Source: a virus
Length of the DNA: 64,000 bases
IMG/VR virus record: IMGVR_UViG_3300014934_000112
Coordinates: 3,769 to 67,768 of that record
Direction: 5' to 3' (one strand)
In this document: piece after piece, positions 1-64,000 of the stretch
Numbering within the stretch: the first letter of the stretch is position 1
Layout: every line of letters begins with the position of its first letter
Notes under the pieces: generated by a model
Databases searched by the model: none
Seen by the model: only the letters and a program-made list of their open reading frames with translations
What the model was told of the DNA's origin: nothing
Translations under genes and position numbers: made by a program

Positions 1-926
1 ATATCCCATAAGTTATGGTATTTTTTTGCTCCAAATCGTTTAGCCCATTTTGTTTCTGTTTTAGTATTGTTGGGTTTCCACTGGAACGGCAGCATATGGT
101 AGTTGATATAGAAAGCAATGTCTCCTATATTGTGATTCACAAATAAAGAATGCTGATTTGCAACCTCATAGACCAACATCATATATGCACCAATATTTTC
201 ATGTCCGTAATAATGCGCCACACCATTTTCGTCGAATGTTTGGGTGTATAATTTGCCCATATCATGATATTTAGTTGCTATAATCATTTCGTAGTCTTTA
301 TTTTTATGTAAGCCATGATTTTTTGCAAAATAGTAAGCATCTGTCATATGTTTACCAAGAGACTCTAAATGATATGGATTCTTCTGGTCGAAATCATTAT
401 ATATTTCTGAAACCCATGTGCTTTCAAGTCTATAGTTATACTTGTCTTTATTGTGAATTTGATCAACAAATTTAATCTCATCCCAACCTTCTTCGGCAAA
501 TGGAATCTGAAACTTTCGTGCCTGTTTATCAATTACATAATCTGGTACTGGATGTTCTCTGTCAATGTTATCTCTTTTACATTCACCAATTGGTTTTACG
601 ATAACAACACAGATTTTCTCACAATCAATTCCTTTAATAATATTGAGAATGGCTCGTCTGGATTTCATAGTAATGTTCGTTGCTTCTGCAAATACGTCCA
701 TACCATTTTTAAGGTTACTTCGAATTAAATTATGGAATTTCTGAAATACAGCACCATTCATAGACTGATCTTCAACAGAACCACAAATTTCTTTTCTCAG
801 ATTGTCAGTAGACAAAATTACTGCATCACTCTTTTCTCTGACCTCTATCTGATCTTTTATATATTGTGACTTACCAGATGCTGATAAGCCACACAATAGT
901 GTAAGTCTTGGTTTTCTTTCGCTCAT
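1..926 (-). CDS. Polynucleotide kinase (P-loop) fused to an HD-domain phosphohydrolase, for RNA/DNA end healing. The C-terminal end of the gene lies beyond the window start (partial).
   Basis: Minus-strand translation from the ATG at 924-926, preceded by the RBS GAAAGGAGAATT, gives MSERKPRLTLLCGLSASGKSQ (Walker A GxxxxGKS). It continues into an HD-type motif region (HLESLGKHMTDAYYFAKNHG ... ATKYHDMGK ... YYGHENIGAY). The ORF runs off position 1. Confidence 0.6.
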   Translation of the reverse strand, partial: MSERKPRLTLLCGLSASGKSQYIKDQIEVREKSDAVILSTDNLRKEICGSVEDQSMNGAVFQKFHNLIRSNLKNGMDVFAEATNITMKSRRAILNIIKGIDCEKICVVIVKPIGECKRDNIDREHPVPDYVIDKQARKFQIPFAEEGWDEIKFVDQIHNKDKYNYRLESTWVSEIYNDFDQKNPYHLESLGKHMTDAYYFAKNHGLHKNKDYEMIIATKYHDMGKLYTQTFDENGVAHYYGHENIGAYMMLVYEVANQHSLFVNHNIGDIAFYINYHMLPFQWKPNNTKTETKWAKRFGAKKYHNLWD

Positions 927-992
927 AATTCTCCTTTCGTGTGATAAAATTCGAGTTTTATGTAAAAAATCAATCGTCAAAAATCCTTTATT

Positions 993-2156
993 TTACTGGT
1001 GTTTTAGCAGATACTCTCTGCTGACATTTTTGAAACTTTGCTGTCCGTCAAGACTTCTGTATACAAATCCTTCTCTTTTAACTTTTGGATTGATAATACT
1101 GAATCCATCAGCCTGAAGCTTAATCTCTTCCATTGTATCTGGCGTTTTGTAGTGTTCATTGATAATTGGCACATGTTCTAAGTTATTATCATCACAGAAT
1201 TTTGCCATTTCCTGTGTACCTTTACGAATTCCTTCAACTACCAAATTGAATACGAATAAACGATTCTCTTTAAATTTGTAAGGATTTCCCTGTACACTAC
1301 CTGTACCTTCACCCTGTAAAACAACACGGTCATAGTTATTTGCAATGGCATAATCAATTAAAATCTTTTCAATATTATATTTGTCGGCAAGTTCCCAGTA
1401 GATATTGGAGTCATGATAACATTCCTGATCTCTGTCAGCCTGTCGGACATTTCTACTACATACAACAAACTCGAATTTGTTTTTGCCACGTTTCATCCGA
1501 TCAACGGCATATGTGCAAGATGTTCCATCAATTTTTTCTGTCTGAACCCACTCCTCATTAGACTCAAGATAGAATGGGCAATTTTCAATTCGGTTTTCAT
1601 CTGTCTTCACAATCCATGATGGGAACTGTTTAGGATTATCTTTTTTCTTACCAAAGAACAAGAATAAAAGTTTCCTACCAATGTCGTATCTCATGATTTT
1701 TCTGATGATTGGTTTTGAGAAAAATTCTTTATGTCTTGCAGCCATAGCTTTATATTTAGCGTTTGGATCTACTTTATTCGATTTTCTCTTACGATCTTCT
1801 TCGGAAGAATATGTAATTCTTAATTCCTTTGTAACATCATCACCAAGTTTTCTGTCAGATAATTCTGGGAATAATGTAAGTGGTAATGCTAACCCTTGAC
1901 TAAAACATTTAAATTTTCCGAGTTTCATTGTTTTGACCTTATAATGCTTCTTCTCTAGAAAAGCAAATCTCTCATCATCTGCTGGGCATTTGCTGTCAAT
2001 TTCAACAAATACAGCTTTGTCCCCAACTTTAAATTCATCAATTTTTGCGATTAATACCCAACCAAGAACGCCAATTAGTTCGATATTATCTGCACCATCA
2101 ATTGGTTTAATCCATGCAATTTCTTCAATATGTGCTAATGCTCTTTCTTTTGCCAA
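993..2156 (-). CDS. ATP-dependent RNA ligase family protein (nucleotidyltransferase KxDG motif)
   Basis: A 387-aa ORF containing EKIDGTS (the lysine-adenylation motif KxDG of ATP-dependent polynucleotide ligases), preceded by a ~200-aa N-terminal domain. It sits immediately downstream of the kinase/HD gene, the classic end-healing plus end-sealing pairing. Confidence 0.55.
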   Translation of the reverse strand: MAKERALAHIEEIAWIKPIDGADNIELIGVLGWVLIAKIDEFKVGDKAVFVEIDSKCPADDERFAFLEKKHYKVKTMKLGKFKCFSQGLALPLTLFPELSDRKLGDDVTKELRITYSSEEDRKRKSNKVDPNAKYKAMAARHKEFFSKPIIRKIMRYDIGRKLLFLFFGKKKDNPKQFPSWIVKTDENRIENCPFYLESNEEWVQTEKIDGTSCTYAVDRMKRGKNKFEFVVCSRNVRQADRDQECYHDSNIYWELADKYNIEKILIDYAIANNYDRVVLQGEGTGSVQGNPYKFKENRLFVFNLVVEGIRKGTQEMAKFCDDNNLEHVPIINEHYKTPDTMEEIKLQADGFSIINPKVKREGFVYRSLDGQQSFKNVSREYLLKHQ

Positions 2157-2194
2157 GTTTCTTATCTCTCCTTTTCTTATTTCAAAGTCAAATT

Positions 2195-2524
2195 TTATTC
2201 CTCTTGTTTCTTTTTGCTATAATCACAGTCAATCGTAAATTTAATCCGCTTGATTATAGGTAGACTCTCGTATTCAATAACGTCTCTTGTTATTGAACCG
2301 TTATACTTTTCAGAATCCTGTGTGTATGTTGACAACATATCTAACGTAACAGCTGCCATCTCCGCACATCTATGACAAACATCTACGTCAATAGACTCAA
2401 TCATTGACTGATCAGGGCTATTGGCTCCAAGGCATTCAACTTTTGGTATTGTTAATTTATGATGTTTATCGGTACACTCTTTATGGCAGAAATCACAGTA
2501 ATATTTTGTTTCTGTTTTCTTCAT
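2195..2524 (-). CDS. Small Cys-rich zinc-ribbon protein, tandem paralog of 2525-2926
   Basis: The motif YYCDFCHKECTDKHH..TIP plus CHRCAEMA is shared with the adjacent ORF (YYCDFCGNECTDEHY..TLP, CAKCARINA). Confidence 0.45.
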   Translation of the reverse strand: MKKTETKYYCDFCHKECTDKHHKLTIPKVECLGANSPDQSMIESIDVDVCHRCAEMAAVTLDMLSTYTQDSEKYNGSITRDVIEYESLPIIKRIKFTIDCDYSKKKQEE

Positions 2525-2926
2525 TTACTGTACCTCTTTATAATTAAGTATCATTGTATTATCTATATCTGGTCGAGTGACACAACATATCAACGGATCT
2601 TTCTTAAAAGCAGGATCAGATAAATCAATTTCTACGGTCTGTCTAATATCTACTCTACGCCTACATGCATTTGACAAAAATGTACACGTTTGAGCATTAA
2701 TCCTAGCACACTTAGCACATAGATTTAATTCATGGATTGCTATCAAATTATCATCTGGATTTTCTGGAGCAAATCTGCTTGTATATCCATCTGTTTGTTT
2801 AAATGGTAAAGTAACGTCATAGTGTTCATCAGTACATTCATTGCCACAAAAGTCACAATAATATTCTTCAATCGTCTTTGCTGTCTTCACATTTTCTCCT
2901 TTCTGTGCTATAATAAATTTGCACAT
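2525..2926 (-). CDS. Small Cys-rich zinc-ribbon protein, tandem paralog of 2195-2524
   Basis: Same CxxC...CxxC architecture and shared motif as the 2195-2524 ORF. Confidence 0.45.
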   Translation of the reverse strand: MCKFIIAQKGENVKTAKTIEEYYCDFCGNECTDEHYDVTLPFKQTDGYTSRFAPENPDDNLIAIHELNLCAKCARINAQTCTFLSNACRRRVDIRQTVEIDLSDPAFKKDPLICCVTRPDIDNTMILNYKEVQ

Positions 2927-2967
2927 GAATCAAAAGTTATTTGAGAACGATGTAATTTTGTATACGA

Positions 2968-3000
2968 GATACCACTTTTAACTGAGGTGGTATCTTTTTT
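2968..3000 (+). terminator. Intrinsic-terminator-like hairpin (GATACCAC / GTGGTATC) followed by T6
   Basis: An 8-bp perfect stem with an 11-nt loop and then TTTTTT. The T-run lies on the plus strand although the neighbouring genes are on the minus strand. Confidence 0.35.
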
Positions 3001-3018
3001 GTATACAAAACATTTATT

Positions 3019-3417
3019 TTATGAATCCTGTTTCACTGGAATCCATTCAGTAACTGGAACCATTTTCTCTACTTTCTTAACCTCATATGGCTGATCATCA
3101 ATTCCATTTTCTTGATATTCTGTCAGCGCTTTAAACCAATCAATCGCAAAATACTTATCTCGAATTTTAATAATGCTTGTCATTGACTTAACCCATCTCA
3201 GGTCATCTCTTGAAATTTCATCCACATGCATGTCTCGATAATCATAAATTAGTTGTTCGATTTCGTCGGTATCAAGATGCTTACCTTCACTAATTCTGTC
3301 ATAGACACTATCAAGAAAATCATCTTTCTGGCTTGTTTTATTTGTAATCATTCTTTCGTCTCTTTTTATCAAATAATTATGGTCGAGCCATTTCTTTAAT
3401 TTATCATTTGCGTTCAT
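3019..3417 (-). CDS. Hypothetical protein
   Basis: A 132-aa ORF with ATGA-type overlap to the upstream ORF; no recognisable motifs. Confidence 0.4.
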   Translation of the reverse strand: MNANDKLKKWLDHNYLIKRDERMITNKTSQKDDFLDSVYDRISEGKHLDTDEIEQLIYDYRDMHVDEISRDDLRWVKSMTSIIKIRDKYFAIDWFKALTEYQENGIDDQPYEVKKVEKMVPVTEWIPVKQDS

Positions 3418-4079
3418 GATTTTACTTTCTCTACTAATGCGTTTGATTTAAGTGTGCATACTGGGCAAACATAATTCTTGTCGCCGTTATAATCTACATC
3501 AATTGTTCCATCTGTATCAACGTAACAAACCATATAGTTAGACGTAGAATCAGGGGTTAATAACCAATGACAACCTGTTATATGCGCAATATAATCTCTA
3601 TATAGCCTATATTCGTCTAAAGTAAGCAATGAAATTTTCTCGAATAACGTGCCATATGTTGTACCATCTAGCGCCATTAAATTTCTTTCTGTCAGCATTA
3701 TTTTGCTTTCATCACAGAAATAATCTTCAATCTCAGATTTTAATGTGTTCTGTAAATTCAAACGCAGATTGCTATAACGCCAATTATTTGTACTCACATC
3801 GAATTCTGGAGCAACATCCATGAAATCTTTTGTGATTATAAAGCAACCATTAGATTTCTCACGATGTTCTAGTAGAATCCATTCTCTATCAGCAATTTTA
3901 AATACACTTCCTGGCTTTAATCTGCCTACTTCTACTTTTGAATTTACTTCGGTAAACCTCACAATATCATTTACATCATTTGAAGAATCATTTTCTTCCG
4001 ATTTCATCATATCTTTATCTTCAATTACTTTTACGACCGCCTTGGCAATGTCATAAATATCTTCTTTATCTAATGTCAA
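3414..4079 (-). CDS. Hypothetical protein
   Basis: A 221-aa ORF co-directional with and abutting its neighbours. Confidence 0.4.
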   Translation of the reverse strand: MTLDKEDIYDIAKAVVKVIEDKDMMKSEENDSSNDVNDIVRFTEVNSKVEVGRLKPGSVFKIADREWILLEHREKSNGCFIITKDFMDVAPEFDVSTNNWRYSNLRLNLQNTLKSEIEDYFCDESKIMLTERNLMALDGTTYGTLFEKISLLTLDEYRLYRDYIAHITGCHWLLTPDSTSNYMVCYVDTDGTIDVDYNGDKNYVCPVCTLKSNALVEKVKS

Positions 4080-5079
4080 GCTTTCTCTCCTTTACAAATT
4101 CTCTGTATTTCTTTGTATACTCATAAGAATCTTTAAAAATATTACAGATACCGTTATACATTCTTGGCTCAAATTGTTTTACAATATCAAGTTCGTTTTG
4201 ATAATCTTTACAAAATGGACATCCGCAACAGCCTGTCCTTTTTAATCCATATCGTTCATAACAATCCGAATGTCTAATCTTAAAATATGCACAATATTCT
4301 GATTTGTCGCTATCCAAATACCAAAAGATTGGTCTGTATTGATCACACTGCCCGACTTTTTCATCAAAACAGCTTTTATATCTTGATGCCCTTACTCCGC
4401 CTTCGGCTTTCCGAACACCTATAATACTTAGATCGTATCCATTGTCTTTTATTGCTTTATGAGATACATCTTTCTTAGCATAGTTGCAACACTTCCCAGA
4501 AATCTTAAATTGCGGTGGGTTCTGGACTATAAATTCTTTTAAAAATCTGTTATAGTTAATGTTAAAACTACTCAATCTTTTGCCATTATTTAACGTACCG
4601 TGTGAATCACACCACCACATAAGAGCAGATTTGCACTTCGGATACTTCTGATATAAATCATCAAATGGTTTGTCTTCCCATTGGAATCCGTGGCTTTGCA
4701 ATCTATACATCATTTCGCTGACATGCTTAGACATGAATGGTTGTCCATAAATCTTACATGATAATGGAATTGCTTTAATTGCTTTCTGTTGGATAATCTC
4801 AATATCATATTTATTTTCAAGATATTTAAGATGGTCTTTAGTTGCTTGATACTCTAAACCAGTGTCAAACCACATGTAATCAACCTTGTTATGTATATCA
4901 CATTTCCAGATCATGTCTAACATTACATCACTGTCAGCTCCGCCAGAAATTGAGCATAAAATCTTTTTATAATCAGTTCTGTTTATAATTGACCATGCCC
5001 GAATCATGTTGTCACAAATTGTCTTGTTTGCAGGGCATGTATCTAATAATTCATCAATATTCTTAGGTTTCTTAACCAA
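4066..5079 (-). CDS. PP-loop ATP pyrophosphatase of the PAPS-reductase/DndC-like family, with a C-terminal Cys cluster. Uses a TTG start.
   Basis: SISGGADSDV (the SGGxDS PP-loop) lies near the N-terminus and the C-terminus ends CCGCPFC. The start is TTG at 5077-5079 with the RBS GAGGAAG seven nt upstream; there is no in-frame ATG upstream before a TAA. Confidence 0.55.
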   Translation of the reverse strand: MVKKPKNIDELLDTCPANKTICDNMIRAWSIINRTDYKKILCSISGGADSDVMLDMIWKCDIHNKVDYMWFDTGLEYQATKDHLKYLENKYDIEIIQQKAIKAIPLSCKIYGQPFMSKHVSEMMYRLQSHGFQWEDKPFDDLYQKYPKCKSALMWWCDSHGTLNNGKRLSSFNINYNRFLKEFIVQNPPQFKISGKCCNYAKKDVSHKAIKDNGYDLSIIGVRKAEGGVRASRYKSCFDEKVGQCDQYRPIFWYLDSDKSEYCAYFKIRHSDCYERYGLKRTGCCGCPFCKDYQNELDIVKQFEPRMYNGICNIFKDSYEYTKKYREFVKERKLDIR

Positions 5080-5087
5080 ATGTACTT

Positions 5088-5119
5088 CCTCACGAAAATT
5101 TATTTCGTTTTCCGTGAGG
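5088..5119 (-). promoter_or_regulatory. Stem-loop that sequesters the Shine-Dalgarno sequence of the PP-loop ATPase gene
   Basis: CCTCACGAAAA ... TTTTCCGTGAGG form an 11-bp stem with one bulge and a 9-nt loop. The minus-strand RBS GAGGAAG (plus-strand 5085-5091) lies within the stem. Confidence 0.3.
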
Positions 5120-5256
5120 TAAAGCCATACTTGGTGAGTGTCTTTTTACACCACTATCACATTCCTTTTTCGATATAATCTAGCCAACGATCCGCTGAAT
5201 TATATCTTCGTGGAAACCTTTATGTCCTAAAGGTAATTAGTACAGATGGTTGAAGT

Positions 5257-5625
5257 CTAACCAATCGGCAGCACAGCGTCTCCGATATATTGCATATCCA
5301 ATATTTTGCAATCTTTCATTGGATGATCTGGATTCTCATTATTGTAATCTCTTACAAACATATCGAGCCAAAAATCAGAATATTCGTTATCATCTTTTGA
5401 GTTGAATACCGCATATCTGTATGCATTTTTATAGTTTCCCTTTGCTGTAAAATATGCTAGTTTGATTTGATATACTGGCAATTCTATTCTTGTTTTGATA
5501 AAGTTCTTTGGGTGTGTATCACGTAGTTTAGATCGTAATTCTTCATCAAAAATTTCAACTGTATCAATTCCTGTTCTGATAGCGCATTCGTCAAAAAATC
5601 GGTTAGGATGCACTGTTTTCACCAC
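5257..5625 (-). CDS. Hypothetical protein
   Basis: A 122-aa ORF. Confidence 0.4.
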   Translation of the reverse strand: MVKTVHPNRFFDECAIRTGIDTVEIFDEELRSKLRDTHPKNFIKTRIELPVYQIKLAYFTAKGNYKNAYRYAVFNSKDDNEYSDFWLDMFVRDYNNENPDHPMKDCKILDMQYIGDAVLPIG

Positions 5626-5642
5626 CTTTCTGATGTTTGACT

Positions 5643-5822
5643 TTACAATATAATTTTATGACCACACTGCGGACAGTGAATGAATTCCACATACCCACTA
5701 CAATAGCTGTATCCGACAAGTTCAGATTTAATATCTGATTCATCAAATCTCAACACAGCGCCACATCCATTGCATTTAACTTTTCGTTTAGTGCCATCTT
5801 TTAAAATTTTAATCATTTTCAT
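5643..5822 (-). CDS. 59-aa zinc-ribbon protein. It is below the ORF-track size cutoff and was found by manual translation.
   Basis: MKMIKILKDGTKRKVKCNGCGAVLRFDESD...CPQCGHKIIL. The start ATG overlaps the stop of the upstream paralog (ATGA-type overlap). Confidence 0.4.
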   Translation of the reverse strand: MKMIKILKDGTKRKVKCNGCGAVLRFDESDIKSELVGYSYCSGYVEFIHCPQCGHKIIL

Positions 5823-6015
5823 CTACCTCAACTTCTACTGGATGTTTGCACTGTGGACAGATTATATAGTTTGGTGGGTATACTGGTTTGAGAGTTCTGA
5901 AATCAATCGTTCGCTTTGGCTTATCTTTAATATCATTTTTCTCATAACTCAACTCTGCACCACAATTTTCACAAGTGCATTGTTTTCGTGTTCCTCTTTC
6001 TAAAATTTCAATCAT
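5809..6015 (-). CDS. 68-aa zinc-ribbon protein, paralog of 5643-5822. Start reassigned from 6111 to the internal ATG.
   Basis: The internal ATG at 6013-6015 is preceded by the strong RBS GGAAAGGAGAGACCA; product MIEILERGTRKQCTCENCGAEL...CPQCKHP. The longer 6111 start would place a terminator-like hairpin inside the coding region. Confidence 0.45.
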   Translation of the reverse strand: MIEILERGTRKQCTCENCGAELSYEKNDIKDKPKRTIDFRTLKPVYPPNYIICPQCKHPVEVEVDEND

Positions 6016-6075
6016 TGGTCTCTCCTTTCCTTGATTTTCTTCATTTTTCTCAAATTTCCTAAAATCGCATCGACC

Positions 6076-6102
6076 AAAACCCTTGTAAAATAAGGGTTTT
6101 TT
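6076..6102. terminator. Palindromic hairpin AAAACCCTT / AAGGGTTTT with a T-run. It lies just outside the left inverted repeat of the Dam switch.
   Basis: A 9-bp perfect stem with a 7-nt loop, followed by T6 on the plus strand. Confidence 0.4.
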
Positions 6103-6122
6103 GACGGTCAATTTTGCAATAA

Positions 6123-6138
6123 AATATTTCTTTTATGT
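6123..6138. repeat. Left inverted repeat (16 bp, AATATTTCTTTTATGT) of the invertible segment; contains the ATG of the plus-strand Dam fragment
   Basis: Perfect reverse complement of 6426-6441; 17 of 18 positions match if extended by two. Confidence 0.8.
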
Positions 6139-6419
6139 CATGTGACTATAACTATTTCAAGGATGTAAAAAATTGCTTATTATATCTTGATCCGCCATAC
6201 AAAGGCACAAGCAATTACGCTAAAAGTTGTATGGATTATGATCATTTTTATGATTTTTGTCACGACATTGCGCAAAATAACCTTGTTATCATTAGCGAAT
6301 ACGATATGCCAAATGACGAATTTAAATGCATTTGGCAAAAAGAACGTACAGTGTGCCAAGATGCCAACCGAATAAATGGACAAAAGGCAACTGAAAAATT
6401 ATTTATTCCCAATTTATGA
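6135..6419 (+). CDS. dam: Dam-family N6-adenine DNA methyltransferase, C-terminal portion (catalytic motif IV DPPY), carried on the inverted segment
   Basis: MSCDYNYFKDVKNCLLYLDPPYKGTSNY..NLVIISEYD aligns with the E. coli Dam region FFYCESYADSMARADDASVVYCDPPY..PVLISNHD. There is no SAM-binding N-terminal domain and no RBS before the ATG. Confidence 0.65.
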   Translation: MSCDYNYFKDVKNCLLYLDPPYKGTSNYAKSCMDYDHFYDFCHDIAQNNLVIISEYDMPNDEFKCIWQKERTVCQDANRINGQKATEKLFIPNL

Positions 6420-6423
6420 TTAT

Positions 6424-6879
6424 TTACATAAAAGAAATATTCTTTAATGAAATCGCTTGTTTTCGTAAATTAATCACTCTCTCATAATACATATTTCTTT
6501 TTCCAGTCTTAACTTGTCCGAACCCGCCATTGAAGTATTTCCCTCCAAAGCTTGCACAGTATCCAATCAAAGCAGTGTATTCTTTAGAATATTTATCTCC
6601 TCCTGCTTTTCGATTTTCTCTAACTTCAACATAATGTTCCTTCGAACAAATTTCTGGAGCAATTGGAATCGTTGGATTTTCTTGAACGTATTTCAATAAT
6701 GCAATCAATTCATCATTAATGTCTGCGCCAATTTTGTTTTTACATTGAATCTTATCAATAATATTGGCTCCGCCAACAAATGGCTCTATGTATGTTTCAA
6801 TATTGTTATCATCAATATATTTCTGAATAATCGGTACAATATATTTTGCAATTCTATTTTTACTTCCTTGATATACTAT
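6424..6879 (-). CDS. dam: Dam-family N6-adenine DNA methyltransferase, N-terminal portion (SAM-binding motif I). It begins at an ATA codon and has no ATG/GTG/TTG.
   Basis: The minus-strand translation after a TAA stop reads RQ-I-VYQGSKNRIAKYIVPIIQKYIDDNNIETYIEPFVGGANIIDKIQCKNKIGADINDELIALL...YCASFGGKYFNGGFG...ISFM*. This matches E. coli Dam WAGGK...EPFVGAGSVF...ADINSDLISLY...YGYNG...FNVPFG. The in-frame ATA is at 6877-6879. Confidence 0.6.
   Translation of the reverse strand: MVYQGSKNRIAKYIVPIIQKYIDDNNIETYIEPFVGGANIIDKIQCKNKIGADINDELIALLKYVQENPTIPIAPEICSKEHYVEVRENRKAGGDKYSKEYTALIGYCASFGGKYFNGGFGQVKTGKRNMYYERVINLRKQAISLKNISFM
6426..6441. repeat. Right inverted repeat (ACATAAAAGAAATATT); encodes the last codons (..NISFM) of the minus-strand Dam N-terminal part
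   Basis: Perfect reverse complement of 6123-6138. Confidence 0.8.
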
Positions 6880-7140
6880 TTGTCTTTACCAGAAAGCCCA
6901 TATGGTTTACAGTAGCTACACTCTCGTTTTCCTTTCTGGTTTATTATTTAATTAAAGTCATCAATTAGCAAATTCTCACAACTCCAAATTCGTATAATCC
7001 TACATCATCCTCAAGTGCAATAGTGTCATGTTCTGTCGTAGTAATAAATTCATTATCTATGCCAACAACTGGCATATGATCTGGATATTTACCCAGCTTT
7101 TTCTTAAGCTGTCCAACTGTTATATAATTTGGTTCTTCCA

Positions 7141-7527
7141 TTACAATCTCACAACTTTCTTATCTGCTAACTCTTTTACTCTATCAGTCAAAGTTACTGC
7201 CATCACATGTGTTCCCATATAAGCATCAAGAGCTTCGCCAATTAAATTGTATCCTTCATCAATAAGAACATGATCATAATTCATTCCACGCTTGTTCTTA
7301 CATTCTTCTACGGTCATAGGTACTGGAATAATTAAGTCAAGATCGTTTGCTTTGTTTAATAATAGCTTGATCTGTGAATGATTTTTTACAATAATCGGAT
7401 ACTGTGTTGTAGCACTCGTATAGAGTAATTGTGTAGTTTTGCCCGTTGCTCTGTCTTTAATAATCAGTGTTGTTTGTTTATTTGTCATAGCTAATCTCCT
7501 TCTATATAAAATATCTCTGAAGTTCAT
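7141..7527 (-). CDS. Hypothetical protein
   Basis: A 128-aa ORF. Confidence 0.4.
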   Translation of the reverse strand: MNFRDILYRRRLAMTNKQTTLIIKDRATGKTTQLLYTSATTQYPIIVKNHSQIKLLLNKANDLDLIIPVPMTVEECKNKRGMNYDHVLIDEGYNLIGEALDAYMGTHVMAVTLTDRVKELADKKVVRL

Positions 7528-7912
7528 CTTTGAATCTTAGTGGACTATCAACAATGAGCCGTGAATACTGAAACTGTCTTAAAAAATTCATAACAGTTCT
7601 AACATCTGCACCGCTTAAAGGAATAAATTTTACATATTCAGGTCTCCCAGCAATACATACAACTGCCCACGAATGCTCTGAATCATGAAATCCAACGTCA
7701 ACTGCTACATCTGTAATCTGGTTGTACATCTTCTTCATTTCTTCATTCTGCTTTGTTGAAATCTGACACTGACGAGCTGCCTCATTGCAATTGTTTTTGG
7801 CAAATCTTAATGTAGTGTTACTTTCATCAATTTCATTTTTTAAGGCATCAATATCTGGTTGTATGATTTCTAGCAACCATTTTCGAATTTTCTCTTTTAA
7901 TTTCTGGAACAA
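7502..7912 (-). CDS. Hypothetical protein
   Basis: A 136-aa ORF. Confidence 0.4.
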   Translation of the reverse strand: MFQKLKEKIRKWLLEIIQPDIDALKNEIDESNTTLRFAKNNCNEAARQCQISTKQNEEMKKMYNQITDVAVDVGFHDSEHSWAVVCIAGRPEYVKFIPLSGADVRTVMNFLRQFQYSRLIVDSPLRFKDELQRYFI

Positions 7913-7924
7913 TTAACTCTCCTT

Positions 7925-8125
7925 TTATATTTCACACGATCCATTTAATCCATATGGTTCATAACACAAGCCACTTACCCAAACCCAGTTATCGTCTTTG
8001 TATATGAGGAATTCAACTGTTTCAAAATCACAATAACTGTCACTATCTTTGTCTTCACGAACTGCATATACAGTGATTGGTTTCTTAGGTGTTGGAGACC
8101 TGCCAATTTCTTGTATTTTAAACAT
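7925..8125 (-). CDS. Hypothetical small protein
   Basis: A 66-aa ORF in the co-directional gene array. Confidence 0.3.
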   Translation of the reverse strand: MFKIQEIGRSPTPKKPITVYAVREDKDSDSYCDFETVEFLIYKDDNWVWVSGLCYEPYGLNGSCEI

Positions 8126-8420
8126 CTGAATCCTCCCATACTACATTGACATTGAACCCTAATTCCTTTAAAACATCTGTAAAATCATCAACATCTAATT
8201 TATGGTTTTCTAACTTAGTCCCATTGACTTCAATAGATTGCCAATCATCGGATTTAGTAATCGTAATTGTATTTGGTTCTTTTACTTCTTTTTCTTCTTT
8301 GTATTCCTCTTTATACATGTCAAAGTCTTCGCATAAAGCACACTCAAAAGAAGTATACTTATTCGCACAACTTTGGCACTGTAAATATAAATTGTCTAAA
8401 TCTTTATTCTTTTCGCCCAT
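8118..8420 (-). CDS. Hypothetical acidic protein with a CxxC..CxxC motif
   Basis: A 100-aa ORF containing CQSCANKYTSFECALCE. Confidence 0.35.
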   Translation of the reverse strand: MGEKNKDLDNLYLQCQSCANKYTSFECALCEDFDMYKEEYKEEKEVKEPNTITITKSDDWQSIEVNGTKLENHKLDVDDFTDVLKELGFNVNVVWEDSDV

Positions 8421-9075
8421 ATTCCTCCTCGCAAATATCTACTATATGTTCACAAAGTTCTTTCGGATACATTGATCTCAATGTTGCATCTTTTAATGCT
8501 TGAGTTCCGTATTTATTAGAACCTCTTGGAGCAGGTGGATGACACGCTGCACCATTCTTGCATGGCGGTTTAAATTTTGGATTTGGATGATTAGTCCAAA
8601 TATCCGTAGGTTTCATTCTACGTGTTTTCCAAGGCTCGTTTTGCATATATTGGCAATATGTAATAGTATATCTTGGAATATCTTGCATGAATTCCATTTT
8701 CCGTAAACCTGCTCTTGGGTTCTCCCAAAAATAAAACTTTGGTTTTAATTCTTTAACTAATTCCTTGACGTGAACATTCATATCATCACAAAACCTAGCA
8801 TAATCACTAACTGGATCAAGATTCCCTGTTTCTGAGTTCTTCTTTCTATGATGTGAAATTGCAGCAATACTATACGAAGTACAGTCTGTGCCAATCCATA
8901 TCACGTCTGGATGTCCAAATCTTTCAAGAATATCTTGTGTTGTTACTTTGCTTATGTCCGTATGCCATGAACTAGGAAATTTTTCGTCCCAGTCAATTGT
9001 GTAACATTCATGCCCTCTTGCTCTAAAAGCATTACTGATACATTCTGTACCACTAAATAATTCTAAAACTTTTAT
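8404..9075 (-). CDS. Divergent C5-cytosine-methyltransferase-like protein. It begins at an ATA codon.
   Basis: Extending the ORF-track start (GTG at 8904) upstream gives (ATA)KVLELFSGTECISNAF (motif I-like), then PDVIWIGTDCTSYSIAA (motif IV-like, with DCT in place of PCQ) and FYFWENPRAG (motif VI-like, with ENP in place of ENV). The in-frame TAA lies at 9082-9084 and there is no ATG/GTG/TTG between it and motif I. Confidence 0.45.
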   Translation of the reverse strand: MKVLELFSGTECISNAFRARGHECYTIDWDEKFPSSWHTDISKVTTQDILERFGHPDVIWIGTDCTSYSIAAISHHRKKNSETGNLDPVSDYARFCDDMNVHVKELVKELKPKFYFWENPRAGLRKMEFMQDIPRYTITYCQYMQNEPWKTRRMKPTDIWTNHPNPKFKPPCKNGAACHPPAPRGSNKYGTQALKDATLRSMYPKELCEHIVDICEEEYGRKE

Positions 9076-9084
9076 AATCTCTTA

Positions 9085-9306
9085 CCGCAATAGCGGTGAT
9101 CACCTTTAACTCCAGAGACTATAATTCCTTTCATTAAATATGTTTTTTATGTAGATCTACTTATATTAAATAATCACCAATATTTTTATAGTCTTAAATC
9201 ACATAAGACTACCAGAGACTTATAAATCCAATTAAATATGTTTTACGAAAATCGGTTATATGACAACAATTTTAGTTGTACCGATAAAAAACATATTTGG
9301 ATCAGA
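9085..9306. promoter_or_regulatory. Intergenic control region upstream of the C5-MTase-like gene. It holds two GATC-centred 10-bp palindromes, a hairpin and a ~34-bp direct repeat.
   Basis: The features are CCGCAATAGCGG (hairpin, 9085-9096), GGTGATCACC (9095-9104), GTAGATCTAC (9151-9160), the direct repeats CCAGAGACT.TAA.TCC..TTAAATATGTTTT at 9112-9146 and 9212-9244, and the hairpin AGTCTTA/TAAGACT at 9191-9211. Confidence 0.4.
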
Positions 9307-10254
9307 TTACTCCTCAAACTTTAAATTTTTAAAGAAATATGTAATGACATTGATATTCCAGCCATCACCAAGCACATTTGCTGCTTCATTTCTTGTCAAA
9401 CATTGTGTATATCCTGATGGAACACATTGACATCTTTCTAATTCTTCTTGATTCATATATCTAACTCCATCAAAAGCGTGTCCCGTATAATCATCAAGTT
9501 CACTGGCTTTAATTTTTCTTTTACCACCAGACAATCTTATATATTCATCAACACATTTTTGATAATGTTCCTTGTTCTTAAAAATTAATGTAGTAAATCC
9601 AGTTGAATAATATCTGTGAAACATTTTGCAAGGAGTTGAGTGCGGTCTGCTATCAACAACAACCAAACATCTAGCTTTGTCTCGATTACTCCACCCATCA
9701 GTTAAAATGTCATTCAATGAAACGTCAATTGGCTCAATGTCCTTATTTACACTGATGTTTGTCCAATAATACCGTTTTCTTAAAGCAGGAGAAACTTTTT
9801 CTGCATTAATTAGATATGGTTCGACTTCCATTAATTCACTAATAAAATCTCTATCATCTTTCTTCATAGAAGCTACATTCTCCATAAAGAAATATTTTGG
9901 ATTCACTTCTTTTAAAATTCGATAACACTGCTTGAATAATCCAGATTTCTCGTCATTATCTAACCCAATTCTTCTATCTGTCTTGCAAGCAATTGAGAAT
10001 GTCTGGCAGGGGCTGCCAAACATCACAATATCAATGTCTGTTTTATAGTCACCAGATTCTGTGTAAAGCACTCCATTTTTATATGTAACTTTATTTACAT
10101 CACCAATATGTATTGTTTCTGGATAATTTTCTTTTGTAACTTTGATTGCAATATCTTTAATCTCTGCTGCAAAGTATTTGTTAACTTTAATTCCTGCTTT
10201 ATCCAAAGCAATATGTCCACAAGACATTCCGTCACATAGACTTAATACGTTTAT
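9307..10254 (-). CDS. DNA (cytosine-5)-methyltransferase, Dcm-type. It begins at an ATA codon.
   Basis: The canonical motifs are (ATA)NVLSLCDGMSCGHIAL (motif I), FGSPCQTFSIA (motif IV, PCQ), FFMENV (motif VI, ENV) and ANVLGDGWNINVI (motif X). The ORF-track ATG at 10225-10227 lies inside motif I. An in-frame TGA is at 10264-10266 and the ATA at 10252-10254. Confidence 0.8.
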   Translation of the reverse strand: MNVLSLCDGMSCGHIALDKAGIKVNKYFAAEIKDIAIKVTKENYPETIHIGDVNKVTYKNGVLYTESGDYKTDIDIVMFGSPCQTFSIACKTDRRIGLDNDEKSGLFKQCYRILKEVNPKYFFMENVASMKKDDRDFISELMEVEPYLINAEKVSPALRKRYYWTNISVNKDIEPIDVSLNDILTDGWSNRDKARCLVVVDSRPHSTPCKMFHRYYSTGFTTLIFKNKEHYQKCVDEYIRLSGGKRKIKASELDDYTGHAFDGVRYMNQEELERCQCVPSGYTQCLTRNEAANVLGDGWNINVITYFFKNLKFEE

Positions 10255-10504
10255 ACCTGAAGTTTTGTTTTTATCTACGTTTCAATTTCTGTAGGTAAAA
10301 CAATATAAAAACAAATACATAAGAAAGGTTTTATCAAGTAATCCTAGGTAAAACGCAGTGCGCTGCCTTGTAAATACAAGGTTTAAATGACAGAAAATAA
10401 AAACAAAATTTTAAAGTCATCATATGGAAGAAATAAGACATGTCTAATCTATAGATATTTCTCCTCGAATAGTCATCAGAAATGTAACTAGAGATGTTAC
10501 ATTG

Positions 10505-10696
10505 TTATATATTTATTAGTATTACGGCAATTCCTAAAACAAAGAATCCCATTAAGTATGCCAATACTGCTGATTTAAACCAGAAAGAGATGTGCTTATC
10601 AATCTCTTTCTTATGTTTGAAGAATAAAATATTACATATAGTTGCTGAAATGACACACCAGCCAATCAGTATCCATTCAATTATGCTCAGTACCAT
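10505..10696 (-). CDS. Small membrane protein (two predicted TM helices)
   Basis: A hydrophobic 63-aa ORF. Confidence 0.35.
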   Translation of the reverse strand: MVLSIIEWILIGWCVISATICNILFFKHKKEIDKHISFWFKSAVLAYLMGFFVLGIAVILINI

Positions 10697-10793
10697 AATT
10701 ATTACTTTGAATATTCCTCTACACCAACCTTCCTTAATATTTAATCAAAAATAAAAATCCAATTGAAATATACATGAAGCTCAAATACCAAGG

Positions 10794-10948
10794 CTACTGT
10801 GGAAATACACTGCACAACGGCTCGATAGATTTGTTTTTCACACTCAGTTCAATTGCAAGGATCAGACACACTATAAAACCTATAAGTCCGATTGTTCCGA
10901 GTGTTAATGCCAACTTTTCACAAATATTTAAGATCAATGTCATCTGCA
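10794..10948 (-). CDS. Small membrane protein (51 aa), found by manual translation. It is preferred over the plus-strand ORF 10774-10971.
   Basis: [51 protein letters not shown], co-directional with the gene array. Confidence 0.3.
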
Positions 10949-11191
10949 TGATTTTTCTCCTACTCTTCTAAATCTGTATTTCTGTTCCACATCAGGATAT
11001 TTCTCGTGATCAACTTCACTCAGAAACATATCAACAGGTCTAGCATAGATGTTAAAATCTCCATACATTGCCTGATAGATTACCAGTTTCTCATCTGTTT
11101 CTGTATGAGTTGCAAGGTCAATCACTCTATAGAAATGTCCTTTGAAATGTTTGTAAATATCATCTTTCTTTGGTAAATCTCTGTTACTCAT
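10940..11191 (-). CDS. DUF1653-family protein
   Basis: The internal ATG at 11189-11191 has the RBS AAAGGAGATATTC; [40 protein letters not shown] matches the DUF1653 signature. Confidence 0.5.
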
Positions 11192-11204
11192 GAATATCTC
11201 CTTT

Positions 11205-11567
11205 CTAAAGTGTCTCCCACCATAGATCGTGTACTTTCTTATAGCCACCTCGACTTGACACATCTAATACTCTGCGAACTTTCTTGTTAGACAGTCTCTT
11301 ATGAAATCTGTAATCATCCCAATTGCTGATATATAACCTTTTATAATAAGGTTTCTTACGAGGTATTTCATAGAATCCACAATAATACTTGTCTACATAT
11401 TGCACAGGTTCAGGATACCCACCGATATTTTTAAGTCTCGCTAACCTTTGATGATAACTCTTCCTACGATTTCTTTTCTTTAACATTGTCTTACGATTCT
11501 GCTGAAATTTTGTAGGAACATATTGTAAAAAGTCTTTATCCTGTAGACAATCTTTTGATTTTGGCAT
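11205..11567 (-). CDS. Basic (Lys/Arg-rich) hypothetical protein
   Basis: Start reassigned to the ATG at 11565-11567 with the RBS AGAAAGGAG; [12 protein letters not shown]... Confidence 0.4.
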
Positions 11568-11695
11568 AATTAGTACACTCCTTTCTATAGTGGGATAAAA
11601 GTGGAATTTTATTGCTATATTTAATGTGAAAAATCCCTTATATTTCAACGATTTTCTTATGTTTATTTTAATAATTTTGACAAAAGTGTTTTATT

Positions 11696-12289
11696 TCACT
11701 CATTTTCATTGTGTTCTTCTGTCATGGACAGATTATCCGAAGTGCCTTTCCATAAGACCACCACATTTCTTTCTAATGATTTTTGTACATCAACCACTTT
11801 CTGATTTGTTGATCCTGCCCACGGATAAGACATGTCTTTCAATTCGTCTACATACTGTCCGTCTACGAGGACATCTATGTAAGGAAGAATCTCAAGTCTG
11901 CAATCGTACATAAGATGGTTTGTTCTACTTCTGCGAGAATATTCAGCTAAGTCCAAACCAATATCTTCTGCTTTATTCCCTGTATATAACCAGATTTTTT
12001 TGTCTGGCATAAACTCTTTGACAAATTTGCATATTGCAGAAACACCATCTCTATTTTCTTTTGCTAAAGGCTCACCGCCAAGAATACTTAACCTTGTATA
12101 TTGGGGCTTTGATAACTGATGCAATAGTTCCTCAATTTCTTTAAAAGTTAATTTATTGCCGCCATTAAAATCCCACGTTTCTTTATTAAAACAATTCTTA
12201 CAATGGAAGTGGCATCCTTGAACGAAGAGGGCTACGCCAAGCCCTTCTCCGTTGCTAATGTCCATTTTTCTTATTGAAGCGTATCTCAT
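11696..12289 (-). CDS. nrdG: Anaerobic ribonucleotide reductase activating protein (radical SAM)
   Basis: Contains GCHFHCKNC (CxxxCxxC); lies immediately downstream of and overlapping nrdD. Confidence 0.8.
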   Translation of the reverse strand: MRYASIRKMDISNGEGLGVALFVQGCHFHCKNCFNKETWDFNGGNKLTFKEIEELLHQLSKPQYTRLSILGGEPLAKENRDGVSAICKFVKEFMPDKKIWLYTGNKAEDIGLDLAEYSRRSRTNHLMYDCRLEILPYIDVLVDGQYVDELKDMSYPWAGSTNQKVVDVQKSLERNVVVLWKGTSDNLSMTEEHNENE

Positions 12290-14523
12290 CTATTCAGCTC
12301 CTTATCATCTAAGTGGTAAACTCGATCATGGATATCCCCATATCTTCCCTGATTGCCTCCATTCTTAGAAGTCCCAATGTAACCACAGCATCTGAATGCA
12401 ATATCCATAGTAGAACCATCTTCATTTCCGCACTGAGGACATCTCCATTTCAAAATCCCATCTTCGTCAACTAATGGAATATCGCCAGAGTATCCACATT
12501 TTTCACAATAACAGCTCTTTGTATTGATTTCTGCATACATAATATGATCGTACATATATTTAATTACTTCCAATAAAGCACTCACATTATGTTCCATATT
12601 AGGAGTTTCAATATAACTTATTGCTCCTCCTGGACTAAGTTTTTGGAATTTTGCTTCAATACGAAGTTTGTCAAAGGCGTCAATTTCTTCAAATACAGGA
12701 ATATGATAGCTGTTTGTAATGTAATTTCTGTCCTTGCCGTCAATTTTTTCAAACACATCATTACCGAATCGTTTCTTTAAACATTTAGCAAACTTATACG
12801 TTGTAGACTCTAAAGGTGTACCATAAATACTGTAATCAATATTTTCTTCATTCTTCCACTTCTCACATTTATCATTCATTCGCTTCATGATTTCTAATCC
12901 AAATTTTTCACCAATTCCACCATCTGAATGAGAATGCCCAGTCATATATTTGACACATTCATATAATCCTGCATATCCTAATGAAATAGTTGAGTATCCA
13001 TCAAATAATAACGGATCAATTACCTCATGTTTTTTTAATCTACTATACGCCCCATATTGCCAAAGAACAGGTGCGACATCCGACTTTGTTCCAAGAAGAC
13101 GTTTATGTCTTTCTTTGAGTGCTTTATGACATAATTCTGTTCGTTCATCAAATAATGCCCAAAATTCATCCATGTTCTTTTTGGAAGATAATGCGATATC
13201 TGGAAGAGATAATGTAACGACCCCTTGGTTAAATCTGCCATAATATTTATGCTGCTTTGGATCATAATTTTTTGCGTGTGCGATATTGCCAATTCCTTTG
13301 TCTGTAAAACGATCAGGTGTTAAGAACGATCTGCATCCCATACAAGTATAGACGTCGCCTTTTAACTCTTTCATAACCTTTTCAGAGATATAATCTGGAA
13401 CCAATCTTTTCGCAGAACATTTTGCTGCTAATTTTGTCAGATACCAATATTCTGTAGATTCGTCACAATTATCATCTTCCAGGACATAAATTAATTTTGG
13501 AAATGCTGGTGCAACAAATACACCATCTTCATTTTTAACTCCTTCATCTCTTTGTCTAATCATCTCTTCAATCAATAAAGCCAAATCTTTTTTCTCTTGC
13601 GGTGTTTTAGCTTCATTCAGATACATAAAAATGGAAATAAATGGGGATTGTCCGTTGGTCGTCATAAGCGTGATCAGCTGATACTGTATAATTTGTATAC
13701 CTTTTTTGACTTCTTCATACAATCTATTGGCTACAATTTTTTCAATATGCTGTTCTTTATATGGAATATCAATATGCGCCCATTCTAATTCAACTTCAGA
13801 TCTAATTTTCTTTCTACTCACATCTACAAATGGTGCTAAATGTGCTAAAGAAATACTCTGTCCGCCATACTGAGAACTAGCCACTTGTGCAATGCCTTGA
13901 GTCGTAATATTGCAAGCAGTTGAAAATGAATGTGGCTTTTCAATTAATACTTCGCTAATTACTGTGCCATTCTGAAGCATGTCTTCAATATTTAATAATC
14001 CACAATTATGCATTTTCTGTAAAAAATAATCTCTGTCATGAAAATGAATGATACCTTCCTTATGTGCTTGAACAATTTCTGGTGGAAGTAAATAGCGTTC
14101 TGTTGCATCTTCGCTAACGATACCAGCAATATAATCTCTTTTTGTTGGATTTAATACAGAGTTTTTATTTGCATTTTCATCTTTAATTTCTTCGTTGGCA
14201 TCCTCAATAAGCCCAAGAACTTCGCTGTCAATAGAGTCATAATTCTCTCTCTGGAACTCACGAACACTACGATAACCTTCATAAGCTTTAGCAGTTAATT
14301 CCTGCCCTTTCTCAACAAGTTTTTTGAATACCATTGCTTCAATTGCAGAAATATCAATCTCTTCAGATAATTGTTTACAATCGTTCTCAATCTCTTCTGC
14401 GACCTGTCTAGCCACATCCTCTTTGATTAAACCAGATCCATTTTTCATTGCTTTCATAATCGCTGTGTAAATTTTGGTCTTGTCGAAATCTACAACAGTA
14501 CAATCTCTTTTAATTACTTTCAA
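12286..14523 (-). CDS. nrdD: Anaerobic ribonucleoside-triphosphate reductase
   Basis: A 745-aa protein with an N-terminal ATP-cone (VIKRDCTVVDFDKTKIYTAI), a C-terminal Zn ribbon (CEKCGYSG...CPQCG) and the glycyl-radical motif RCCGYIG. Confidence 0.85.
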   Translation of the reverse strand: MKVIKRDCTVVDFDKTKIYTAIMKAMKNGSGLIKEDVARQVAEEIENDCKQLSEEIDISAIEAMVFKKLVEKGQELTAKAYEGYRSVREFQRENYDSIDSEVLGLIEDANEEIKDENANKNSVLNPTKRDYIAGIVSEDATERYLLPPEIVQAHKEGIIHFHDRDYFLQKMHNCGLLNIEDMLQNGTVISEVLIEKPHSFSTACNITTQGIAQVASSQYGGQSISLAHLAPFVDVSRKKIRSEVELEWAHIDIPYKEQHIEKIVANRLYEEVKKGIQIIQYQLITLMTTNGQSPFISIFMYLNEAKTPQEKKDLALLIEEMIRQRDEGVKNEDGVFVAPAFPKLIYVLEDDNCDESTEYWYLTKLAAKCSAKRLVPDYISEKVMKELKGDVYTCMGCRSFLTPDRFTDKGIGNIAHAKNYDPKQHKYYGRFNQGVVTLSLPDIALSSKKNMDEFWALFDERTELCHKALKERHKRLLGTKSDVAPVLWQYGAYSRLKKHEVIDPLLFDGYSTISLGYAGLYECVKYMTGHSHSDGGIGEKFGLEIMKRMNDKCEKWKNEENIDYSIYGTPLESTTYKFAKCLKKRFGNDVFEKIDGKDRNYITNSYHIPVFEEIDAFDKLRIEAKFQKLSPGGAISYIETPNMEHNVSALLEVIKYMYDHIMYAEINTKSCYCEKCGYSGDIPLVDEDGILKWRCPQCGNEDGSTMDIAFRCCGYIGTSKNGGNQGRYGDIHDRVYHLDDKELNR

Positions 14524-14557
14524 TAAAAGACCTCCAATAAATTATGTAATAATATCA

Positions 14558-14758
14558 TCATCTATATGTAACGCACCCGTCTCCTGCTTTCTTGCAGTTC
14601 AACGTATATCGTGCATCATTACCATCGCCATCAATCTTTTCGGTTGATACGCTCTCAATCATCATTGTCTTACCTGTTTCTACATCCTTAACAAGTACCT
14701 CTTTTTCTATGTGTAGTTTAGAAACTAAATTCCTAAGCTGATTAATTGTTCTGATCAA
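14558..14758 (-). CDS. Hypothetical small protein
   Basis: A 66-aa ORF. Confidence 0.3.
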   Translation of the reverse strand: MIRTINQLRNLVSKLHIEKEVLVKDVETGKTMMIESVSTEKIDGDGNDARYTLNCKKAGDGCVTYR

Positions 14759-15332
14759 CTTCCTTTGTTGTCGCTCCTTCCGTGTCTCTAATCTGTCTTT
14801 TGAATCTCTCTAATTCAGCCATAATATTCAAACAAGTCATAGACAAACTTCCTTCATTATTAATAACTGCATCACATAAATCATAAGCTTCTTCAAAAGC
14901 AGATTCGTCTTTTTTCATTCTTTCATCAATTGCATCACTTGTATCGCCACGATCTTTCATTCTCTGAATACGTGTAGAATTTGGAGTATCAATACATAAT
15001 GCCAAGATATGTTTCTTATGATAATTTTCTTTTAACTGTTTTAATCCTGGAACATCAACTACATATACATCTGCATCATCACACTGACTTTCTGTAGCAC
15101 AATACCAATTGCCAGTATAATGATTCTCTGCAACCTTGCCTGTAATTCTGGAATACTGGGCTAGATTTACATATGTATGATCATCAAGTTTATCTGCTCT
15201 CTTCTCTCTGGTTGTATATGATCGTAGATATTTCAGACCGTAAATGTCTTCCAGATACTTTGCTGAGACACTTTTGCCTGCTCCAGATCGTCCAACCAGA
15301 GCGATTAAAACATTACTTTTATCTCCTACCAT
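14742..15332 (-). CDS. P-loop nucleoside/nucleotide kinase (dNMP-kinase-like)
   Basis: Contains LVGRSGAGKS (Walker A) and a small kinase fold; placed next to nrdDG. Confidence 0.5.
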   Translation of the reverse strand: MVGDKSNVLIALVGRSGAGKSVSAKYLEDIYGLKYLRSYTTREKRADKLDDHTYVNLAQYSRITGKVAENHYTGNWYCATESQCDDADVYVVDVPGLKQLKENYHKKHILALCIDTPNSTRIQRMKDRGDTSDAIDERMKKDESAFEEAYDLCDAVINNEGSLSMTCLNIMAELERFKRQIRDTEGATTKEVDQNN

Positions 15333-15334
15333 CT

Positions 15335-15463
15335 CTATAAGTCCTTTTCTAATTTCTTGATTCTTCTATTGATTTTTGTTACGATTTTGCCGTTATCTTT
15401 GCCTCTAGCGATTAAGACGGCTTTTCTATCCTTTAATAAATTTAACTGATCTAATTTTGTCAT
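15335..15463 (-). CDS. Small basic protein (42 aa), found by manual translation
   Basis: MTKLDQLNLLKDRKAVLIARGKDNGKIVTKINRRIKKLEKDL with the RBS AAGGAGAAAATGAGTAT. Confidence 0.35.
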   Translation of the reverse strand: MTKLDQLNLLKDRKAVLIARGKDNGKIVTKINRRIKKLEKDL

Positions 15464-15490
15464 ATACTCATTTTCTCCTTAGGCTATATT

Positions 15491-16051
15491 TTAGTTTTCA
15501 GTTGCTGTTTCTGACGATTCCTCTACGACCTCAGCAGAATCATCATCTACATATTCAATATCTTCTTCTTTTACTTTTGTTGCAGGGTCGAGTCTTTCAT
15601 AATCCTCTTCTGTGGCTGGCTCTGTTTTAACAGTTCCACATTTTTCGCAATAAGTTGTCCAATGATATCCATTCTCTTCATCATATGCAATTGTTTTTTC
15701 TGCCCACACATGATCACAGGTTTCATCTGCGTCATCTGGGTATTCTGGTTCTGTATAATCTGCATCGTCTGTATCGTCTGCGGTAGAATTTTCAGTATTT
15801 TTTTCTTCTTCTGTTGTTGCCGATACATCATTTGTTGTATCTTTAGAATCTTCTTTGACGGCATTTTTCTTATTATTTTTCTGCTCTGTTGTGTTCTTTG
15901 TAGTTTCTGTAGTTGACTTACCTTCTGTTGTTGCAGAAACCTGTTTATCAGTGTTATTATTTAGTGTATCTGCATAAATAGTATATGCTGAAACGCATCC
16001 TACTGCTGTTAACATTAATGCTCCAGCGATTAATAATTTTTTAATTCTCAT
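15491..16051 (-). CDS. Secreted acidic lipoprotein with a Thr/Glu-rich low-complexity region and a C-terminal Cys motif
   Basis: Has a signal peptide with a lipobox (LTAVGC) and the C-terminal motif CDHVWAEK...CEKCG. Confidence 0.5.
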   Translation of the reverse strand: MRIKKLLIAGALMLTAVGCVSAYTIYADTLNNNTDKQVSATTEGKSTTETTKNTTEQKNNKKNAVKEDSKDTTNDVSATTEEEKNTENSTADDTDDADYTEPEYPDDADETCDHVWAEKTIAYDEENGYHWTTYCEKCGTVKTEPATEEDYERLDPATKVKEEDIEYVDDDSAEVVEESSETATEN

Positions 16052-16073
16052 AATATATTCTCCTTTTAATCTA

Positions 16074-16244
16074 TCAATCCATGAACGATGTCACCACATA
16101 GAAGGCGATCGCCATTAATACAATTGTTACAATTACTACTACTCCAATTGGTATTACAATATTTGTTATTATCCAAAACGCAAATGCAAATACACCAACA
16201 GATATGAATGTTGCAAGAAACCAGATAATGGTCAGTACGATCAT
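16074..16244 (-). CDS. Small hydrophobic membrane protein (56 aa). It replaces the ORF-track frame at 16066-16284.
   Basis: MIVLTIIWFLATFISVGVFAFAFWIITNIVIPIGVVVIVTIVLMAIAFYVVTSFMD; the alternative track frame is Cys/Asn-rich and looks non-coding. Confidence 0.35.
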   Translation of the reverse strand: MIVLTIIWFLATFISVGVFAFAFWIITNIVIPIGVVVIVTIVLMAIAFYVVTSFMD

Positions 16245-16293
16245 CGCCAAGAAAAATTTTAAGATTTTTCTTTATGATATTCAATCACCTACC

Positions 16294-17133
16294 TTATGGC
16301 ATTTCATTGTAAATTTTGCTAACATCATCTAATAATTCTTTTGGCAAATATCTTTCTAAAAGCTCATTCGAATTATCAAGTGTTTTCTTATAGAAATCTT
16401 CTGCGATACCACCGCCAATAGCAGCAATCGTATCTGTGTCACATGGCAAAGACAATACATTTCTTAAGAATGATTCATAATCTTCGCTCTCTAAGAAACA
16501 TCTGATTGCCACAGGAACACTATCTTGAACTGTCGCAGACCAAACATAATTCTTTCTATAATCATCGAGTGGTCGATCAACACCATATGTATATTGACTG
16601 GATGGATAACTTTTTAATGCATATTGATAAATTTCTTCTTTTGATTTACCCCATAGCGCCATAAAAGAACAGCCTGTTACAATCGATGCACCTTTGTAAG
16701 ATTCTGAGTGGCGATGCGTTTTCTCACATGTCCATTGTGCTAAATCTATGTAATAACTCAATACGTCTGGACGATCAGCAAACCCATTAAAATACATTGT
16801 GATAGGCGAAATTCTCATGGCACATCCATTACCAAAGCTTTCATTAACACGACTACCATCATCGTGTAACCAGTCTTCGAACATTGCGCCATATCCCGTA
16901 CCAGGATATTTCTTGCCATATTCTAAGTAGAACTCCCAAGGCTCTTTGATATGTTTGTGTTCATCGTCATCATCCAACAGCCACATTCCTGTTGCAATAC
17001 TGAGAACTGTATCATCTGTAAATTTACATTTATCTGTAAACAATTCACAGTTCTTCCAATCTAAATCGTGAGGTCTGCGGAACTCATATTGAGAACCGCA
17101 AATATCTCCTAGAATCGCTCCAATTAAAGCCAT
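16294..17133 (-). CDS. ADP-ribosylglycohydrolase family protein (DraG/ARH-like)
   Basis: The N-terminus reads ALIGAILGDICGSQYEF and the protein contains PCDTDTIAAIGGGIAEDF (the conserved DTDT metal-binding motif). Confidence 0.65.
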   Translation of the reverse strand: MALIGAILGDICGSQYEFRRPHDLDWKNCELFTDKCKFTDDTVLSIATGMWLLDDDDEHKHIKEPWEFYLEYGKKYPGTGYGAMFEDWLHDDGSRVNESFGNGCAMRISPITMYFNGFADRPDVLSYYIDLAQWTCEKTHRHSESYKGASIVTGCSFMALWGKSKEEIYQYALKSYPSSQYTYGVDRPLDDYRKNYVWSATVQDSVPVAIRCFLESEDYESFLRNVLSLPCDTDTIAAIGGGIAEDFYKKTLDNSNELLERYLPKELLDDVSKIYNEMP

Positions 17134-17141
17134 TTAATCAC

Positions 17142-17369
17142 CTACCTGTTAAAGATGTTTTCTAAAATTGTAAGAATTAGTGCGATAATCCATTTTGTTT
17201 TCGTTGGAACAATTAGCGGATTTACCGCAACAAAATGTAACAACCAAATAAACAGATTTACAATTGCAAAGTTGACAGCAATTACGACCATTAATCCTAA
17301 GATTGTTCCTAAGATTGTTCCTGCATGATATTTGTCTTCAACAAATAGTGAAGTTAATAATTTCTTCAT
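17142..17369 (-). CDS. Small membrane protein
   Basis: A 75-aa hydrophobic ORF. Confidence 0.35.
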   Translation of the reverse strand: MKKLLTSLFVEDKYHAGTILGTILGLMVVIAVNFAIVNLFIWLLHFVAVNPLIVPTKTKWIIALILTILENIFNR

Positions 17370-17401
17370 CTGTTATTCCTTTCATCAAAGATTAATTTTA
17401 T

Positions 17402-17665
17402 CTATTCTACGATCATCCAGTCTTCAGCCAACATATCTGTCTGACTTGCGAGCCAAGGAACTACATTCCCCTGTGCTGTTTTCATTGCAATATATGCTCC
17501 ATATTCGACTAATCCGTCTTCATTTACAATGCTTTTAGCAATATCTGTGCATGGCGCATAAGCTCCTGCTGGAACATAATATAAAAACATACCTTTCCCA
17601 TTCCAACCTTTTCTTGCTACTTTTCTTTCATCTTTCATTGCATCAATTGCTGTTCCAAAATCCAT
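17402..17665 (-). CDS. DUF2829-like phage protein
   Basis: MDFGTAIDAMKDERKVARKGWNGKGMFLYY matches the DUF2829 N-terminal signature; RBS AAAGGAGAATTT. Confidence 0.45.
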   Translation of the reverse strand: MDFGTAIDAMKDERKVARKGWNGKGMFLYYVPAGAYAPCTDIAKSIVNEDGLVEYGAYIAMKTAQGNVVPWLASQTDMLAEDWMIVE

Positions 17666-17865
17666 AATAAATTCTCCTTTACTCTTCTGTGTGACATGTA
17701 TTTGTTAGTTTCTTATACACATCTTCATATAATTCCTGCTTATCGCCATTGTATGTATACTCTGCGTAGATACCATCACCGCTTACATACACTCTGAAAG
17801 TGATCCATTCCTGTAATAATCATTTTGTTTTCTTCTTTACTCTTTCTTCTAAATTTTTCTAAAAG

Positions 17866-18006
17866 CTAATCTACTTTGTCATTGCATATCTTGGCATCTG
17901 CTCTGTTGCAAAAATAGTAAATATCACAATCTGTACATCTCATTCTTAAAAACTCAACCGCCTCTTGCCGATTGAAATTTGTAACGTCAATAAGTTTACC
18001 TATCAT
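17866..18006 (-). CDS. Small Cys-rich protein (46 aa), found by manual translation
   Basis: MIGKLIDVTNFNRQEAVEFLRMRCTDCDIYYFCNRADAKICNDKVD with the RBS AAGGTG. Confidence 0.3.
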   Translation of the reverse strand: MIGKLIDVTNFNRQEAVEFLRMRCTDCDIYYFCNRADAKICNDKVD

Positions 18007-18017
18007 GTCACGGCACC

Positions 18018-18425
18018 TTATTTACTCTCTGTAACTTTAAATGGAACAATTGATTCTGGAATATAGTTAACTTCATATTTATATTTGTTAACTTTAGCCC
18101 CACCTAAATCTTCGATTACATACATGCTATCTCGGTTCATGTGGACAATATGTTTCTTATATGAGCCATCTGCTGTTTCGACAATAAGTTTTACTTTCTT
18201 ACTGCCTTCATCTTCTAAAGAAAATGCCCCGACAATTTCAAATTCAACTTTATCTGTTCGTGTATTAATTACAGCAAATCGTCTTAAGACATTAAAATTG
18301 TCTGCTTCTTTGGATACATTAGTTGATACCTTATCGGCTTCGGTACATCCTGTCACGATACCACCAATACCGAGACATCCAATTGCAGCAATAACCGCCA
18401 TTCGTTTTTTAATGTTTAATTTCAT
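18018..18425 (-). CDS. Lipoprotein
   Basis: Has a signal peptide with a lipobox (IVTGC). Confidence 0.45.
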   Translation of the reverse strand: MKLNIKKRMAVIAAIGCLGIGGIVTGCTEADKVSTNVSKEADNFNVLRRFAVINTRTDKVEFEIVGAFSLEDEGSKKVKLIVETADGSYKKHIVHMNRDSMYVIEDLGGAKVNKYKYEVNYIPESIVPFKVTESK

Positions 18426-18443
18426 ATATTCAATTTTCTCCTT

Positions 18444-18785
18444 TTAAATCCTAGGGTGTTTAATCCCCTTTTGTTTTGACCAATCAATTTCTGAAGGTTC
18501 TACACCTGTCTGTTGTTTGTAAAATTCATAATCTTCTGTCCAAAACTCTGCATCTTGATCTTTAATGAAGTATCTTTCGTCAAAAACTAAATCTAACTCA
18601 TCTGGAGTAGCAAGATATTTTACTTTACAACGTCTACCGTATTTGTATGTTTCTCCGTTGTAACTGATTGAACACGGTTCCCAAATGCGATATTCTACAT
18701 AGTTGTCTTTTACAACCAGTTTTTCGATTTTGCTTTCTGGGATTCCCAGTCTAACAAAACATTCATAAATGGTTAGTTTATTCAC
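18444..18785 (-). CDS. Hypothetical protein
   Basis: A 113-aa ORF. Confidence 0.4.
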   Translation of the reverse strand: MNKLTIYECFVRLGIPESKIEKLVVKDNYVEYRIWEPCSISYNGETYKYGRRCKVKYLATPDELDLVFDERYFIKDQDAEFWTEDYEFYKQQTGVEPSEIDWSKQKGIKHPRI

Positions 18786-20769
18786 TCGTATCTCCCTTCA
18801 GAATCTTGATCAGTTCATCTTCATCAATGATCGGAATACCAAATTGCTGTGCTTTTTTATTTTTACTGCTTGTAGAATTTACATCATTGTTTACAAGATA
18901 ATTCGTATTTTTTGATACAGATCCTGCGACTTTGCCACCTCTGGACTCAATTTCATCCTTGATAGCATTACGATTGGCAAACTTGTTTACCTTACCTGTT
19001 ACAACAAAAGTCATTCCTGTGAGATCAACCATTGATTCTTTTTTGCTTTCTGGCATCTCAAACTCAAGTTCTTCGGCTAATTTCTCAGCCATTTCAAGGT
19101 TTTCTTTGAAATAATCATCCATTGACAATGAAGTATTGATACCAATACCATCAATATGTCCAAAATATTTTCTCTGTTTGATTCTTTTAATAAATACATC
19201 GTATGGATTTTCATTATTCGATAGAGAAATCTTATCAATAAGCTTGCAAATATCCTTTGCCGTTGACTTCCCGACAAGTTCAATGCCAAGTGCTGTTACG
19301 AAATTAACCAGTTTGCATCTGCGACTTTCCTCGATACTATTTAATAAGGAAGAAACACTTTTTGCACCAAATCCATCAAGGTTCTTCATCTCAGATTTAT
19401 GCTCTGCTAAATTATAAATATCTGTATAATCTTTCAGCCATCCAAGATCAATAAATCTTTTCAGTGTTGCCTCAGATAAACCTTGAATATTCATTGCATC
19501 TCTGGAAACAAAGTTCACAAATTTGCTTAATAGTTTTGCCTTGCAGTCAGGATTCATGCATTTCAGAACCTTACTGCCATTCTCGTTGATGATTTTTGCT
19601 TCGCCACCGCAGGTTGGACAAGTATCTGGAATCTTAAATGTATTGCTTCTTGTCAGATTATCGTGTACTTTTGGAATCACCATATTACTACGATAAACCT
19701 GAATCGTATCACCTGCACCAAGTTCCAACCCTTCAATGTAACTTACATTATGTAATGTAGCTCTTGTGGTTTCTGCGCCATCAAGATCAACTGGATCGAA
19801 TACTGCAACTGGATTAATCAACCCTGTACGAGATGTATTCCATTCAATATCTCTGATTGTTGTTTTGTAGAGGTCATCTTTATATTTGTAGGCGATCAAC
19901 GATAATGGATGATGCCCCGTCATTCCTAACGATTTACCATATTGATAATCGTTGTAGGAAATAATTAAACCATCAACAGGATATTTGTATTCTTCTGGCT
20001 GAAATGTTGCCATATACTCTTCAACATTATCTCGGTTAACGACCTGATGCTCTACTACATCAAACCCTTGTTCTGCAAGATATTTAAAGCTATCTGCAAT
20101 GCTTGGCATTTCTGATTCAGGTGTGTCTCCAAGTTTGACTAATTCAAATACTTTGTAAGCCAACTTCCTGTCTTTTGCCACATTAGAGTCTAACTGTCTA
20201 ACAGTACCTGCTGCTAAATTTCTTGCATTTTTGTATTTGCCATGTAATTTTTCATTAATCTTAGCAAAATCATCATATCCAATAACTGCTTCACCACGAA
20301 TTTCAAGATAACGCTTTTCAGGGATTGACTGTGGAACATTTCGTACCATTTTCATCGTGTGAGTGACATCCTCACCGATTTCGCCATTTCCCCTTGTAAT
20401 TGCTTGTTTTAAGCGTCCATTTTCGTATCTGAGAACAATACTGAGACCATCTTCTTTCCACGATAAAACACCAATTTTATCCGCAAGAAATTTTTTGACC
20501 TCATTGACATCCTTCGTCTTCTGAGCTGATAACATTGGGCGTGTATGCTTTACTTTAGCCAGAGAATCAATTATAAATCCTTGAACGTGGTGGATGGGCG
20601 AATTATTCAAAACAACGCCAGAATCTCTCTCAAGTCGTTCTAAAGCAGCGCATAAATCGTCAAATTCTTTATCTGAAATGATCGGATTATCCTCTGCATA
20701 GTACGCATATGAAGCATCATTGATTCTGTCAATCAAGACATTCATTTCTTTCACATATTCAGTTTTCAT
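18778..20769 (-). CDS. ligA: NAD-dependent DNA ligase
   Basis: A 663-aa protein with the KxDG adenylation motif (WKEDGLS), a Zn finger (CPTCGGEAKI...CMNPDC) and a C-terminal BRCT-like region. Confidence 0.8.
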   Translation of the reverse strand: MKTEYVKEMNVLIDRINDASYAYYAEDNPIISDKEFDDLCAALERLERDSGVVLNNSPIHHVQGFIIDSLAKVKHTRPMLSAQKTKDVNEVKKFLADKIGVLSWKEDGLSIVLRYENGRLKQAITRGNGEIGEDVTHTMKMVRNVPQSIPEKRYLEIRGEAVIGYDDFAKINEKLHGKYKNARNLAAGTVRQLDSNVAKDRKLAYKVFELVKLGDTPESEMPSIADSFKYLAEQGFDVVEHQVVNRDNVEEYMATFQPEEYKYPVDGLIISYNDYQYGKSLGMTGHHPLSLIAYKYKDDLYKTTIRDIEWNTSRTGLINPVAVFDPVDLDGAETTRATLHNVSYIEGLELGAGDTIQVYRSNMVIPKVHDNLTRSNTFKIPDTCPTCGGEAKIINENGSKVLKCMNPDCKAKLLSKFVNFVSRDAMNIQGLSEATLKRFIDLGWLKDYTDIYNLAEHKSEMKNLDGFGAKSVSSLLNSIEESRRCKLVNFVTALGIELVGKSTAKDICKLIDKISLSNNENPYDVFIKRIKQRKYFGHIDGIGINTSLSMDDYFKENLEMAEKLAEELEFEMPESKKESMVDLTGMTFVVTGKVNKFANRNAIKDEIESRGGKVAGSVSKNTNYLVNNDVNSTSSKNKKAQQFGIPIIDEDELIKILKGDTSE

Positions 20770-20852
20770 AATTTTTGGATTTTCCTTTTCTTGTTTATAT
20801 TGTTTAGTTGATTATTTTAATTTGTGTTTCTATGTCTTTCAGTAACTGCCAA

Positions 20853-21491
20853 TTACTTCACTACATATATTTTTCTGTGCTGTTGCACATTTACTGTTTC
20901 GGAATGTGTTGATTTAAATACGTCTACATGCATTCCTTTTACCTTGCCTCCACAATCTTCTGCCACAAAGATTGTATCGCCATATCCCTCAATCTTAACT
21001 TTTGTACCATAAGGGATAATGTTTGGATCAACCGCAATCGTATGATACGGTCGAGCAAATTTATGTCCTGCATGATTCCAAGAAATCTTAGATCCATATC
21101 CTTCAGAACACTCATAACATGGACAATATGCCGTGATTAAAAATGTTCCAAGTGAACTCTTTTCAAGTTCTCGCTTTCGCTTCAGCCGTTGTCGTTTAAT
21201 TCGCAATCGTTTTTTTCGAAGTTTTTCTAATCGAATCTGCCTTGCTTTCTCTTCATCAGCTTTCTTACATTTCTGATAATGCTCATGAACATCTTTTAAT
21301 TCAACGCTTTGACTGATCGGATTGTTTGAAATCACATCATCTTGTTTATTTTCTACAACAGTTGTCTCTGTTGGTGAGGTTGAAGCCTCTACCGAGGGTC
21401 GCTCCTCTGCTTTAACTGTGTGAGTCATAAAGCCCGAGCACATTGCTAAAAAACTAAACGAGACAACTTTCGTTAAAAATCTTTTTCTCAT
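20853..21491 (-). CDS. Secreted 3D-domain (MltA-like) protein, probably peptidoglycan-binding or lytic
   Basis: Start reassigned to MRKRFLTK (RBS AAAGGAGATGTGAAA) with a signal peptide. GTFLITAYCPCYECSEGYG...IAVDPNIIPYGTKVKIEGYGDTIFVAEDCGGKVKGMHVDVF is the 3D-domain signature. Confidence 0.55.
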   Translation of the reverse strand: MRKRFLTKVVSFSFLAMCSGFMTHTVKAEERPSVEASTSPTETTVVENKQDDVISNNPISQSVELKDVHEHYQKCKKADEEKARQIRLEKLRKKRLRIKRQRLKRKRELEKSSLGTFLITAYCPCYECSEGYGSKISWNHAGHKFARPYHTIAVDPNIIPYGTKVKIEGYGDTIFVAEDCGGKVKGMHVDVFKSTHSETVNVQQHRKIYVVK

Positions 21492-21526
21492 TTTCACATC
21501 TCCTTTCTTTAACATATTGGTATCTT

Positions 21527-21577
21527 ACCATACTTTTTGCACCCTGTCAATAGGTGCAAGAAAGAAAGTTAATTTTT
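21527..21577. repeat. 51-bp exact repeat (copy 1) containing a 7-bp-stem hairpin and a TTGACA box. It lies upstream of the 3D-domain gene.
   Basis: ACCATACTTTTTGCACCCTGTCAATAGGTGCAAGAAAGAAAGTTAATTTTT is identical to 60613-60663; on the minus strand TTGCACC TATTGACAG GGTGCAA forms a hairpin. Confidence 0.7.
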
Positions 21578-23842
21578 TAGGCTTAACCAAGTGCGCCTCT
21601 TATTATGATTTGTTACGATACATCTCTTAAAGGCTTCTGGCTCTGCAAGGAGTGCAAATCTTTTCTTAGCTCGTGTTAACATCGTATATAACATACAGTT
21701 ATCAAGCAATTTGTAATGTGTGTTATCAATGATACCAATGACAGTTTGAGCAGCCGATCCTTGCAGCTTATGCGTTGTTAATGCGTATGCTAATTGCAAT
21801 TGTCCCAACTGAGCAAAAGAATATTCAATCATCTTCTCTTCAATATTTGCATTCATAGATACCAAACATATTTCTTTTTCTTTATCAATCGCTGTAATAT
21901 ATCCGATATCGCCATTGAATACATCTCGCTCGTAGTCATTTGAAGTCTGTAATACCTTATCTCCTAAATAGTATTTACGATCTTTGAATTCAACAAATGG
22001 TTTATTACTATCAGCAAATAATTCTTTCTGCACTGCTTTATTTAATTCATCTGTGCTATTGGTACAATTACTTCTTCGTGGGGAAATAATCACAACATTA
22101 TCAAGCCCTTCCTCTTTAACAGATTTAATATACTGCTTTACTGCCATGTTAAACAACGATTCTCTATTCTTCCTGAACAAATAGAACATATCATTTAGTT
22201 CACCATGAACAATTTTTAATTGTGGACTGTCCAATGGGTTGATCCCTCTACGAATCTTTCTTGCATCCGTTAAAATACCAGATTTTTCTGCTTGCCTCAT
22301 CGGTTTGGTAAGCTGAACGCTATTCAAGCCTTTCTTTTTTAACAGATCCGAGAAAATATTACCAAATCCAATCGGTGGCAACTGCATATAGTCACCACAA
22401 AAAATTAATCGTGTTCCTGGTCGAATTGCCAATAAAAAATTATAGAAAAGGCTCGCATTTGTCATACTGCTTTCATCCATGATCACAACATCAGCAGGTA
22501 ATGGGTTATCTTGATTGTAGCAAAAACTATCAATACCTTCTGCCACAAGTAATCTATGAATAGTCCGTGAGTCCAAACCTGTTGCTTCTTTAATTCTCTG
22601 GGCTGCTTTTGCAGATAACGCACACGCAACAATGCTATTATTTCTTTTTTGGTAGCATTTAATAATTGGTTTCAGAATTGTTGTTTTACCAGTTCCAGCT
22701 TCTCCAGAAATAAACACAACTTGGCAATTTAACGCTTTGTTAACTCCTGTAATTTGCTCTTCTGAAAACATAAATCCTTCTTCATCTTCAACCTCAGAAA
22801 TCGTCTGGCTAATCTCATTATCTGTTATTGGTTCGTAATCTGTCGTATCCCCAAATGAATATTTCTCCATATCTTTAATTAATTCGTAAATATCCATTTC
22901 AATTTTATGATACGATTTCAGACCAATTTTATCTCCAGATGTATATAAATAATTTGGTATTTTTTTATCTGATTCTTCATCAAGCCATTCATCAAATATA
23001 GGTAAGCATTCAGATGCCGCATTACTAATATCGCATCTTAAATTTTTGATATATACATATGTATGTCCATCATTATCACCAACTTGATGCAAGTCGTAGG
23101 AAATAAATGCATTTAACCGTTGATTTGAGCATCGCAATTCTGGTTTTAATTTGAGCGCAATATCGTCAACTCGTTTAAATCCCATGCCCTTTACTCTAGT
23201 GAGTATATATGGATTTTGTTCAATCTGTTTTTTTAAGACACTTGGATTAGGTTCAGATTTCAACAATCTTTCAATCGTTGGTAATGTAACTCCATATGGC
23301 TGCAACATTACAACAATGTCAGAGATCACATAATTTTTAATAATTTTATCTCTAAGTTTCTTCCAAGTCTTGTCTCCCAATCCTTTGATTTCTGAATGGT
23401 CAATCATTTCTAACTGACCATTCATTACATCTTCAACAACATTAGGATATTTCGCAATTAACTGATCTGCGATCGTTGCGTTCGTCTGTGTTTTTAAAAA
23501 TACCTTTTGGGCTTCAAAAGTTTTAGGAACTTCAGCAACTATAGAAAGTGGTTTATATTGGTATTCATTGTATTTCTTAGAATATGTCATATTGGCTTTA
23601 ACCTTATATTTCGTTCCCAAATACAACTCCTGCATGTTACCAACCAATTTGCCACATTTATTCATTTTTTTATCGGATAAGTCATCAAAATCATTATTGT
23701 TATATGGTTTGCATTCTGGTAAATCTTCTGCCGTACAGAATGTGTAAATCCCAAATAAAGATTCTTCATTATAATAAATCTGATATAATGGGACAATCTC
23801 AAACTCATATTCTTTTGTACTATCCACCACTTTAGGCGACAA
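21569..23842 (-). CDS. RecD-like superfamily-1 DNA helicase
   Basis: Contains FISGEAGTGKTT (Walker A), DESSM and CGDYMQLPPIG; the C-terminal motif is TTHKLQGS. Confidence 0.75.
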   Translation of the reverse strand: MSPKVVDSTKEYEFEIVPLYQIYYNEESLFGIYTFCTAEDLPECKPYNNNDFDDLSDKKMNKCGKLVGNMQELYLGTKYKVKANMTYSKKYNEYQYKPLSIVAEVPKTFEAQKVFLKTQTNATIADQLIAKYPNVVEDVMNGQLEMIDHSEIKGLGDKTWKKLRDKIIKNYVISDIVVMLQPYGVTLPTIERLLKSEPNPSVLKKQIEQNPYILTRVKGMGFKRVDDIALKLKPELRCSNQRLNAFISYDLHQVGDNDGHTYVYIKNLRCDISNAASECLPIFDEWLDEESDKKIPNYLYTSGDKIGLKSYHKIEMDIYELIKDMEKYSFGDTTDYEPITDNEISQTISEVEDEEGFMFSEEQITGVNKALNCQVVFISGEAGTGKTTILKPIIKCYQKRNNSIVACALSAKAAQRIKEATGLDSRTIHRLLVAEGIDSFCYNQDNPLPADVVIMDESSMTNASLFYNFLLAIRPGTRLIFCGDYMQLPPIGFGNIFSDLLKKKGLNSVQLTKPMRQAEKSGILTDARKIRRGINPLDSPQLKIVHGELNDMFYLFRKNRESLFNMAVKQYIKSVKEEGLDNVVIISPRRSNCTNSTDELNKAVQKELFADSNKPFVEFKDRKYYLGDKVLQTSNDYERDVFNGDIGYITAIDKEKEICLVSMNANIEEKMIEYSFAQLGQLQLAYALTTHKLQGSAAQTVIGIIDNTHYKLLDNCMLYTMLTRAKKRFALLAEPEAFKRCIVTNHNKRRTWLSLKN

Positions 23843-26800
23843 CCCCCTTCACTTTCTTAATATCTTCTAGCCATTGTTTATATGGTTTAATTTTTTTTGC
23901 GATAACCTTCTCATCTGAATCTTTTCTACACAACATAGCAATCTGATTCCCTTTTACGATTAAGTCTTCATATTCTTTCAATTGCGAATGCCAGACGATT
24001 GCCTCAGTCAATCCAAAACTAGAATATAAATTCACATATGCAAATGTCTGTTTATTTTTGTCTTTCTTTTTATCAACTTTGGCGATCACTGCAACTACAG
24101 TACAATCATCTCCATTTTCAACATCTTGAAATTGTTTTGACATGTACTTGTATGCCTGATCAAATGGGTTATCGTTGATAAAGATTTGCAATGCTTCAAA
24201 TTCCCAAAAATCTTCATTCTCAAGATATTTTTGATTCTGTGCGATAAATTTCTGAAATCGTTCTTTTTCCTTATCTTTATACAATTCATACCTTTTATCG
24301 TTGTAAGCTTTTAATATTGCATCTTTGTCGTAATCATATTTCTTCTCACCTATACGGTAATATTCAGCGTCAATATCCCATTTAATAAGTAACTGTTTGT
24401 AACTCGGTGCTTTTGCAACTGGCTTGAATGTTGTTGGCTGATACATAGATTTCAAATACTGAATTAAAGTTTTACGTTTATTCTTTGTCGGAATTGCACC
24501 TGCCTTAATCAACTGAATAACCTGTGATTTACTTGGATTAATACGTTTGCAAAAGTTTTCAAACCCTATGAATTTACCATTTTCATCACGGTCTTCAAGA
24601 ATTACCTTTGCAATTTTTTCTCCAATACCACTGATAGCCGATAATCCAAACAATATATACACATCATCAATACTGAAATTCATCATTGATTTATTTAAGT
24701 TTGGTGGTAACACTTGAATCTTAAACGCCTTGGCATCAAGAATATATTTATTTACCATTCCTGCCTTATCTTTATTGCGATTCAATAATGCCTTAAAGAA
24801 GCATAATGCGTGATGCTTCTTCAAAAACGCTGTTTGTAAGCATAATACAGCATAGGAGTACGCATGACTTTTATTGAATAAGTATCCCCCTTTTTGGGAT
24901 AACGTCTCGCTAATCTGTTTTGCAATTTCTTCAGGATATCCATTCTCAATAATCTCGTAATAAAGCTTTTTAGATTCAGACTTCACAAGTTCAATATTCT
25001 TTTTACCAATCGCCTTACGGAATAAGTCGGCTCCTCCATAACTTCGACCACCAAATTTACGAACAATATCAAGTAATTGCTCCTGGTAAATCATACATCC
25101 ATACGTTTCCTTTAAGATTGGCTCCATATCTGGATGGATATATGTAATTTTCTCTGGATGATGCTTGTACTCAATGAATTCTTCTAAAACATCCATTGCA
25201 TCTGGTCTGTACAATGCCAATACAGCAGCTAATTCTTCCATGTTTGAGACTTGTAACCTAATCAACAAGTCCTTCATACCAGCACTTTCAACTTGGAAAA
25301 CACCATTAGTCATTGCACTACGCAATAATTCATATGATCCTTTGTCCATTTCAAATTTTGGATTGTTAATATTTACATCAAACTCAGTTAACCCTGCGTC
25401 AATTTCAGCTTCTTTTACAGTGTTTAATGTGGCAACACCTAGAATATCAAATTTAATAATTCCAATTTCTTCAACGATACGTTTATCTACTTGAATGACG
25501 TGCTCTCCGTCAGTTCCAAGTTTCATTGCCATATAATCGCTAATATCTGTATCTACAATCCCCACACCACCTGCATGAGAAGATACTGTTTTTACTCTAC
25601 CTGCAAGATGAGATGCAACGTCAAAAAGCTCTTCATATCTTGGGTTCTCTGCTAAATCTCTGTTATTCCATAAAGATTCTTCAATCGTGTCATATACAAA
25701 TTTTTTACTTAATTTATCCATCTCGTGATAATTGAACCCTAAGACCTTGCCAACATCTTTGATTGCCACAATTGGAGTAATAAAACTGAAATTGATAATC
25801 TGGCATACCCTGTTTTCGCCATACTTATCGATCAAATATTGGATAATCTCATCTCGTGTGCCAACATCTGTATCTGTATCTGGCATTGAAATTCGCTCTG
25901 GATTCAAAAATCTTTCAAAAATCAGTCCATATTTGATAGGATCTAAGTCTGTAATTGTAATCGTGTAACACACTAAGCTACCTGCGCAACTACCTCGACC
26001 AGCACCAATTGGAATACCATTTTCTCTTGCGAAGTTGATAAAATCCCAAACAATCAAGAAGTATCCATCGAATCCCATTGAATGAATAATATCTAATTCG
26101 TAATCAATTCTTTCTTTTCTAAGTTTCTGCTCATCTTCTGGTAATTTATCGAATCCTCGTTTTACCCACCCTGTATCAATCAGATACTTTAAATAAGAAT
26201 AATTATCTTCAAATCCTTCTGGTAATGGGAAAGATGGTAACTGAGGTGCTTGAAATGGCATGTGAATTTCATCAATTAAATCTGCAATCCTATCAGTTTC
26301 TTCAAGCCCTTTGGTCACTGCGTCTTCTCCAATTTGACTATCCATAATTGCATGAATTTCATCGTCAGATTGTAAATAACATCCTTCATAAATTTCTGCT
26401 GCGGTTTCAGTATCGTGAGCAAGCTTTACATGCCAGTTCTGATAATACAGATCTTCTTTTCTAGCAGCATGACTATCAGTTGTGATAATGTATGGTGTAT
26501 TAGTGTCTACTGAAAGCTGTAAGATTTTCTGATTATATACCATTTGATCCTGATGTGAATGTGACTGCATTTCTAAATAAAAATGTGGAAAAATCTCTTT
26601 ATATTCACGAACATATTCAACACATTTCTGATAATCTGGCTCTCTGGCAAGTTTAGATGCTAAACAAGCACTACTCACAACCAGATCCTTAGCATATGGT
26701 TTCAACGCATTCAGATCAATTCGTGGCTTGTAGTAAAATCCATGAAAATTTGAATCAGTTACCAATTGATTAATTGCTTTTCTACCATTCTCATTCTTTG

Positions 26801-27065
26801 CCAATACAATTAAATGGAAATATTTGCTATCCTTATTCTGCTCTGTCATATCAAAACATTCATAGAATTCAACTCCAAAAATCAGTTTTATATTCGGATA
26901 TTTTTCATGAAGTTTGTCATAATAACACCAACTATACTCATTTCCATGTTCTGTGATAGCCAGTGCTTTTAGTCCTATCTCTTCTGCTCTTTGTAAGTTT
27001 TCTTCAGGTAATGCATATCCATCTAACAATGAATAATGCGAATGTGTATGTAATGAACTGCTCAC
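23832..27065 (-). CDS. dnaE: DNA polymerase III alpha subunit (DnaE-type, with an N-terminal PHP domain)
   Basis: A 1077-aa protein; the N-terminal PHP motif is HTHSHYSLLDGY...ITEHGN. Confidence 0.85.
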   Translation of the reverse strand: MSSSLHTHSHYSLLDGYALPEENLQRAEEIGLKALAITEHGNEYSWCYYDKLHEKYPNIKLIFGVEFYECFDMTEQNKDSKYFHLIVLAKNENGRKAINQLVTDSNFHGFYYKPRIDLNALKPYAKDLVVSSACLASKLAREPDYQKCVEYVREYKEIFPHFYLEMQSHSHQDQMVYNQKILQLSVDTNTPYIITTDSHAARKEDLYYQNWHVKLAHDTETAAEIYEGCYLQSDDEIHAIMDSQIGEDAVTKGLEETDRIADLIDEIHMPFQAPQLPSFPLPEGFEDNYSYLKYLIDTGWVKRGFDKLPEDEQKLRKERIDYELDIIHSMGFDGYFLIVWDFINFARENGIPIGAGRGSCAGSLVCYTITITDLDPIKYGLIFERFLNPERISMPDTDTDVGTRDEIIQYLIDKYGENRVCQIINFSFITPIVAIKDVGKVLGFNYHEMDKLSKKFVYDTIEESLWNNRDLAENPRYEELFDVASHLAGRVKTVSSHAGGVGIVDTDISDYMAMKLGTDGEHVIQVDKRIVEEIGIIKFDILGVATLNTVKEAEIDAGLTEFDVNINNPKFEMDKGSYELLRSAMTNGVFQVESAGMKDLLIRLQVSNMEELAAVLALYRPDAMDVLEEFIEYKHHPEKITYIHPDMEPILKETYGCMIYQEQLLDIVRKFGGRSYGGADLFRKAIGKKNIELVKSESKKLYYEIIENGYPEEIAKQISETLSQKGGYLFNKSHAYSYAVLCLQTAFLKKHHALCFFKALLNRNKDKAGMVNKYILDAKAFKIQVLPPNLNKSMMNFSIDDVYILFGLSAISGIGEKIAKVILEDRDENGKFIGFENFCKRINPSKSQVIQLIKAGAIPTKNKRKTLIQYLKSMYQPTTFKPVAKAPSYKQLLIKWDIDAEYYRIGEKKYDYDKDAILKAYNDKRYELYKDKEKERFQKFIAQNQKYLENEDFWEFEALQIFINDNPFDQAYKYMSKQFQDVENGDDCTVVAVIAKVDKKKDKNKQTFAYVNLYSSFGLTEAIVWHSQLKEYEDLIVKGNQIAMLCRKDSDEKVIAKKIKPYKQWLEDIKKVKGVVA

Positions 27066-27076
27066 TAACTTTCACC

Positions 27077-28825
27077 TCAATCCCAAATATCTTCGTCTAA
27101 TTCTTCATCTGTTGTGATGCTCAGAACATTAATATCATCAACCGCAATTTGATATTGTCTAATTCCGTTAAAGATATTAGTCTGTGCAGTTCCTACTAAT
27201 TCAAATGCAACTGTACCTTCGTCAGAAAAATCGTTTATAATCCAATCATAAATCTTATTTTTTTCATCACATCTAAACATCACGCATGGAATATCATTAA
27301 TCTTGAATTGCATTGTATCCATTTTTTTACCAACAACATTAATCTCTTCCTTATTTAATGTAATATTCTTGACAGCAATCATCGGATCATCAATACCCTG
27401 CCCACGAATATCATCTAATTTAGACATTTCCTGTAGTAGTTCAAAATCTAATCTGCAAGCATCTACAATGAAATCAACTCTATAAGTTGCATCATATTTA
27501 ATATCTTTCAGCTTGTCGTTTAATTCTGTGATTGCTTTAGAGATATTATCTGTCGAACATCCAAATGCATTGGCGTGACCTTTTGCCCATAAAAATGAAT
27601 TTGTTTCGGATATCACATCTTTCAAACTATCAATCGGGCTATGGTCTACATTCCTTGCACTACCACTCATTTCTACTAATCCTGTTTCTGGATTAATATG
27701 TTTTCGTAATAACAAGCATGGTCTGTTCATATCTTCAGCAATCTTAATAGCAACCAATCCTGTCAAACTGCTATCTAATGTTTCTGTAACATCAAGAATA
27801 GTAATCTTACTATCTTTATCTTTTTCTGCCTCTTTCATAATAATCGGAACCATCTTTTTCTTTTGACGATCCTGTTTGCCTTTAGCATTTTTGCATAATC
27901 GAGCAGCACGATCGTAAATATTCTCTTTGATTACTTCCGCAGGGTTGTTTTTTGTTGCTCTTTTCTTATAGTCAAATACCTCATAGTCTTCAATAAATGC
28001 TCTAAAAACTAATTCTTTATCTTTCAAAGAACCAAATCGTACCATACCATTGATAATTGGAACGATATACCACTGAACATTATGAATATTAACAATACTA
28101 TGCATTGAATAATCTTGTGCATTGATCAGCGCTTTGAAGCATTCATTCTGAATATTCTGTATTCCTTTATTGACTAAACGACGTGTTTCAAAGGATCTCA
28201 TATCCATCACATCACCAATATTGGCTAATGCACATAAATCTAAATAATCATCTGCATAATTAATCCATAATTCATCATCTATTGCCTGTAAAAATCTATA
28301 GACAATCCCAGCCCCACATAAGTCTTTATTTCTATATCGTGGACTACACTGATTATTTACAATTACAACTTCCTCTGGCATTATTTCTTCAGATTCTTCT
28401 TTTTCATGGTGATCAAGAATTACAATCTGTACGCCACGATTTACAAGTTCAGTACACTGTGTTACATCGTTGGTGCCTGCATCTGGAATTATTAAAAGTT
28501 TTACGTCTTCAGGTATAGTAATATCTTCACTTAATCCGTGAGCTTTTGCTTTTTTATGCAATAAGTAACAAATGCTACTCTTACCATCATAAAGTTCATT
28601 ATTAATGCGATTTAAGTACATATATGCCATCGAAGCCGAGCAAAATCCGTCTACGTCCTCGTCAATTAAAATACCGATTTTATGTCCATTTTCAAGTGCA
28701 AAAGTCGTTGTATTTACTGCGTTTTTGATACCCTCTAAATCGGCATAATCTTGAATTACGCTATCATCGAGGTTCAAATACGTTTCATAATCATCAATCC
28801 CTCTATTTCTTAAAATTTCTGGCAC
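27077..28825 (-). CDS. RecJ-like DHH-family single-strand DNA exonuclease
   Basis: Contains DVDGFCSAS (motif I), IIPDAGTND and ILDHHE (DHH). Confidence 0.65.
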   Translation of the reverse strand: MPEILRNRGIDDYETYLNLDDSVIQDYADLEGIKNAVNTTTFALENGHKIGILIDEDVDGFCSASMAYMYLNRINNELYDGKSSICYLLHKKAKAHGLSEDITIPEDVKLLIIPDAGTNDVTQCTELVNRGVQIVILDHHEKEESEEIMPEEVVIVNNQCSPRYRNKDLCGAGIVYRFLQAIDDELWINYADDYLDLCALANIGDVMDMRSFETRRLVNKGIQNIQNECFKALINAQDYSMHSIVNIHNVQWYIVPIINGMVRFGSLKDKELVFRAFIEDYEVFDYKKRATKNNPAEVIKENIYDRAARLCKNAKGKQDRQKKKMVPIIMKEAEKDKDSKITILDVTETLDSSLTGLVAIKIAEDMNRPCLLLRKHINPETGLVEMSGSARNVDHSPIDSLKDVISETNSFLWAKGHANAFGCSTDNISKAITELNDKLKDIKYDATYRVDFIVDACRLDFELLQEMSKLDDIRGQGIDDPMIAVKNITLNKEEINVVGKKMDTMQFKINDIPCVMFRCDEKNKIYDWIINDFSDEGTVAFELVGTAQTNIFNGIRQYQIAVDDINVLSITTDEELDEDIWD

Positions 28826-28892
28826 AACATTAGAGGTATCATTCGTGCCACCTTCATATAATTTGTATTTTATATGTATAACCTGCCTGTTC

Positions 28893-29921
28893 TTATTTAA
28901 GTGTATACAAATAGTTATTTAACAATAGTTCCCATTTTTTAGGATCATCAGTAGGTGATTCTTTTTCATTAAGGATTCCTTCTTTTGAGTTATCCATAAT
29001 GTATGAAATCGGAACTCCATCAATAAAACGATCGCCAAGCTTTTGAATCTCTTCTAATTCAACATCTTTGTCAAAAATAAATACTACTTCAACTCCGAGT
29101 CTTGTTAACATGTCAATTTGCTGTCTTGAAACTTGCTTGCCGCCAGTTGCCACAACATTTTGATATCCATATGACCATAGCTGCATGACAGCTTTTTCTG
29201 CTTCTGCAACATATACTCTTCCAACCCTTTCTATATAAGGTAGAGTTTTATTCAATCCGTATAAGATTCTTTGTCTAGCGCATGGCTCAATATATAAATA
29301 TTTCAAATCATGTTTATCTAACTTTTTCTTGAACAATCGTCCTTTAACACCTACCAAATCACCAATTTCAGAAAAAATAGGTATTGTAATTCTGTTTGTA
29401 TCTTCGTCATAGCCAATATTAAATTCTTTCTGTGTTAAATAAGTAATATGATCTTCATAAAACAGATCATTAACATAGTCCTTATAATAAGAAAGAATTC
29501 GTTTTGAAATTGGTTTGACTGGTTTATCTTCTTCGGTTTCTATATTTTCTTTCATGTCATGAATCAATTGAGTGATCTGCAAACTTTCTGGCAGTTGCTC
29601 ATTAAAATCATGATAATAATCTATGCCGATCAAATTGGCTAGATATTTTAAACCGTCTGGGAAAGACAGACTTTTTGTAAAGCATACCAAGTCAATTAAA
29701 TCTGTCTGTCTTTCTTTTGCTGTCATTTTTCTTGTATAATTTGTGCAATTTAGGTTTTCGTTGTTATATGTAATAACTGCGGATTCATTATCCCCATCTT
29801 TATTTGCACAGCTCCAATATCCAGACGAATGATATTTAATATGATGACAGCCTATATCTTTCAGAATATTTTCTACATAATTATTATCGTATATATATTC
29901 TTTTAGCTGTGCTACATCCAT
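28893..29921 (-). CDS. DNA primase (DnaG-like, Toprim)
   Basis: Has an N-terminal Cys/His Zn-binding region and a Toprim domain (EAEKAVMQL...VVFIFDKD). Confidence 0.6.
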   Translation of the reverse strand: MDVAQLKEYIYDNNYVENILKDIGCHHIKYHSSGYWSCANKDGDNESAVITYNNENLNCTNYTRKMTAKERQTDLIDLVCFTKSLSFPDGLKYLANLIGIDYYHDFNEQLPESLQITQLIHDMKENIETEEDKPVKPISKRILSYYKDYVNDLFYEDHITYLTQKEFNIGYDEDTNRITIPIFSEIGDLVGVKGRLFKKKLDKHDLKYLYIEPCARQRILYGLNKTLPYIERVGRVYVAEAEKAVMQLWSYGYQNVVATGGKQVSRQQIDMLTRLGVEVVFIFDKDVELEEIQKLGDRFIDGVPISYIMDNSKEGILNEKESPTDDPKKWELLLNNYLYTLK

Positions 29922-29924
29922 AAC

Positions 29925-31478
29925 CTACGCTCCGTTTTTCTCTCGTTTTATGACATATCCTATTTCGTCCCAAGTATTTAAATCCAAATTGATTTCAAAA
30001 ATTGGAATAACATTCTTGTTACCGCCTCGGTTTTTATCAACCTTAATACAGAAATATGTCTTGTCCTTTTTTAAATCGTGCGCCTGTGGCTCTCCCCAAT
30101 CACTAATTGATATATACTGATATTTGTAATATTCGTCAGGATGTAATCTTTTACCAAGCATTAAGATGTCAGCAACGTGCTTAATCTGTTTTGCATTGGC
30201 AATATTATTACTACTTAACTGGAATATATCTGTATACACTGTATCATCAGTTAACTGGAATACAGAGAAACAAAACATATGGATTTCTTTCATAAGCTCT
30301 TTAATTTTTGTGGCTGTCTGTTTCACCGTTTGCCAATCATCAATACGATAACCTTTTAATGTGTCATAACCACAATATTTCACATCATATAACATACGAT
30401 GTTTTCTAAATTCAAACTCTAATGCCGAATCTGAGTAATCAGAGCCAACATCTTTGAAATATAATTTCCCTTGACGTTTCTGATCAACCCATTTTGCAAC
30501 TTGCATAACTTTCTGAAACTCATCTGACGTAGTAGCTACTCTATGTTTGTATTCCTCTTCTGTTTCAATAAAGTCTCCATTTTCATTTGTTTTTCTTTCA
30601 ATCACATTGCCATTGTTATCTCTGTAAATACCAAGAACTATTTCTTCTTCTGGCTTTTCAATATCAATCCCATGAAGCTCTTTGAAACATTTGTTGTTGA
30701 TCACTGTAACGACTAAGCAATTTCGTAAATCGTCTTCATCCATCTCATTACTGAGTAATAAAAATTTCTCGTCCATTGCCAATACGATATATGCAATCAA
30801 CAACATCATATTTCTTGATTTTCCTTCATTACTTAAGAATCCATTAAAAATTACCTTTCCAAGACGACACCCTCTGAACATCTTATTGAGAATCGCCCAA
30901 GGTAACGGAATCCCCAAATCTGGTTTTGATAAAAATGATTCAACCTGTGATTCAACACCACTATTCAATAAGACAGAATCTTCGCCTGCGCTAATAACAG
31001 TGTTAATTTTATCCGCCTGAGATCGAATCACTCTATAAATATCTTTTGCTTCCCATTTTTCAAATAACCTATGGTTTAAAATTCGTTGAACAGGATATCC
31101 ATTTCTGTCATACTCTCTTACAAGAGAATATTTCTTAACGAGATTATAATATTTTTTAAAATCATCACAATCTGCAACCTGCATCCATGATGAAATCGTC
31201 TTCCACCCTTTGTATCTTTTGTATGTCCTAAGTCTTTCATCTGATTGACTCATGAACATATTTACCTTGTCTTCCTCAATCGTTTGAGTAAATGTTTTGT
31301 ACATAATCTCAAACATATCATAGAAAAATTTACATGCCTCATCACTGAAATCATACTGACTTCTCATATATCCACCATAAGAAACATATAAATCTGGTTG
31401 TTTATACAAAGCACCGATAAACATCATTTCACTCTGAATGTTAGTTACACTTTTACGTTCTACTGTTTCTTCTGTCAA
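29925..31478 (-). CDS. DnaB-like replicative helicase
   Basis: A RecA-fold C-terminal domain with a Walker A-like motif FNGFLSNEGKS, in the arrangement DnaB uses, sitting between the primase and the loader-like gene. Confidence 0.5.
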   Translation of the reverse strand: MTEETVERKSVTNIQSEMMFIGALYKQPDLYVSYGGYMRSQYDFSDEACKFFYDMFEIMYKTFTQTIEEDKVNMFMSQSDERLRTYKRYKGWKTISSWMQVADCDDFKKYYNLVKKYSLVREYDRNGYPVQRILNHRLFEKWEAKDIYRVIRSQADKINTVISAGEDSVLLNSGVESQVESFLSKPDLGIPLPWAILNKMFRGCRLGKVIFNGFLSNEGKSRNMMLLIAYIVLAMDEKFLLLSNEMDEDDLRNCLVVTVINNKCFKELHGIDIEKPEEEIVLGIYRDNNGNVIERKTNENGDFIETEEEYKHRVATTSDEFQKVMQVAKWVDQKRQGKLYFKDVGSDYSDSALEFEFRKHRMLYDVKYCGYDTLKGYRIDDWQTVKQTATKIKELMKEIHMFCFSVFQLTDDTVYTDIFQLSSNNIANAKQIKHVADILMLGKRLHPDEYYKYQYISISDWGEPQAHDLKKDKTYFCIKVDKNRGGNKNVIPIFEINLDLNTWDEIGYVIKREKNGA

Positions 31479-32170
31479 TCAAGTCCCTCACCAAAAATAT
31501 CACTTAAAATGTCATCCATGTTATCGTCTTGTGTGGCTGTTACTACAGTTTTTTGAGTTGTGATATTATTTGTTTCAACAAAAGATTTTGCAAATTTTTC
31601 ATTATTCTTTTTGTCTACTTCATTTAATTTCTGTTTCTCTTTCCATCGTAAATAACTATCATACTTTCCTACTAAAACTGCCAAATCATAATTAACCTGG
31701 TGTGTTGGATTATCTTCATCCATCGTTCCTTTTTGTATCAAAAATGTTCGATTTTTCTTAAGATATTTCATTTGACGCTTCCACATATCTAAAAGATCAC
31801 TTGGTGGAATTGGTTTCGCCAAACCACGATATGTACCTTTATAAATACTTTTCAATTTTGTAAAAACATATGCTGGTACAGAACCAATGTAGTTATAATT
31901 ATCAAGAATAAACCGATATACTTTGTCTTCTAACAATCTTGGTTCAAGTAACACTCGTGCTTTCTGATTATATTCATCAATCTTAGACAATGCAGATAAC
32001 CATTTGTCATGTTTAGTATTTTTGGATAATAATTTTGCTTCACACATTTTGCGGAAACATTCTTTGTGATAATAACTATTGTCATATTTAACAATCTCTT
32101 GCACTTTATCTAAATCAAGTTCAATTACTTCTTTACAATAAGCGCATTTTACTGTTAAAACATCTGCCAT
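31475..32170 (-). CDS. Hypothetical protein with an N-terminal CxxC motif; possibly a replication accessory protein
   Basis: A 231-aa ORF beginning MADVLTVKCAYCKE. Confidence 0.35.
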   Translation of the reverse strand: MADVLTVKCAYCKEVIELDLDKVQEIVKYDNSYYHKECFRKMCEAKLLSKNTKHDKWLSALSKIDEYNQKARVLLEPRLLEDKVYRFILDNYNYIGSVPAYVFTKLKSIYKGTYRGLAKPIPPSDLLDMWKRQMKYLKKNRTFLIQKGTMDEDNPTHQVNYDLAVLVGKYDSYLRWKEKQKLNEVDKKNNEKFAKSFVETNNITTQKTVVTATQDDNMDDILSDIFGEGLD

Positions 32171-32249
32171 ACTACAGTTACTCCTCGTCCAATATCAAAG
32201 GATTAGGTAGCCAAAATGGCTACCAAATAAACCCTTTTGTAATTTCACC

Positions 32250-33464
32250 TTATCCTTCCTGATCTTCTTTGATTTTTTTCACTAAGATTTCTTCTATCTT
32301 CTTTAGCTGATCAAGATCATTAAGACGACTAAAGGCGGTAGGTAATCCTTCTTTGGCGAGCTTATCTTTCATTTCCTGTCTTTTTGGAGGGGCTAATTTT
32401 TTAATTCTGTCAGAAATTCGTTTTTTTACATCCTGAACAGAATCTTTTTTGCTAGATGAGCCACTGGATAACACACCAGATTCTTCTTTTTCTGCTTCCT
32501 CTTCGGAAACTGGCTTACCTGCTTCTCCAAGAATTTCTCTCTTATAGATTTTCTGTTCAACATCTACTGCTTTTGTAAGAGCATTACCAAGTGTAAACTC
32601 TTTGTTCCCAACAGAATTATCAATAACTTTCTGCCAAGCTAACATCTGTGGATCTTCTACAATCTCGTTCTTTTTATATGTATGTGTTCTATCTTTCAAT
32701 ATCTGAGCACAAACCATATCAGTTTCACTATCAACGAATGTACGAATTACTGTTTTGGCGTTATAATCCATACCTTTAAATCCGTCAATAATCTTACGAC
32801 CTGTCGTAACAGTTTCTCTTTTACCGTCAATCATCTTAGATTCTGTCTCATCTTTTTCTCTTGCTGTTACAACACAATGTGCTCCAGAAGCTAATAAATC
32901 AAGAATTAAATCCTGACCTTTGAAGTTTACAGTCTGGTAATCTTTTAATTCCATACCTGCACCTTCAATTTTGACAAGTCTAGCTTCACCTGTCATATTT
33001 GCAGCATCCGCTTTTACACGATTTCTTTTCTTAGAGAACTCAATCAATCCCTGTTTTGTAGTCAGATTTAAGATTGTTGATCCATCTACAACAATCGCAT
33101 CAGCTCTAAATGGAAGACCATCTGCATCTAAAACTACATCATCAGTTTCTTCTCCATCGTCATCAAGCTCGTAGAAGTCACCGTTTGTTTTGACTGTATC
33201 AATATAATGTCTTACTTCTCCTAAGCTCTGAGTGTAAACAATGTAAATGTTTTCGAGATTTACACCATTTTCCTCTAATTCTGGTAAATAATCATCAATA
33301 CTTCCTGATTCAGAGTCTAAATATAAGACTCTGAAAGGTTTCCCATCTGGGCGTTTAAAATACGCTAACTGCATTGCCAGTGTACTTTTACCAGTAAAAG
33401 GTTCTCCATAAATAATAGTCATCAATTTACTCTGTGTTTTTGCTGCTTTTCTTGCTTTTGCCAA
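32250..33464 (-). CDS. Sak4-like RecA-fold ATPase (AAA_24 family recombination/annealing helper)
   Basis: The N-terminus reads KLMTIIYGEPFTGKSTLAMQLA. Confidence 0.55.
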   Translation of the reverse strand: MAKARKAAKTQSKLMTIIYGEPFTGKSTLAMQLAYFKRPDGKPFRVLYLDSESGSIDDYLPELEENGVNLENIYIVYTQSLGEVRHYIDTVKTNGDFYELDDDGEETDDVVLDADGLPFRADAIVVDGSTILNLTTKQGLIEFSKKRNRVKADAANMTGEARLVKIEGAGMELKDYQTVNFKGQDLILDLLASGAHCVVTAREKDETESKMIDGKRETVTTGRKIIDGFKGMDYNAKTVIRTFVDSETDMVCAQILKDRTHTYKKNEIVEDPQMLAWQKVIDNSVGNKEFTLGNALTKAVDVEQKIYKREILGEAGKPVSEEEAEKEESGVLSSGSSSKKDSVQDVKKRISDRIKKLAPPKRQEMKDKLAKEGLPTAFSRLNDLDQLKKIEEILVKKIKEDQEG

Positions 33465-33529
33465 ATGTAAAACTCCTTTATGTATATATTGTTTTTGTTA
33501 TTTATTTGTGAAATGATTTAGAATTGCTC

Positions 33530-34642
33530 TTACCAAACATCGCCTTCAGTATCATCTGAAGAATCATCAAAACCAGATCCCCATTCATCATCTGTAGAAG
33601 AACTACTTGTCTGTTTATCATCAGACTCACCAAAATCACTTCTTGCTGCTTCTGCCTTTTTAATAGCTTCAATCGCTGCATCAATTGCTTCTCTGGTGTA
33701 TGTTTCTGAATCAATACTGTCTTTGCTTGCGCCAGTGATAATAAGTTCTTTTCTTGCAGAATTTACGACTCTCTTTGTAGGATCTGCTTCTCCCCATCCA
33801 TCATCTTCTACTTCAACTTCTTCTGTCTGAATTTCTGTCTTAATATGTCCCCAAACTTCAATAGATGAATATGGCTTCACATTTTTCTTAAAAGTTTTTG
33901 CTAATTTCTTATTTGTCATATAGAATTCAGCATCATCAACAGATGAATAACCAATAATCTTTCCATAAACGATAAAACGTCCTGTTGGTACATCATTTTC
34001 TTTTTCCTGTTCGATATTTGTGAATACCATTGTCTGTTTGAAATCAGATCTTACTTTACGTTCTTCATCATCAAGATCAATTTCTTTACTTGTTAAACTA
34101 ATCTGTGTTGGAGACATTCTTGACCACTGACGTTTAGTACCGTCTTCCCCAGTAAAACTTCCATATTCAATATCTCCTTTGATGAATACACTCTGGTTGT
34201 CTGCCATATGTTCTGAAGTATATTTTGTTAAATCAAATGGATCTAAGACAACTTTCTTATTAACAACCTGTCCTTTATCATTGGTCTCTTTTTCAAGACC
34301 TGCTCTTGAACCAATAATTGCCCAACCTTCGCCAAGTCCTAATTCTTCAGCCGATTTAAAACGATCCGCCCAAGGAATTTTTTTAGTTTTGTATGTACCA
34401 TCTTTCTCTCGTTTGATAAAACATACTGTAGGTTTTTCAAATGCCTGAATTTTACATCCAACTTTTACATCGGGTTCTACTTTAACTCCGAAAGATAACG
34501 TTCGTTTATCTTTGCCTTTCTGCGTTTTACCTTCCTTATAAAAGTCGTCTTTTGCACAATCAGTGATTAATCCTTCTAACTGAAATGTACCTTTAGTTTC
34601 TGGTAAGTTGAAAAGTCTTTTAGATTTTGTGTTTTCTGCCAA
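33530..34642 (-). CDS. Putative single-strand DNA-binding or recombination protein with an acidic C-terminal tail
   Basis: A 370-aa protein whose C-terminus reads DDEWGSGFDDSSDDTEGDVW; placed in the replication module. Confidence 0.3.
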   Translation of the reverse strand: MAENTKSKRLFNLPETKGTFQLEGLITDCAKDDFYKEGKTQKGKDKRTLSFGVKVEPDVKVGCKIQAFEKPTVCFIKREKDGTYKTKKIPWADRFKSAEELGLGEGWAIIGSRAGLEKETNDKGQVVNKKVVLDPFDLTKYTSEHMADNQSVFIKGDIEYGSFTGEDGTKRQWSRMSPTQISLTSKEIDLDDEERKVRSDFKQTMVFTNIEQEKENDVPTGRFIVYGKIIGYSSVDDAEFYMTNKKLAKTFKKNVKPYSSIEVWGHIKTEIQTEEVEVEDDGWGEADPTKRVVNSARKELIITGASKDSIDSETYTREAIDAAIEAIKKAEAARSDFGESDDKQTSSSSTDDEWGSGFDDSSDDTEGDVW

Positions 34643-34715
34643 ATAAATTTACCTCTTTCTGTTATTAAATTTGTTTAGTTAGTTTTTAGTTTGTAAATAA
34701 GTCATCAATTTATAT

Positions 34716-34808
34716 CCACTGTCAACTCTGCCAAAGTCAACAGGAACAAAAAATAATTTTATCTGATCGTCTTATATTGTTATAATCGTTCTAGCACGTT
34801 TATAACAA
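34716..34808. promoter_or_regulatory. Promoter/operator region upstream of the SSB-like gene. It has tandem GTTGAC(T/A) boxes and a 9-bp inverted repeat flanking a 14-bp spacer.
   Basis: The features are CCTGTTGACTTTGGCAGAGTTGACAGTGG (minus-strand reading, 34716-34744) and TTGTTATAA-N14-TTATAACAA (34777-34808) with embedded TGTTATAAT. Confidence 0.35.
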
Positions 34809-34852
34809 ATGCGTCAAAAAAAATAATAAAAGTTGTTTGCGTTATTCAACTT

Positions 34853-35395
34853 TTATAATCTGGAAAATGTTGTTGATCGCATTCTTTTAATCTTTTGTTG
34901 TATCGCTTGAAATGATGTGCCAAACATTTTTGCGATTTCTTGATATGTATAACCTTTTGATTTTAAATCAACAATCATTCTGTCCTTATTATTTAGTGTG
35001 TAACATTTATCTTGAAAATTCAACTTGAAAATAATATTTTTTTCAAAATTTTCTTCATCCTTTAAAAGAAATGAATTTTCATTTTTGTCTTCATCCCAAT
35101 CATCTAACATATGATTATATGAAATAGTATTCATATCACCCTTTCTTCTCTGCCGAAATCTGTATTTGTTATATACCGTTATTTCATTTTGTATACATAA
35201 ATACGCATATGTCGAAAATGATTTAGATCGTGTTTCATCATAATCAATTGCTGCCTTACACAACCCAATAGCAGCGAATCCATAATAGTCATCAAAATCT
35301 TGTCTGCGGATACCGCATTTTGTCATAGCAGAGTAAATCAAATTATGATTTTGTTCTACTAATTTTCTCTGTTCGTCATTTAATTTCAACGACAT
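34853..35395 (-). CDS. Sigma-70-family RNA polymerase sigma factor (compact, regions 2 and 4)
   Basis: The region-2-like motif is YYGFAAIGLCKAAIDYDETRSKSFSTYAYLCIQNEI and the region-4 HTH is GYTYQEIAKMFGTSFQAIQQKIKRM. Confidence 0.6.
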   Translation of the reverse strand: MSLKLNDEQRKLVEQNHNLIYSAMTKCGIRRQDFDDYYGFAAIGLCKAAIDYDETRSKSFSTYAYLCIQNEITVYNKYRFRQRRKGDMNTISYNHMLDDWDEDKNENSFLLKDEENFEKNIIFKLNFQDKCYTLNNKDRMIVDLKSKGYTYQEIAKMFGTSFQAIQQKIKRMRSTTFSRL

Positions 35396-35425
35396 TTACT
35401 CCTTTATTTACTTGTTCTTATGTAA

Positions 35426-35662
35426 TTATCCCTTGCAAAAAGGCACCCATTGTTTGGGCGGAAATTCGTTCAATCTCCAATAACCAGGATGACTAGAGGT
35501 AATAGGACATATTTGCCTAGTCCCGCCATCTAGTAATTTTAAAAACGGACATGTGATATTACAACCACAACTATCTTTGTTAATAGTACAAATATCTTGA
35601 ATTGTTTTTAATGCAACGGCAACTGCTTCTTCCGTATACTCTCCATAATTTTTCTCACTCAT
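35426..35662 (-). CDS. Small Cys-rich protein, tandem paralog of 35676-35915
   Basis: Contains the shared motif IQDIC..CGC..CP. Confidence 0.4.
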   Translation of the reverse strand: MSEKNYGEYTEEAVAVALKTIQDICTINKDSCGCNITCPFLKLLDGGTRQICPITSSHPGYWRLNEFPPKQWVPFCKG

Positions 35663-35675
35663 AAATCTTCATCTC

Positions 35676-35915
35676 CTACTTTTCAAATGCTCGCCACGTA
35701 GTATCTGGATTGTCTGCAATACTCCAATTATCAGGCTCTAAATCTGTAATTGTACACGTATCATTATCTTCGATTCTCGTGCATAAAGGGCATTGCTTAC
35801 ACCGATCTCTATCGACAATATTGCTCTGATAATATTCGCACGTATCCTGAATCACATGCAGTGCATTTAAAATTTCTTCAGATGTATGTAATTTATTTTT
35901 CTTTTCTTTCTCCAT
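35676..35915 (-). CDS. Small Cys-rich protein, tandem paralog of 35426-35662
   Basis: Contains the shared motif IQDTC..CKQCPLC. Confidence 0.4.
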   Translation of the reverse strand: MEKEKKNKLHTSEEILNALHVIQDTCEYYQSNIVDRDRCKQCPLCTRIEDNDTCTITDLEPDNWSIADNPDTTWRAFEK

Positions 35916-35920
35916 CTACA

Positions 35921-36319
35921 TTACTCTCCTAACTCAATACCGCAAATTTCTTTTGCTAGTTCTCTTACTGCAACACGACCTACCCAATCTGTCTGCCAGC
36001 CATTTATAGATTTTGATGACCAATCTGTGAGATCATTGTCATACATAAATTTCAGCAAATCTTCTAAAGTATGAATGTCTTTTTTAACCTCATTTACCTT
36101 GCCATAAAACTCTCGTTTTAGAACCGCTTTTATTTCTGATTCAGTGCGATATATTTCTTCTAAAAGCATTAAATATGAACCATGTGTTATACTGTCTTGT
36201 ATCATTATATATGTTAGATCGCCAAGACATTTAATCTCCGTAATGATTCCAGACTTAACAGTATATGGTTCATCATACCAAGCAAAATACACCTTATCTC
36301 CAACCTTAAAATCGCACAT
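35921..36319 (-). CDS. Hypothetical protein
   Basis: A 132-aa ORF. Confidence 0.4.
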   Translation of the reverse strand: MCDFKVGDKVYFAWYDEPYTVKSGIITEIKCLGDLTYIMIQDSITHGSYLMLLEEIYRTESEIKAVLKREFYGKVNEVKKDIHTLEDLLKFMYDNDLTDWSSKSINGWQTDWVGRVAVRELAKEICGIELGE

Positions 36320-36335
36320 TTTACATCACCTCTTT

Positions 36336-36569
36336 CTAACACCAAGCCCATATAATTACACCTATAGCACCAACAATATGTATAACACACCATATTTGAG
36401 AGAACATACTCAAGAATCTTCCAGGAATCCCTTTTGGATATGATATATATAAGTATTCATCTCGATTGTCATAAATCCAGCACCATATTCCAATATAAAC
36501 GACACATGCTATGAGAATACTTGCTAATTGGATTATCAATTTTACATCCTTCATAGTTACTTCTACCAT
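36336..36569 (-). CDS. Small membrane protein
   Basis: A 77-aa ORF with two TM helices. Confidence 0.35.
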   Translation of the reverse strand: MVEVTMKDVKLIIQLASILIACVVYIGIWCWIYDNRDEYLYISYPKGIPGRFLSMFSQIWCVIHIVGAIGVIIWAWC

Positions 36570-37099
36570 TCATTAAGCTCAAGACCACATTCGTCTCTCT
36601 TAGCAAAATACTCAGATTCAACTTCATAGTGAACATCTTTATATAATTGCTCATAATATGATTTCTGTAATTTGAAAAATGCAACCTTTAAATCATTTTC
36701 GTAAAATTTACCCTGCTGTCCATTTTGAATTGTGCGATATCCAATTTCTGGATGGTTATATGAAACTGAAATAATTGATCCATTATAACCAATGCTCATA
36801 TGAATTCCTCCATTGACATCCGCCCGATATTCAACCTGGTGTCCGTCAATAAACCCATATGGATGCCACTCATAATCATCTGGCGCAACAGTTGGTTCAA
36901 TAACATCAAAATATTTTTCCAATTCATCTCCTGACATCACGCCAAGATGTACTCCATCTACACCAAATCTAAAATTAATAACATTTTCATCTGTATCAAT
37001 CTTAACAATCTCACATACCTCGCCAAGATTATCGAAGCATCCCATTGATTTCTTTAATTTAATCTTATGATCTGTTGTCAATTCATTAATATTAATCAT
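36563..37099 (-). CDS. Hypothetical protein
   Basis: A 178-aa ORF. Confidence 0.4.
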   Translation of the reverse strand: MININELTTDHKIKLKKSMGCFDNLGEVCEIVKIDTDENVINFRFGVDGVHLGVMSGDELEKYFDVIEPTVAPDDYEWHPYGFIDGHQVEYRADVNGGIHMSIGYNGSIISVSYNHPEIGYRTIQNGQQGKFYENDLKVAFFKLQKSYYEQLYKDVHYEVESEYFAKRDECGLELNEW

Positions 37100-38127
37100 G
37101 CTGCCACCTTACCTTTCTTACTAAAATGTTTATTCCATGCATCAACCGCTTCTTGTTGATCGGCAGTTAGAGGATCATTGAATCTTTGCAGTGCTTGTAC
37201 GATTCGTCCATTTTGTATTTCAATCGTCACTAACGATTTGTTTGGTTCTTTTACTCTTCTCAAGAACATAATATGGCATTCGCCATCAATGACTCGATCT
37301 ATGTAACTTGCCACACAATTATTCTGCTGTACCGCTTCGTCTTTGATGTCTTGAGTGGAGTCTGGATAAAAGAATCTCAGTCCTTTATATGTAAATTCGT
37401 ATTCTTTATTAATACGGCTCTTAAAGACTTCTTCCGAAAATTCTTTTTGTAATCTTTTGTAATTTCTTGTGACAATATCCATTGTTGTTTTGAAATGTCT
37501 TGGATATCTATCAAATTTATGACTGATTGCGTCCATCATACGGGCATAATCACGCAATTCTCTGAGCAACCAATTTATAGCAACAATTGCTTCAAACGTC
37601 ATTATCTTATCCATATAAACAAATACATCTGCGAGATTATATCCATAATCCTTATTTAAAGACGTTAATATTTCCATATAATAATCTGTGCTACGATTAG
37701 CAAAAAAGAACATTAAGTCGGATTGAGTCACTGTCATATATTGTGTTTGAAGAATTGTTTGAACATAATCTGGATATTTTTTGTAAAAATCAACAAACTT
37801 GTTATTTAATAAGCGGTTCGTCTTCACACCAATACAATAATTTCTTAACCATTTTGGTACTTCATTAATTGAATATCTGAAATCTTCTGCAATTTGTTTG
37901 TGCGTAAACCCTATAGCGAAGAACTGCTCACATACTGAATATTGACTTGCATATTCAAACAAAGTTCCCAAATTATAATCAATGAAGCCACATGTAGTTC
38001 TTCCCATTTCACAATTTCTTCGCCAATTTACATATTTTAGAAACTCTGCATAATGTGGATCGGACACAAACAATTTATCCAATTCATCAGCTGAATGTCC
38101 AGACAGAATATTATTTAAAGCTTTCAC
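37096..38127 (-). CDS. Hypothetical protein, possibly PcfJ-like
   Basis: A 343-aa protein whose C-terminal NCVASYIDRVIDGECHIMFLRR resembles the PcfJ domain. Confidence 0.35.
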   Translation of the reverse strand: MKALNNILSGHSADELDKLFVSDPHYAEFLKYVNWRRNCEMGRTTCGFIDYNLGTLFEYASQYSVCEQFFAIGFTHKQIAEDFRYSINEVPKWLRNYCIGVKTNRLLNNKFVDFYKKYPDYVQTILQTQYMTVTQSDLMFFFANRSTDYYMEILTSLNKDYGYNLADVFVYMDKIMTFEAIVAINWLLRELRDYARMMDAISHKFDRYPRHFKTTMDIVTRNYKRLQKEFSEEVFKSRINKEYEFTYKGLRFFYPDSTQDIKDEAVQQNNCVASYIDRVIDGECHIMFLRRVKEPNKSLVTIEIQNGRIVQALQRFNDPLTADQQEAVDAWNKHFSKKGKVAA

Positions 38128-38323
38128 TTTCTTACCACTTTTGCCATAACAATCACCATTTGATAAATCATATTTGCAAGTTTTACCATCATCCAGATGG
38201 AAAATAATAAACTTGCCTTGTTTTTCTGCTGTAATAGTGTTTCAACTCCTTTTCTACCACAATATATAGTATATAATATTTATAGGCATACTATATATTG
38301 TGGTTATTTTTAACATCAAATTC

Positions 38324-38803
38324 CTATTTTATTGTCACATTATGTACACAACGATAATGTTTCATCTCTAAATAAAAATCTACAACATATTGACACAGAC
38401 CAATATACTCACTAAACACCCTATCAGACATCTCAATCCACCAAGAATGAAGTTTTTCATTACCATCATTTAAGATCAATACTGGAATATTGTTTTCATG
38501 AGCAATAGCAATTTCCATAGATGTGCCAATACTCTTTGGATCATTTGCATACACAATAATCAAATCACTATTCTTAACAAGACGAGTATCAAATCGCATA
38601 ACTTCTTTTTCTGTCTCATGTTTGTCATTTTCGAAATTGTAATAATCTACTGGATTGATAATGCTAACTGGTTTTACATCAACTAATGATTTCTCACAGC
38701 GACTATTGATACACCTACAAATTTCTTTTCTCCACTCATTCTGCTCTTCAAATGATAAATCCTGCATACCGCCTGCTAAATAAATCTGAAATACGTCACT
38801 CAC
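38324..38803 (-). CDS. Nucleoside 2-deoxyribosyltransferase-like protein (NDT/Rcl fold)
   Basis: Contains FQIYLAGGM near the N-terminus and GTSMEIAIAHENNIPVLIL, which includes the conserved catalytic Glu. Confidence 0.5.
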   Translation of the reverse strand: MSDVFQIYLAGGMQDLSFEEQNEWRKEICRCINSRCEKSLVDVKPVSIINPVDYYNFENDKHETEKEVMRFDTRLVKNSDLIIVYANDPKSIGTSMEIAIAHENNIPVLILNDGNEKLHSWWIEMSDRVFSEYIGLCQYVVDFYLEMKHYRCVHNVTIK

Positions 38804-39345
38804 TATTTCATTTCTCCTTTCACAACATAGGACTCAATCAATCCTTTTCTTAAGCGATCATTCATATCCTGAATGGCTTCCTCAATTGTTTTAAATTTAC
38901 ATGAACAAATATGCTCTTTTGTCAAATTAACAAATGAATATGTGCCATCGGATTTGTTCTTAAAAATAACCACCACTGATTCTTCCCCATTTGGCTTCTT
39001 AACAATAAATCTGAGCGCACCTTTTTGTGTTTCCTGTTTGTTTTCAAGTAAGATAGTATAATTGATTTTTAACCAGACACCATCTGCCCATACTTGTTTA
39101 ATTTTTTCTTCAGCATTTTGAAGTCTACAATGTTTATAATCAATACTCTCGATATTATAAGCACATGATTCAATGGCTTCTTTATCATTTTTTATTGTGA
39201 TTTGACCATGCGTTCCATTTCTTCCATCTGCAATCGCATCAATAAATTCTTCCACAGTATATTCTTTATCAAGCACGACATCATATTTAGTATATTTATC
39301 ATTATTAGAACGTGCTTGTTTTATTAATTTAAACATCTCTATCAC
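38803..39345 (-). CDS. Hypothetical protein
   Basis: A 180-aa ORF. Confidence 0.4.
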   Translation of the reverse strand: MIEMFKLIKQARSNNDKYTKYDVVLDKEYTVEEFIDAIADGRNGTHGQITIKNDKEAIESCAYNIESIDYKHCRLQNAEEKIKQVWADGVWLKINYTILLENKQETQKGALRFIVKKPNGEESVVVIFKNKSDGTYSFVNLTKEHICSCKFKTIEEAIQDMNDRLRKGLIESYVVKGEMK

Positions 39346-39598
39346 CTACTTTCTTATCAAATGTCTCTTGTAAATTTAACCAGAACTGCCCATCGTCAGC
39401 GAACCCATAATGATCCGCCATTGCTTTTGCAAATTCTTTTGTAACACTTTGTGATCCGTCAATCAACCCTTGAACATAATCAACATCCATGCCAATTTTA
39501 CTCGCAAGCTGATAAGGAGTCATCCTGCAAGATTCAACAAATTCTTCTAAGCATGTGCCAGGATGAAAAGCAATTTCATCTCCAGTCTTTACATACAT
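39329..39598 (-). CDS. HigA-like XRE-family HTH protein (antitoxin-like)
   Basis: AFHPGTCLEEFVESCRMTPYQLASKIGMDVDYVQGLIDG...FWLNLQ matches the HigA family signature. Confidence 0.55.
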   Translation of the reverse strand: MYVKTGDEIAFHPGTCLEEFVESCRMTPYQLASKIGMDVDYVQGLIDGSQSVTKEFAKAMADHYGFADDGQFWLNLQETFDKKVGDRDV

Positions 39599-39599
39599 A

Positions 39600-40433
39600 T
39601 CACACCATTCCTCTCACAATTCGTTCATTTGTTGTCATCAAGAAATTATTGATACGACCCCAATCTGGTTCGTCTGGTAAATCAGTATTCATATAATCAT
39701 AATCAAATTGATAAAGTAATCCTTCAATAAAAACATCGTATGATTGATTTGGGAAATATTCTGTATACTCATTGTGTTTGCCAAATCTATATGTTTTATG
39801 CGTACTATTGTATCCTTCTTTGATCTTTACAAGATCTTTTCCTATGTCGTCCATAGATCCAAACATTGTTCCGTTATGTAATAATTCAATGCCCTGCAAC
39901 AATAATCGAACTGCATGCATCATTGATTTATTAGCGTATCGTTCCGCCTTTTGCTTTTCTTTCTCTGAATCTTTATTTTTATAATACTTAAAACTCGTTC
40001 GAGTCAGGCAATCACATATATATCCTTTATATGCATGATAAACTCTCTTAGATAAAAACATATCTCTATTTTTGATCAGTTCCATACCAATATCAGATAT
40101 ATATAAATAGCGGTCTGGTGCAAAATATAACAGCTCTAAAAACGTAGGATTACCCTTTGCAAGCATATTGATCATCTTAATATGCGAATGTAACACAGTA
40201 TCAACATCTTTATGATCGTCTGTCTTTTCAAGATTATTTGGATTATTATTCAACAAAATCTCTCTTTTATCACTAAGGAAAACTCCACGTAAATCAATGT
40301 CAGAATCCTCTGTATTTGTTCCGTAGGCATAACTTCCACCTAACGTGAGAAAAGCGATTTTGCGAGGATAATCTCGCAAAAAGTCATACTCTGGAGACGA
40401 GTTTATGTAATCTTTCACTTCTTCAATTGTCAT
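39600..40433 (-). CDS. Pol-beta-superfamily nucleotidyltransferase (RlaP/PF10127-like)
   Basis: The N-terminal motif is FLTLGGSYAYGTNTEDSDIDLRGVF (GS..x..DxD). Confidence 0.5.
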   Translation of the reverse strand: MTIEEVKDYINSSPEYDFLRDYPRKIAFLTLGGSYAYGTNTEDSDIDLRGVFLSDKREILLNNNPNNLEKTDDHKDVDTVLHSHIKMINMLAKGNPTFLELLYFAPDRYLYISDIGMELIKNRDMFLSKRVYHAYKGYICDCLTRTSFKYYKNKDSEKEKQKAERYANKSMMHAVRLLLQGIELLHNGTMFGSMDDIGKDLVKIKEGYNSTHKTYRFGKHNEYTEYFPNQSYDVFIEGLLYQFDYDYMNTDLPDEPDWGRINNFLMTTNERIVRGMV

Positions 40434-40447
40434 GATTTCACCTCTTT

Positions 40448-40978
40448 CTAATATCCCATTGCTCGTTTGAATCTACTTAAATGCCCATAAACACCTTGTT
40501 GTGTCATTCCAATCATCTGTCCAATTTCTTTTTGCTCATATCCTTGTAAACGAAGTTTAATAATTTTTTGCCTTACTTCTGTTTGGTTATCAATTATTGT
40601 CTTCCAATAAACATATTCCATAGCAGAAGCGACAACATCTACTTTATCTGGTAAAATATTCTCTAATACCATATTCTCATCATCATATCCATTCAATGTA
40701 GACTCTAAAGAAATTGCATCCAAATGAACCCTCCTAACTTCACTATTAATTGATCTAAAATAACGAGAAATATCAGTCTTTAATTTTAGGAAGAAATATG
40801 ATGTAAATTTACTTTTCGAAGAATCATATGTATATGCTGCTTTGCATATTGCGACATGTGCAACCCCTAAATATGTATCATAATCAATCAGATTTTTAAA
40901 TTTTCTACCATAAAAATACTTGATCAAAGAGTAGTTATCTTCAATCAGCTTTCGCTGTTCGTCATTTAGTTTCTTCAC
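40448..40978 (-). CDS. Sigma-70-family sigma factor, paralog of 34853-35395
   Basis: Shares the N-terminus (K)LNDEQRKLIEDNYSLI and has a C-terminal HTH GYEQKEIGQMIGMTQQGVYGHLSRFKR. Confidence 0.55.
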   Translation of the reverse strand: MKKLNDEQRKLIEDNYSLIKYFYGRKFKNLIDYDTYLGVAHVAICKAAYTYDSSKSKFTSYFFLKLKTDISRYFRSINSEVRRVHLDAISLESTLNGYDDENMVLENILPDKVDVVASAMEYVYWKTIIDNQTEVRQKIIKLRLQGYEQKEIGQMIGMTQQGVYGHLSRFKRAMGY

Positions 40979-41492
40979 ATTTCTTTGCCTCCTGTTCTTT
41001 AATGAATTGCTCCATATGTTGTTTTAGTCTTTCATTAAAATTATCCATATTGGGTTCATTTTCTACTTCTATTAGTCCAGTCAACCCCCTATAACGTTTA
41101 ATTCTTGAAAGCATTTCGCTCCATTCCATTCTCATTGTTTGATTAAATTCTTGCATTGAGTCTTCTAAATACTCATCTGAAATATAAAAATTATCCATTT
41201 TGCATATATCTTTTACTAATATGTCGTAAGTAATATCTGCATTTCTATCAATCTTTGGAACAACTTTTTTAATTTCATATTGATAATCAAAAATATTAAT
41301 TGTGGCAACATTTTTAGTTAATATCGAATTCAGCAGATTAACTGGCATACAATAATTTTGAAAAATATAATGTATTTTGTCCGTTTCAATGTATCCAATT
41401 TGTAATTTGTGCGTAAAATAATTAACGTAATTCATATAGTTATACACTTTATACAATTGTTTATGTATAAAATTTACTTTGCAATTATCCAT
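40962..41492 (-). CDS. Hypothetical protein
   Basis: A 176-aa ORF. Confidence 0.4.
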   Translation of the reverse strand: MDNCKVNFIHKQLYKVYNYMNYVNYFTHKLQIGYIETDKIHYIFQNYCMPVNLLNSILTKNVATINIFDYQYEIKKVVPKIDRNADITYDILVKDICKMDNFYISDEYLEDSMQEFNQTMRMEWSEMLSRIKRYRGLTGLIEVENEPNMDNFNERLKQHMEQFIKEQEAKKCEETK

Positions 41493-41495
41493 ACA

Positions 41496-42443
41496 TCACA
41501 CTCCTAACACATATTTCTCACTTCTAAATCCAGCTGCATTTGGATGTCCGCCACCACCATATTTCACAGCGAGCTCATATACATTTACTTTATCTTGTTC
41601 TGCGGATCGCAACTGATATTCCCACATACTACCATTGAATGAAAAACCAATGAACATGTCGTATTTAGAAGCGTCAATAGACTCAAAGAAATCAGAATTG
41701 ATTAAAGCTCGGTTGATCGCATAAACCTTATACCCTTCAAATGTGGTTTCAAATCCATATGCTCTAAGGTACTGTTTTGCAGTAGAAGACAGATAATCCT
41801 TAATTCCTAAACCATCTTCAATCATATAATCAGTCAATCTCTCAGCTTCACATAATCCCATATCTCCATTTAACTTATCCAATAAATAATTCATAACATC
41901 AAAATCATATGACTCAAATGCATAATGGAACGCCTTAACATATTCTTCTGATTTTTTACTCCACGAGAATGTATCCCACAGAGCTGTATATTTTGCCAAC
42001 TGAGGAGTATTTTTAGAGAATTCTCGCAATAAAGAGGTCACATATTTCTCATCTGTCCTCTCAATTTGCTCCCAATCTTCGTCACATATATATTTAAAGT
42101 ACAACCATGTCAAATTCGCTCCAGAAATACCTGCTCCAGTTATTCGAATTCCTTTCACATCGCACTTGAAATCTTTATACGCTTCAATCGTGGACTGGTG
42201 ATGATCGATCCAAAACACATTCTTTGTGATACTTAACAACTGCCACATTTCTTCTGGCTCAATACTGTAGTCTACAATAAATACAAATTCATCCTGTTCG
42301 ATGTCATAAAACGGGAATTTCATACCGTAATTAATTTTTCGGAAGTCCTCTGGTTCAAATGCTAAACCTCGCTGTTCACAAGCTTTTCTGACGTAGAATC
42401 CAGACACGATTCCGTCTTGATCAACATGATAAAAACACTTCAT
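41496..42443 (-). CDS. DHH/DHHA1 phosphoesterase (NrnA-like oligoribonuclease / pAp phosphatase)
   Basis: Contains HVDQDGIVS (motif I), IDHHQS (DHH) and GGGGHPNAAG (DHHA1). Confidence 0.65.
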   Translation of the reverse strand: MKCFYHVDQDGIVSGFYVRKACEQRGLAFEPEDFRKINYGMKFPFYDIEQDEFVFIVDYSIEPEEMWQLLSITKNVFWIDHHQSTIEAYKDFKCDVKGIRITGAGISGANLTWLYFKYICDEDWEQIERTDEKYVTSLLREFSKNTPQLAKYTALWDTFSWSKKSEEYVKAFHYAFESYDFDVMNYLLDKLNGDMGLCEAERLTDYMIEDGLGIKDYLSSTAKQYLRAYGFETTFEGYKVYAINRALINSDFFESIDASKYDMFIGFSFNGSMWEYQLRSAEQDKVNVYELAVKYGGGGHPNAAGFRSEKYVLGV

Positions 42444-42727
42444 TATTTTTCCTCCTTTATCTGCTCACCTTTATTAATTGACTCAACATATATTTCCCAG
42501 TCATCTGCATATACATCTTCCGCAAGAGGTATCCAAACTTCTGCGTTTTCTTTATCAAATAAAAAAATAATTGAATCTGGCTTATATTCACCCATATCAT
42601 TACACTCAAAATAAACATTAGTTAATTCTGACGAATAAATTTTCAAATACTTTTCCTTTCCCCAAATGCCTCTTCTTATAGTAGTTTTGTCTTTTTTTAT
42701 TGCAGTCATTGCTTTTATAAAATTCAA
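42443..42727 (-). CDS. Hypothetical protein
   Basis: A 94-aa ORF. Confidence 0.35.
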   Translation of the reverse strand: MNFIKAMTAIKKDKTTIRRGIWGKEKYLKIYSSELTNVYFECNDMGEYKPDSIIFLFDKENAEVWIPLAEDVYADDWEIYVESINKGEQIKEEK

Positions 42728-42735
42728 TTAATTAC

Positions 42736-43047
42736 TCACCTCTTCCTTTTACTGTTAAAATCCCATCCTTGCTCAACCCAATCATTTGCGAAAATATCCT
42801 CTTGTGTAGGCAACCATCCCAATGTTATAACTCCATTTTGGTCTCTACATAAGAGTGGTTTCATTTTATATTTTTTATCAAATGGAATAATCTCATTTAA
42901 TTCTTCTTCGCACATCATAAACACATAATCATAAGTTGTTCGTGTCTTCTTCCACGAACTACGACGATACAATTGTCTTGGATTAATTTCCATATTTTGC
43001 ATCATCATTTCAAACGACATTCCTTGTTTCTTTTTTGCCATTGGCAT
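42736..43047 (-). CDS. Hypothetical protein
   Basis: A 103-aa ORF. Confidence 0.35.
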   Translation of the reverse strand: MPMAKKKQGMSFEMMMQNMEINPRQLYRRSSWKKTRTTYDYVFMMCEEELNEIIPFDKKYKMKPLLCRDQNGVITLGWLPTQEDIFANDWVEQGWDFNSKRKR

Positions 43048-43352
43048 TATTTCTCCTTTACAATCTTAACTTTATAACCAAGTTCCTTTTCAATTTCTGC
43101 AACCGTCATTTCTTTTGGCGGTGATAAACTCATATTTAAACTATCAATATCAGATTCCATATTCCAAACGCTTCTGTAGATCAATCGTCCCGTCAAAATA
43201 CAAATTGCTTTCTTAACTTCGTCTGCCGTCGGTGGATAATGATCTAATGATGAAATAATATGTTTGTAATTTTCTTCATTCAATAAAACACGTTTAGAAT
43301 CGAGGGATGTATTCTCTTCTTCCCGTGATTCAATATATAAGAAGTTGTTCAT
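43047..43352 (-). CDS. Hypothetical protein
   Basis: A 101-aa ORF with ATGA-type coupling to its neighbours. Confidence 0.35.
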   Translation of the reverse strand: MNNFLYIESREEENTSLDSKRVLLNEENYKHIISSLDHYPPTADEVKKAICILTGRLIYRSVWNMESDIDSLNMSLSPPKEMTVAEIEKELGYKVKIVKEK

Positions 43353-43519
43353 TATATCTCTCCTTTCTCAATTTCTTCTTTAATAATTCTATATGCAAGA
43401 GCCTCATCAGACTCTTTGTCATTAATTCCATTTCTTTCTAACAGCCTGTCCAATTCACTGGGACTCAGCCGATCAAAGAATCGTTTTATCTCTTGTTTTT
43501 GTTGTTGTCTCGATTTCAT
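43352..43519 (-). CDS. Small protein (55 aa), found by manual translation; the first gene after a long control region
   Basis: MKSRQQQKQEIKRFFDRLSPSELDRLLERNGINDKESDEALAYRIIKEEIEKGEI with the RBS AAGGAATTTAAACAAAAA; its stop overlaps the next start (TAATG). Confidence 0.35.
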   Translation of the reverse strand: MKSRQQQKQEIKRFFDRLSPSELDRLLERNGINDKESDEALAYRIIKEEIEKGEI

Positions 43520-43544
43520 TTTTTGTTTAAATTCCTTTAGTTCT

Positions 43545-43633
43545 GTTATTGTTTATAGTTGTCAAACATTACATGAAGCATAGAAAAATACCATATAGTT
43601 TTGTACCCATGTTATTTTTAATAGTTGTCAAAC
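43545..43633 (-). promoter_or_regulatory. Two copies of a 23-bp motif, GTTTGACAACTAT(A/T)AA(C/A)AATAAC, in a 270-bp intergenic control region
   Basis: Plus-strand 43545-43567 and 43611-43633 match at 21 of 23 positions; each carries TTGACA. Confidence 0.35.
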
Positions 43634-43791
43634 CACCAAATAACATAAATCCGACAAAATAACATAGATTTTAGTGAGTGCTATAACAAATCTCACTTTT
43701 GACGTACTCAAAAACTATTTGAGCAGAATATTTTTATATTCCCAAAACACACCAAATATTTTAAAATTTTTATTTTGTTTCTTAGCCATAT

Positions 43792-43977
43792 CTACTTCAC
43801 TACCTTACCATCTGGCATTATAAATTCCCAATACCCATCACTATTTTCAACTTCTTTTGGTTCTTCTTTATATATTTTCTCCATTAACTTCCGACCTCGC
43901 TCAATATCTTCTTTTGTCCAATTTTCTACTTCGTCAATCAAACCTTGCAAAAACTTCAATGATTCTTGTTTACTCAT
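43792..43977 (-). CDS. Hypothetical small protein
   Basis: A 61-aa ORF. Confidence 0.3.
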   Translation of the reverse strand: MSKQESLKFLQGLIDEVENWTKEDIERGRKLMEKIYKEEPKEVENSDGYWEFIMPDGKVVK

Positions 43978-43982
43978 GAGTC

Positions 43983-44264
43983 TTATTCCTCACATTTTCT
44001 ACCATATAGTAAGAATCCAATATCTCGTATTCTACCTATCTTACGATCATCCTTGTTTTCAAAAAATTCTAAAGAGTAAATATCACGATTAGAGGTATTT
44101 ACTGGTTTGTCAAATTTAACGGTCATATATCTATACCCATATCTGCGACCAATCTCATCTGTTCCGATGCGAGTAATTGTACCTTTGTCGTTATTTCTAA
44201 CCAAACCTCCTTTAGCCGCTGGCTTCATTCTATAAATATAAACTCTATCTCCGACCTTTAGCAT
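43983..44264 (-). CDS. Hypothetical protein
   Basis: A 93-aa ORF. Confidence 0.35.
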   Translation of the reverse strand: MLKVGDRVYIYRMKPAAKGGLVRNNDKGTITRIGTDEIGRRYGYRYMTVKFDKPVNTSNRDIYSLEFFENKDDRKIGRIRDIGFLLYGRKCEE

Positions 44265-44585
44265 TTACTTACCTTTCATTTCTTCATAAAGCTCTCTAAA
44301 TTTTCTAAAATCATCTGCACTGCCACCATTATCTGGATGACTTTTCTTCATTGCATACTTCACTGCGTCCTTAACATCTGAACGAGTTTCTTCCTTATTA
44401 TATGTATCATGTTCTTTGTTGTTAGCATCAGCCATAAACGACATCTTATCTAAGATCAGATTTACATTTGTCTGCCTCAGGCGATCCATCTTTCTTTCAT
44501 GTCTTAGAAATACGATCGCCCCAACGATACAAAACCCAATGGCATAGCCAATGGCAAACTCAATATTGACTTCCATGTTAATCAT
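44265..44585 (-). CDS. Membrane-anchored hypothetical protein
   Basis: A 106-aa ORF with an N-terminal TM helix. Confidence 0.35.
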   Translation of the reverse strand: MINMEVNIEFAIGYAIGFCIVGAIVFLRHERKMDRLRQTNVNLILDKMSFMADANNKEHDTYNKEETRSDVKDAVKYAMKKSHPDNGGSADDFRKFRELYEEMKGK

Positions 44586-44610
44586 CCTCCCTTTACATAA
44601 AACTCAGATT

Positions 44611-44919
44611 TTACATTTCACTCAGTAATCCTTTTACGACTTCTTTATCTTCATCTTTAACTTTTTTTGATTTTGTTGTTGCCATGAACTTTAACCACTC
44701 TTTTCTCATTTTCTTTTCATTATCATTTAGGTGTTCGATGACAATTAATTGCTTAGAATTAAGTTTGTCGTGACTAGAAATATAGTTATTCCATCCGTCT
44801 TTCCAAAACAGCTTGTTTGAGATAACTAATGCATATCCCATCAATGTTTCTCCATTTACCATTCTTGATCTAAAACACAGATTTCCATTTTCAATGAGAT
44901 TATTTCTCATATCTTTCAT
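44611..44919 (-). CDS. Hypothetical protein
   Basis: A 102-aa ORF. Confidence 0.35.
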   Translation of the reverse strand: MKDMRNNLIENGNLCFRSRMVNGETLMGYALVISNKLFWKDGWNNYISSHDKLNSKQLIVIEHLNDNEKKMRKEWLKFMATTKSKKVKDEDKEVVKGLLSEM

Positions 44920-45098
44920 TCTTCATCACCTTCTTCTGGTCTTAACATAATGCCAAGACCTGTACACATTCCTGTAAGTTTCTTATCCATTGCCTTAATT
45001 CTTTTGTAATTGTAATAAGTCATGTATGGTACTCCAATTCCAATTGCTATGATCACCATAAACGCCAATACCCAAATTATGTAAAACAAAACGTCCAT
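44916..45098 (-). CDS. Small membrane protein
   Basis: A 60-aa hydrophobic ORF. Confidence 0.3.
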   Translation of the reverse strand: MDVLFYIIWVLAFMVIIAIGIGVPYMTYYNYKRIKAMDKKLTGMCTGLGIMLRPEEGDEE

Positions 45099-45121
45099 TT
45101 TATCTTTCTCCTTTTCTACTA

Positions 45122-45631
45122 CTATCTCCTAAAATCAAACCACCATACTGTGTAAAAATTCTTCTGAAAATATGTATCGTCTCCGTCATCAAGTTCTGTA
45201 AAATATTTTCTGCCTCGTTCCTTAACATCGTCTTCATTGAAATAACTATATGCCCATGCAGGAATTGTGTAAGATTCCTTATCTTCTAAGCAAAGATTCA
45301 ACAAATCTTTGACCATCATCTGCAATTCTTCTTCATCATATCCCTGCGTCATTACGTCAAAATATGGGATATATGCCATATATGGAACCGAGTCATTTTC
45401 ATCTTTTAGAACTACGACAGGAAATGTTAGATTGTAATTCATATCAGCCTTGCTCCCTTGAATTGTAAATATTATTTTTTCTTCATCGGTTGTATCGTCA
45501 GTAAGTGCAAATAGCGAAACATCTCTAAGTGCGTATCTAATATTGTTTACATCCTTTCTTCTTATGTTTTTTCTTCTTATATGGCGTACAATCACGAACA
45601 TTAACCCATGACCATCTAAATGCTTCATCAA
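45122..45631 (-). CDS. Hypothetical protein; possibly the C-terminal part of a longer gene split by a frameshift at an A6 run
   Basis: A 169-aa ORF whose 5' end overlaps 45537-45767 in the +1 frame. Confidence 0.35.
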   Translation of the reverse strand: MMKHLDGHGLMFVIVRHIRRKNIRRKDVNNIRYALRDVSLFALTDDTTDEEKIIFTIQGSKADMNYNLTFPVVVLKDENDSVPYMAYIPYFDVMTQGYDEEELQMMVKDLLNLCLEDKESYTIPAWAYSYFNEDDVKERGRKYFTELDDGDDTYFQKNFYTVWWFDFRR

Positions 45632-53516: not shown

Positions 53517-55586
53517 TTAAAATTTAATTTTAAGAACTCTTTCTGTTGCACCCTTGACTTTAACGATCACATCATCTCGTTTTGTAGAACTGAAACCAAT
53601 TCCTGATAGCTGGTTTGGATCATCTGCGACATGCATCTTACTTCCTAAAGCCTCGAATACTCTTTTGTGCTGTACTAATTCCTGCTTCAAAAACTCATTG
53701 AAGAATCCATTTGGAGTATCTTCATTTACACATCCATTTAACATAAACAGATAATGTTTATGTCCAATACCTGTCTGCTCGTCCCAATAGTTAGGTGAAT
53801 AACACATTACTGTTACTGGCACAAACTGATTTGTATTGATTCCCCAGATTTCTCTTGAAGATGTTGTTGATGGAAGTTTCTCTTTGATTGTGAATACTCC
53901 ATCTTTTAATGTAACTGTAGCCACTGGAACATCTTCGTTCTGACGTAAAGGCTTATCATATTCAAATTCATAAATCTGTCCATCAAATTCAATCTCTGCT
54001 GTAAATCCAGAAACTCCATTTCTATGAGCAAAATTTCTTACGAAAAATTCATATTCTCCGTCAACCATTTTGGATTTATCTGCCCATGTAATATTTTCTA
54101 CGGCAGGCTCTCCTCTATGTGGATGAGTTACATCAACATCAAGGCTTCCACCAGTTGCATAATCATGCATTGAAGCATAATAGATATGATGACGTGGAGT
54201 TCTGCAATGTGCATCAAAATCATCCTGATTCCAATCTGTATTTGCATTCCACTGAATTGAGAATCTTAAAACTCCATCAACTGCACCACCTGCGTTCTTA
54301 ACTCTTTCTTTCATTTCACTGTCTGTCATATTTCCTGAATATGCCCAGCTGAAAGGATTACTCCACTTCATCATGTTCTTAGCATCTTTATTTACAGGTG
54401 CGATCAGTGAAACCATATTCTTCTTGTGACGATTTTCAAACAGAACTTCTAATTCTTTTGCCGTTGGAAGTACATCTGATACGAATTTCTCTGCACTGAT
54501 TTCTTCGACTTTAGAGAACTTCTTAGGATTTACAGCAACTTCCTTACTCATCTCATCGAAAATATCTAAACCGCCCTGAATACGTGGGGCTGCATCACGA
54601 TTACAAAACAGGATATTGTTGACTGTAATATCATCAAGTTCCGCAAATCTACGCTGTAATGAATCCATATATCCTAAATCAGTCACAGTTTTCTTTGCAT
54701 CCTCAAGCATTTTCTTTGTAAAAATTGCCTTTGGTCGTTTGTAATTCGCAGGAGCTACAACATTTTCATAAGCCTTAACCGCATTATCTAAGTCCATATC
54801 CTCACTGATATTTACAAGCAATGTACCAATACTATGGTTTCTAATACGACCAATTACATCTCCGATAGTCATTGCTTTTGTCCATGTGTATGTATCTTTT
54901 TCTTCATCTGACAAACCATTGTATTCTCTCTGATATTTTCTAAAATCTTTTAATACTCTTTCCCATTCCTGTCCTCTATAAAGAGTATTTGAAGCAATCA
55001 GTTCTAATACTGTATCAACAGCTTCTTCTGTAATTTCATCAAGTGATCTTTTGAACACGTTCTTTCGATCTCTAACTTTTGCTTTTGCTGTAGGAATATC
55101 GGATTTTCTTTCTAGTAATCTCTCTGGAATCGGTGTATACATATGAGTCCATTTGATAATCTGCTTATCTTCTGTATACTCATTTGTACTTTTTACTCCA
55201 ACTGTATTTGTAAAATGTCTCCAAATATCTTTGATTGGCTTTGATTCTACATATGTTCGTAAAGCATCAACTACTGGCTGAAATACGACATCATCAGTGT
55301 CGATTTCCCAGATCGTATGAATCTTACCGTCAACAATTGTCACAGCTCCACCGATTGTTTTAATGAAGTTTCGGCAATGCCCACAATCATATTCTCGTCG
55401 TTTGCGATACATTTTGTTTGTTCCTTCAGGGAAACTGCTCAGATATACTTCCCAAAGTTCATCTTTATCAATATCTGTTTCATATAATGTAGAATTGTTT
55501 TTCTCTACATAGTCGAGCATCTTATTTAAACGCTCTGACAATTTGTTTAAAAAATTGCTCCAGTTTTCATTCATTGGTGTGCACAT
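53517..55586 (-). CDS. Large hypothetical protein (689 aa); no recognised domain
   Basis: A long uninterrupted ORF; an N-terminal CGHC motif. Confidence 0.45.
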   Translation of the reverse strand: MCTPMNENWSNFLNKLSERLNKMLDYVEKNNSTLYETDIDKDELWEVYLSSFPEGTNKMYRKRREYDCGHCRNFIKTIGGAVTIVDGKIHTIWEIDTDDVVFQPVVDALRTYVESKPIKDIWRHFTNTVGVKSTNEYTEDKQIIKWTHMYTPIPERLLERKSDIPTAKAKVRDRKNVFKRSLDEITEEAVDTVLELIASNTLYRGQEWERVLKDFRKYQREYNGLSDEEKDTYTWTKAMTIGDVIGRIRNHSIGTLLVNISEDMDLDNAVKAYENVVAPANYKRPKAIFTKKMLEDAKKTVTDLGYMDSLQRRFAELDDITVNNILFCNRDAAPRIQGGLDIFDEMSKEVAVNPKKFSKVEEISAEKFVSDVLPTAKELEVLFENRHKKNMVSLIAPVNKDAKNMMKWSNPFSWAYSGNMTDSEMKERVKNAGGAVDGVLRFSIQWNANTDWNQDDFDAHCRTPRHHIYYASMHDYATGGSLDVDVTHPHRGEPAVENITWADKSKMVDGEYEFFVRNFAHRNGVSGFTAEIEFDGQIYEFEYDKPLRQNEDVPVATVTLKDGVFTIKEKLPSTTSSREIWGINTNQFVPVTVMCYSPNYWDEQTGIGHKHYLFMLNGCVNEDTPNGFFNEFLKQELVQHKRVFEALGSKMHVADDPNQLSGIGFSSTKRDDVIVKVKGATERVLKIKF

Positions 55587-55607
55587 AATTTATCTCCTTT
55601 TCATGTA

Positions 55608-56948
55608 TTATTTAATTGCAACAAAAACTTCACCATTCTTATTGTCATTAATATAAATTTCCTTGCCTTTAAGCTCTGGGAAATATTTCTTTACAAGTTT
55701 TTTAAACTCATTTGCAAGTTTAGAATCACTTGGAGTGTAGTGTACTTTGTCACTTGAGAACTCAGCAATACAATCTACTGTTGTTCTTCTTAAGAACTTC
55801 GCATAAGTCAAACCTTTCTGATCATCTTTTCTATACTTATCCTTCTCCATGATCTCTTCTAATTTGCATAAATTTTCTGTGACCTCAATACAGCTGCTTG
55901 GATATTTCACATATTTGTTTGTCCAGAAGTCAACTGCATCATGAACACTTGCATTGCCACAAAGGTATTTTAATACACAAGTTTTGAAGCCATTTTCTCT
56001 GTCATACACATCATTTCCTTCTACATACGCAACAGTTTCCGATCCAGAAGTCCATAAGATTTTAACCATTCCATGATAATGTTTTACTTTAAACACTGGT
56101 TCGCCATCTTTTTCAATCTGTTTACCGTTATTGTCTAACATTGGTTCTTTTACTGTAATTTCTTTATCAACATAAATCGGTTTCTTAATCATTTCTTTTA
56201 AATTCTTCGTATACATTTCTTTCTCCTCTTCGTTTTCTGTAAGTTCACTCATGATTTCATCCAATTTTTCTGACGAAAACGTTAAAGTCGCACTCGTTTC
56301 ACCATTCCAAACAATATGTGTTGGTGCATAAGGACTCAACCCATGGTCGTCATGTATCATCCTTGATTCCCCTGGGGCTGAAAATCCACCAAACCAATTC
56401 TTTTCTGCTTCTGACGTTGCGGTAATTGGTTTTTGCTGATAGTGTGGCAGAGCAGACACTCTTCTTTCTGAAAGTGGCGGTATTAATGTTCCAACTTTTA
56501 TTTTGCCTGCTGGAATCGTACCTGCCTGAATCTTTGGATTTTCATTCATTGTTTCTGTTACTTCTTTTCTTGTAACCGTAATTGCAGCTTCTGTTGATCG
56601 TATGCTTTGATTCCTATACTGTTCTTTGTTATACCAAGGCGGAACAATGATCAACGCTCTATCATTTCCATACACATCCATTTCAATTGGCTTAGTATCA
56701 TGAAATCTAGTAGTCATATAAGGATGTCTTGTTCGATCAATTCTGAGTTGTGGTTTTATTGTATAAGTAGCAGTAACTGTCGCAAGATTTTTCAATTCAA
56801 CAACCACAATTTTAAATTTCGTATATACATCATCATTATCTACTTCGACAATATCTCCTACATTAAATGATGAATGGCTGCCACGGTTATATCTAATTCT
56901 TTTACCATTCGTACAGCGTACCCAAACGCCCGTTTTATTTTCGTCCAT
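55608..56948 (-). CDS. Large hypothetical protein (446 aa)
   Basis: A long uninterrupted ORF. Confidence 0.45.
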   Translation of the reverse strand: MDENKTGVWVRCTNGKRIRYNRGSHSSFNVGDIVEVDNDDVYTKFKIVVVELKNLATVTATYTIKPQLRIDRTRHPYMTTRFHDTKPIEMDVYGNDRALIIVPPWYNKEQYRNQSIRSTEAAITVTRKEVTETMNENPKIQAGTIPAGKIKVGTLIPPLSERRVSALPHYQQKPITATSEAEKNWFGGFSAPGESRMIHDDHGLSPYAPTHIVWNGETSATLTFSSEKLDEIMSELTENEEEKEMYTKNLKEMIKKPIYVDKEITVKEPMLDNNGKQIEKDGEPVFKVKHYHGMVKILWTSGSETVAYVEGNDVYDRENGFKTCVLKYLCGNASVHDAVDFWTNKYVKYPSSCIEVTENLCKLEEIMEKDKYRKDDQKGLTYAKFLRRTTVDCIAEFSSDKVHYTPSDSKLANEFKKLVKKYFPELKGKEIYINDNKNGEVFVAIK

Positions 56949-56962
56949 TCTTTGTCTCCTCT

Positions 56963-57793
56963 CTAAGCTGATGCACTCTGTGAGGCAAAGTATTGTGCTA
57001 ATTTCTTTGCCAAGTATAATTGCCCTTTGCCAGTCACATATGTTTTGGTGATCAACTTGTTTCCATTCTTAGTTTCAACTTCACTTTCTGTTAATTTGAA
57101 AATGCCCTGCTTAACATATCTTTCATATGGGGTATTATCTGACATGAGATACCCTTCTTTTCTTAACCACGCAAATAATTTGTTTCTGCCCATATGAATA
57201 TCTTGATTTTCTTTCTCAAGAAGCTTTGCCATTGTTTTCATATCAACCATTGTTGGTGTGGCACTGACCGTATTGGCAAAATCAACAAGTGGCTTCTGTT
57301 TACTGATAACTTCTTCTTTCTGGGCTAATAGTTCATCCTTTTGTTCCAAAGTGTTTTGCATAATATTCAATGCTTTCGCCATGATAGTTAAATCATCATC
57401 GTCTTTTTCAATTGGAATATATCCGCCTGTCTTACGAATCTGCGGAAGAACTTCTGATGTTACCCAATGCTTGAATTCTTTTGCCTTATCAAGCTTACTT
57501 CCAAAGATTAATGCATAAAGTCCTGACTCATTAATAAACACTGGGTATTGAACTCTCCCTAATTTGTCTGTTATAGATGGGGTAACGTTTCGTTCCCCCA
57601 TAATTTTATCTTCATCGTCAACATGATCTCGAATTGCTTTCTTCGAATTTGTATAACCAAGACACTCAGCTACATCTTTCCCTACGAACCACGGGTTATT
57701 ATTTAAGATTACCGTTCTGATATTCCCAAATTCATCATTATTAAACACCAATGTGTTTAATCCTTCATTTACCATATTCTTTTCTTCTGTCAT
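56963..57793 (-). CDS. Phage antirepressor with Bro-N and KilAC domains
   Basis: The N-terminal part reads LNTLVFNNDEFGNIRTVILNNNPWFVGKDVAECLGY (Bro-N); the C-terminal KilAC-like region reads MGRNKLFAWLRKEGYLM. Confidence 0.65.
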   Translation of the reverse strand: MTEEKNMVNEGLNTLVFNNDEFGNIRTVILNNNPWFVGKDVAECLGYTNSKKAIRDHVDDEDKIMGERNVTPSITDKLGRVQYPVFINESGLYALIFGSKLDKAKEFKHWVTSEVLPQIRKTGGYIPIEKDDDDLTIMAKALNIMQNTLEQKDELLAQKEEVISKQKPLVDFANTVSATPTMVDMKTMAKLLEKENQDIHMGRNKLFAWLRKEGYLMSDNTPYERYVKQGIFKLTESEVETKNGNKLITKTYVTGKGQLYLAKKLAQYFASQSASA

Positions 57794-57876
57794 TAAATAC
57801 CTCCTAAGTTATAATTTTACATTTTAATTTTGCACAAATGCCTGTGCGAGTCATCATATATAATAAGGAAGAAACT

Positions 57877-58527
57877 CTACCCGATTATATTCTGGATCAG
57901 CTCATAATACTTTGTTCTACCGACATAAGGTTTATGCTCTGCATCTTTTAATTCTTTCTTCAAAGTACATATGTCTTTCTGATTATCCATGCAATTTTGC
58001 ATCACTTCTATGTATCGAATACAATTCTTGATCTTTCTGTGTAATTCTTGTAAGGTTTTAAGATACCCAACAATCACTGCACGTTTCGCAGCATCAATCT
58101 TTTTAAACTCAATCGCATGAAGAATATCACTTCTGGCAGAGTCGGCATATGATAACGCCTGCTCTAATTCAAACTTCTTTTCTCCTAATTGATCTGAGTC
58201 ATATGCTAAAAGCCCTACTATAGCTCTTTCCTCAGTCTCTATGTTGTCGATCAATGTATTATCACATTCCCAGTCCATAAAGCAATTTCCATTACCTTTT
58301 CGCATTATTTCGCTAGATTCCATGGGTTTTCCAACTTTACCTAGCTCAATTTCTCGGGCATAAAATCCGTCTTTCATCCACGTATATTTATGCTTCAAAC
58401 CTAAAATGTGCTTTGCTTGCTTAGAGGTAAATTGAGTAGCTTCAGACTTACGATTATCACGAACGTATTTATTTCTTGCATGATCTCTTTTCACATAGAA
58501 CTCTCCATTCGTAATTATGTATTTCAT
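57877..58527 (-). CDS. Hypothetical protein
   Basis: A 216-aa ORF. Confidence 0.4.
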   Translation of the reverse strand: MKYIITNGEFYVKRDHARNKYVRDNRKSEATQFTSKQAKHILGLKHKYTWMKDGFYAREIELGKVGKPMESSEIMRKGNGNCFMDWECDNTLIDNIETEERAIVGLLAYDSDQLGEKKFELEQALSYADSARSDILHAIEFKKIDAAKRAVIVGYLKTLQELHRKIKNCIRYIEVMQNCMDNQKDICTLKKELKDAEHKPYVGRTKYYELIQNIIG

Positions 58528-58573
58528 ACATCACTCCTGTATTTAATTGTAGTTTTTTGGAAAAATTTTCATG

Positions 58574-58602
58574 TTGACGAACATGTTTAGAATTGTTATA
58601 AT
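58574..58602 (+). promoter_or_regulatory. Near-consensus sigma-A promoter with an extended -10 element, plus strand
   Basis: TTGACG (58574-58579), an exactly 17-nt spacer, then TGtTATAAT (58594-58602). Confidence 0.55.
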
Positions 58603-58609
58603 GATTTTA

Positions 58610-58785
58610 AGGATAATAATATCCTTATCTATTAAACAATTCTAAATATCAAATTCGATTTTCTATCGTGCTGCCAACACGGTAGATTCAAAAAATCTTT
58701 TTTTGTTATCTATGATTTGTTTAGTTGAAATTTTTAGTTTGTGTGAAAGTAGAAGTTTTACCAAAGACTTCTACTTTCTTTTTTA
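58610..58785 (+). ncRNA. Candidate ~175-nt small RNA, transcribed from the strong plus-strand promoter to an intrinsic terminator; no RBS-preceded ORF
   Basis: A promoter at 58574-58602, internal hairpins (AAGGATA/TATCCTT at 58609-58626) and a terminator at 58745-58784; intergenic, antisense to no gene except the last codons of 58721-59086. Confidence 0.35.
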
Positions 58786-59086
58786 TTGTCTGTATTTTTA
58801 TTCCAACATTGTATCTCTCTTTGTATGTAAATTGCAGGCATTTGATTATGTCAAATATGTCGTCCTGCCTAATATGAGAGAACAAATTCTCATCTTGAAT
58901 AAATTCGATCCAATGATATGAAAGATCTTTATCTTTGCCATAGATCTTCATCTTTCTATCATCTGCTCGAATCTTATATTCACTCAGAAACCACGATGAC
59001 ATTTCTGATGAGTGTAAATCAAGTACATCAATATGCATTTGATTTGATTGATTCGCTACCAATGTTTTTAATATTTGATTGTCCAT
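58721..59086 (-). CDS. Hypothetical protein
   Basis: A 121-aa ORF. Confidence 0.35.
   Translation of the reverse strand: MDNQILKTLVANQSNQMHIDVLDLHSSEMSSWFLSEYKIRADDRKMKIYGKDKDLSYHWIEFIQDENLFSHIRQDDIFDIIKCLQFTYKERYNVGIKIQTIKKKVEVFGKTSTFTQTKNFN
58745..58784 (+). terminator. Strong intrinsic terminator (12-bp stem GAAAGTAGAAGT / ACTTCTACTTTC followed by T6)
   Basis: A perfect 12-bp stem with a 10-nt loop, followed by TTTTTT. Confidence 0.6.
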
Positions 59087-59100
59087 ACATATACCTTCCT

Positions 59101-60129
59101 TTATTCTGTCATAATTTGATGTACACGATAATTCTTATAGTCCTCATCTTTATATAAATAACCAATAGTTTTACCAATTACAGTTTGACGATCACTAAAT
59201 TGTTTCTTTTTTAATCTATATGATATATAATAATTATAATAAAATTCAATTGCAATTTCACTAAATTGACGTGCGATTATAGATCGTGCGATTCCTTCTT
59301 TTGATTTAATATAATATAAATCTGCAATTGCCTTGATATCCATTTTAGATTTTAAATATTGTATAAAACCAGAATTAATAACATCAATGGTTGTCAATTT
59401 CTCATAAGATAAAGTGTTACCAGTTAATTCTAATTGAGACTGCACATTATTATATATCCTCTTTTGCTCTGCTTGATATTCTTCTATATTATTACATTTT
59501 TTTCGTGGTATTAATACAAAATCATCATATATATTCGTATCTCCCATTTTCAATTTATATTCATTCAATGTCTCGATAAAATCTTTGGAGACTGGTTTCC
59601 CAAAAATTGTTAAATCATTTTGATTAATATCTGAGAATTTTAGATTTCTTAACTCCTTTCCATTTATCCCATTATATAAACTCACAATATGAAATCTAGT
59701 ATTCAATTTGGTATCGGCTGATGCATTGCACGACATCAGATTCGAAATAAACGCATTTATTTTATCTGGTGTAACATAATTAACATTAACTCTATTTGAA
59801 AAATATATATCAACTGCTAATTGCAAGTTTATAAATTTATCATTAACAAATGGATTATATTTAATGTAATTTTGTTCATATGCATAAGTATATAGTTTAA
59901 CGAGCTGGTCATATCTTTTTTTAATAGAATTCATACTTTTGGTTTTTTTACCTCTAGTATCTGATAATATAGCCTCTTGGATTGTACCTGGTGCATACGT
60001 TAACCCAGATTCATTGTCGTCCGCAATATCAGAATCTAACAACCAATTCCATGTTGGGCGACGTGATTCTGATACGTGAGAATCTATATAATTTTGTATC
60101 AATTCTTTATTATTCATAATATTCTCCAT
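59101..60129 (-). CDS. Hypothetical protein (342 aa)
   Basis: A long ORF with no confident motif. Confidence 0.4.
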   Translation of the reverse strand: MENIMNNKELIQNYIDSHVSESRRPTWNWLLDSDIADDNESGLTYAPGTIQEAILSDTRGKKTKSMNSIKKRYDQLVKLYTYAYEQNYIKYNPFVNDKFINLQLAVDIYFSNRVNVNYVTPDKINAFISNLMSCNASADTKLNTRFHIVSLYNGINGKELRNLKFSDINQNDLTIFGKPVSKDFIETLNEYKLKMGDTNIYDDFVLIPRKKCNNIEEYQAEQKRIYNNVQSQLELTGNTLSYEKLTTIDVINSGFIQYLKSKMDIKAIADLYYIKSKEGIARSIIARQFSEIAIEFYYNYYISYRLKKKQFSDRQTVIGKTIGYLYKDEDYKNYRVHQIMTE

Positions 60130-60131
60130 TT

Positions 60132-60557
60132 CTAGGATGCCATTGCATTCATGTACGATAACATGCCGTTTTGTATTAAAATGCCATGTCCTATTTTTAA
60201 CATTAAAGATAGATCAGATATTCTTCCCCAATACTCTAAAAGATTATTCTTTGGAATTGTTCTTCCTTGCTCTAAATACACCTGTGATACCATTTTTAAT
60301 CCATTACTGGTATTTGGATAAATGGTTACATGTGTCGGTATCCAGTTCCTTAATTTTTTTGTAATTGGATACACGTTAATCTCTGTGCTCGTATTATTAC
60401 AAATATTATTAGAATATACGATGACTGGTCTTTTCCCATGCAAGATATGACTACCTTCAATTTTCGGCAAATCTGCAAAATATATTCCCCAAACTTGAGG
60501 ATTTTGATATTTGCCATATACATATTCTTTTCTTTCTTTGTTAGTATATCCGTTCAT
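60132..60557 (-). CDS. Hypothetical protein. Start reassigned to the internal ATG, with its RBS downstream of the 51-bp repeat.
   Basis: MNGYTNKERKEYVYGKYQN... with the RBS GAGGGACGTAAAA; the longer track start (60617) lies inside the repeat element. Confidence 0.4.
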   Translation of the reverse strand: MNGYTNKERKEYVYGKYQNPQVWGIYFADLPKIEGSHILHGKRPVIVYSNNICNNTSTEINVYPITKKLRNWIPTHVTIYPNTSNGLKMVSQVYLEQGRTIPKNNLLEYWGRISDLSLMLKIGHGILIQNGMLSYMNAMAS

Positions 60558-60612
60558 TTTTACGTCCCTCAACTTTCCCCAGTTGCATTTTTTGTTTTCA
60601 TGAATTAAATAT

Positions 60613-60663
60613 ACCATACTTTTTGCACCCTGTCAATAGGTGCAAGAAAGAAAGTTAATTTTT
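60613..60663. repeat. 51-bp exact repeat (copy 2) upstream of 60132-60557
   Basis: Identical to 21527-21577. Confidence 0.7.
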
Positions 60664-60717
60664 GTTGTGAACAAAGAATCTCTACATTTCTTATTATAAT
60701 GCTACCATAGAACAAAA

Positions 60718-61038
60718 TCAAGATATTTTTCGAACAGATGTTCTCTTTTTGTTCGAACACTTTACTTTGTGCTTACTTGGAAGGGGGAAATACTGTCTAA
60801 CTTTATGAGGCTTATCCAGTTTCCATTTCTTTTCTTCAAAATCATAGTCACAAAAATCAAGCACTTCGTCCACACATCCATCATTATATTTGTAATCCAC
60901 AATAACAGGATATGTTTTATACCTCATGTAACGTGATGCATTATCTGGTTTTAATGGTGGAATCTCTGCTGAAATCCACATAAGATTCTGGTTTGCTTTC
61001 TTTTCTTCCTTATTTTGTCTAATCGTATTTATCTTCAT
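60718..61038 (-). CDS. Hypothetical protein
   Basis: A 106-aa ORF. Confidence 0.35.
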   Translation of the reverse strand: MKINTIRQNKEEKKANQNLMWISAEIPPLKPDNASRYMRYKTYPVIVDYKYNDGCVDEVLDFCDYDFEEKKWKLDKPHKVRQYFPLPSKHKVKCSNKKRTSVRKIS

Positions 61039-61049
61039 ACAAAATTCTC

Positions 61050-61796
61050 CTATAAAATCCTAATAATTTGTTCGTAAATTGCAATCGCATTATCTTCTGG
61101 AAAGTTCTGGTTCACATGCATATGCCCAAAGAACCATTTTTGATAAATCACTTTGTCTTTTATTTGCTGTAAATAATCCGTTAACTTGTCAGATTTGTAC
61201 ACTCCTGATCCTTGATCCATTTGTCTTAAAACAGATGTGTATGGACTATGTGTAATAACGTAATCTACTTGGAAGTCATTTTTCTCTAAATTCATCACAC
61301 CTTCTGCCATCTCTTTATCAGATGGCAATTCTTCTTTCCACCAGCTCACATGATTAATCCTAAACATTTTGTCATAATCTCTGTACCATTCATTAATTCT
61401 TGGATCGTCTGGCTCTAAAATTCCATCTTGCACATCATGGGAACTGGTACCGCCAAATGTAAAGAATTTCTTTCCTTGAATTTCAAACACCTGTCCACGC
61501 ATAAGATGAAATACAGAGTCTTTGATCTTGTGAATCTTTCCGCCACACCATTTCTCTACAGGATATTGATATAAGCGGTCGTAATTTTCATGATTCCCAC
61601 ATACAAACAATGTAGTAAATGGCTTGTTATCTAACCATTCCAGATTATATCGTTCTTCTTTTGTGTCATGCCACAGTCCAAAATCTCCGCAGATAATCAC
61701 ATAATCATCTTTGGTTAACTCAACTCCCTCTGGGAAAGAACGACTGTTTAATCGAGTCATCCAATCCCCATGTGTATCTCCTGTTACAAATATCAT
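61050..61796 (-). CDS. Calcineurin-like metallophosphoesterase
   Basis: Contains FVTGDTHGDW, ICGDFGLW, CGNHEN and GHMHVNQ. Confidence 0.7.
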   Translation of the reverse strand: MIFVTGDTHGDWMTRLNSRSFPEGVELTKDDYVIICGDFGLWHDTKEERYNLEWLDNKPFTTLFVCGNHENYDRLYQYPVEKWCGGKIHKIKDSVFHLMRGQVFEIQGKKFFTFGGTSSHDVQDGILEPDDPRINEWYRDYDKMFRINHVSWWKEELPSDKEMAEGVMNLEKNDFQVDYVITHSPYTSVLRQMDQGSGVYKSDKLTDYLQQIKDKVIYQKWFFGHMHVNQNFPEDNAIAIYEQIIRIL

Positions 61797-62743
61797 ACAA
61801 TTACTCCTTCCAATAACTCTTCTAATGCCTGCATATTATCTTCATGTACTCTATCATCTTGATCTGCATCATCTTTGCCAGTCTTATAAGCAAACTTGAT
61901 AATCTCCATAACTCTATCATAACTCACATTAACAACATTTTCCTTCAATCCGTTAAAAGCCCCACTGATAATTTCCTTGTATGTCTGCGCAATATCATCA
62001 AACAATACATGAGTTTCTTCCTCTGTGATTGTTGCATACAGAAATGTCATTGCAGGGCTACTATGATTCAATAATCTCATAAGTGTATACAATACGTTCT
62101 GATCATCTTTATGATCGACAAGTGTCCAATACACAAAGTTCTTTCGTAATGTATGCGTACCAATATTGTCCTCAATTCCAACTGCTTTAGCACCTTTTTT
62201 AACAAAATCCAAAGCATTTGCTTCAGTCATGTGTCCTGATCCAGACTTACATGTTCCAAAAACATAATCATCCATTGGCACTTCGCCATCAATCTTGACA
62301 TCATATTTAGTTCCTGCAACAGCTTCAAAGAAAATATCCACTGCTTCAGTTACCAAATCGTTAAAGTATACAGTTCTGAATTTCTTTGTTTTCTTTTCCT
62401 GCTTACGAGTCTTATCGTCTAATAAATCGCCCCATTTGAGTCTGACGATATCAGAGATACGATATGCTGTATTGTTTCCAACTGTAACCAAAAGATTGTT
62501 TCTGGCAGCTACATATCGTTTGTACTCTGTGTACGATTTATCAATCTGGTCTCTAAAATATGCATTAAAGGCTGCAAATTGTTTTCTGTCCTTGATCGGA
62601 TACACTAAAGATGATACGCCTTTCTGTTTGTTAGATCGAGTCCATTTAGGACTTCCATCCTTACGTCTTTTAATCTTTGTTTCAGATTCTTCTGCGTTAT
62701 TATTGTTTACTGTTTCAATAACTTCAAACTGTGTTGCTGCCAT
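61793..62743 (-). CDS. Tyrosine site-specific recombinase (integrase, XerC/D-like)
   Basis: The C-terminal catalytic region contains IGTHTLRKNF (HxxR) and LLNHSSPAMTFLYATI (catalytic Tyr). Confidence 0.7.
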   Translation of the reverse strand: MAATQFEVIETVNNNNAEESETKIKRRKDGSPKWTRSNKQKGVSSLVYPIKDRKQFAAFNAYFRDQIDKSYTEYKRYVAARNNLLVTVGNNTAYRISDIVRLKWGDLLDDKTRKQEKKTKKFRTVYFNDLVTEAVDIFFEAVAGTKYDVKIDGEVPMDDYVFGTCKSGSGHMTEANALDFVKKGAKAVGIEDNIGTHTLRKNFVYWTLVDHKDDQNVLYTLMRLLNHSSPAMTFLYATITEEETHVLFDDIAQTYKEIISGAFNGLKENVVNVSYDRVMEIIKFAYKTGKDDADQDDRVHEDNMQALEELLEGVIV

Positions 62744-62769
62744 AATAATCTCACCTCTCTTAGTTATTC

Positions 62770-63102
62770 TTACACTCTCTTAATTACTTTTTCTATTTCC
62801 TGTGCCAGCAGAAAATCATTTATTGCATTTTCATCGTCAGTAATCAATGTATATTTCCATACTGGGGAACCATGATATGATATATCTTCAACCTTAAATA
62901 ATCCTCTTTTACCAGTGTTATTTTCTCTATGATCTGACTCCAATAACTCTGTATGAATTCCCCAACTATCATATAGATGTCCATCGTATAGTATTTGAGC
63001 CGCAGCTATTAATATATTATATTTACTCACATCAACCTCTGTATTCACTGTTCCGTATAATTTCATTGTTCCAATCTCCTCTCTAATTATTGCACTGTTC
63101 AC
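62770..63102 (-). CDS. Hypothetical protein
   Basis: A 110-aa ORF. Confidence 0.35.
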   Translation of the reverse strand: MNSAIIREEIGTMKLYGTVNTEVDVSKYNILIAAAQILYDGHLYDSWGIHTELLESDHRENNTGKRGLFKVEDISYHGSPVWKYTLITDDENAINDFLLAQEIEKVIKRV

Positions 63103-63170
63103 GTACTTCTGGTCTAATTTCTACTTCGATTAATTCCATAATTCTCACTCCTATTCTCTAAATTTAGGCA

Positions 63171-63196
63171 AAACAAAAAGAAGCCCATAAGCTTCT
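63171..63196 (-). terminator. Intrinsic terminator (AGAAGC/GCTTCT stem followed by a U-run) downstream of 63221-63685
   Basis: On the minus strand the hairpin is followed by TTTTGTTTTG. Confidence 0.45.
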
Positions 63197-63220
63197 CAAT
63201 CTCATTCTGTTATTCAATTT

Positions 63221-63685
63221 CTACAATGGTCTAATAATATCAGGATTCATGATCAGAATACTATCACAATCCCAACCGTAAAGCTCATAATATAACTCGT
63301 AATCACCTTTTGATAAATTAAGCTTAATTGCATCAACTCCACCTTCGACCATCTTCTCAAAATCTGGCACAACGCCCATTGTATCAAATAAATATTTTGG
63401 GAGATATCCCGATAGATCTTGAGTTGGAACCTGCTTTAAATCGGCTTTCTCTGTCCATCCAACAATATTTGCCGAATCATCCAATGTAAATTTAAAGTTT
63501 TTGTCCAGTTTATCAATTCTAAAATCATTATCAATACACCATTTCTCCCACGGCTGATCCGCCTTTATATCCGATGCCCATAAACCGCCAAATGGTTTGT
63601 TAATTATGTTTCTGTTCACAATTGGCATAAACAACTCTTTCTCAAACTTATCACTGCCGTAGTGAATATAAATATTTTCTGACAT
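63221..63685 (-). CDS. Hypothetical protein
   Basis: A 154-aa ORF. Confidence 0.4.
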   Translation of the reverse strand: MSENIYIHYGSDKFEKELFMPIVNRNIINKPFGGLWASDIKADQPWEKWCIDNDFRIDKLDKNFKFTLDDSANIVGWTEKADLKQVPTQDLSGYLPKYLFDTMGVVPDFEKMVEGGVDAIKLNLSKGDYELYYELYGWDCDSILIMNPDIIRPL

Positions 63686-63706
63686 TTTTCCATCCTTTCG
63701 TCAAAC

Positions 63707-63916
63707 TTATCCTGTCATCTGCTTCTCAAAAAGCTGTCTTTCTAACGCATCGAAATCATAGTTACGATCACACTCTAAGTGTGGAAGGTTTGTTACCTTG
63801 GACTTTTGTTTAGCGTTCTTCTTAGCCTGATTACGTTCCCAGTTTCGTACTGCTGCCTTCCAGTCTTGCATTTTGCTATTGCCCATCATCCAGTCTTTGG
63901 CTGTGTAATAATCCAC
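63707..63916 (-). CDS. Hypothetical small protein
   Basis: A 69-aa ORF. Confidence 0.3.
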   Translation of the reverse strand: MDYYTAKDWMMGNSKMQDWKAAVRNWERNQAKKNAKQKSKVTNLPHLECDRNYDFDALERQLFEKQMTG

Positions 63917-64000
63917 AAACTCTTCTGGATCAATTCCATTGTGTCTCTGCTGGCAATATCTGGAGACTTGCTCGCAATCAGGCGGTGTGAATCGCTTTAT

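What the first reader, a model, noticed from the sequence alone, without database searches (positions are those of the whole stretch)
1..2156. RNA end-healing and end-sealing pair (P-loop polynucleotide kinase fused to an HD phosphohydrolase, plus an ATP-dependent RNA ligase), a likely tRNA-repair counter-defence
The partial first gene encodes a P-loop kinase (GLSASGKS) fused to an HD-motif phosphohydrolase domain. The next gene encodes a KxDG (EKIDGTS) nucleotidyltransferase-type ligase with a large N-terminal extension. Kinase/phosphatase plus RNA ligase is the T4 Pnk/Rnl1 logic for repairing tRNAs cut by anticodon nucleases. Here the phosphatase is HD-type rather than HAD-type, and the ligase does not obviously fall into Rnl1 or Rnl2 by motif spacing, so this looks like a non-canonical variant of the system. 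It sits in the same genome as a Pol-beta-type nucleotidyltransferase (39600-40433) of the kind associated with RNA-repair loci.
Basis: partly seen in the sequence, partly recalled or inferred. Interest (0 to 1): 0.55.

Follow-up and report, generated by a model that had tools for sequence, protein, structure and literature searches.

The report
Phage RNA break-repair gene pair
A large gut-bacterial phage carries two neighbouring genes, an enzyme that cleans up broken RNA ends and an RNA ligase that rejoins them. This is a common, already recognised type of phage RNA-repair kit, not a new system.

Summary
Both genes lie on the minus strand, with the ligase (2156..993) transcribed before the kinase-HD gene (926..1, 30 C-terminal residues cut off by the window edge). 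The ligase is a full-length Rnl5-family RNA ligase (Naegleria/Deinococcus type): it has the N-terminal OB domain, an NTase domain with all catalytic residues, and no C-terminal appendage. The "N-terminal extension" is the Rnl5 signature domain plus a conserved basic 60-aa linker. The first protein is a Pnkp-type 5'-OH polynucleotide kinase fused to an HD phosphoesterase. Both of its domains are specifically homologous to the biochemically characterised HD-type PNK of Rhodothermus phage RM378, but in the opposite order. A true RlaP nucleotidyltransferase lies at 39600-40433. The Pnk-HD gene is preceded by an RNA ligase in 64 of 80 related viral loci (Rnl5 or Rnl1 type, often with RlaP between). 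The same cassette is annotated in Bacillus and Lysinibacillus phages. It is a member of a large known kind, though. The RNA target and the counter-defence role remain inference. In 16 of 43 close relatives the ligase gene is absent, while Pnk-HD is kept (and RlaP in 14 of the 16).

The parts
462..926 (-). Pnk-HD gene, N-terminal P-loop 5'-OH polynucleotide kinase domain (aa 1-155). The P-loop GLSASGKS is at 867-890.
   Evidence: Pfam AAA_33 1.3e-17. CthPnkp kinase domain 4gp6 1.5e-11, or 1.4e-20 with the family profile. The CthPnk residues K21/S22/D38/R41/T80 map to K19/S20/D41/R44/T83; four of these are invariant and S20 nearly invariant (at least 90%) in 29 homologs. hhalign to the RM378 PNK kinase domain gives 97.8% probability, E 1.1e-12.
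1..455 (-). Pnk-HD gene, C-terminal HD phosphoesterase domain (aa 158-308 of 338). The HD dyad is at 261-266. The last 30 aa, including conserved D313, lie beyond the window edge.
927..992 (-). 66-nt spacer between the ligase stop codon and the Pnk-HD start codon. It contains the Pnk-HD ribosome-binding site.
   Evidence: Read directly from the sequence. The promoter and terminator consensus scans found nothing above shuffled expectation. In more distant relatives the two ORFs overlap by 8 nt.
1812..2156 (-). RNA ligase gene, Rnl5 signature N-terminal OB domain (aa 1-115).
   Evidence: PF21189 PHA02142 OB-fold 7.4e-20. It aligns to NgrRnl residues 5-121. The ATP gamma-phosphate and metal contacts R4 and D53 map to R5 and D54.
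1629..1811 (-). RNA ligase gene, basic linker/insert of about 60 aa (aa 116-176) that is absent from NgrRnl.
   Evidence: This stretch is not aligned to NgrRnl, whose corresponding linker is about 16 aa. It is conserved in the phage subfamily (consensus NAKYKSMxAR...WGRK..F.FFGKKKDNP). It is covered end to end by phrog_968 'RNA ligase'. Its function was not tested.
993..1628 (-). RNA ligase gene, nucleotidyltransferase domain (aa 177-387) plus stop codon. The motif I Lys208 codon is at 1533-1535. There is no C-terminal appendage.
   Evidence: PF09414 RNA_ligase 2.4e-18 and TIGR02306 RNA_lig_DRB0094 3e-26. NgrRnl 5cot scores 6e-35 and aligns to the last residue. NgrRnl R149/K170/D172/E227/E312/K326 map to R189/K208/D210/E283/E362/K376.
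39600..40433 (-). RlaP (RNA-ligase-associated Pol-beta nucleotidyltransferase), a probable third component encoded about 37 kb away.
   Evidence: PF10127 RlaP 1.5e-21, 77.7 bits against a cut-off of 23. phrog_388 1.3e-41. In other phages and prophages an RlaP or RlaP-like gene sits between the ligase and Pnk-HD. It is retained at the same distance in relatives.

Best explanation
The two genes form a phage RNA end-healing and end-sealing module, probably working with the RlaP encoded 37 kb away.

Inferred mechanism:
1. An RNA is cut by a metal-independent ribonuclease, leaving 2',3'-cyclic phosphate (or 3'-phosphate) and 5'-OH ends.
2. The C-terminal HD domain of Pnk-HD removes the 2',3'-cyclic or 3'-phosphate with a His/Asp-bound transition-metal centre, giving a 3'-OH.
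3. The N-terminal P-loop kinase transfers the gamma-phosphate of an NTP to the 5'-OH. K19 and S20 bind Mg-NTP, D41 is the general base, and R44 and T83 hold the first phosphodiester.
4. If nucleotides were lost, RlaP can add one or two NMPs to the 3'-OH.
5. The Rnl5 ligase is adenylylated on Lys208, transfers AMP to the 5'-phosphate, and catalyses 3'-OH attack to reseal the strand. Characterised Rnl5 enzymes do this at a nick held in a duplex with an RNA 3'-OH strand.

What is shown here: family membership, intact catalytic residues, and conserved gene linkage.

What is inferred: all enzymatic activities, the identity of the RNA (tRNA, rRNA or other), and the purpose, which would be rescue of the translation apparatus from host ribotoxins or abortive-infection RNases.
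For: - Ligase: it matches NgrRnl over both domains (6e-35) with every essential residue conserved. It also matches PHROG 968 'RNA ligase' at 6e-61.
- Kinase: it matches the CthPnkp kinase domain (1.4e-20 by profile), Pnkp1 (1e-9) and mammalian PNKP (1e-5). The essential K/S/D/R/T residues are conserved.
- HD domain: confirmed by conservation, profile search and structure model.
- Both domains of Pnk-HD are homologous to phage RM378 PNK (E about 1e-12 each). PMC1997131 cites that enzyme as a viral PNKP with an HD domain and demonstrated 3'-phosphatase activity.
- Linkage, anchored on Pnk-HD: 64 of 80 viral loci have an RNA ligase immediately upstream. 43 are Rnl5 type and 21 are Rnl1 type (PF09511), and 20 of the Rnl1 loci have an RlaP-like gene between.
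- Linkage, anchored on the ligase: 68 of 80 loci have Pnk-HD within 3 kb downstream, and 21 have RlaP between.
- The same cassette occurs in Bacillus phage Thrax3 and Lysinibacillus phage LC76P1.
- RlaP is present in the window. Per PMC12776372 it adds 1-2 NMPs to damaged RNA 3' ends.
- DNA sealing is covered by a separate NAD-dependent DNA ligase at 18778-20769.
Against: - No activity was measured.
- Characterised Rnl5 enzymes seal duplex nicks, and their physiological substrates are unknown (PMC4408790). A tRNA anticodon-loop break is not their model substrate.
- In 16 of 43 close relatives of this phage the ligase gene is cleanly absent. An unrelated 191-aa ORF fills the slot in the examples examined. 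Pnk-HD is kept in all 16 and RlaP in 14 of the 16. The ligase is therefore dispensable or replaceable.
- RlaP is not adjacent here.
- No tRNA genes occur in the window, and no host nuclease is known.
- HD-Pnk and Rnl5 in Deinococcus are linked to radiation/DNA-damage resistance (PMC5397189, PMC1997131).
Confidence: 0.78

Rival explanations
1. The module is for DNA, or RNA-DNA junction, break repair during phage replication or recombination. Pnk-HD would heal 5'-OH and 3'-phosphate DNA ends. Rnl5 would seal nicks where a ribonucleotide patch or primer provides the 3'-OH.
For: - NgrRnl and DraRnl seal RNA-OH/pDNA nicks, and a DNA-gap-repair role has been proposed for them (PMC4408790).
- Deleting DraRnl sensitises Deinococcus to ionising radiation (PMC5397189).
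- The HD-kinase DRB0098 lies in a radiation-induced operon (PMC1997131).
- Here the genes sit downstream of a replication and nucleotide-metabolism block: Pol III alpha, RecJ-like, RecD2-like, LigA, NrdD.
Against: - The phage already has a dedicated NAD-dependent DNA ligase.
- In sibling phages the same Pnk-HD is partnered with an Rnl1-type ligase (T4 gp63 family), which acts on single-stranded RNA loops.
- The partner RlaP acts on RNA 3' ends and not on other E. coli macromolecules (PMC12776372).
Confidence: 0.12
2. Pnk-HD works mainly without the phage ligase. It would remodel RNA ends, or degrade small nucleotide signals, for example by removing 2',3'-cyclic phosphates that trigger host responses. 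The neighbouring ligase would be an independent accessory gene.
For: - 16 of 43 close relatives keep Pnk-HD, and 14 of these 16 keep RlaP, but they lack any Rnl5 or Rnl1 relative detectable in their contigs.
- The ligase slot is a clean cassette replacement.
- HD domains include many cyclic-nucleotide phosphodiesterases among the structural neighbours.
Against: - Across the wider family, 80-85% of loci keep a ligase directly adjacent, often with overlapping ORFs, and with two unrelated ligase families filling the same position.
- The kinase keeps the polynucleotide acceptor-site residues of CthPnk: D41, R44, Q54, F61, T83.
Confidence: 0.07
3. The module is for routine processing or maturation of phage or host RNAs, such as tRNA or intron products, rather than repair of inflicted damage.
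For: - Related phages carry other tRNA-end enzymes nearby, such as Thg1-like proteins.
- The closest structural neighbour of the HD domain is the HD module of a tRNA nucleotidyltransferase.
Against: - No tRNA genes were found in the 64-kb window.
- No Thg1 homolog is present in the window.
- Variable presence of the ligase among near-identical phages fits an accessory or conflict gene better than an essential processing step.
Confidence: 0.03

Closest known systems
Bacteriophage T4 Pnkp + Rnl1 (tRNA-Lys anticodon-loop repair against PrrC)
   Same: It uses the same three chemical steps (3' dephosphorylation, 5' phosphorylation, ATP-dependent sealing) and the same order of kinase then phosphatase domain in one polypeptide. 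Sibling phages of this one pair the same Pnk-HD with a T4 gp63/Rnl1-type ligase.
   Different: The phosphatase here is an HD metal-dependent domain, not a DxDxT HAD acylphosphatase. The kinase is closer to the bacterial Pnkp clade than to T4 Pnk (profile E 0.04-0.13). The ligase is Rnl5, not Rnl1. No cognate anticodon nuclease is known.
Rhodothermus phage RM378 polynucleotide kinase/3'-phosphatase (Blondal et al. 2005; Rm378p110), with the RM378 Rnl1-type ligase
   Same: Both the kinase and the HD domain are specifically homologous (hhalign 97.8% and 97.7%, E about 1e-12). They share the HDxGK, GHE, NYHML and CD motifs. It is a phage enzyme with a separate RNA ligase in the same genome.
   Different: The domain order is reversed: RM378 has HD at the N-terminus and the kinase at the C-terminus. 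Its ligase is Rnl1 type and lies 6.5 kb away.
Runella slithyformis HD-Pnk with its overlapping upstream ligase ORF (Munir & Shuman 2017; described in PMC6097658)
   Same: It is a bifunctional HD phosphoesterase plus P-loop 5'-OH kinase. It is encoded immediately downstream of an ATP-dependent ligase gene, in the same ligase-then-healing-enzyme order as here.
   Different: It has the HD-kinase order, it is bacterial, and its operon also includes Tpt1 and a methyltransferase-HIT protein. Its ligase did not seal standard substrates.
Rnl5 RNA ligases NgrRnl (Naegleria gruberi) and DraRnl (Deinococcus radiodurans)
   Same: The architecture is the same: N-terminal OB domain plus NTase domain with no C-terminal domain. 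All active-site residues are conserved. Phage homologs of this family were already noted in PMC4408790.
   Different: A conserved basic insert of about 60 aa lies between the two domains. Here the ligase is genetically coupled to an end-healing enzyme.
Annotated cassette in Bacillus Tsamsa-like phages (e.g. vB_BanS-Thrax3) and Lysinibacillus phage LC76P1
   Same: Gene content and order are the same: Rnl5-type RNA ligase, then (RlaP), then kinase-HD protein. In Thrax3 they are annotated 'RNA ligase' and 'polynucleotide kinase'.
   Different: Protein identity is only 19-30%. The ligase belongs to a second subfamily with extra NTase inserts and an acidic tail. RlaP is adjacent there but 37 kb away here.
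Clostridium thermocellum Pnkp (with Hen1)
   Same: It is the closest solved structure to the kinase domain, and the catalytic residues are conserved.
   Different: Its phosphatase is a calcineurin-type dinuclear metallophosphoesterase and its ligase domain is fused. No Hen1 partner was seen among the ORFs scanned here, and the window was not searched for one.

Membership tests
Rnl5 RNA ligase family (DraRnl/NgrRnl) | Covalent nucleotidyltransferase domain with a motif I lysine nucleophile and the motif III/IV/V catalytic residues | tested here: met
   PF09414 2.4e-18 and TIGR02306 3e-26. K208, D210, E283, E362, K376 and R189 align with NgrRnl K170, D172, E227, E312, K326 and R149. They are invariant in the phage homologs, except D210 in one subfamily.
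Rnl5 RNA ligase family (DraRnl/NgrRnl) | Signature N-terminal (OB) domain upstream of the NTase domain | tested here: met
   PF21189 7.4e-20. Residues 5-115 align to NgrRnl 5-121 at 1.3e-15.
Rnl5 RNA ligase family (DraRnl/NgrRnl) | No C-terminal appendage after the NTase domain | tested here: met
   The alignment runs to the last residue of both proteins: query 387 of 387 and NgrRnl chain residue 338 of 340.
Rnl5 RNA ligase family (DraRnl/NgrRnl) | Seals 3'-OH/5'-PO4 nicks in duplexes whose 3'-OH strand is RNA | not testable with these tools
   This needs a biochemical assay.
Rnl1 / Rnl2 RNA ligases | Rnl1 (PF09511) or Rnl2-type NTase with the family-specific C-terminal domain | tested here: not met
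   The window ligase gave no PF09511 or Rnl2 hit at E<=1. phrog_548 'RNA ligase' matched only weakly (5e-10), against phrog_968 at 6e-61. By contrast, the ligase of sibling locus L081 is PF09511 at 6e-26.
ATP- or NAD-dependent DNA ligase | DNA ligase adenylation domain plus OB domain families | tested here: not met
   No DNA-ligase family matched. No DNA ligase appeared among the PDB hits. A separate LigA-type gene lies at 18778-20769.
T4-type Pnkp (kinase + HAD phosphatase) | N-terminal P-loop 5'-OH polynucleotide kinase with the general-base Asp and acceptor-binding Arg | tested here: met
   K19, S20, D41, R44 and T83 align with CthPnk K21, S22, D38, R41 and T80, which equal T4 D35, R38 and T86 per PMC3902929. 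The direct match to T4 Pnk is only marginal (E 0.04-0.13).
T4-type Pnkp (kinase + HAD phosphatase) | C-terminal DxDxT acylphosphatase (HAD) 3'-phosphatase domain | tested here: not met
HD-Pnk end-healing enzymes (RM378 PNK, Runella HD-Pnk, Deinococcus DRB0098) | HD phosphoesterase domain homologous to that of a characterised member | tested here: met
   hhalign of the HD-domain profile against RM378 PNK residues 1-187 gave 97.7% probability, E 2.4e-12 and 29% identity.
HD-Pnk end-healing enzymes (RM378 PNK, Runella HD-Pnk, Deinococcus DRB0098) | P-loop polynucleotide kinase domain homologous to that of a characterised member | tested here: met
   hhalign of A1 against RM378 PNK residues 187-338 gave 97.8% probability and E 1.1e-12.
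HD-Pnk end-healing enzymes (RM378 PNK, Runella HD-Pnk, Deinococcus DRB0098) | Domain order: HD N-terminal, kinase C-terminal | tested here: not met
   Here the kinase is aa 1-155 and the HD domain is aa about 178-320. RM378 PNK has HD at 35-94 and the kinase at 189-325. The top 150 representatives of this HD subfamily nearly all carry the HD domain at the C-terminus.
HD-Pnk end-healing enzymes (RM378 PNK, Runella HD-Pnk, Deinococcus DRB0098) | 2',3'-cyclic/3'-phosphoesterase and 5'-kinase activities | not testable with these tools
   This needs a biochemical assay.
RlaP (PF10127) RNA-ligase-associated nucleotidyltransferase | Pol-beta NTase of family PF10127 above the curated threshold | tested here: met
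   Window 39600-40433 scores 77.7 bits against a cut-off of 23, E 1.5e-21.
RlaP (PF10127) RNA-ligase-associated nucleotidyltransferase | Genomic adjacency to an RNA ligase | tested here: not met
   It lies 37 kb from the ligase in this window. An RlaP or RlaP-like gene is adjacent in L005, L012, L094, L095, 21 of 80 ligase-anchored loci and 20 Rnl1-type loci.

The most novel reading that the evidence does not exclude
The kinase-first 'Pnk-HD' enzyme would be a distinct, biochemically uncharacterised fourth architecture of end-healing enzyme. Its family has at least about 1,500 clusters at 50% identity.

In this phage clade Pnk-HD forms a fixed core with RlaP, and the sealing enzyme is plugged into that core interchangeably: Rnl5, Rnl1, or none. 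The Rnl5 subfamily with the conserved basic 60-aa insert might then recognise a specific broken RNA (for example a particular tRNA or rRNA site). Ligase-less phages might rely on an unrecognised sealing activity.
Probability: 0.15. Interest if true: 0.5.

Novelty: new member of a known kind. Interest (0 to 1): 0.3.

Why it matters
It adds a well-supported example of RNA repair genes in a roughly 160-kb phage or prophage of human-gut Lachnospiraceae. The ligase is 99% identical to a protein annotated from Anaerostipes hadrus.

In this lineage the end-healing enzyme and RlaP are conserved, while the ligase is a swappable accessory. This makes the group a convenient natural experiment for asking which host RNases these phages face.

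The enzymes themselves (kinase-first Pnk-HD, and Rnl5 with a basic insert) are uncharacterised variants of useful molecular-biology enzymes. The concept of phage healing and sealing of broken RNA is long established, however, and the cassette is already annotated in cultured phages.

Tried and rejected
- Nucleotide search of 1-8000 against INPHARED phages found nothing. Relatives were found only at protein level.
- Is phrog_6931 (the top PHROG hit for Pnk-HD) an HD-Pnk-type permutation? The HD domain alone does not hit it, so no.
The database search for the ligase listed only 97-100% identical sequences among its top 120 of 6,601 hits. The fold of the 60-aa insert was therefore not modelled.
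- The hypothesis that the 191-aa ORF replacing the ligase in 16 relatives is an alternative sealing partner was rejected as unsupported. It has no Pfam or PDB match. Its homologs sit in unrelated neighbourhoods, and in L294 one coexists with an Rnl5 ligase rather than replacing it.
- No tRNA genes were found in the window. No Thg1 or Rnl1 homologs were found in the window.
- Promoter and terminator scans around the pair were no better than shuffled sequence.
- Burroughs & Aravind 2016 (PMC5062991) and Munir & Shuman 2017 (PMC5237116) are not held in the library. Their content is cited only through papers that describe them.
- The Runella HD-Pnk sequence could not be obtained for a direct comparison. 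RM378 PNK was used instead.
Full report
**Anatomy**

All long ORFs in the window are on the minus strand, and GC content is 32-35%. The finding covers two genes.

The upstream gene (2156..993) encodes 387 aa. It starts at a TTG with a GGAGAG site 9 nt upstream, and public assemblies call the same 387-aa product.

A 66-nt spacer follows. The second gene then starts at ATG 926 and runs off the window at position 1 after 308 codons. Database proteins P0001 and P0002 cover all 308 window residues at a listed 100% identity (the retrieved P0001 sequence differs at one residue) and are 338 aa long. Only 30 C-terminal residues are therefore missing, including a conserved Asp.

- GLSASGKS at aa 13-20
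- the H221-D222 dyad
- EKIDGTS at aa 207-213 of the ligase

**The ligase is an Rnl5-family RNA ligase**

Sequence matches:
- Pfam gives the PHA02142 OB-fold domain (7e-20, aa 7-93) and RNA_ligase PF09414 (2e-18, aa 201-376).
- NCBIfam gives RNA_lig_DRB0094, the Deinococcus DraRnl model.
- PHROGs gives phrog_968 'RNA ligase' at 6e-61 over the whole length.
- Against the PDB, the only hits are Naegleria gruberi RNA ligase structures (6e-35). These align in two blocks, aa 5-115 and aa 177-387, and the second block reaches the last residue of both proteins.

According to PMC4408790, Rnl5 is defined by an N-terminal signature domain, an NTase domain with no C-terminal appendage, and sealing of duplex nicks whose 3'-OH strand is RNA. 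The first two features are met here.

The residues shown by PMC7261155 to contact ATP and metals in NgrRnl are R4, D53, R149, K170, D172, E227, E312 and K326. They correspond to R5, D54, R189, K208, D210, E283, E362 and K376. Most are invariant in an alignment of phage homologs.

The one departure is a basic stretch of about 60 aa (aa 116-176) between the domains. It is conserved in this phage subfamily and absent from NgrRnl.

No DNA-ligase, Rnl1 or Rnl2 family matched. A separate NAD-dependent DNA ligase is encoded at 18778-20769.

**The first protein is a kinase-first Pnk-HD end-healing enzyme**

Kinase domain (aa 1-155):
- It matches AAA_33 (1e-17) and phrog_505 'polynucleotide kinase' (6e-15).
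- The best PDB match is the kinase domain of Clostridium thermocellum Pnkp: 1.5e-11 for the single sequence, and 1.4e-20 with a profile of 29 homologs.
- Pnkp1 (1e-9), PSTK, mammalian PNKP (1e-5) and, marginally, T4 Pnk also match.
- The CthPnk residues that PMC3902929 shows to be essential or to bind the acceptor are S17, K21, S22, D38, R41, Q51, F58, T80 and R120. They align with S15, K19, S20, D41, R44, Q54, F61, T83 and R123. Most of these are invariant across the family (S20 is nearly invariant; R123 is not among the conserved columns).

HD domain (C-terminal):
- The single sequence gave only a sub-threshold HD hit (E 0.11).
- 21 of 29 homologs hit Pfam HD, with a best E of 4.9e-6.
- The family has invariant H193, H221-D222, H238, H242, H277 and D313.
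- A profile of the domain alone finds the HD module of a class II tRNA nucleotidyltransferase (3wfp, 2e-3).
- The full-length model is confident (pLDDT 84.5, pTM 0.87).

**Link to a characterised enzyme**

PMC1997131 states that one viral PNKP with an HD phosphatase domain has demonstrated 3'-phosphatase activity: phage RM378 PNK (Blondal et al. 2005).

I retrieved the RM378 genome. The only ORF combining HD and AAA_33 is Rm378p110, annotated 'probable poly A polymerase' (361 aa). Its HD domain is at aa 35-94 and its kinase at aa 189-325.

Profile-profile comparison aligns the window-type kinase domain to its C-terminal half (97.8%, E 1.1e-12). It aligns the window-type HD domain to its N-terminal half (97.7%, E 2.4e-12), sharing the HDxGK, GHE, NYHML and CD motifs.

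The window protein is therefore a domain-order permutation of the known HD-Pnk type. That Rm378p110 is the published PNK is my inference from its architecture, not something the record states.

The Runella HD-Pnk is also encoded just downstream of, and overlapping, a ligase ORF (PMC6097658).

**Gene linkage**

Exact-protein look-ups of homologs at 43-48% identity show the ligase immediately upstream of Pnk-HD, with 8-nt overlaps. In a prophage-like locus a weakly RlaP-like gene lies between them.

| Anchor gene (IMG/VR loci) | Loci | Neighbour found |
|---|---|---|
| Pnk-HD | 80 | 43 with an Rnl5-type ligase upstream |
| Pnk-HD | 80 | 21 with an Rnl1-type ligase (PF09511, phrog_562) upstream; 20 of these have an RlaP-like gene between |
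| Pnk-HD | 80 | 16 with no ligase within 6 kb |
| Rnl5 ligase | 80 | 68 with Pnk-HD within 3 kb downstream; 21 of these have RlaP between |

Cultured phages carry the same arrangement:
- Bacillus phage vB_BanS-Thrax3 has a gene annotated 'RNA ligase' followed by one annotated 'polynucleotide kinase'.
- Lysinibacillus phage LC76P1 has Rnl5 -> RlaP -> Pnk-HD.

The HD subfamily has about 1,500 clusters at 50% identity with E<=1e-10. Nearly all of the top 150 have the kinase-first architecture.

**RlaP**

The window's Pol-beta gene (39600-40433) is a true RlaP. Per PMC12776372, RlaP adds one or two nucleotides to damaged RNA 3' ends.

**A complication: the ligase is not always present**

All 16 ligase-less loci belong to the window's own clade (Pnk-HD 71-82% identical).
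- DNA alignment shows homology running up to just before the ligase start and resuming at the Pnk-HD start.
- In the two examples read (L050, L026), the 1.2-kb ligase gene is replaced by a 191-aa ORF of unknown function.
- The contigs of these 16 loci are absent from scans for Rnl5 and Rnl1 relatives.
- 14 of the 16 retain RlaP at the same distance of about 35-40 kb.

Pnk-HD and RlaP are therefore the conserved core in this lineage, and the ligase is accessory.

The 191-aa ORF is not a credible replacement ligase. It has no family or PDB match. Its homologs lie in unrelated neighbourhoods, and one coexists with an Rnl5 gene.

**Context**

The window is part of a phage or prophage of about 160 kb; related IMG/VR contigs are 150-170 kb. 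Its genes include:
- Pol III alpha-like polymerase
- RecJ-like and RecD2-like proteins
- LigA
- NrdD
- a C5 DNA methylase
- PAPS-reductase-like proteins
- an ADP-ribosylglycohydrolase
- a Band_7/flotillin protein
- a tyrosine integrase

The ligase is 99% identical to a protein annotated from Anaerostipes hadrus. More distant Pnk-HD loci lie in Lachnospiraceae genomes.

**Interpretation**

The best-supported reading is a phage RNA healing-and-sealing module with T4 Pnkp/Rnl logic:
1. The HD domain removes 2',3'-cyclic or 3'-phosphates.
2. The kinase phosphorylates the 5'-OH.
3. RlaP optionally restores lost nucleotides.
4. Rnl5 seals the break.

Replacement of Rnl5 by Rnl1 in sibling phages, the RlaP association and the separate DNA ligase all favour RNA over DNA as the substrate. 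They do not identify the RNA. Characterised Rnl5 enzymes prefer duplex nicks, and their physiological substrates are unknown (PMC4408790). The Deinococcus relatives are linked to DNA-damage resistance (PMC5397189, PMC1997131). The counter-defence role is therefore plausible but inferred.

**Novelty**

The concept, both enzyme families, the HD-type end-healing kinase and the gene cassette are all already known or annotated. The jumbo-phage survey PMC7824862 also notes HD-like phosphatases in phage RNA repair.

Three things are not characterised, as far as the searchable literature shows:
- the kinase-first permutation
- the basic insert in this Rnl5 subfamily
- the swappable ligase slot

I rate the finding as a new member of a known kind, of modest interest.

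Noticed in passing
window 993-2156 compared with L050:5405-5992, L026:5410-5990 and L016: In 16 of 43 close relatives the ligase gene is missing. In the two loci read (L050, L026) it is replaced, exactly at the gene boundaries, by a 191-aa ORF with no Pfam or PDB match. Pnk-HD is retained in all 16, and RlaP in 14 of the 16. How healed ends would be sealed in those phages is unexplained.
   Followed up: yes
window 2195-2524 (-) and 2525-2926 (-): Immediately upstream of the ligase are two paralogous small Cys-rich proteins of 109 and 133 aa. They share a YYCDFC..EC...C.(K/R)C pattern, probably a zinc ribbon, and have no Pfam match. This stretch varies among relatives.
   Followed up: partly
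window 4066-5079 (-); L008:2210-3490: There is a PAPS-reductase-domain protein (1.6e-14), and a second 426-aa PAPS_reduct protein lies a few kb further on in the near-identical contigs. They sit near a C5 cytosine methylase (9307-10227). This may be a DNA-modification module.
   Followed up: no
window 16294-17133 (-): An ADP-ribosylglycohydrolase (PF03747, 8e-29) is encoded in the same early/replication region. It could be a counter-measure to ADP-ribosylation-based defence, or it could be linked to NAD-dependent RNA processing.
   Followed up: no
window 18778-20769 (-), 21569-23842 (-), 23832-27065 (-), 27077-28825 (-), 12286-14523 (-): A self-contained replication and nucleotide-metabolism block is present: NAD-dependent DNA ligase, RecD2-like helicase, Pol III alpha (DnaE-like) with a PHP domain, RecJ-like DHH exonuclease, and anaerobic ribonucleotide reductase NrdD.
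   Followed up: partly
window 36563-42443 (-): The neighbours of RlaP (39600-40433) are a weak DHH/DHHA1 phosphoesterase-like protein (41496-42443), a nucleoside 2-deoxyribosyltransferase-like protein (38324-38803), and a PcfJ-like protein (37096-38127).
   Followed up: no
window 49708-51093 (-); L005:9538-10431: A Band_7/SPFH-flotillin protein is encoded in the window. A Band_7 gene also lies just downstream of the Rnl5-RlaP-PnkHD cassette in the prophage-like locus L005.
   Followed up: no
L005:1398-2204, L290:1894-2781, L293:9011-9868: Thg1-like (PF04446) genes recur in related gut Firmicute phages and prophages near the repair cassette or near the 191-aa ORF family. These enzymes add nucleotides 3'-5' and are used in tRNA 5'-end repair. 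None is present in this window.
   Followed up: partly
window 61793-62743 (-); L008:14807-16057: A tyrosine recombinase/integrase gene is present in the window. Another lies about 4 kb beyond the window start in near-identical contigs, which suggests a temperate or integrating element.
   Followed up: no
L235:48060-49142 (Rhodothermus phage RM378, Rm378p110): The RefSeq record still labels this ORF 'probable poly A polymerase'. Its HD plus P-loop kinase architecture fits the published RM378 polynucleotide kinase/3'-phosphatase.
   Followed up: partly

What the first reader, a model, noticed from the sequence alone, without database searches (positions are those of the whole stretch)
6123..6441. 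Invertible ~290-bp segment bounded by perfect 16-bp inverted repeats splits a Dam-family adenine methyltransferase gene, suggesting an inversion-based ON/OFF switch
The two halves of one Dam-like methyltransferase lie on opposite strands. The minus-strand ORF 6424-6879 encodes the SAM-binding N-terminal part, VYQGSKNRIAKY..EPFVGGANII..ADINDELIALL..YCASFGGKYFNGGFG..., and ends ...KQAISLKNISFM*. The plus-strand ORF 6135-6419 encodes the catalytic C-terminal part, MSCDYNYFKDVKNCLLYLDPPYKG..VIISEYD. The break coincides exactly with a perfect 16-bp inverted repeat, AATATTTCTTTTATGT at 6123-6138 and its reverse complement at 6426-6441. The repeat contains the ATG shared by both reading contexts. Reverse-complementing the DNA between the repeats gives a single in-frame minus-strand ORF, ...LKNISFMSCDYNYFKDV...DPPY..., of ~250 aa. 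This is collinear with E. coli Dam across motifs I through IV. In the present orientation the C-terminal fragment has no RBS or promoter, so this is the OFF state. A terminator-like hairpin at 6076-6102 lies just outside the left repeat. I am not aware of an inversion switch of this kind inside a phage dam gene. Switchable methylation could act as a bet-hedging device against methylation-dependent (Type IV) restriction versus classical restriction-modification systems. No serine invertase is adjacent; the only recognisable recombinase in the window is the tyrosine recombinase at 61793-62743.
Basis: seen in the sequence. Interest (0 to 1): 0.88.

Follow-up and report, generated by a model that had tools for sequence, protein, structure and literature searches.

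The report
Flip switch in phage methylase gene
A 319-bp piece of DNA holding the last third of a DNA-methylating enzyme gene sits in either orientation in otherwise identical copies of a large human-gut phage, so it is very likely a real on/off flip switch, and two more such switches sit on neighbouring methylase genes.

Summary
A perfect 16-bp inverted repeat (6123-6138 / 6426-6441) brackets 287 bp carrying the last 93 codons of a Dam-family adenine methyltransferase. Flipping the segment in silico gives one 244-codon ORF that matches PF02086 and solved Dam-family enzymes across the junction.

Public metagenomes hold both orientations of this locus, in hundreds of contig records from several assemblers. 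Four segment haplotypes that differ at 7-9% of positions each occur both ways. Some contig pairs are 100% identical over more than 5 kb except for the flipped 319 bp. All 59 re-oriented copies are intact, with pN/pS 0.11. This excludes an assembly artefact and a single dead inversion.

The window is in the OFF state: a 151-aa product without the DPPY motif.

Two further polymorphic invertons with related repeats lie 3-4 kb away on two C5-methylase genes. One supplies the ribosome-binding site and ATG in only one orientation. A distant phage Dam gene carries an independent 5'-end inverton.

Three things are not shown: the recombinase (candidate: tyrosine recombinase 61793-62743), switching within one population, and the biological role. 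This is a new variant of a known kind (invertons, phase-variable methylases).

The parts
6123..6138 (.). Left arm of the 16-bp perfect inverted repeat (AATATTTCTTTTATGT). It contains the ATG that starts the C-terminal fragment in the present orientation.
   Evidence: Both arms are perfect in all 62 related loci that hold both, always 287 nt apart, and in the 78%-identity relative L063.
6139..6425 (.). 287-bp invertible core. It carries codons 152-244, the stop codon and 7 nt of 3' untranslated sequence of the Dam-family gene. In the window it is in the OFF orientation.
   Evidence: In-silico flip restores the ORF. The same segment is found in both orientations in public contigs. The flipped 319-bp block is the only difference between near-identical contigs.
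6426..6441 (.). Right arm of the inverted repeat. In gene orientation it encodes N-I-S-F-M of the N-terminal part.
6135..6419 (+). C-terminal fragment ORF (94 aa, includes catalytic motif IV DPPY). It currently lies on the strand opposite to every other gene.
   Evidence: This exact product is called as a separate opposite-strand gene on 163 contig records.
6424..6879 (-). N-terminal fragment (151 codons: VYQGSK, motif I EPFVGG and the target-recognition region). ATA at 6877-6879 sits where homologues have ATG. The stop TAA at 6424-6426 is created immediately after the repeat in the OFF orientation.
   Evidence: ATA is present in all 59 copies examined. L064 has a good Shine-Dalgarno sequence 9 nt upstream of the ATA.
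6076..6102 (.). Strong hairpin just outside the segment. It is probably the terminator of the methylase gene when the segment is ON.
   Evidence: Fold energies -15.9 and -13.9 kcal/mol. Not flagged by the consensus terminator scan.
9136..9298 (.). Second inverton (Inv-2): perfect 15-bp repeat AAATATGTTTTTTAT with 133 nt between the arms. It lies between the stop of the C5 methylase gene and the start of a short C5-methylase-like gene.
   Evidence: I11. Both orientations are seen: window, L197-L199, L202 and L203 one way, L200 and L201 flipped. How it affects expression is unresolved.
8404..9075 (-). Short C5-cytosine-methylase-like gene (about 224 aa, IKVLELFSG...) downstream of Inv-2. ATA at 9073-9075 again sits at the expected Met position.
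   Evidence: PF00145 E=3.6e-6, 27.1 bits against a cutoff of 22.
10260..10411 (.). Third inverton (Inv-1): 15-bp repeat AAGTTTTGTTTTTAT / ATAAAAACAAAATTT (14 of 15) with 122 nt between the arms, directly upstream of the C5 methylase gene. The orientation opposite to the window's supplies AAGG plus an ATG in frame (MTENKNKTSGINVLSLCDGMSCG...). The window's orientation leaves the ORF without a start.
   Evidence: I14. The second difference between the 100%-identical contigs L035 and L039. Among the loci listed, 8 carry the window's orientation and 15 the other. Frame analysis. Gene calls of 311/313 versus 297/299 aa, and 367 versus 320 aa, follow the orientation.
9307..10227 (-). C5 cytosine DNA methylase gene controlled by Inv-1. 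The coordinates are those of the OFF-state gene call; the true ON-state start lies inside the flipped segment.
   Evidence: PF00145 E=1.1e-25.
10419..10446 (-). Fixed promoter-like site (TAGACA-16-TATGAT, 10 of 12) just upstream of Inv-1, reading through it.
   Evidence: Consensus match only.
61793..62743 (-). Tyrosine recombinase, the only recombinase recognised in the window, and the candidate invertase. This role is inferred, not shown.
   Evidence: PF00589 E=1e-13. Weak XerA/XerD/XerC-type hits. Catalytic R, K, H-x-x-R, H and Y are present. It lies on the same contig as the Dam switch in 12 of 19 viral contigs.

Best explanation
What it is. The 319-bp block 6123-6441 is a genuine, recurrently flipping invertible segment. 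In current terminology it is a 'partial intergenic inverton': one repeat lies inside the gene and the other 7 nt past its stop codon. It sits in the Dam-family N6-adenine DNA methyltransferase gene of an uncultivated large human-gut phage of Firmicutes type (longest related contigs mostly about 150-210 kb).

How it works.
- ON orientation: a 244-codon ORF encodes the whole enzyme (motif I EPFVGG, target-recognition region, motif IV DPPY).
- OFF orientation (the window): translation stops at a TAA created right after the repeat. The product is a 151-aa protein without the catalytic DPPY half. The C-terminal 94 codons lie on the opposite strand with no Shine-Dalgarno sequence.

Wider system. This is one of three invertons with related T-rich repeats (...TTTTAT at the inner edge) in a 4.3-kb methylase cluster. 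Inv-1 (10260-10411) supplies or removes the ribosome-binding site and ATG of a C5 methylase. Inv-2 (9136-9298) precedes a second C5-like methylase.

Status of each step.
- Shown: both orientations occur on identical backgrounds, repeatedly and independently. Both halves of the gene are under purifying selection.
- Inferred: a site-specific recombinase does the flipping. My best candidate is the phage's own tyrosine recombinase at 61793-62743, acting at a distance on all three sites.
- Inferred: the purpose is phase-variable methylation of phage DNA (and possibly host DNA). Progeny would be a mix of methylated and unmethylated types, which hedges between hosts that cut unmethylated DNA and hosts that cut methylated DNA.
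For: 1. Anatomy.

2. Both states are common.
- An orientation-neutral anchor search gave 17 OFF and 12 ON unique loci.
- Exact-sequence counts for the same N-half haplotype: 206 contig records OFF against 75 ON. For a second haplotype: 28 against 14.

3. Recurrence.
- Four segment haplotypes differing at 19-27 of 287 positions each occur in both orientations: 12/10, 4/6, 2/2 and 2/2.
- L035 (OFF) and L039 (ON) are 100% identical over 2280 + 3011 nt of flank.
- L038 (OFF) and L013 (ON) differ by one mismatch per roughly 3 kb of flank, apart from the inverted 319 bp.

4. Not decaying. All 31 OFF and 28 ON copies give an intact 244-codon ORF after re-orientation. pN/pS is 0.11 overall, 0.14 for the N part and 0.07 for the C part.

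5. Repeat conservation.
- Both arms are perfect in 62 loci and in L063 at 78% protein identity. The adjacent 7-nt spacer is polymorphic, and the downstream module changes right after the arm.
- Homologues at about 64% identity have no such repeat.

6. A system rather than an accident.
- Two more invertons with related repeats are polymorphic in the same cluster. One has a clear ON/OFF logic.
- All four combinations of the Dam and Inv-1 states occur.

7. Recombinase. It is intact and sits on the same contigs. No serine recombinase was found in the window.

8. Independent parallel. A 42%-identity Dam gene in another phage lineage has its own 16-bp repeat around its 5' end, flipped in one of five contigs.
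Against: - No reads were available, so mixed orientations within one population, and therefore the switching rate, are not shown.
- The recombinase is about 55 kb away and was not found next to any inversion. It is a core gene of this phage group, present on many roughly 160-kb contigs that lack the exact Dam anchor. It could instead be an integrase or a dimer resolvase; some records exceed 200 kb.
- The gene begins with ATA and in most copies has a poor Shine-Dalgarno sequence, so even the ON form may be translated weakly.
- Conservation of the left arm is partly imposed by my search pattern.
- The shared repeat motif was derived from the sites themselves in AT-rich DNA.
- Enzyme activity and target sequence are untested.
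- A weak promoter-like site could transcribe the C half in the OFF state.
Confidence: 0.85

Rival explanations
1. Assembly artefact: the inverted arrangement is a misjoin or a wrongly resolved repeat in this one assembly.
For: A short inverted repeat sits exactly at both breakpoints. The window is a metagenome-type sequence of unknown provenance.
Against: The same OFF arrangement is present on hundreds of contig records, from SPAdes (NODE_), MEGAHIT (k117_, k119_), Logan and JGI assemblies of different samples. The ON arrangement is present on many others. A 16-bp repeat is shorter than the k-mers these assemblers use, so it creates no graph ambiguity (inference from how de Bruijn assemblers work).
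Confidence: 0.01
2. One ancient inversion that killed the gene: an OFF lineage carries a pseudogene and an ON lineage the intact gene, with no switching.
For: Each contig shows only one state. OFF is the commoner state.
Against: - Four diverged haplotypes each occur in both states.
- ON/OFF pairs are identical over more than 5 kb of flank.
- None of the 31 OFF copies has a frameshift or stop, and pN/pS of the flipped part is 0.07.
- Both repeat arms stay perfect in every copy.
Confidence: 0.03
3. Recurrent but unprogrammed inversion. The short inverted repeat provokes occasional replication template-switching or recombination without a dedicated recombinase, and the polymorphism is nearly neutral.
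For: No recombinase is adjacent. The recombinase-to-site link is not demonstrated. A 16-bp repeat alone arises by chance in about 5% of shuffled windows.
Against: - Three separate repeat-flanked segments sit within 4.3 kb. All are attached to methylase genes, all are polymorphic, and their repeats are related.
- Inv-1 is built so that one orientation provides the Shine-Dalgarno sequence and ATG, and the Dam OFF state gives a stop codon immediately after the repeat. Both look like design.
- Arms are conserved across lineages of 73-78% protein identity.
- Other inverted repeats of similar length in the window are not known to flip, and the one region tested (57197-60727) was collinear in 8 contigs.
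Confidence: 0.08
4. The 'OFF' state is not off. The N half (151 aa) and C half (94 aa, with its own ATG inside the repeat) are both made and reassemble into an active split methyltransferase, perhaps with altered regulation.
For: - Both halves are clean ORFs in the OFF state.
- A promoter-like site at 6101-6128 would place a transcript start at about the ATG, giving a leaderless mRNA.
- Related phages contain contigs with only one half of a homologous gene, broken at the same residue.
Against: The promoter-like match is at chance level: 7 found against 5.0 expected. There is no Shine-Dalgarno sequence. The fragment lies antisense to a genome in which every other large ORF is on the minus strand. 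I found no precedent for a split Dam-family enzyme in the searches made.
Confidence: 0.03

Closest known systems
Partial intergenic and intragenic invertons of bacteria (PhaVa survey; thiC premature-stop inverton of Bacteroides thetaiotaomicron; PMC10028968)
   Same: A short inverted repeat with one arm inside a coding sequence. Flipping recodes or truncates the protein; thiC also gives a truncated N-terminal product. Both are found by seeing both orientations in sequence data.
   Different: Those cases are in bacterial chromosomes and were validated with reads from single isolates. Here the carrier is a phage genome, the target is an orphan DNA methylase, and the evidence comes from between-contig comparison rather than within-population data.
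Gene-altering programmed inversions in restriction-modification and defence methylases (Type I hsdS shufflons of Streptococcus pneumoniae with tyrosine recombinase PsrA/CreX; BREX PglX, Eco57I-like; PMC9881135, PMC4948785, PMC7096588, PMC7672463)
   Same: DNA inversion changes the methylation output of a cell line. A tyrosine recombinase is a typical catalyst. Methylase genes are enriched among inversion targets.
   Different: Those systems swap alternative specificity cassettes and so change the target sequence. They belong to bacterial defence loci and the invertase is usually adjacent. Here there is no alternative cassette, only a plain ON/OFF truncation. The enzyme is a small Dam-type orphan methylase, and the element is a phage.
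Phage Mu G segment/Gin and P1 C segment/Cin
   Same: Phage-encoded programmed inversion that produces mixed progeny as bet-hedging (established knowledge; cited in PMC13501310).
   Different: Those flip about 3-4 kb tail-fibre cassettes with an adjacent serine invertase and an enhancer. Here the segments are 122-287 bp, the targets are methylases, and no serine recombinase was found in the window.
Clostridioides difficile RecV-type switches (cwpV, flgB): one non-adjacent tyrosine recombinase flipping several short invertons
   Same: Short segments of about 150-300 bp, repeats of 15-21 bp, a Firmicutes setting, and a plausible single distant tyrosine recombinase serving several sites (from my own knowledge; not tested here).
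   Different: The RecV switches lie in 5' untranslated regions and act through terminators or promoters. The Dam switch flips the 3' part of the ORF, and Inv-1 carries the start codon. The recombinase-to-site link is unproven here.
Phasevarions (phase-variable Mod/Type III methylases switched by simple-sequence repeats; PMC13076061)
   Same: Random ON/OFF switching of a DNA methyltransferase gives epigenetically distinct subpopulations.
   Different: The mechanism there is repeat-tract slippage, not inversion. The carriers are bacterial pathogens, not a phage.
Putative invertons on gut viral contigs (TPMM, Bioinformatics 2026; PMC13501310)
   Same: Inversion candidates on metagenome-assembled gut viruses, some inside coding sequences.
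   Different: That paper reports 16 read-based candidates (example: a Microviridae capsid gene) and mentions no methylase (0 occurrences of the word). [quoted passage not shown]

Membership tests
Inverton / programmed DNA-inversion switch | Segment bounded by inverted repeats | tested here: met
   Perfect 16-bp arms 287 nt apart, kept in all related loci.
Inverton / programmed DNA-inversion switch | Both orientations exist on otherwise identical DNA, arising repeatedly | tested here: met
   Four haplotypes occur in both states. Contig pairs are identical apart from the flip. Counts are 206 against 75 and 28 against 14 contig records.
Inverton / programmed DNA-inversion switch | Both orientations coexist within one clonal population (reversible switching) | not testable with these tools
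   No read data. The shown ON and OFF contigs come from different samples.
Inverton / programmed DNA-inversion switch | A site-specific recombinase (invertase) that acts on the repeats | tested here: inconclusive
   An intact tyrosine recombinase lies in the same genome about 55 kb away and on the same contigs. It is not adjacent, its homologues are confined to this phage group, and there is no functional link. The rest of the phage genome, outside the window, was not seen.
Inverton / programmed DNA-inversion switch | Orientation changes the gene product or its expression | tested here: met
   In silico only: 244-aa full enzyme against a 151-aa product lacking DPPY. For Inv-1 the start codon is present or absent.
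Dam family / D12-class N6-adenine DNA methyltransferase (PF02086) | Profile match above the curated threshold over the joined protein | tested here: met
   PF02086 67.8 bits against a cutoff of 22, profile positions 1-195 of 253. The NCBIfam dam subfamily match is 61.9 bits, below its cutoff of 114.85, so this is a family member but not a close Dam orthologue.
Dam family / D12-class N6-adenine DNA methyltransferase (PF02086) | Motif I (FxGxG) before the target-recognition region, then motif IV (DPPY), collinear with solved enzymes | tested here: met
   EPFVGG and DPPY align with 7m6b and DpnM 2dpm across the junction.
Dam family / D12-class N6-adenine DNA methyltransferase (PF02086) | Methylates GATC | not testable with these tools
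   Specificity cannot be read from sequence at this distance. GATC is not depleted in the window: 225 observed against 186 expected.
Shufflon / cassette-swapping inversion (hsdS, Mu G segment type) | An alternative coding cassette is joined to the constant part in the other orientation | tested here: not met
   In the OFF orientation the N part runs into a TAA immediately after the repeat. There is no second C-terminal module.
Serine-invertase system (Hin/Gin/Cin) | Resolvase-family invertase gene next to the segment | tested here: not met
   No PF00239 hit among all ORFs of at least 170 aa in the window or among the small ORFs around the switch.

The most novel reading that the evidence does not exclude
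A large gut phage carries a combinatorial 'methylome switchboard'. Three short invertons, served by one phage-encoded tyrosine recombinase, independently turn a Dam-type methylase and two C5-type methylases (or other cassette genes) on and off. One phage genotype would then release up to eight epigenetic types of progeny. This would be a bet-hedging counter-defence against hosts with classical restriction-modification systems on one side and methylation-dependent restriction on the other. Comparable invertons would have arisen independently in other phage Dam genes.
Probability: 0.45. Interest if true: 0.88.

Novelty: new variant of a known kind. Interest (0 to 1): 0.8.

Why it matters
Phage methyltransferases are normally treated as fixed anti-restriction equipment. 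A phage that randomly switches them would be the viral mirror image of bacterial phase-variable restriction-modification systems. It would also explain how one phage can persist among hosts that punish opposite methylation states.

The locus is abundant in public human-gut data, so the idea can be tested directly. Existing reads can give switching frequencies. Long reads can link the three orientations to 6mA and 5mC marks.

It also shows that gene callers systematically split or truncate these genes (187-aa, 94-aa and 297-aa calls), which hides the switch from annotation. Finally, it adds well-supported examples to the very few invertons so far proposed for metagenomic viruses.

Tried and rejected
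- DNA search of the isolated-phage collection found no close relative, only about 70% matches to Enterococcus phage methylase genes over 12% of the query. Protein searches with the Pol III alpha subunit and the recombinase found only distant Firmicutes phages at 27-36% identity. No annotated relative is available.
- The anchor pattern gave no hit in GTDB representative genomes, so there is no direct host assignment. The only host lead is a source name, 'Anaerostipes hadrus', on one cluster member.
- Other copies of the 16-bp repeat in the window: none within 1 mismatch. The count of 3-mismatch matches was at chance level.
- About 64%-identity homologues were checked for an equivalent repeat. 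None had one, so the switch is specific to this clade.
- A 17-bp imperfect repeat pair flanking 3.5 kb near the recombinase (57197 / 60711) was tested as a possible recombinase-adjacent inverton. Eight related contigs are all collinear, so it was rejected.
- A profile search for distant relatives of the recombinase in viral contigs returned only the same phage group. Co-occurrence with invertons in other lineages therefore could not be tested.
- Promoter and terminator scans gave no mechanism for Inv-2. For Inv-1 they found only a fixed upstream promoter-like site.
- Upstream extension, frameshift or stop-codon recoding as a way to give the Dam gene an ATG was rejected. An in-frame TAA lies three codons upstream of the ATA, and further TAG and TAA codons lie above it.
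- Solved-structure search with the recombinase gave no hit.
Full report
**1. The observation**

The region reads as the first-stage reader described. AATATTTCTTTTATGT at 6123-6138 and its exact reverse complement at 6426-6441 are the only perfect 16-bp inverted pair in the window within 1 kb.

The plus-strand ORF 6135-6419 encodes MSCDYNY...DPPYKG...IPNL. The minus strand from 6879 to 6424 encodes IVYQGSKNR...EPFVGGANI...KNISFM followed by TAA. Reverse-complementing 6139-6425 gives one uninterrupted 244-codon minus-strand ORF.

That joined ORF matches:
- Pfam MethyltransfD12 at E=1.7e-18. The halves alone score 3.5e-12 and 0.002.
- The NCBIfam dam subfamily (61.9 bits, below its curated cutoff of 114.85).
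- The solved enzymes 7m6b and DpnM, collinearly across the junction.

A perfect 16-mer inverted repeat at such spacing appears in about 5 of 100 shuffled windows. The repeat alone is weak evidence; the exact coincidence with the break in the gene is what counts.

The gene has no ATG, GTG or TTG start. Where homologues begin MVYQGSK, this gene has ATA (6877-6879), with an in-frame TAA three codons upstream.

**2. Both orientations exist in nature**

The closest database proteins are 187-aa gene calls that span the junction (...KNISFMSCDYNY...). This is the ON form, called from an internal TTG because of the ATA start. Fifteen contigs encoding them carry both repeat arms at the same positions.

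The 94-aa C-terminal fragment, called as a separate gene on the opposite strand (the OFF form, as in the window), is also widespread.

A search with a pattern that does not depend on orientation (N-terminal flank plus repeat) returned 37 loci from viral and metagenome collections, 36 of them complete enough to score. After removing duplicates these are 17 OFF and 12 ON.

Exact-sequence look-ups, comparing the same N-half haplotype in each state:

| N-half haplotype | OFF (N-half alone) | ON (joined to C-half) |
|---|---|---|
| Window type | 206 contig records | 75 contig records |
| P0001 type | 28 | 14 |

The records come from SPAdes, MEGAHIT, Logan and JGI assemblies of many samples. An assembly artefact is therefore excluded.

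**3. Repeated flipping, not one old event**

- Among 48 unique loci there are 11 haplotypes of the 287-bp segment. The four common ones differ from one another at 19-27 positions, and each occurs in both orientations.
- Contig L035 (OFF) and L039 (ON) are 100% identical over 2280 and 3011 nt of flank, with the 319-bp block inverted.
- L038 (OFF) and L013 (ON) differ by one mismatch per roughly 3 kb of flank.
- After re-orientation, all 31 OFF and 28 ON copies give an intact 244-codon ORF. pN/pS is 0.11 overall, 0.14 for the N part and 0.07 for the flipped C part. OFF copies are therefore not decaying pseudogenes.
- Both arms are perfect in every copy, including L063 at 78% protein identity. 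In contrast, the 7-nt spacer next to the outer arm is polymorphic, and the downstream gene module changes immediately beyond the arm.
- A recombinant relative, L064, with a different C-terminal module keeps recognisable arms: one mismatch in each arm relative to the window's repeat.
- Homologues at about 64% identity have no such repeat.

**4. Consequence of each orientation**

- ON: the complete enzyme.
- OFF: the N part ends at a TAA formed by the first bases after the repeat. The 151-aa product has the AdoMet motif and the recognition region but not DPPY.

The C half then lies antisense to a genome in which every ORF of at least 170 aa is on the minus strand. It has no Shine-Dalgarno sequence. 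A 9-of-12 promoter-like match at 6101-6128 could in principle give a leaderless transcript, but such matches are at chance level. I keep 'split enzyme' only as a minor rival.

**5. Two more invertons in the same cluster**

The pair L035/L039 differs by a second inversion. Its repeat, AAGTTTTGTTTTTAT / ATAAAAACAAAATTT, is in the window at 10260-10274 and 10397-10411, directly upstream of the C5 methylase gene 9307-10227 (PF00145). I call this Inv-1.
- Among the related loci listed, 8 carry the window's orientation and 15 the opposite one.
- In the opposite orientation the segment supplies AAGG and an ATG in frame with the methylase (MTENKNKTSGINVLSLCDGMSCG...). In the window's orientation the frame is closed by a stop, with no start before motif I.
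- Gene calls follow this pattern. They are 311/313 against 297/299 aa for the C5 methylases. They are 367 against 320 aa for a radical-SAM-like gene that replaces the methylase in some genomes.

A third pair, the perfect 15-mer AAATATGTTTTTTAT at 9136-9150 and 9284-9298 with 133 nt between, precedes a short C5-methylase-like gene at 8404-9075 (PF00145 above threshold). I call this Inv-2. It is flipped in 2 of 8 related loci. I could not work out how it acts.

The three repeats resemble each other. Aligned 14-mers fit AAT[AT]T[GT][GT]NTTTTAT. That pattern has six matches in the window, five of them at inverton arms, against 0.34 expected. The pattern was derived from these same sites, so this test is circular.

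All four combinations of the Dam and Inv-1 states occur. In the window, both the Dam gene and the first C5 methylase are OFF.

**6. Who flips it**

Pfam scans of all 39 ORFs of at least 170 aa, plus the small ORFs around the switch, found one recombinase: the tyrosine recombinase at 61793-62743. It keeps the catalytic Arg, Lys, His-x-x-Arg, His and Tyr.

It lies on the same contig as the Dam switch in 12 of 19 viral contigs, and for three more on a sister contig from the same sample.

Three points weaken the assignment:
- It is a core gene of the phage group, also present where the exact Dam anchor is absent.
- It sits 55 kb from the switches, and its own neighbourhood shows no inversion.
- The part of the phage genome outside the window was not examined.

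The inner gene site reads CATTAAAG-AATATTT-CTTTTATG, two 8-bp inverted half-sites around a 7-bp spacer. That is the look of a tyrosine-recombinase core site. This is my reading, not a test. I put the identification at roughly 40-50%.

**7. What the element is**

The window belongs to a large uncultivated human-gut phage. It encodes Pol III alpha, NrdD, NAD-dependent ligase, RecD, RecJ, primase, sigma factors and several DNA-modification genes. Related contigs are mostly 150-210 kb. The nearest cultured relatives are Firmicutes phages at about 33% identity.

One cluster member is named after Anaerostipes hadrus by its source. That is a host lead only. A few records are longer than 200 kb, the longest being a 509-kb scaffold with the locus near its end. 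This leaves open whether the phage can integrate or whether such scaffolds are chimeric.

**8. Comparison with what is known**

In mechanism this is an inverton of the 'partial intergenic' class described by Chanin et al. It behaves like their thiC case, which also yields a truncated product.

Inversions that alter methylation are well known in bacteria, but they swap specificity cassettes in hsdS, PglX or Eco57I-like genes. Here there is no alternative cassette, so that membership test fails.

Phage inversions are classically tail-fibre switches driven by adjacent serine invertases. That test also fails.

The closest behavioural analogue is, from my own knowledge, the C. difficile RecV arrangement: one distant tyrosine recombinase serving several short switches.

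Searches of the paper library found no inversion switch in a phage methyltransferase. A 2026 paper describes its 16 read-based candidates as the first putative invertons on gut viral genomes and does not mention methylases.

I therefore rate this a new variant of a known kind.

**9. An independent parallel**

In another gut-phage lineage a 42%-identity Dam homologue has a different 16-bp repeat, GAAAAAGTGTTTTATT. One arm lies just upstream of the gene and the other at about codon 85. One of five contigs has the 279-bp segment flipped. Invertons on phage Dam genes therefore seem to have arisen more than once.

**10. Verdict**

- That the segment is a real, recurrently inverting element that makes or breaks the methylase ORF is very well supported: about 0.9 for the element, and 0.85 for the overall ON/OFF explanation.
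- The catalyst, the switching rate within a population, the enzyme's target sequence and the bet-hedging purpose are inferences.
- The decisive tests are read-level junction counts in the named public runs, single-molecule orientation together with methylation calls, and recombinase and methylase assays.

Noticed in passing
window 10260-10411, with gene 9307-10227 (-): Second inverton (15-bp repeat, 122-bp core) upstream of a C5 methylase. One orientation supplies the Shine-Dalgarno sequence and an in-frame ATG (MTENKNKTSG...). The window is in the orientation without a start. In other genomes the same element precedes a 367-aa radical-SAM-like gene, whose called start lies inside the segment.
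   Followed up: yes
window 9136-9298, with gene 8404-9075 (-): Third inverton (perfect 15-bp repeat, 133-bp core) between two C5-methylase genes, flipped in L200 and L201. The mechanism is unclear. In the flipped state a 20-codon ORF ends in TAATG at the start of a 20-codon upstream ORF. That upstream ORF's stop overlaps the ATA of the methylase (ATAA), which hints at chained translational coupling.
   Followed up: partly
window 6877-6879 (Dam) and 9073-9075 (short C5-like methylase); also L130 about 1495-1500: Methylase genes carry ATA (ATT in the L130 lineage) exactly where homologues have ATG. A stop lies just upstream and a short overlapping upstream ORF is present (MGFLVKTNSISRK in the window). 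ATA is present in all 59 Dam copies, and L064 has a good Shine-Dalgarno sequence 9 nt before it. PGAP called an ATT start further in (P0127). This may be deliberate weak initiation.
   Followed up: partly
L130, L131, L205-L209 (repeat at L130 1455-1470 / 1750-1765): An independent inverton in a 42%-identity Dam gene of another gut-phage lineage. A 16-bp repeat, GAAAAAGTGTTTTATT, encloses the ribosome-binding site and the first 83 or so codons. L208 is flipped and four others are forward.
   Followed up: yes
L137 about 1480-1782 and L123 362-830: In the 64%-identity clade, two contigs carry only half of the methylase gene, broken at the same residue as the window's repeat (..IEF[M/R]CC..). L137 has the C half after a terminator hairpin and AT-rich DNA. 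L123 has the N half followed by unrelated sequence. This could be a rearrangement or insertion hot spot, or a larger inversion.
   Followed up: partly
window 6101-6128 (+): A promoter-like site whose -10 hexamer lies inside the repeat. In the OFF state it would start transcription at about the ATG of the C-terminal fragment, giving a leaderless mRNA. The match is at chance level.
   Followed up: no
window 38256-38321 and 38952-38973; L137 about 1393-1432: A perfect 17-bp hairpin (ACCACAATATATAGTAT...) next to a 22-nt imperfect inverted pair 630 nt apart. A similar ACCACAACATATGG hairpin occurs in a related phage. This may be a repeated regulatory hairpin family.
   Followed up: no
window 61793-62743 and downstream; L265-L272: The tyrosine recombinase heads a conserved, same-strand run of genes: metallophosphatase, a 106-aa ORF, a PemK-family toxin, a 342-aa ORF and a Bro-N/ANT antirepressor. 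This hints at a temperate or plasmid-like lifestyle. Some records carrying the phage exceed 200 kb.
   Followed up: partly
window 4066-5079, 11696-14523; related loci: The cluster around the switches is a mosaic of DNA-modification and nucleotide genes: PAPS-reductase-like genes, several alternative C5 methylases, a radical-SAM activase with NrdD, and HNH endonucleases. Cassettes are exchanged between genomes exactly at the inverton arms.
   Followed up: partly

What the first reader, a model, noticed from the sequence alone, without database searches (positions are those of the whole stretch)
6424..10254. All three DNA methyltransferase genes in the island have ATA exactly where the start codon is expected
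For each methyltransferase, the conserved N-terminal motif I is preceded in frame by a stop codon. Between that stop and motif I there is no ATG, GTG or TTG, but there is an ATA 3-5 codons upstream of motif I. Read as Met, each ATA gives a textbook N-terminus. For Dam: TAA-AGA-CAA-ATA-GTA-TAT-CAA-GGA-AGT-AAA, giving (M)VYQGSK, with the ATA at 6877-6879. For the divergent C5-MTase: TAA-GAG-ATT-ATA-AAA-GTT-TTA-GAA-TTA-TTT-AGT-GGT, giving (M)KVLELFSG, with the ATA at 9073-9075. For the Dcm-type MTase: TGA-AAC-GTA-GAT-AAA-AAC-AAA-ACT-TCA-GGT-ATA-AAC-GTA-TTA-AGT-CTA, giving (M)NVLSLCDGMSCG, with the ATA at 10252-10254. On the plus strand all three read TAT where CAT would encode ATG. Other genes in the window use ATG, or occasionally TTG or GTG, with good RBSs. 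Three independent coincidences limited to the methyltransferase genes suggest two explanations. One is deliberate AUA initiation to throttle methyltransferase dosage. The other is start-codon knock-out mutations (G to A) fixed under selection against DNA methylation, for example by a Type IV or methylation-dependent restriction system in the propagation host; this would fit the Dam gene also sitting in its OFF orientation. A third possibility is a C-to-T base-calling artefact at modified cytosines.
Basis: partly seen in the sequence, partly recalled or inferred. Interest (0 to 1): 0.72.

Follow-up and report, generated by a model that had tools for sequence, protein, structure and literature searches.

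The report
Phage methylase genes: weak starts, flip-switches
Two of this phage's three DNA-methylase genes really do begin with a weak, non-standard start codon that related phages have kept under selection. The third only looks start-less, because its true ATG sits on a small invertible DNA segment that is in the 'off' position here.

Summary

**Dam-family gene (ATA 6877-6879).** 22 related contigs from 8 metagenomes carry the same ATA, and 55 more distant relatives have ATG there. The ATA clade's genes are intact, with dN/dS of 0.07-0.15.

**Small C5-methylase (ATA 9073-9075).** Relatives with the same folded leader have ATT, ATA or GTG, never ATG. A conserved helix brings a Shine-Dalgarno 44-57 nt upstream to 6-11 nt from the start, like the T4 gene 25/38 split ribosome-binding site.

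**Dcm-type gene (ATA 10252-10254).** This ATA is an internal Ile codon. The real ATG lies on a 152-bp invertible segment (10260-10411) that is OFF in this window. Flipping it gives MTENKNKISGINVLSL…, as seen in natural relatives.

**Rejected readings.** Knock-out mutation and base-calling artefact are both rejected.

**Context.** Each methylase has its own inverton, and both orientations of each occur in nature. One unrelated gene (37096-38235) also starts with a conserved ATT/ATC/ATA. Near-cognate initiation is therefore real in this lineage, enriched at methylases but not exclusive to them.

No translation, methylation or read-level data could be checked. The invertase and the host are unknown.

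The parts
6877..6879 (-). ATA: inferred near-cognate initiation codon of the Dam-family (D12 class) methyltransferase
   Evidence: The same codon is present in 22 IMG/VR contigs, and 55 more distant relatives have ATG at the homologous position. It is the only near-cognate codon between the in-frame TAA (6888-6886) and the conserved VYQGSK. Codons 2-59 give pN/pS 0.136.
6424..6879 (-). Dam N-terminal part: 151 codons plus stop, the truncated product of the OFF state
   Evidence: PF02086 profile positions 1-92. The ORF ends at a TAA immediately after the inverted-repeat arm.
6123..6441 (.). Intragenic inverton of Dam. Perfect 16-nt inverted repeats (6123-6138 and 6426-6441) flank 287 bp that encode the C-terminal half with DPPY. 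That half currently lies on the + strand (6135-6419).
   Evidence: repeat I6. Among 22 close relatives, 9 are ON (244 aa) and 13 are OFF (151 aa). ATG-start relatives lack these repeats.
6880..6940 (-). Dam 5' leader. It contains an extended SD-like AGAAAGGA (6937-6930) and a helix CCAGAAAG (6939-6932) / CTTTCTGG (6896-6889). It also contains the palindromes GTAGCTAC (6919-6912) and CCATATGG (6905-6898).
   Evidence: Positions -43 to -4 are invariant across the clade, although coding dS reaches 0.5. All four leader types show SD-to-pyrimidine pairing.
9073..9075 (-). ATA: inferred near-cognate initiation codon of the small C5-type methyltransferase (MT2, phrog_757). A second near-cognate codon, ATT, lies directly upstream at 9076-9078.
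   Evidence: At the homologous position relatives have ATG 47, ATT 18, GTG 8, TTG 4, ATA 2 and ATC 1. All relatives with the structured leader have ATT, ATA or GTG, with an in-frame stop 2 codons upstream. L328 also has ATA. Pfam profile position 1 aligns to this codon.
8404..9075 (-). MT2 coding sequence, 223 aa
   Evidence: PF00145 matches the N-terminal part and phrog_757 matches full length. Against relatives, dN/dS is 0.05-0.16 with dS above 1.
9072..9132 (-). MT2 structured leader, a candidate split ribosome-binding site. Elements are SD GAAAGGA (9132-9126), helix P1 5' strand (9124-9114) and 3' strand (9082-9072, which overlaps the ATA). There is also the palindrome GGTGATCACC (9104-9095) and the hairpin ACCGC-TATT-GCGGT (9097-9084).
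   Evidence: MFE is -17.6 kcal/mol, z = -2.57. P1 is kept through five sequence variants, including compensatory changes. The inner helix leaves 6-11 unpaired nt between SD and start, against 44-57 nt in linear distance.
9136..9298 (.). Inverton upstream of MT2. Perfect 15-nt inverted repeats (9136-9150 and 9284-9298) flank 133 bp. A third, direct copy of the site lies at 9231-9244.
   Evidence: repeats I10 and D11. The ENA contig L328 carries the inner segment in the opposite orientation (alignment score 180 against 38).
10252..10254 (-). ATA in the Dcm-type methyltransferase (MT3). This is an internal Ile codon, not the start.
   Evidence: Relatives have TTA, ATT, CTT or ATA here, with starts 10-14 codons upstream. 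L012 reads ATG-ACA-GGT-AAT-AAA-AAC-AAA-ACT-TCA-GGT-ATA.
9307..10281 (-). MT3 open frame. It has no start codon in this orientation, and an in-frame TGA lies at 10284-10282.
   Evidence: PF00145 matches full length, E = 4.5e-28. ORF table.
10260..10411 (.). 5' inverton of MT3, in the OFF orientation here. Its 15-nt inverted repeats are at 10260-10274 and 10397-10411. The far end carries the ATG (+ strand 10387-10389) and the codons for M-T-E.
   Evidence: repeat I11. Flipping it in silico gives a 325-aa ORF, MTENKNKISGINVLSLCDG…, with AAGG 5 nt upstream. Natural ON copies are L012/L080 and L161. Of 28 contigs, 19 have the opposite orientation to the window. Diverged relatives keep an equivalent inverton.
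37096..38235 (-). Control: a non-methyltransferase gene (phrog_9653) that starts at ATT 38235-38233
   Evidence: Homology begins at residue 6 of the stop-to-stop frame. AAAGGAG lies 10 nt upstream. 49 relatives have ATT or ATC, and 4 distant relatives have ATA 6 nt after GAGG.

Best explanation
The island holds three phage DNA-methyltransferase genes that are kept at low or switchable expression by two mechanisms.

**1. Near-cognate start codons (Dam-family gene and MT2).** Both genes are translated from AUA; relatives of MT2 use AUU, AUA or GUG. Initiator tRNA reads these codons poorly and IF3 discriminates against them, so little protein is made.
- In MT2, a conserved helix folds out about 40 nt of leader. 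This brings an extended Shine-Dalgarno sequence to 6-11 nt from the weak start, forming a split ribosome-binding site. The outer pairs of the same helix cover the start codon.
- In Dam, the upstream SD-like run pairs with a pyrimidine run just before the start.

**2. An inverton that carries the start codon (MT3).** The MT3 ATA is an ordinary Ile codon. MT3's ATG, its first three codons and a weak SD lie at one end of a 152-bp invertible cassette. The window has the cassette in the OFF orientation, which puts a TGA in frame instead.

**Other switches.** A second inverton lies just upstream of the MT2 leader. A third flips the C-terminal catalytic half of Dam.

**Shown:** codon conservation, purifying selection, helix covariation, and both orientations of all three segments in natural contigs.

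**Inferred:** that AUA is the actual initiation codon, that its effect is attenuation, and that the purpose is to vary the methylation state of progeny phage.
For: **Dam**
- ATA is present in 22 contigs from 8 metagenome ids, and ATG in 55 more distant relatives.
- There are 11 distinct coding sequences, all 244 codons once flipped ON. dS reaches 0.5 and dN/dS is 0.07-0.15.
- Codons 2-59 give pN/pS 0.136, and the leader is invariant from -43 to -4.

**MT2**
- The start-codon spectrum and the in-frame stop 2 codons upstream are.
- ORFs are intact at 208-252 aa, with dN/dS 0.05-0.16 and dS above 1.
- Every structured-leader relative has ATT, ATA or GTG, while ordinary-SD relatives have ATG.
- Effective SD-start spacing is 6-11 nt against 44-57 nt linear.
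- The only two intergenic extended-SD motifs in the window with no start within 3-13 nt are those of MT2 and Dam.

**MT3**
- Both orientations of the segment occur.
- In-silico inversion gives an in-frame ATG.
- A natural ON copy is called as an ATG ORF, MTENKNKT….
- Diverged relatives keep equivalent inverted repeats, and L014 is OFF.

**MT2 inverton:** it is inverted in L328.

**Dam inverton:** 9 relatives are ON and 13 OFF.

**Near-cognate starts elsewhere in the lineage:** a conserved ATT/ATC/ATA start follows a good SD in an unrelated gene.

**Precedent**
- In S. aureus, AUA/AUU starts of infC, ccpN and cvfC1 give about 10-30% of AUG (PMC13009471).
- T4 genes 38 and 25 have a split ribosome-binding site (PMC3014915).

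**Genetic code:** all three stop codons are used, so the code is standard.
Against: - Nothing here shows translation. No N-terminus, ribosome profile or methylation data could be examined.
- The Dam ATA has no good SD nearby, and its upstream SD-like run is predicted to be paired. How ribosomes reach it is unclear.
- The full MT2 helix includes the start codon. It could repress initiation rather than promote it.
- Leader folds are modest on their own, with z from -2.6 to +0.4.
- The counts of relatives are phylogenetically non-independent.
- Orientations come from consensus assemblies, not from reads within one population.
- No invertase gene was found in the window or in the flanks of relatives. 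This was a motif search only.
- The host is unknown.
- Established knowledge from E. coli reporter work puts AUA initiation far below the S. aureus values.
Confidence: 0.7

Rival explanations
1. The ATA codons are start-codon knock-outs (ATG to ATA). The methyltransferase genes would then be dead or dying, fixed under selection against methylation.
For: More distant Dam relatives have ATG at exactly this position. The window's Dam and MT3 are both in OFF configurations.
Against: - All 11 distinct Dam sequences of the ATA clade are intact, with dN/dS 0.07-0.15 at dS up to 0.5. This includes the codons upstream of the first canonical start.
- MT2 is intact in all 30 ATT/ATA/ATC/GTG loci examined, with dN/dS 0.05-0.16.
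- The Dam leader is more conserved than synonymous sites.
- The MT3 ATA is not a mutated start in this clade.
Confidence: 0.03
2. The ATA codons are sequencing or base-calling artefacts: a C read as T on the plus strand at modified cytosines.
For: All three changes would be C to T on the same strand.
Against: - The same ATA is present in 22 IMG/VR contigs from 8 metagenome ids for Dam.
- For MT2 it is present in IMG/VR and in an ENA assembly.
- MT2 relatives carry ATT and ATC, which a C-to-T error cannot produce.
- The three plus-strand contexts share no motif.
- MT3 is explained without any error.
Confidence: 0.02
3. Dam and MT2 are translated, but not by direct initiation at ATA or ATT. Ribosomes would load at the extended SD 45-55 nt upstream. 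They would translate a tiny upstream ORF or none at all, then slide or re-initiate at the first usable codon of the methyltransferase frame. The near-cognate codon would be tolerated because re-initiation is less selective.
For: - A strong orphan SD precedes both genes.
- Many MT2 relatives have ATG/GTG-AGT-TAA 12 nt after that SD.
- The Dam leader has GTG-TAG 8 nt after it.
Against: - The mini-ORF is absent from the window, L080 and L328 (CTCTGGAG) and from Dam leader type D.
- The constant 6-11 nt effective spacing created by P1 fits direct SD-guided initiation better.
- The unrelated gene at 38235 uses ATT/ATC/ATA with an ordinary SD and no leader.
Confidence: 0.12
4. The MT3 ATA is also used as a weak start. 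The OFF orientation would then still give a trickle of N-terminally shorter enzyme. The ATA would be the remnant of the ancestral ATG, which 16 distant relatives still have at that position.
For: - Distant relatives without the N-terminal extension begin with ATG at exactly this residue.
- ATA is the only near-cognate codon in the 9 open codons upstream of it. It is a rare codon, at 1.08%.
Against: - Most relatives with the cassette have TTA, CTT or CTA there, which cannot initiate.
- No SD precedes it. AGG lies 1 nt upstream.
- The OFF orientation also places a terminator-like hairpin ahead of it (inference).
Confidence: 0.1

Closest known systems
Near-cognate start codons as translational attenuators: infC AUU (E. 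coli) and AUA (S. aureus), pcnB AUU, ccpN AUA, cvfC1 AUU
   Same: A conserved AUA or AUU sits at the position of the initiator codon of an intact, selected gene. In S. aureus reporters such codons give about 10-30% of the AUG level, and they come with extended SD motifs (PMC13009471).
   Different: - Here the genes are orphan phage DNA methyltransferases.
- The extended SD is 44-57 nt away rather than adjacent.
- No feedback loop like that of IF3 is evident.
- Initiation itself is not demonstrated.
Split ribosome-binding site of phage T4 genes 38 and 25
   Same: An RNA helix between the SD and the start codon reduces a non-functional spacing to a functional one. In T4 this is 22 to 5 nt and 27 to 11 nt (PMC3014915). 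In MT2 it is 44-57 to 6-11 nt, and the helix is kept through compensatory changes.
   Different: - The excluded segment is about twice as long and contains further conserved palindromes.
- The start is near-cognate rather than AUG.
- The outer pairs of the helix cover the start codon.
- The phage lineage is unrelated, with Firmicutes-type signals.
- There are no mutational data.
Invertible promoter or expression-site switches: fimS, Salmonella hin, Bacteroides invertons, Mycoplasma pulmonis vsa
   Same: Short inverted repeats flank a 130-290 bp segment. Its orientation decides whether the adjacent gene is expressed. Both orientations are found in natural sequences.
   Different: - The MT3 cassette carries the start codon and first codons, not only a promoter. 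The repeat itself is translated as N-K-N-K.
- The same cassette precedes different genes in relatives: two C5 methyltransferases and a radical-SAM-like protein.
- It lies in a phage genome.
- No invertase has been identified.
Intragenic and gene-altering programmed inversions, and 'epigenetic invertons' of Type I hsdS genes
   Same: An inversion inside a coding sequence changes the product of a DNA-methylation gene (PMC10028968 and PMC7672463, listed; PMC9881135, listed and read). The Dam segment flips the C-terminal half.
   Different: - This is a simple ON / truncated-OFF switch of an orphan D12-class enzyme. It does not shuffle specificity domains between alternative cassettes.
- It is phage-borne.
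- It is combined with a near-cognate start.

Membership tests
Gene with a near-cognate (AUA/AUU) initiation codon | No ATG/GTG/TTG in frame between the upstream stop and the conserved N-terminal domain | tested here: met
   Met for Dam and MT2, each with 59 start-less codons. MT3 also meets it in this orientation, but for a different reason.
Gene with a near-cognate (AUA/AUU) initiation codon | The near-cognate codon occupies the position of the initiator codon of homologues and is conserved | tested here: met
   - Dam: ATA in 22 relatives against ATG in 55.
- MT2: ATT, ATA, ATC and GTG against ATG and TTG.
- Not met for MT3, where the close relatives have an internal Leu or Ile.
Gene with a near-cognate (AUA/AUU) initiation codon | Purifying selection on the codons upstream of the first canonical start | tested here: met
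   Dam codons 2-59 give pN/pS 0.136. The MT2 N-terminal 58 residues, including motif I, are conserved, and whole-gene dN/dS is 0.05-0.16.
Gene with a near-cognate (AUA/AUU) initiation codon | A ribosome-binding signal placed so that it can select the codon | tested here: inconclusive
   - MT2: the SD comes to 6-11 nt from the start only if helix P1 forms.
- Dam: there is no convincing SD nearby, and the upstream SD-like run is predicted to be paired.
Gene with a near-cognate (AUA/AUU) initiation codon | Experimentally mapped N-terminus or initiation peak | not testable with these tools
   No proteomic or ribosome-profiling data are available.
Split ribosome-binding site (T4 gene 25/38 type) | SD at a non-functional linear distance from the start, with a helix that restores functional spacing | tested here: met
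   In 10 distinct MT2-type leaders, a linear distance of 44-57 nt becomes 6-11 unpaired nt.
Split ribosome-binding site (T4 gene 25/38 type) | Helix conserved through compensatory change | tested here: met
   The variants are ATAGTCTC/GAGACTAT, AATAGTCTT/AAGACTATT, TGTTCACTG/TGGTGAACA, GTACC/GGTAC and a G-U variant in the window. The sequences are related, so independence is limited.
Split ribosome-binding site (T4 gene 25/38 type) | Destabilising the helix lowers translation | not testable with these tools
   This needs reporter mutagenesis.
Inverton (site-specific invertible DNA switch) | Inverted repeats flank the segment | tested here: met
   The arms are 16 nt (100% match), 15 nt (100%) and 15 nt (93%). 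All are A-rich and look alike by eye, starting ATAAAA or CATAAAA. This resemblance was not tested statistically.
Inverton (site-specific invertible DNA switch) | Both orientations occur between otherwise collinear flanks | tested here: met
   - Dam: 9 ON and 13 OFF.
- MT3 cassette: 19 of 28 contigs are opposite to the window.
- MT2 segment: L328 is opposite. This rests on one contig only.
Inverton (site-specific invertible DNA switch) | Both orientations coexist within one population (read-level evidence) | not testable with these tools
   No reads are available. Only consensus assemblies were examined.
Inverton (site-specific invertible DNA switch) | A cognate invertase (serine or tyrosine recombinase) | tested here: inconclusive
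   Motif searches of the window and of the clade loci found none. No profile search was run on all ORFs, and the rest of the ~150-kb genome and the host were not examined.

The most novel reading that the evidence does not exclude
A lineage of large gut phages carries a programmable 'epigenetic coat' module. Three DNA-modification genes are each toggled independently by site-specific inversion:
- a portable cassette that delivers the start codon and first codons to whichever gene lies behind it;
- a leader-proximal inverton;
- an intragenic flip of a catalytic half.

When ON, two of the genes are further throttled by conserved AUA/AUU start codons in structured leaders, one of them an unusually long split ribosome-binding site.

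The result would be up to eight methylation states among progeny virions. That would hedge between hosts armed with classical restriction-modification and hosts armed with methylation-dependent restriction.
Probability: 0.4. Interest if true: 0.8.

Novelty: new variant of a known kind. Interest (0 to 1): 0.62.

Why it matters
**For annotation.** Gene callers that allow only ATG/GTG/TTG will truncate or drop these methyltransferases. In this window, motif I would be lost from all three. In these phages, 'start-less' DNA-modification genes should be checked for near-cognate starts and for invertible 5' cassettes before they are called pseudogenes.

**For biology.** Invertons in metagenomic phage genomes have only just begun to be reported (PMC13501310). 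Here three of them sit on one methyltransferase island, and each has natural ON and OFF variants. One of them is a reusable cassette that carries a start codon. Together with conserved weak starts, this suggests that phages tune and diversify their own DNA methylation. That idea can be tested by sequencing virion methylomes and sorting reads by orientation.

Tried and rejected
- **Close GenBank phage relatives.** A megablast of 5800-10800 found none.
- **Known RNA families.** Rfam found nothing credible in the leaders.
- **Programmed +1 frameshift in MT3.** I considered a shift from the out-of-frame TTG (10285-10283; TTG-AAA-CGT-AGA-TAA). I also considered poly-A slippage in relative L014. Both were dropped once the inversion explained them.
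- **Start supplied by inverting the short leader repeats of Dam or MT2.** Worked through by eye on the sequence, flipping CCAGAAAG/CTTTCTGG or ATAGTCTC/GAGATTAT gives no in-frame ATG. All relatives share one leader orientation.
- **A consistent upstream mini-ORF.** It is absent in several leaders.
- **Stop-codon recoding.** Rejected, because TAA, TAG and TGA all end ORFs.
- **Invertase.** Motif searches in the window and in clade loci found nothing.
- **Metagenome scans.** The first scan, for the left MT2 junction, found nothing. The second gave one informative contig.
- **Promoters inside the invertons.** None scored convincingly. I therefore could not say which MT2 orientation is ON.
- **Cultured relatives of MT2.** The Bacillus Herelleviridae phage read in detail (Deep Blue) uses an ordinary ATG 5 codons upstream. 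In BCP8-2 and Bcp1 the annotated CDS likewise begins 4-5 codons upstream. They do not inform the leader.

Full report
**Observation**

All genes in the region are on the minus strand.
- Dam-family gene: TAA-AGA-CAA-ATA(6879-6877)-GTA-TAT-CAA-GGA.
- Small C5-type methyltransferase (MT2 here): TAA-GAG-ATT-ATA(9075-9073)-AAA-GTT.
- Dcm-type gene (MT3): TGA(10284-10282), nine codons, then ATA(10254-10252)-AAC-GTA.

Pfam aligns the ATA to profile position 1 or 2 of PF00145 for MT2 and MT3. For Dam, residue 3 aligns to position 1 of PF02086.

Among 87 non-nested minus-strand ORFs, Dam and MT2 have the longest stretches without ATG/GTG/TTG after the upstream stop, at 59 codons each. The other long stretches overlap the preceding gene, apart from one at the window edge (63707-64000, not examined) and one case discussed below. 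ATA makes up only 1.08% of codons. TAA, TAG and TGA all terminate ORFs, so the code is standard. The sequence-level observation is real and is not chance. The three cases turned out to be different things.

**Dam-family gene**

A scan of IMG/VR returned 79 loci.
- 22 loci, from 8 metagenome ids, have 91-100% identical N-terminal halves. They carry the same ATA, the same in-frame TAA two codons upstream and an almost identical leader.
- 55 more distant relatives (47-69% identity) have ATG at exactly that position (MVYQGSK). One has TTG and one has ATT.

The gene is split in the window. Perfect 16-nt inverted repeats (6123-6138 and 6426-6441) flank 287 bp that encode the DPPY-containing C-terminal half on the opposite strand. 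Among the 22 close relatives, 9 have the segment in the orientation that gives a 244-aa ORF. The other 13, like the window, have the 151-aa truncated form.

After flipping all copies to ON, the clade contains 11 distinct coding sequences. All are 244 codons with no stop or frameshift. Pairwise dS reaches 0.5 and dN/dS is 0.07-0.15. The 58 codons that precede the first canonical start give pN/pS 0.136. Leader positions -43 to -4 do not vary at all.

A gene whose start codon had been knocked out would not show this pattern. ATA is the only near-cognate codon in the three open codons before the conserved sequence, so it is the inferred initiation codon. ATG-start relatives lack the intragenic inverted repeats. 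The ATA clade has therefore acquired both layers of control.

**MT2**

At the position of the ATA, 80 relatives have ATG 47, ATT 18, GTG 8, TTG 4, ATA 2 and ATC 1. The split is not random.
- Relatives with an ordinary SD 6-9 nt upstream have ATG.
- All relatives that share the window's leader have ATT, ATA or GTG, mostly with an in-frame stop two codons upstream.
- An ENA contig (L328) adds a further ATA.

The ORFs are intact (208-252 aa). dN/dS is 0.05-0.16 while synonymous sites are saturated. The weak start is therefore old and maintained.

The leader has a defined architecture. An extended SD (GAAAGGA, 9132-9126) is followed by helix P1. The 5' strand of P1 (9124-9114) pairs with 9082-9072, which is the sequence ending in the start codon. 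Every version folds this way (window MFE -17.6 kcal/mol, z = -2.57). P1 is kept through different sequences: ATAGTCTC/GAGACTAT, AATAGTCTT/AAGACTATT, TGTTCACTG/TGGTGAACA, GTACC/GGTAC, and a G-U variant in the window.

If the pairs that cover the start codon are open, the inner helix leaves 6-11 unpaired nucleotides between the SD core and the start. The linear distance is 44-57 nt. This matches the logic of the split ribosome-binding site of T4 genes 38 and 25 (22 to 5 nt and 27 to 11 nt; PMC3014915), but on a larger scale.

In the whole window, the only intergenic extended-SD motifs with no start within 3-13 nt are the two upstream of MT2 and Dam. The Dam leaders behave differently. In all four leader types, the upstream SD-like run pairs with a pyrimidine run 8-15 nt before the start. 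I cannot say how ribosomes reach the Dam ATA.

**MT3**

In the closest relatives, the position of the ATA is TTA (28), ATT (3), and CTT, CTA, ATA, TAC and TGG (1 each). Those proteins start 10-14 codons upstream, mostly at TTG, with N-termini such as MTENKEKNNYCE[I/L]NVLSL. Only 17 more distant relatives without this extension start at that position, 16 with ATG and 1 with TTG.

The window has a TTG (10285-10283), but it is one base out of frame. That sequence, TTGAAACGTAGATAAAAAC, occurs in 28 IMG/VR contigs.
- In 19 of them it is joined to the reverse complement of the window's upstream flank.
- In 9 it is joined, as in the window, to a downstream gene. That gene may be an MT3-like gene, another C5 methyltransferase or a 366-aa protein.

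The junctions coincide with 15-nt inverted repeats at 10260-10274 and 10397-10411. BLAST of the flank, segment and gene pieces confirmed both orientations between collinear flanks. One example is L012/L080, whose flanks match the window's MT3.

Inverting 10260-10411 in silico places ATG-ACA-GAA-AAT-AAA-AAC-AAA in frame, with AAGG 5 nt upstream. This gives a 325-aa protein, MTENKNKISGINVLSLCDGMSCG…. L012 has this arrangement naturally. In L161, the ORF finder calls a 367-aa ATG ORF beginning MTENKNKT behind the flipped cassette.

Diverged MT3 relatives keep an equivalent ~130-bp segment between their own inverted repeats. L014, which also lacks a start, is simply an OFF copy. The MT3 ATA is therefore an internal isoleucine codon, and the gene is switched off here by inversion. 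A promoter-like site at 10446-10419 lies just outside the cassette. A terminator-like hairpin lies inside it. These two features fit the switch, but that reading is inference.

**A third inverton**

Perfect 15-nt repeats at 9136-9150 and 9284-9298 flank 133 bp immediately upstream of the MT2 SD. L328 has the inner segment in the opposite orientation, with an alignment score of 180 against 38. The three pairs of repeat arms are all A-rich and look alike. No recombinase motif was found in the window or in the neighbouring loci of relatives. The enzyme is unidentified.

**Specificity control**

Gene 37096-38235 (phrog_9653, unknown function) matches its family from residue 6 of the stop-to-stop frame. 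Its first canonical start is 38 codons in. It has ATT 10 nt after AAAGGAG. 49 relatives have ATT or ATC in the same context, and four distant relatives have ATA 6 nt after GAGG.

Near-cognate initiation is therefore a real habit of this lineage. It affects two of three methyltransferase genes and at least one of about 85 other genes. It is enriched at methyltransferases, not exclusive to them.

**Comparison with what is known**

AUA and AUU starts that attenuate translation are established for infC and pcnB. In Staphylococcus aureus they are established for infC, ccpN and cvfC1, where they give about 10-30% of AUG and come with extended SD motifs (PMC13009471). Dam and MT2 work like these and pass the sequence-level tests for membership. 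The experimental test could not be made.

Split ribosome-binding sites are known from T-even phages. Invertible switches of DNA-methylation genes are known in bacteria: Type I hsdS, Type II systems and intragenic invertons. Putative invertons in metagenomic phage genomes were first reported in 2026, with no methyltransferase example. I found no description of a cassette that carries a start codon and serves several phage DNA-modification genes. The library searched is incomplete.

**Context**

- No GenBank phage is close at the DNA level.
- The replication proteins and MT2 resemble those of phages of Firmicutes.
- Relatives 92-97% identical in the flanks lack MT2 and MT3. They carry a different gene behind the same cassette. 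The island is therefore mosaic.

**Verdict**

The 'deliberate weak start' reading holds for Dam and MT2 (inferred, confidence about 0.7). It fails for MT3, which is an inverton in the OFF state (shown by comparison). The knock-out and artefact readings are rejected.

Noticed in passing
window 6123-6441: The Dam gene is interrupted by inversion of its C-terminal half between perfect 16-nt repeats. The repeat is itself translated (K-N-I-S-F-M) and is followed by TAA in the OFF state. Close relatives are 9 ON and 13 OFF, and ATG-start relatives lack the repeats.
   Followed up: yes
window 10260-10411; L161 369-500; L012 2435-2590: A 152-bp invertible cassette carries an ATG and the first codons (M-T-E) at one end. 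The repeat encodes N-K-N-K. In relatives the same cassette precedes two different C5 methyltransferases and a 367-aa radical-SAM-like protein (CSFGCKYC).
   Followed up: yes
window 9136-9298, with 9231-9244 and about 9200-9230: The candidate inverton next to the MT2 leader contains a third, direct copy of the repeat (ATTAAATATGTTTT). It also holds a partial duplicate of the leader's 5' part (TATAAGTCTCTGGTAGTC against TATAGTCTCTGGAGTT). More than two recombination products may be possible. Which orientation is ON is unknown.
   Followed up: partly
window 37096-38235: A gene of unknown function (phrog_9653) starts at ATT after a good SD. 49 relatives have ATT or ATC, and 4 distant relatives have ATA. 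A gene caller limited to canonical starts would remove its first 36 residues.
   Followed up: yes
window 9095-9104, 6912-6919, 6898-6905; leaders of L081, L085, L111, L180 and L189: The methyltransferase leaders contain perfect 8-12-nt palindromes. Their outer bases co-vary (GGTG..CACC, GCTG..CAGC, AGTG..CACT) and their centres are always self-complementary (GATC, GCGC, GTAC, AGCT, ATAT, AATT). An RNA hairpin would not require a palindromic loop. A DNA-level site, such as a protein operator or a methylation target, is possible but unexplained.
   Followed up: partly
L160 863-1756 against window 8134-10229: Relatives that are 92-97% identical on both sides lack MT2 and MT3. They have a single different C5 methyltransferase behind the same 5' cassette. 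The breakpoint lies inside motif I, so the methyltransferase genes are exchanged as cassettes.
   Followed up: partly
L013 and L037, about 3040: Two distant MT3 relatives have an in-frame TAG in motif I (MSCG*L) where others have Gln. This suggests phages that read TAG as an amino acid.
   Followed up: no
window 10419-10446 and 10340-10385: A promoter-like site (TAGACA-16-TATGAT, 10 of 12 matches) points into the MT3 cassette from outside. Inside, the hairpin CCTTGTATTTACAAGG followed by GCAGCGCACTGCGTTTT looks like a terminator in the OFF orientation. In the ON orientation it overlaps the weak SD.
   Followed up: partly
phage record OP172757.1 (hit H38), 45835-46543: The best cultured match to the full-length Dam is in Enterocloster phage CB473P3. 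It aligns in two pieces annotated as two hypothetical proteins, which may be another split or switched copy.
   Followed up: no
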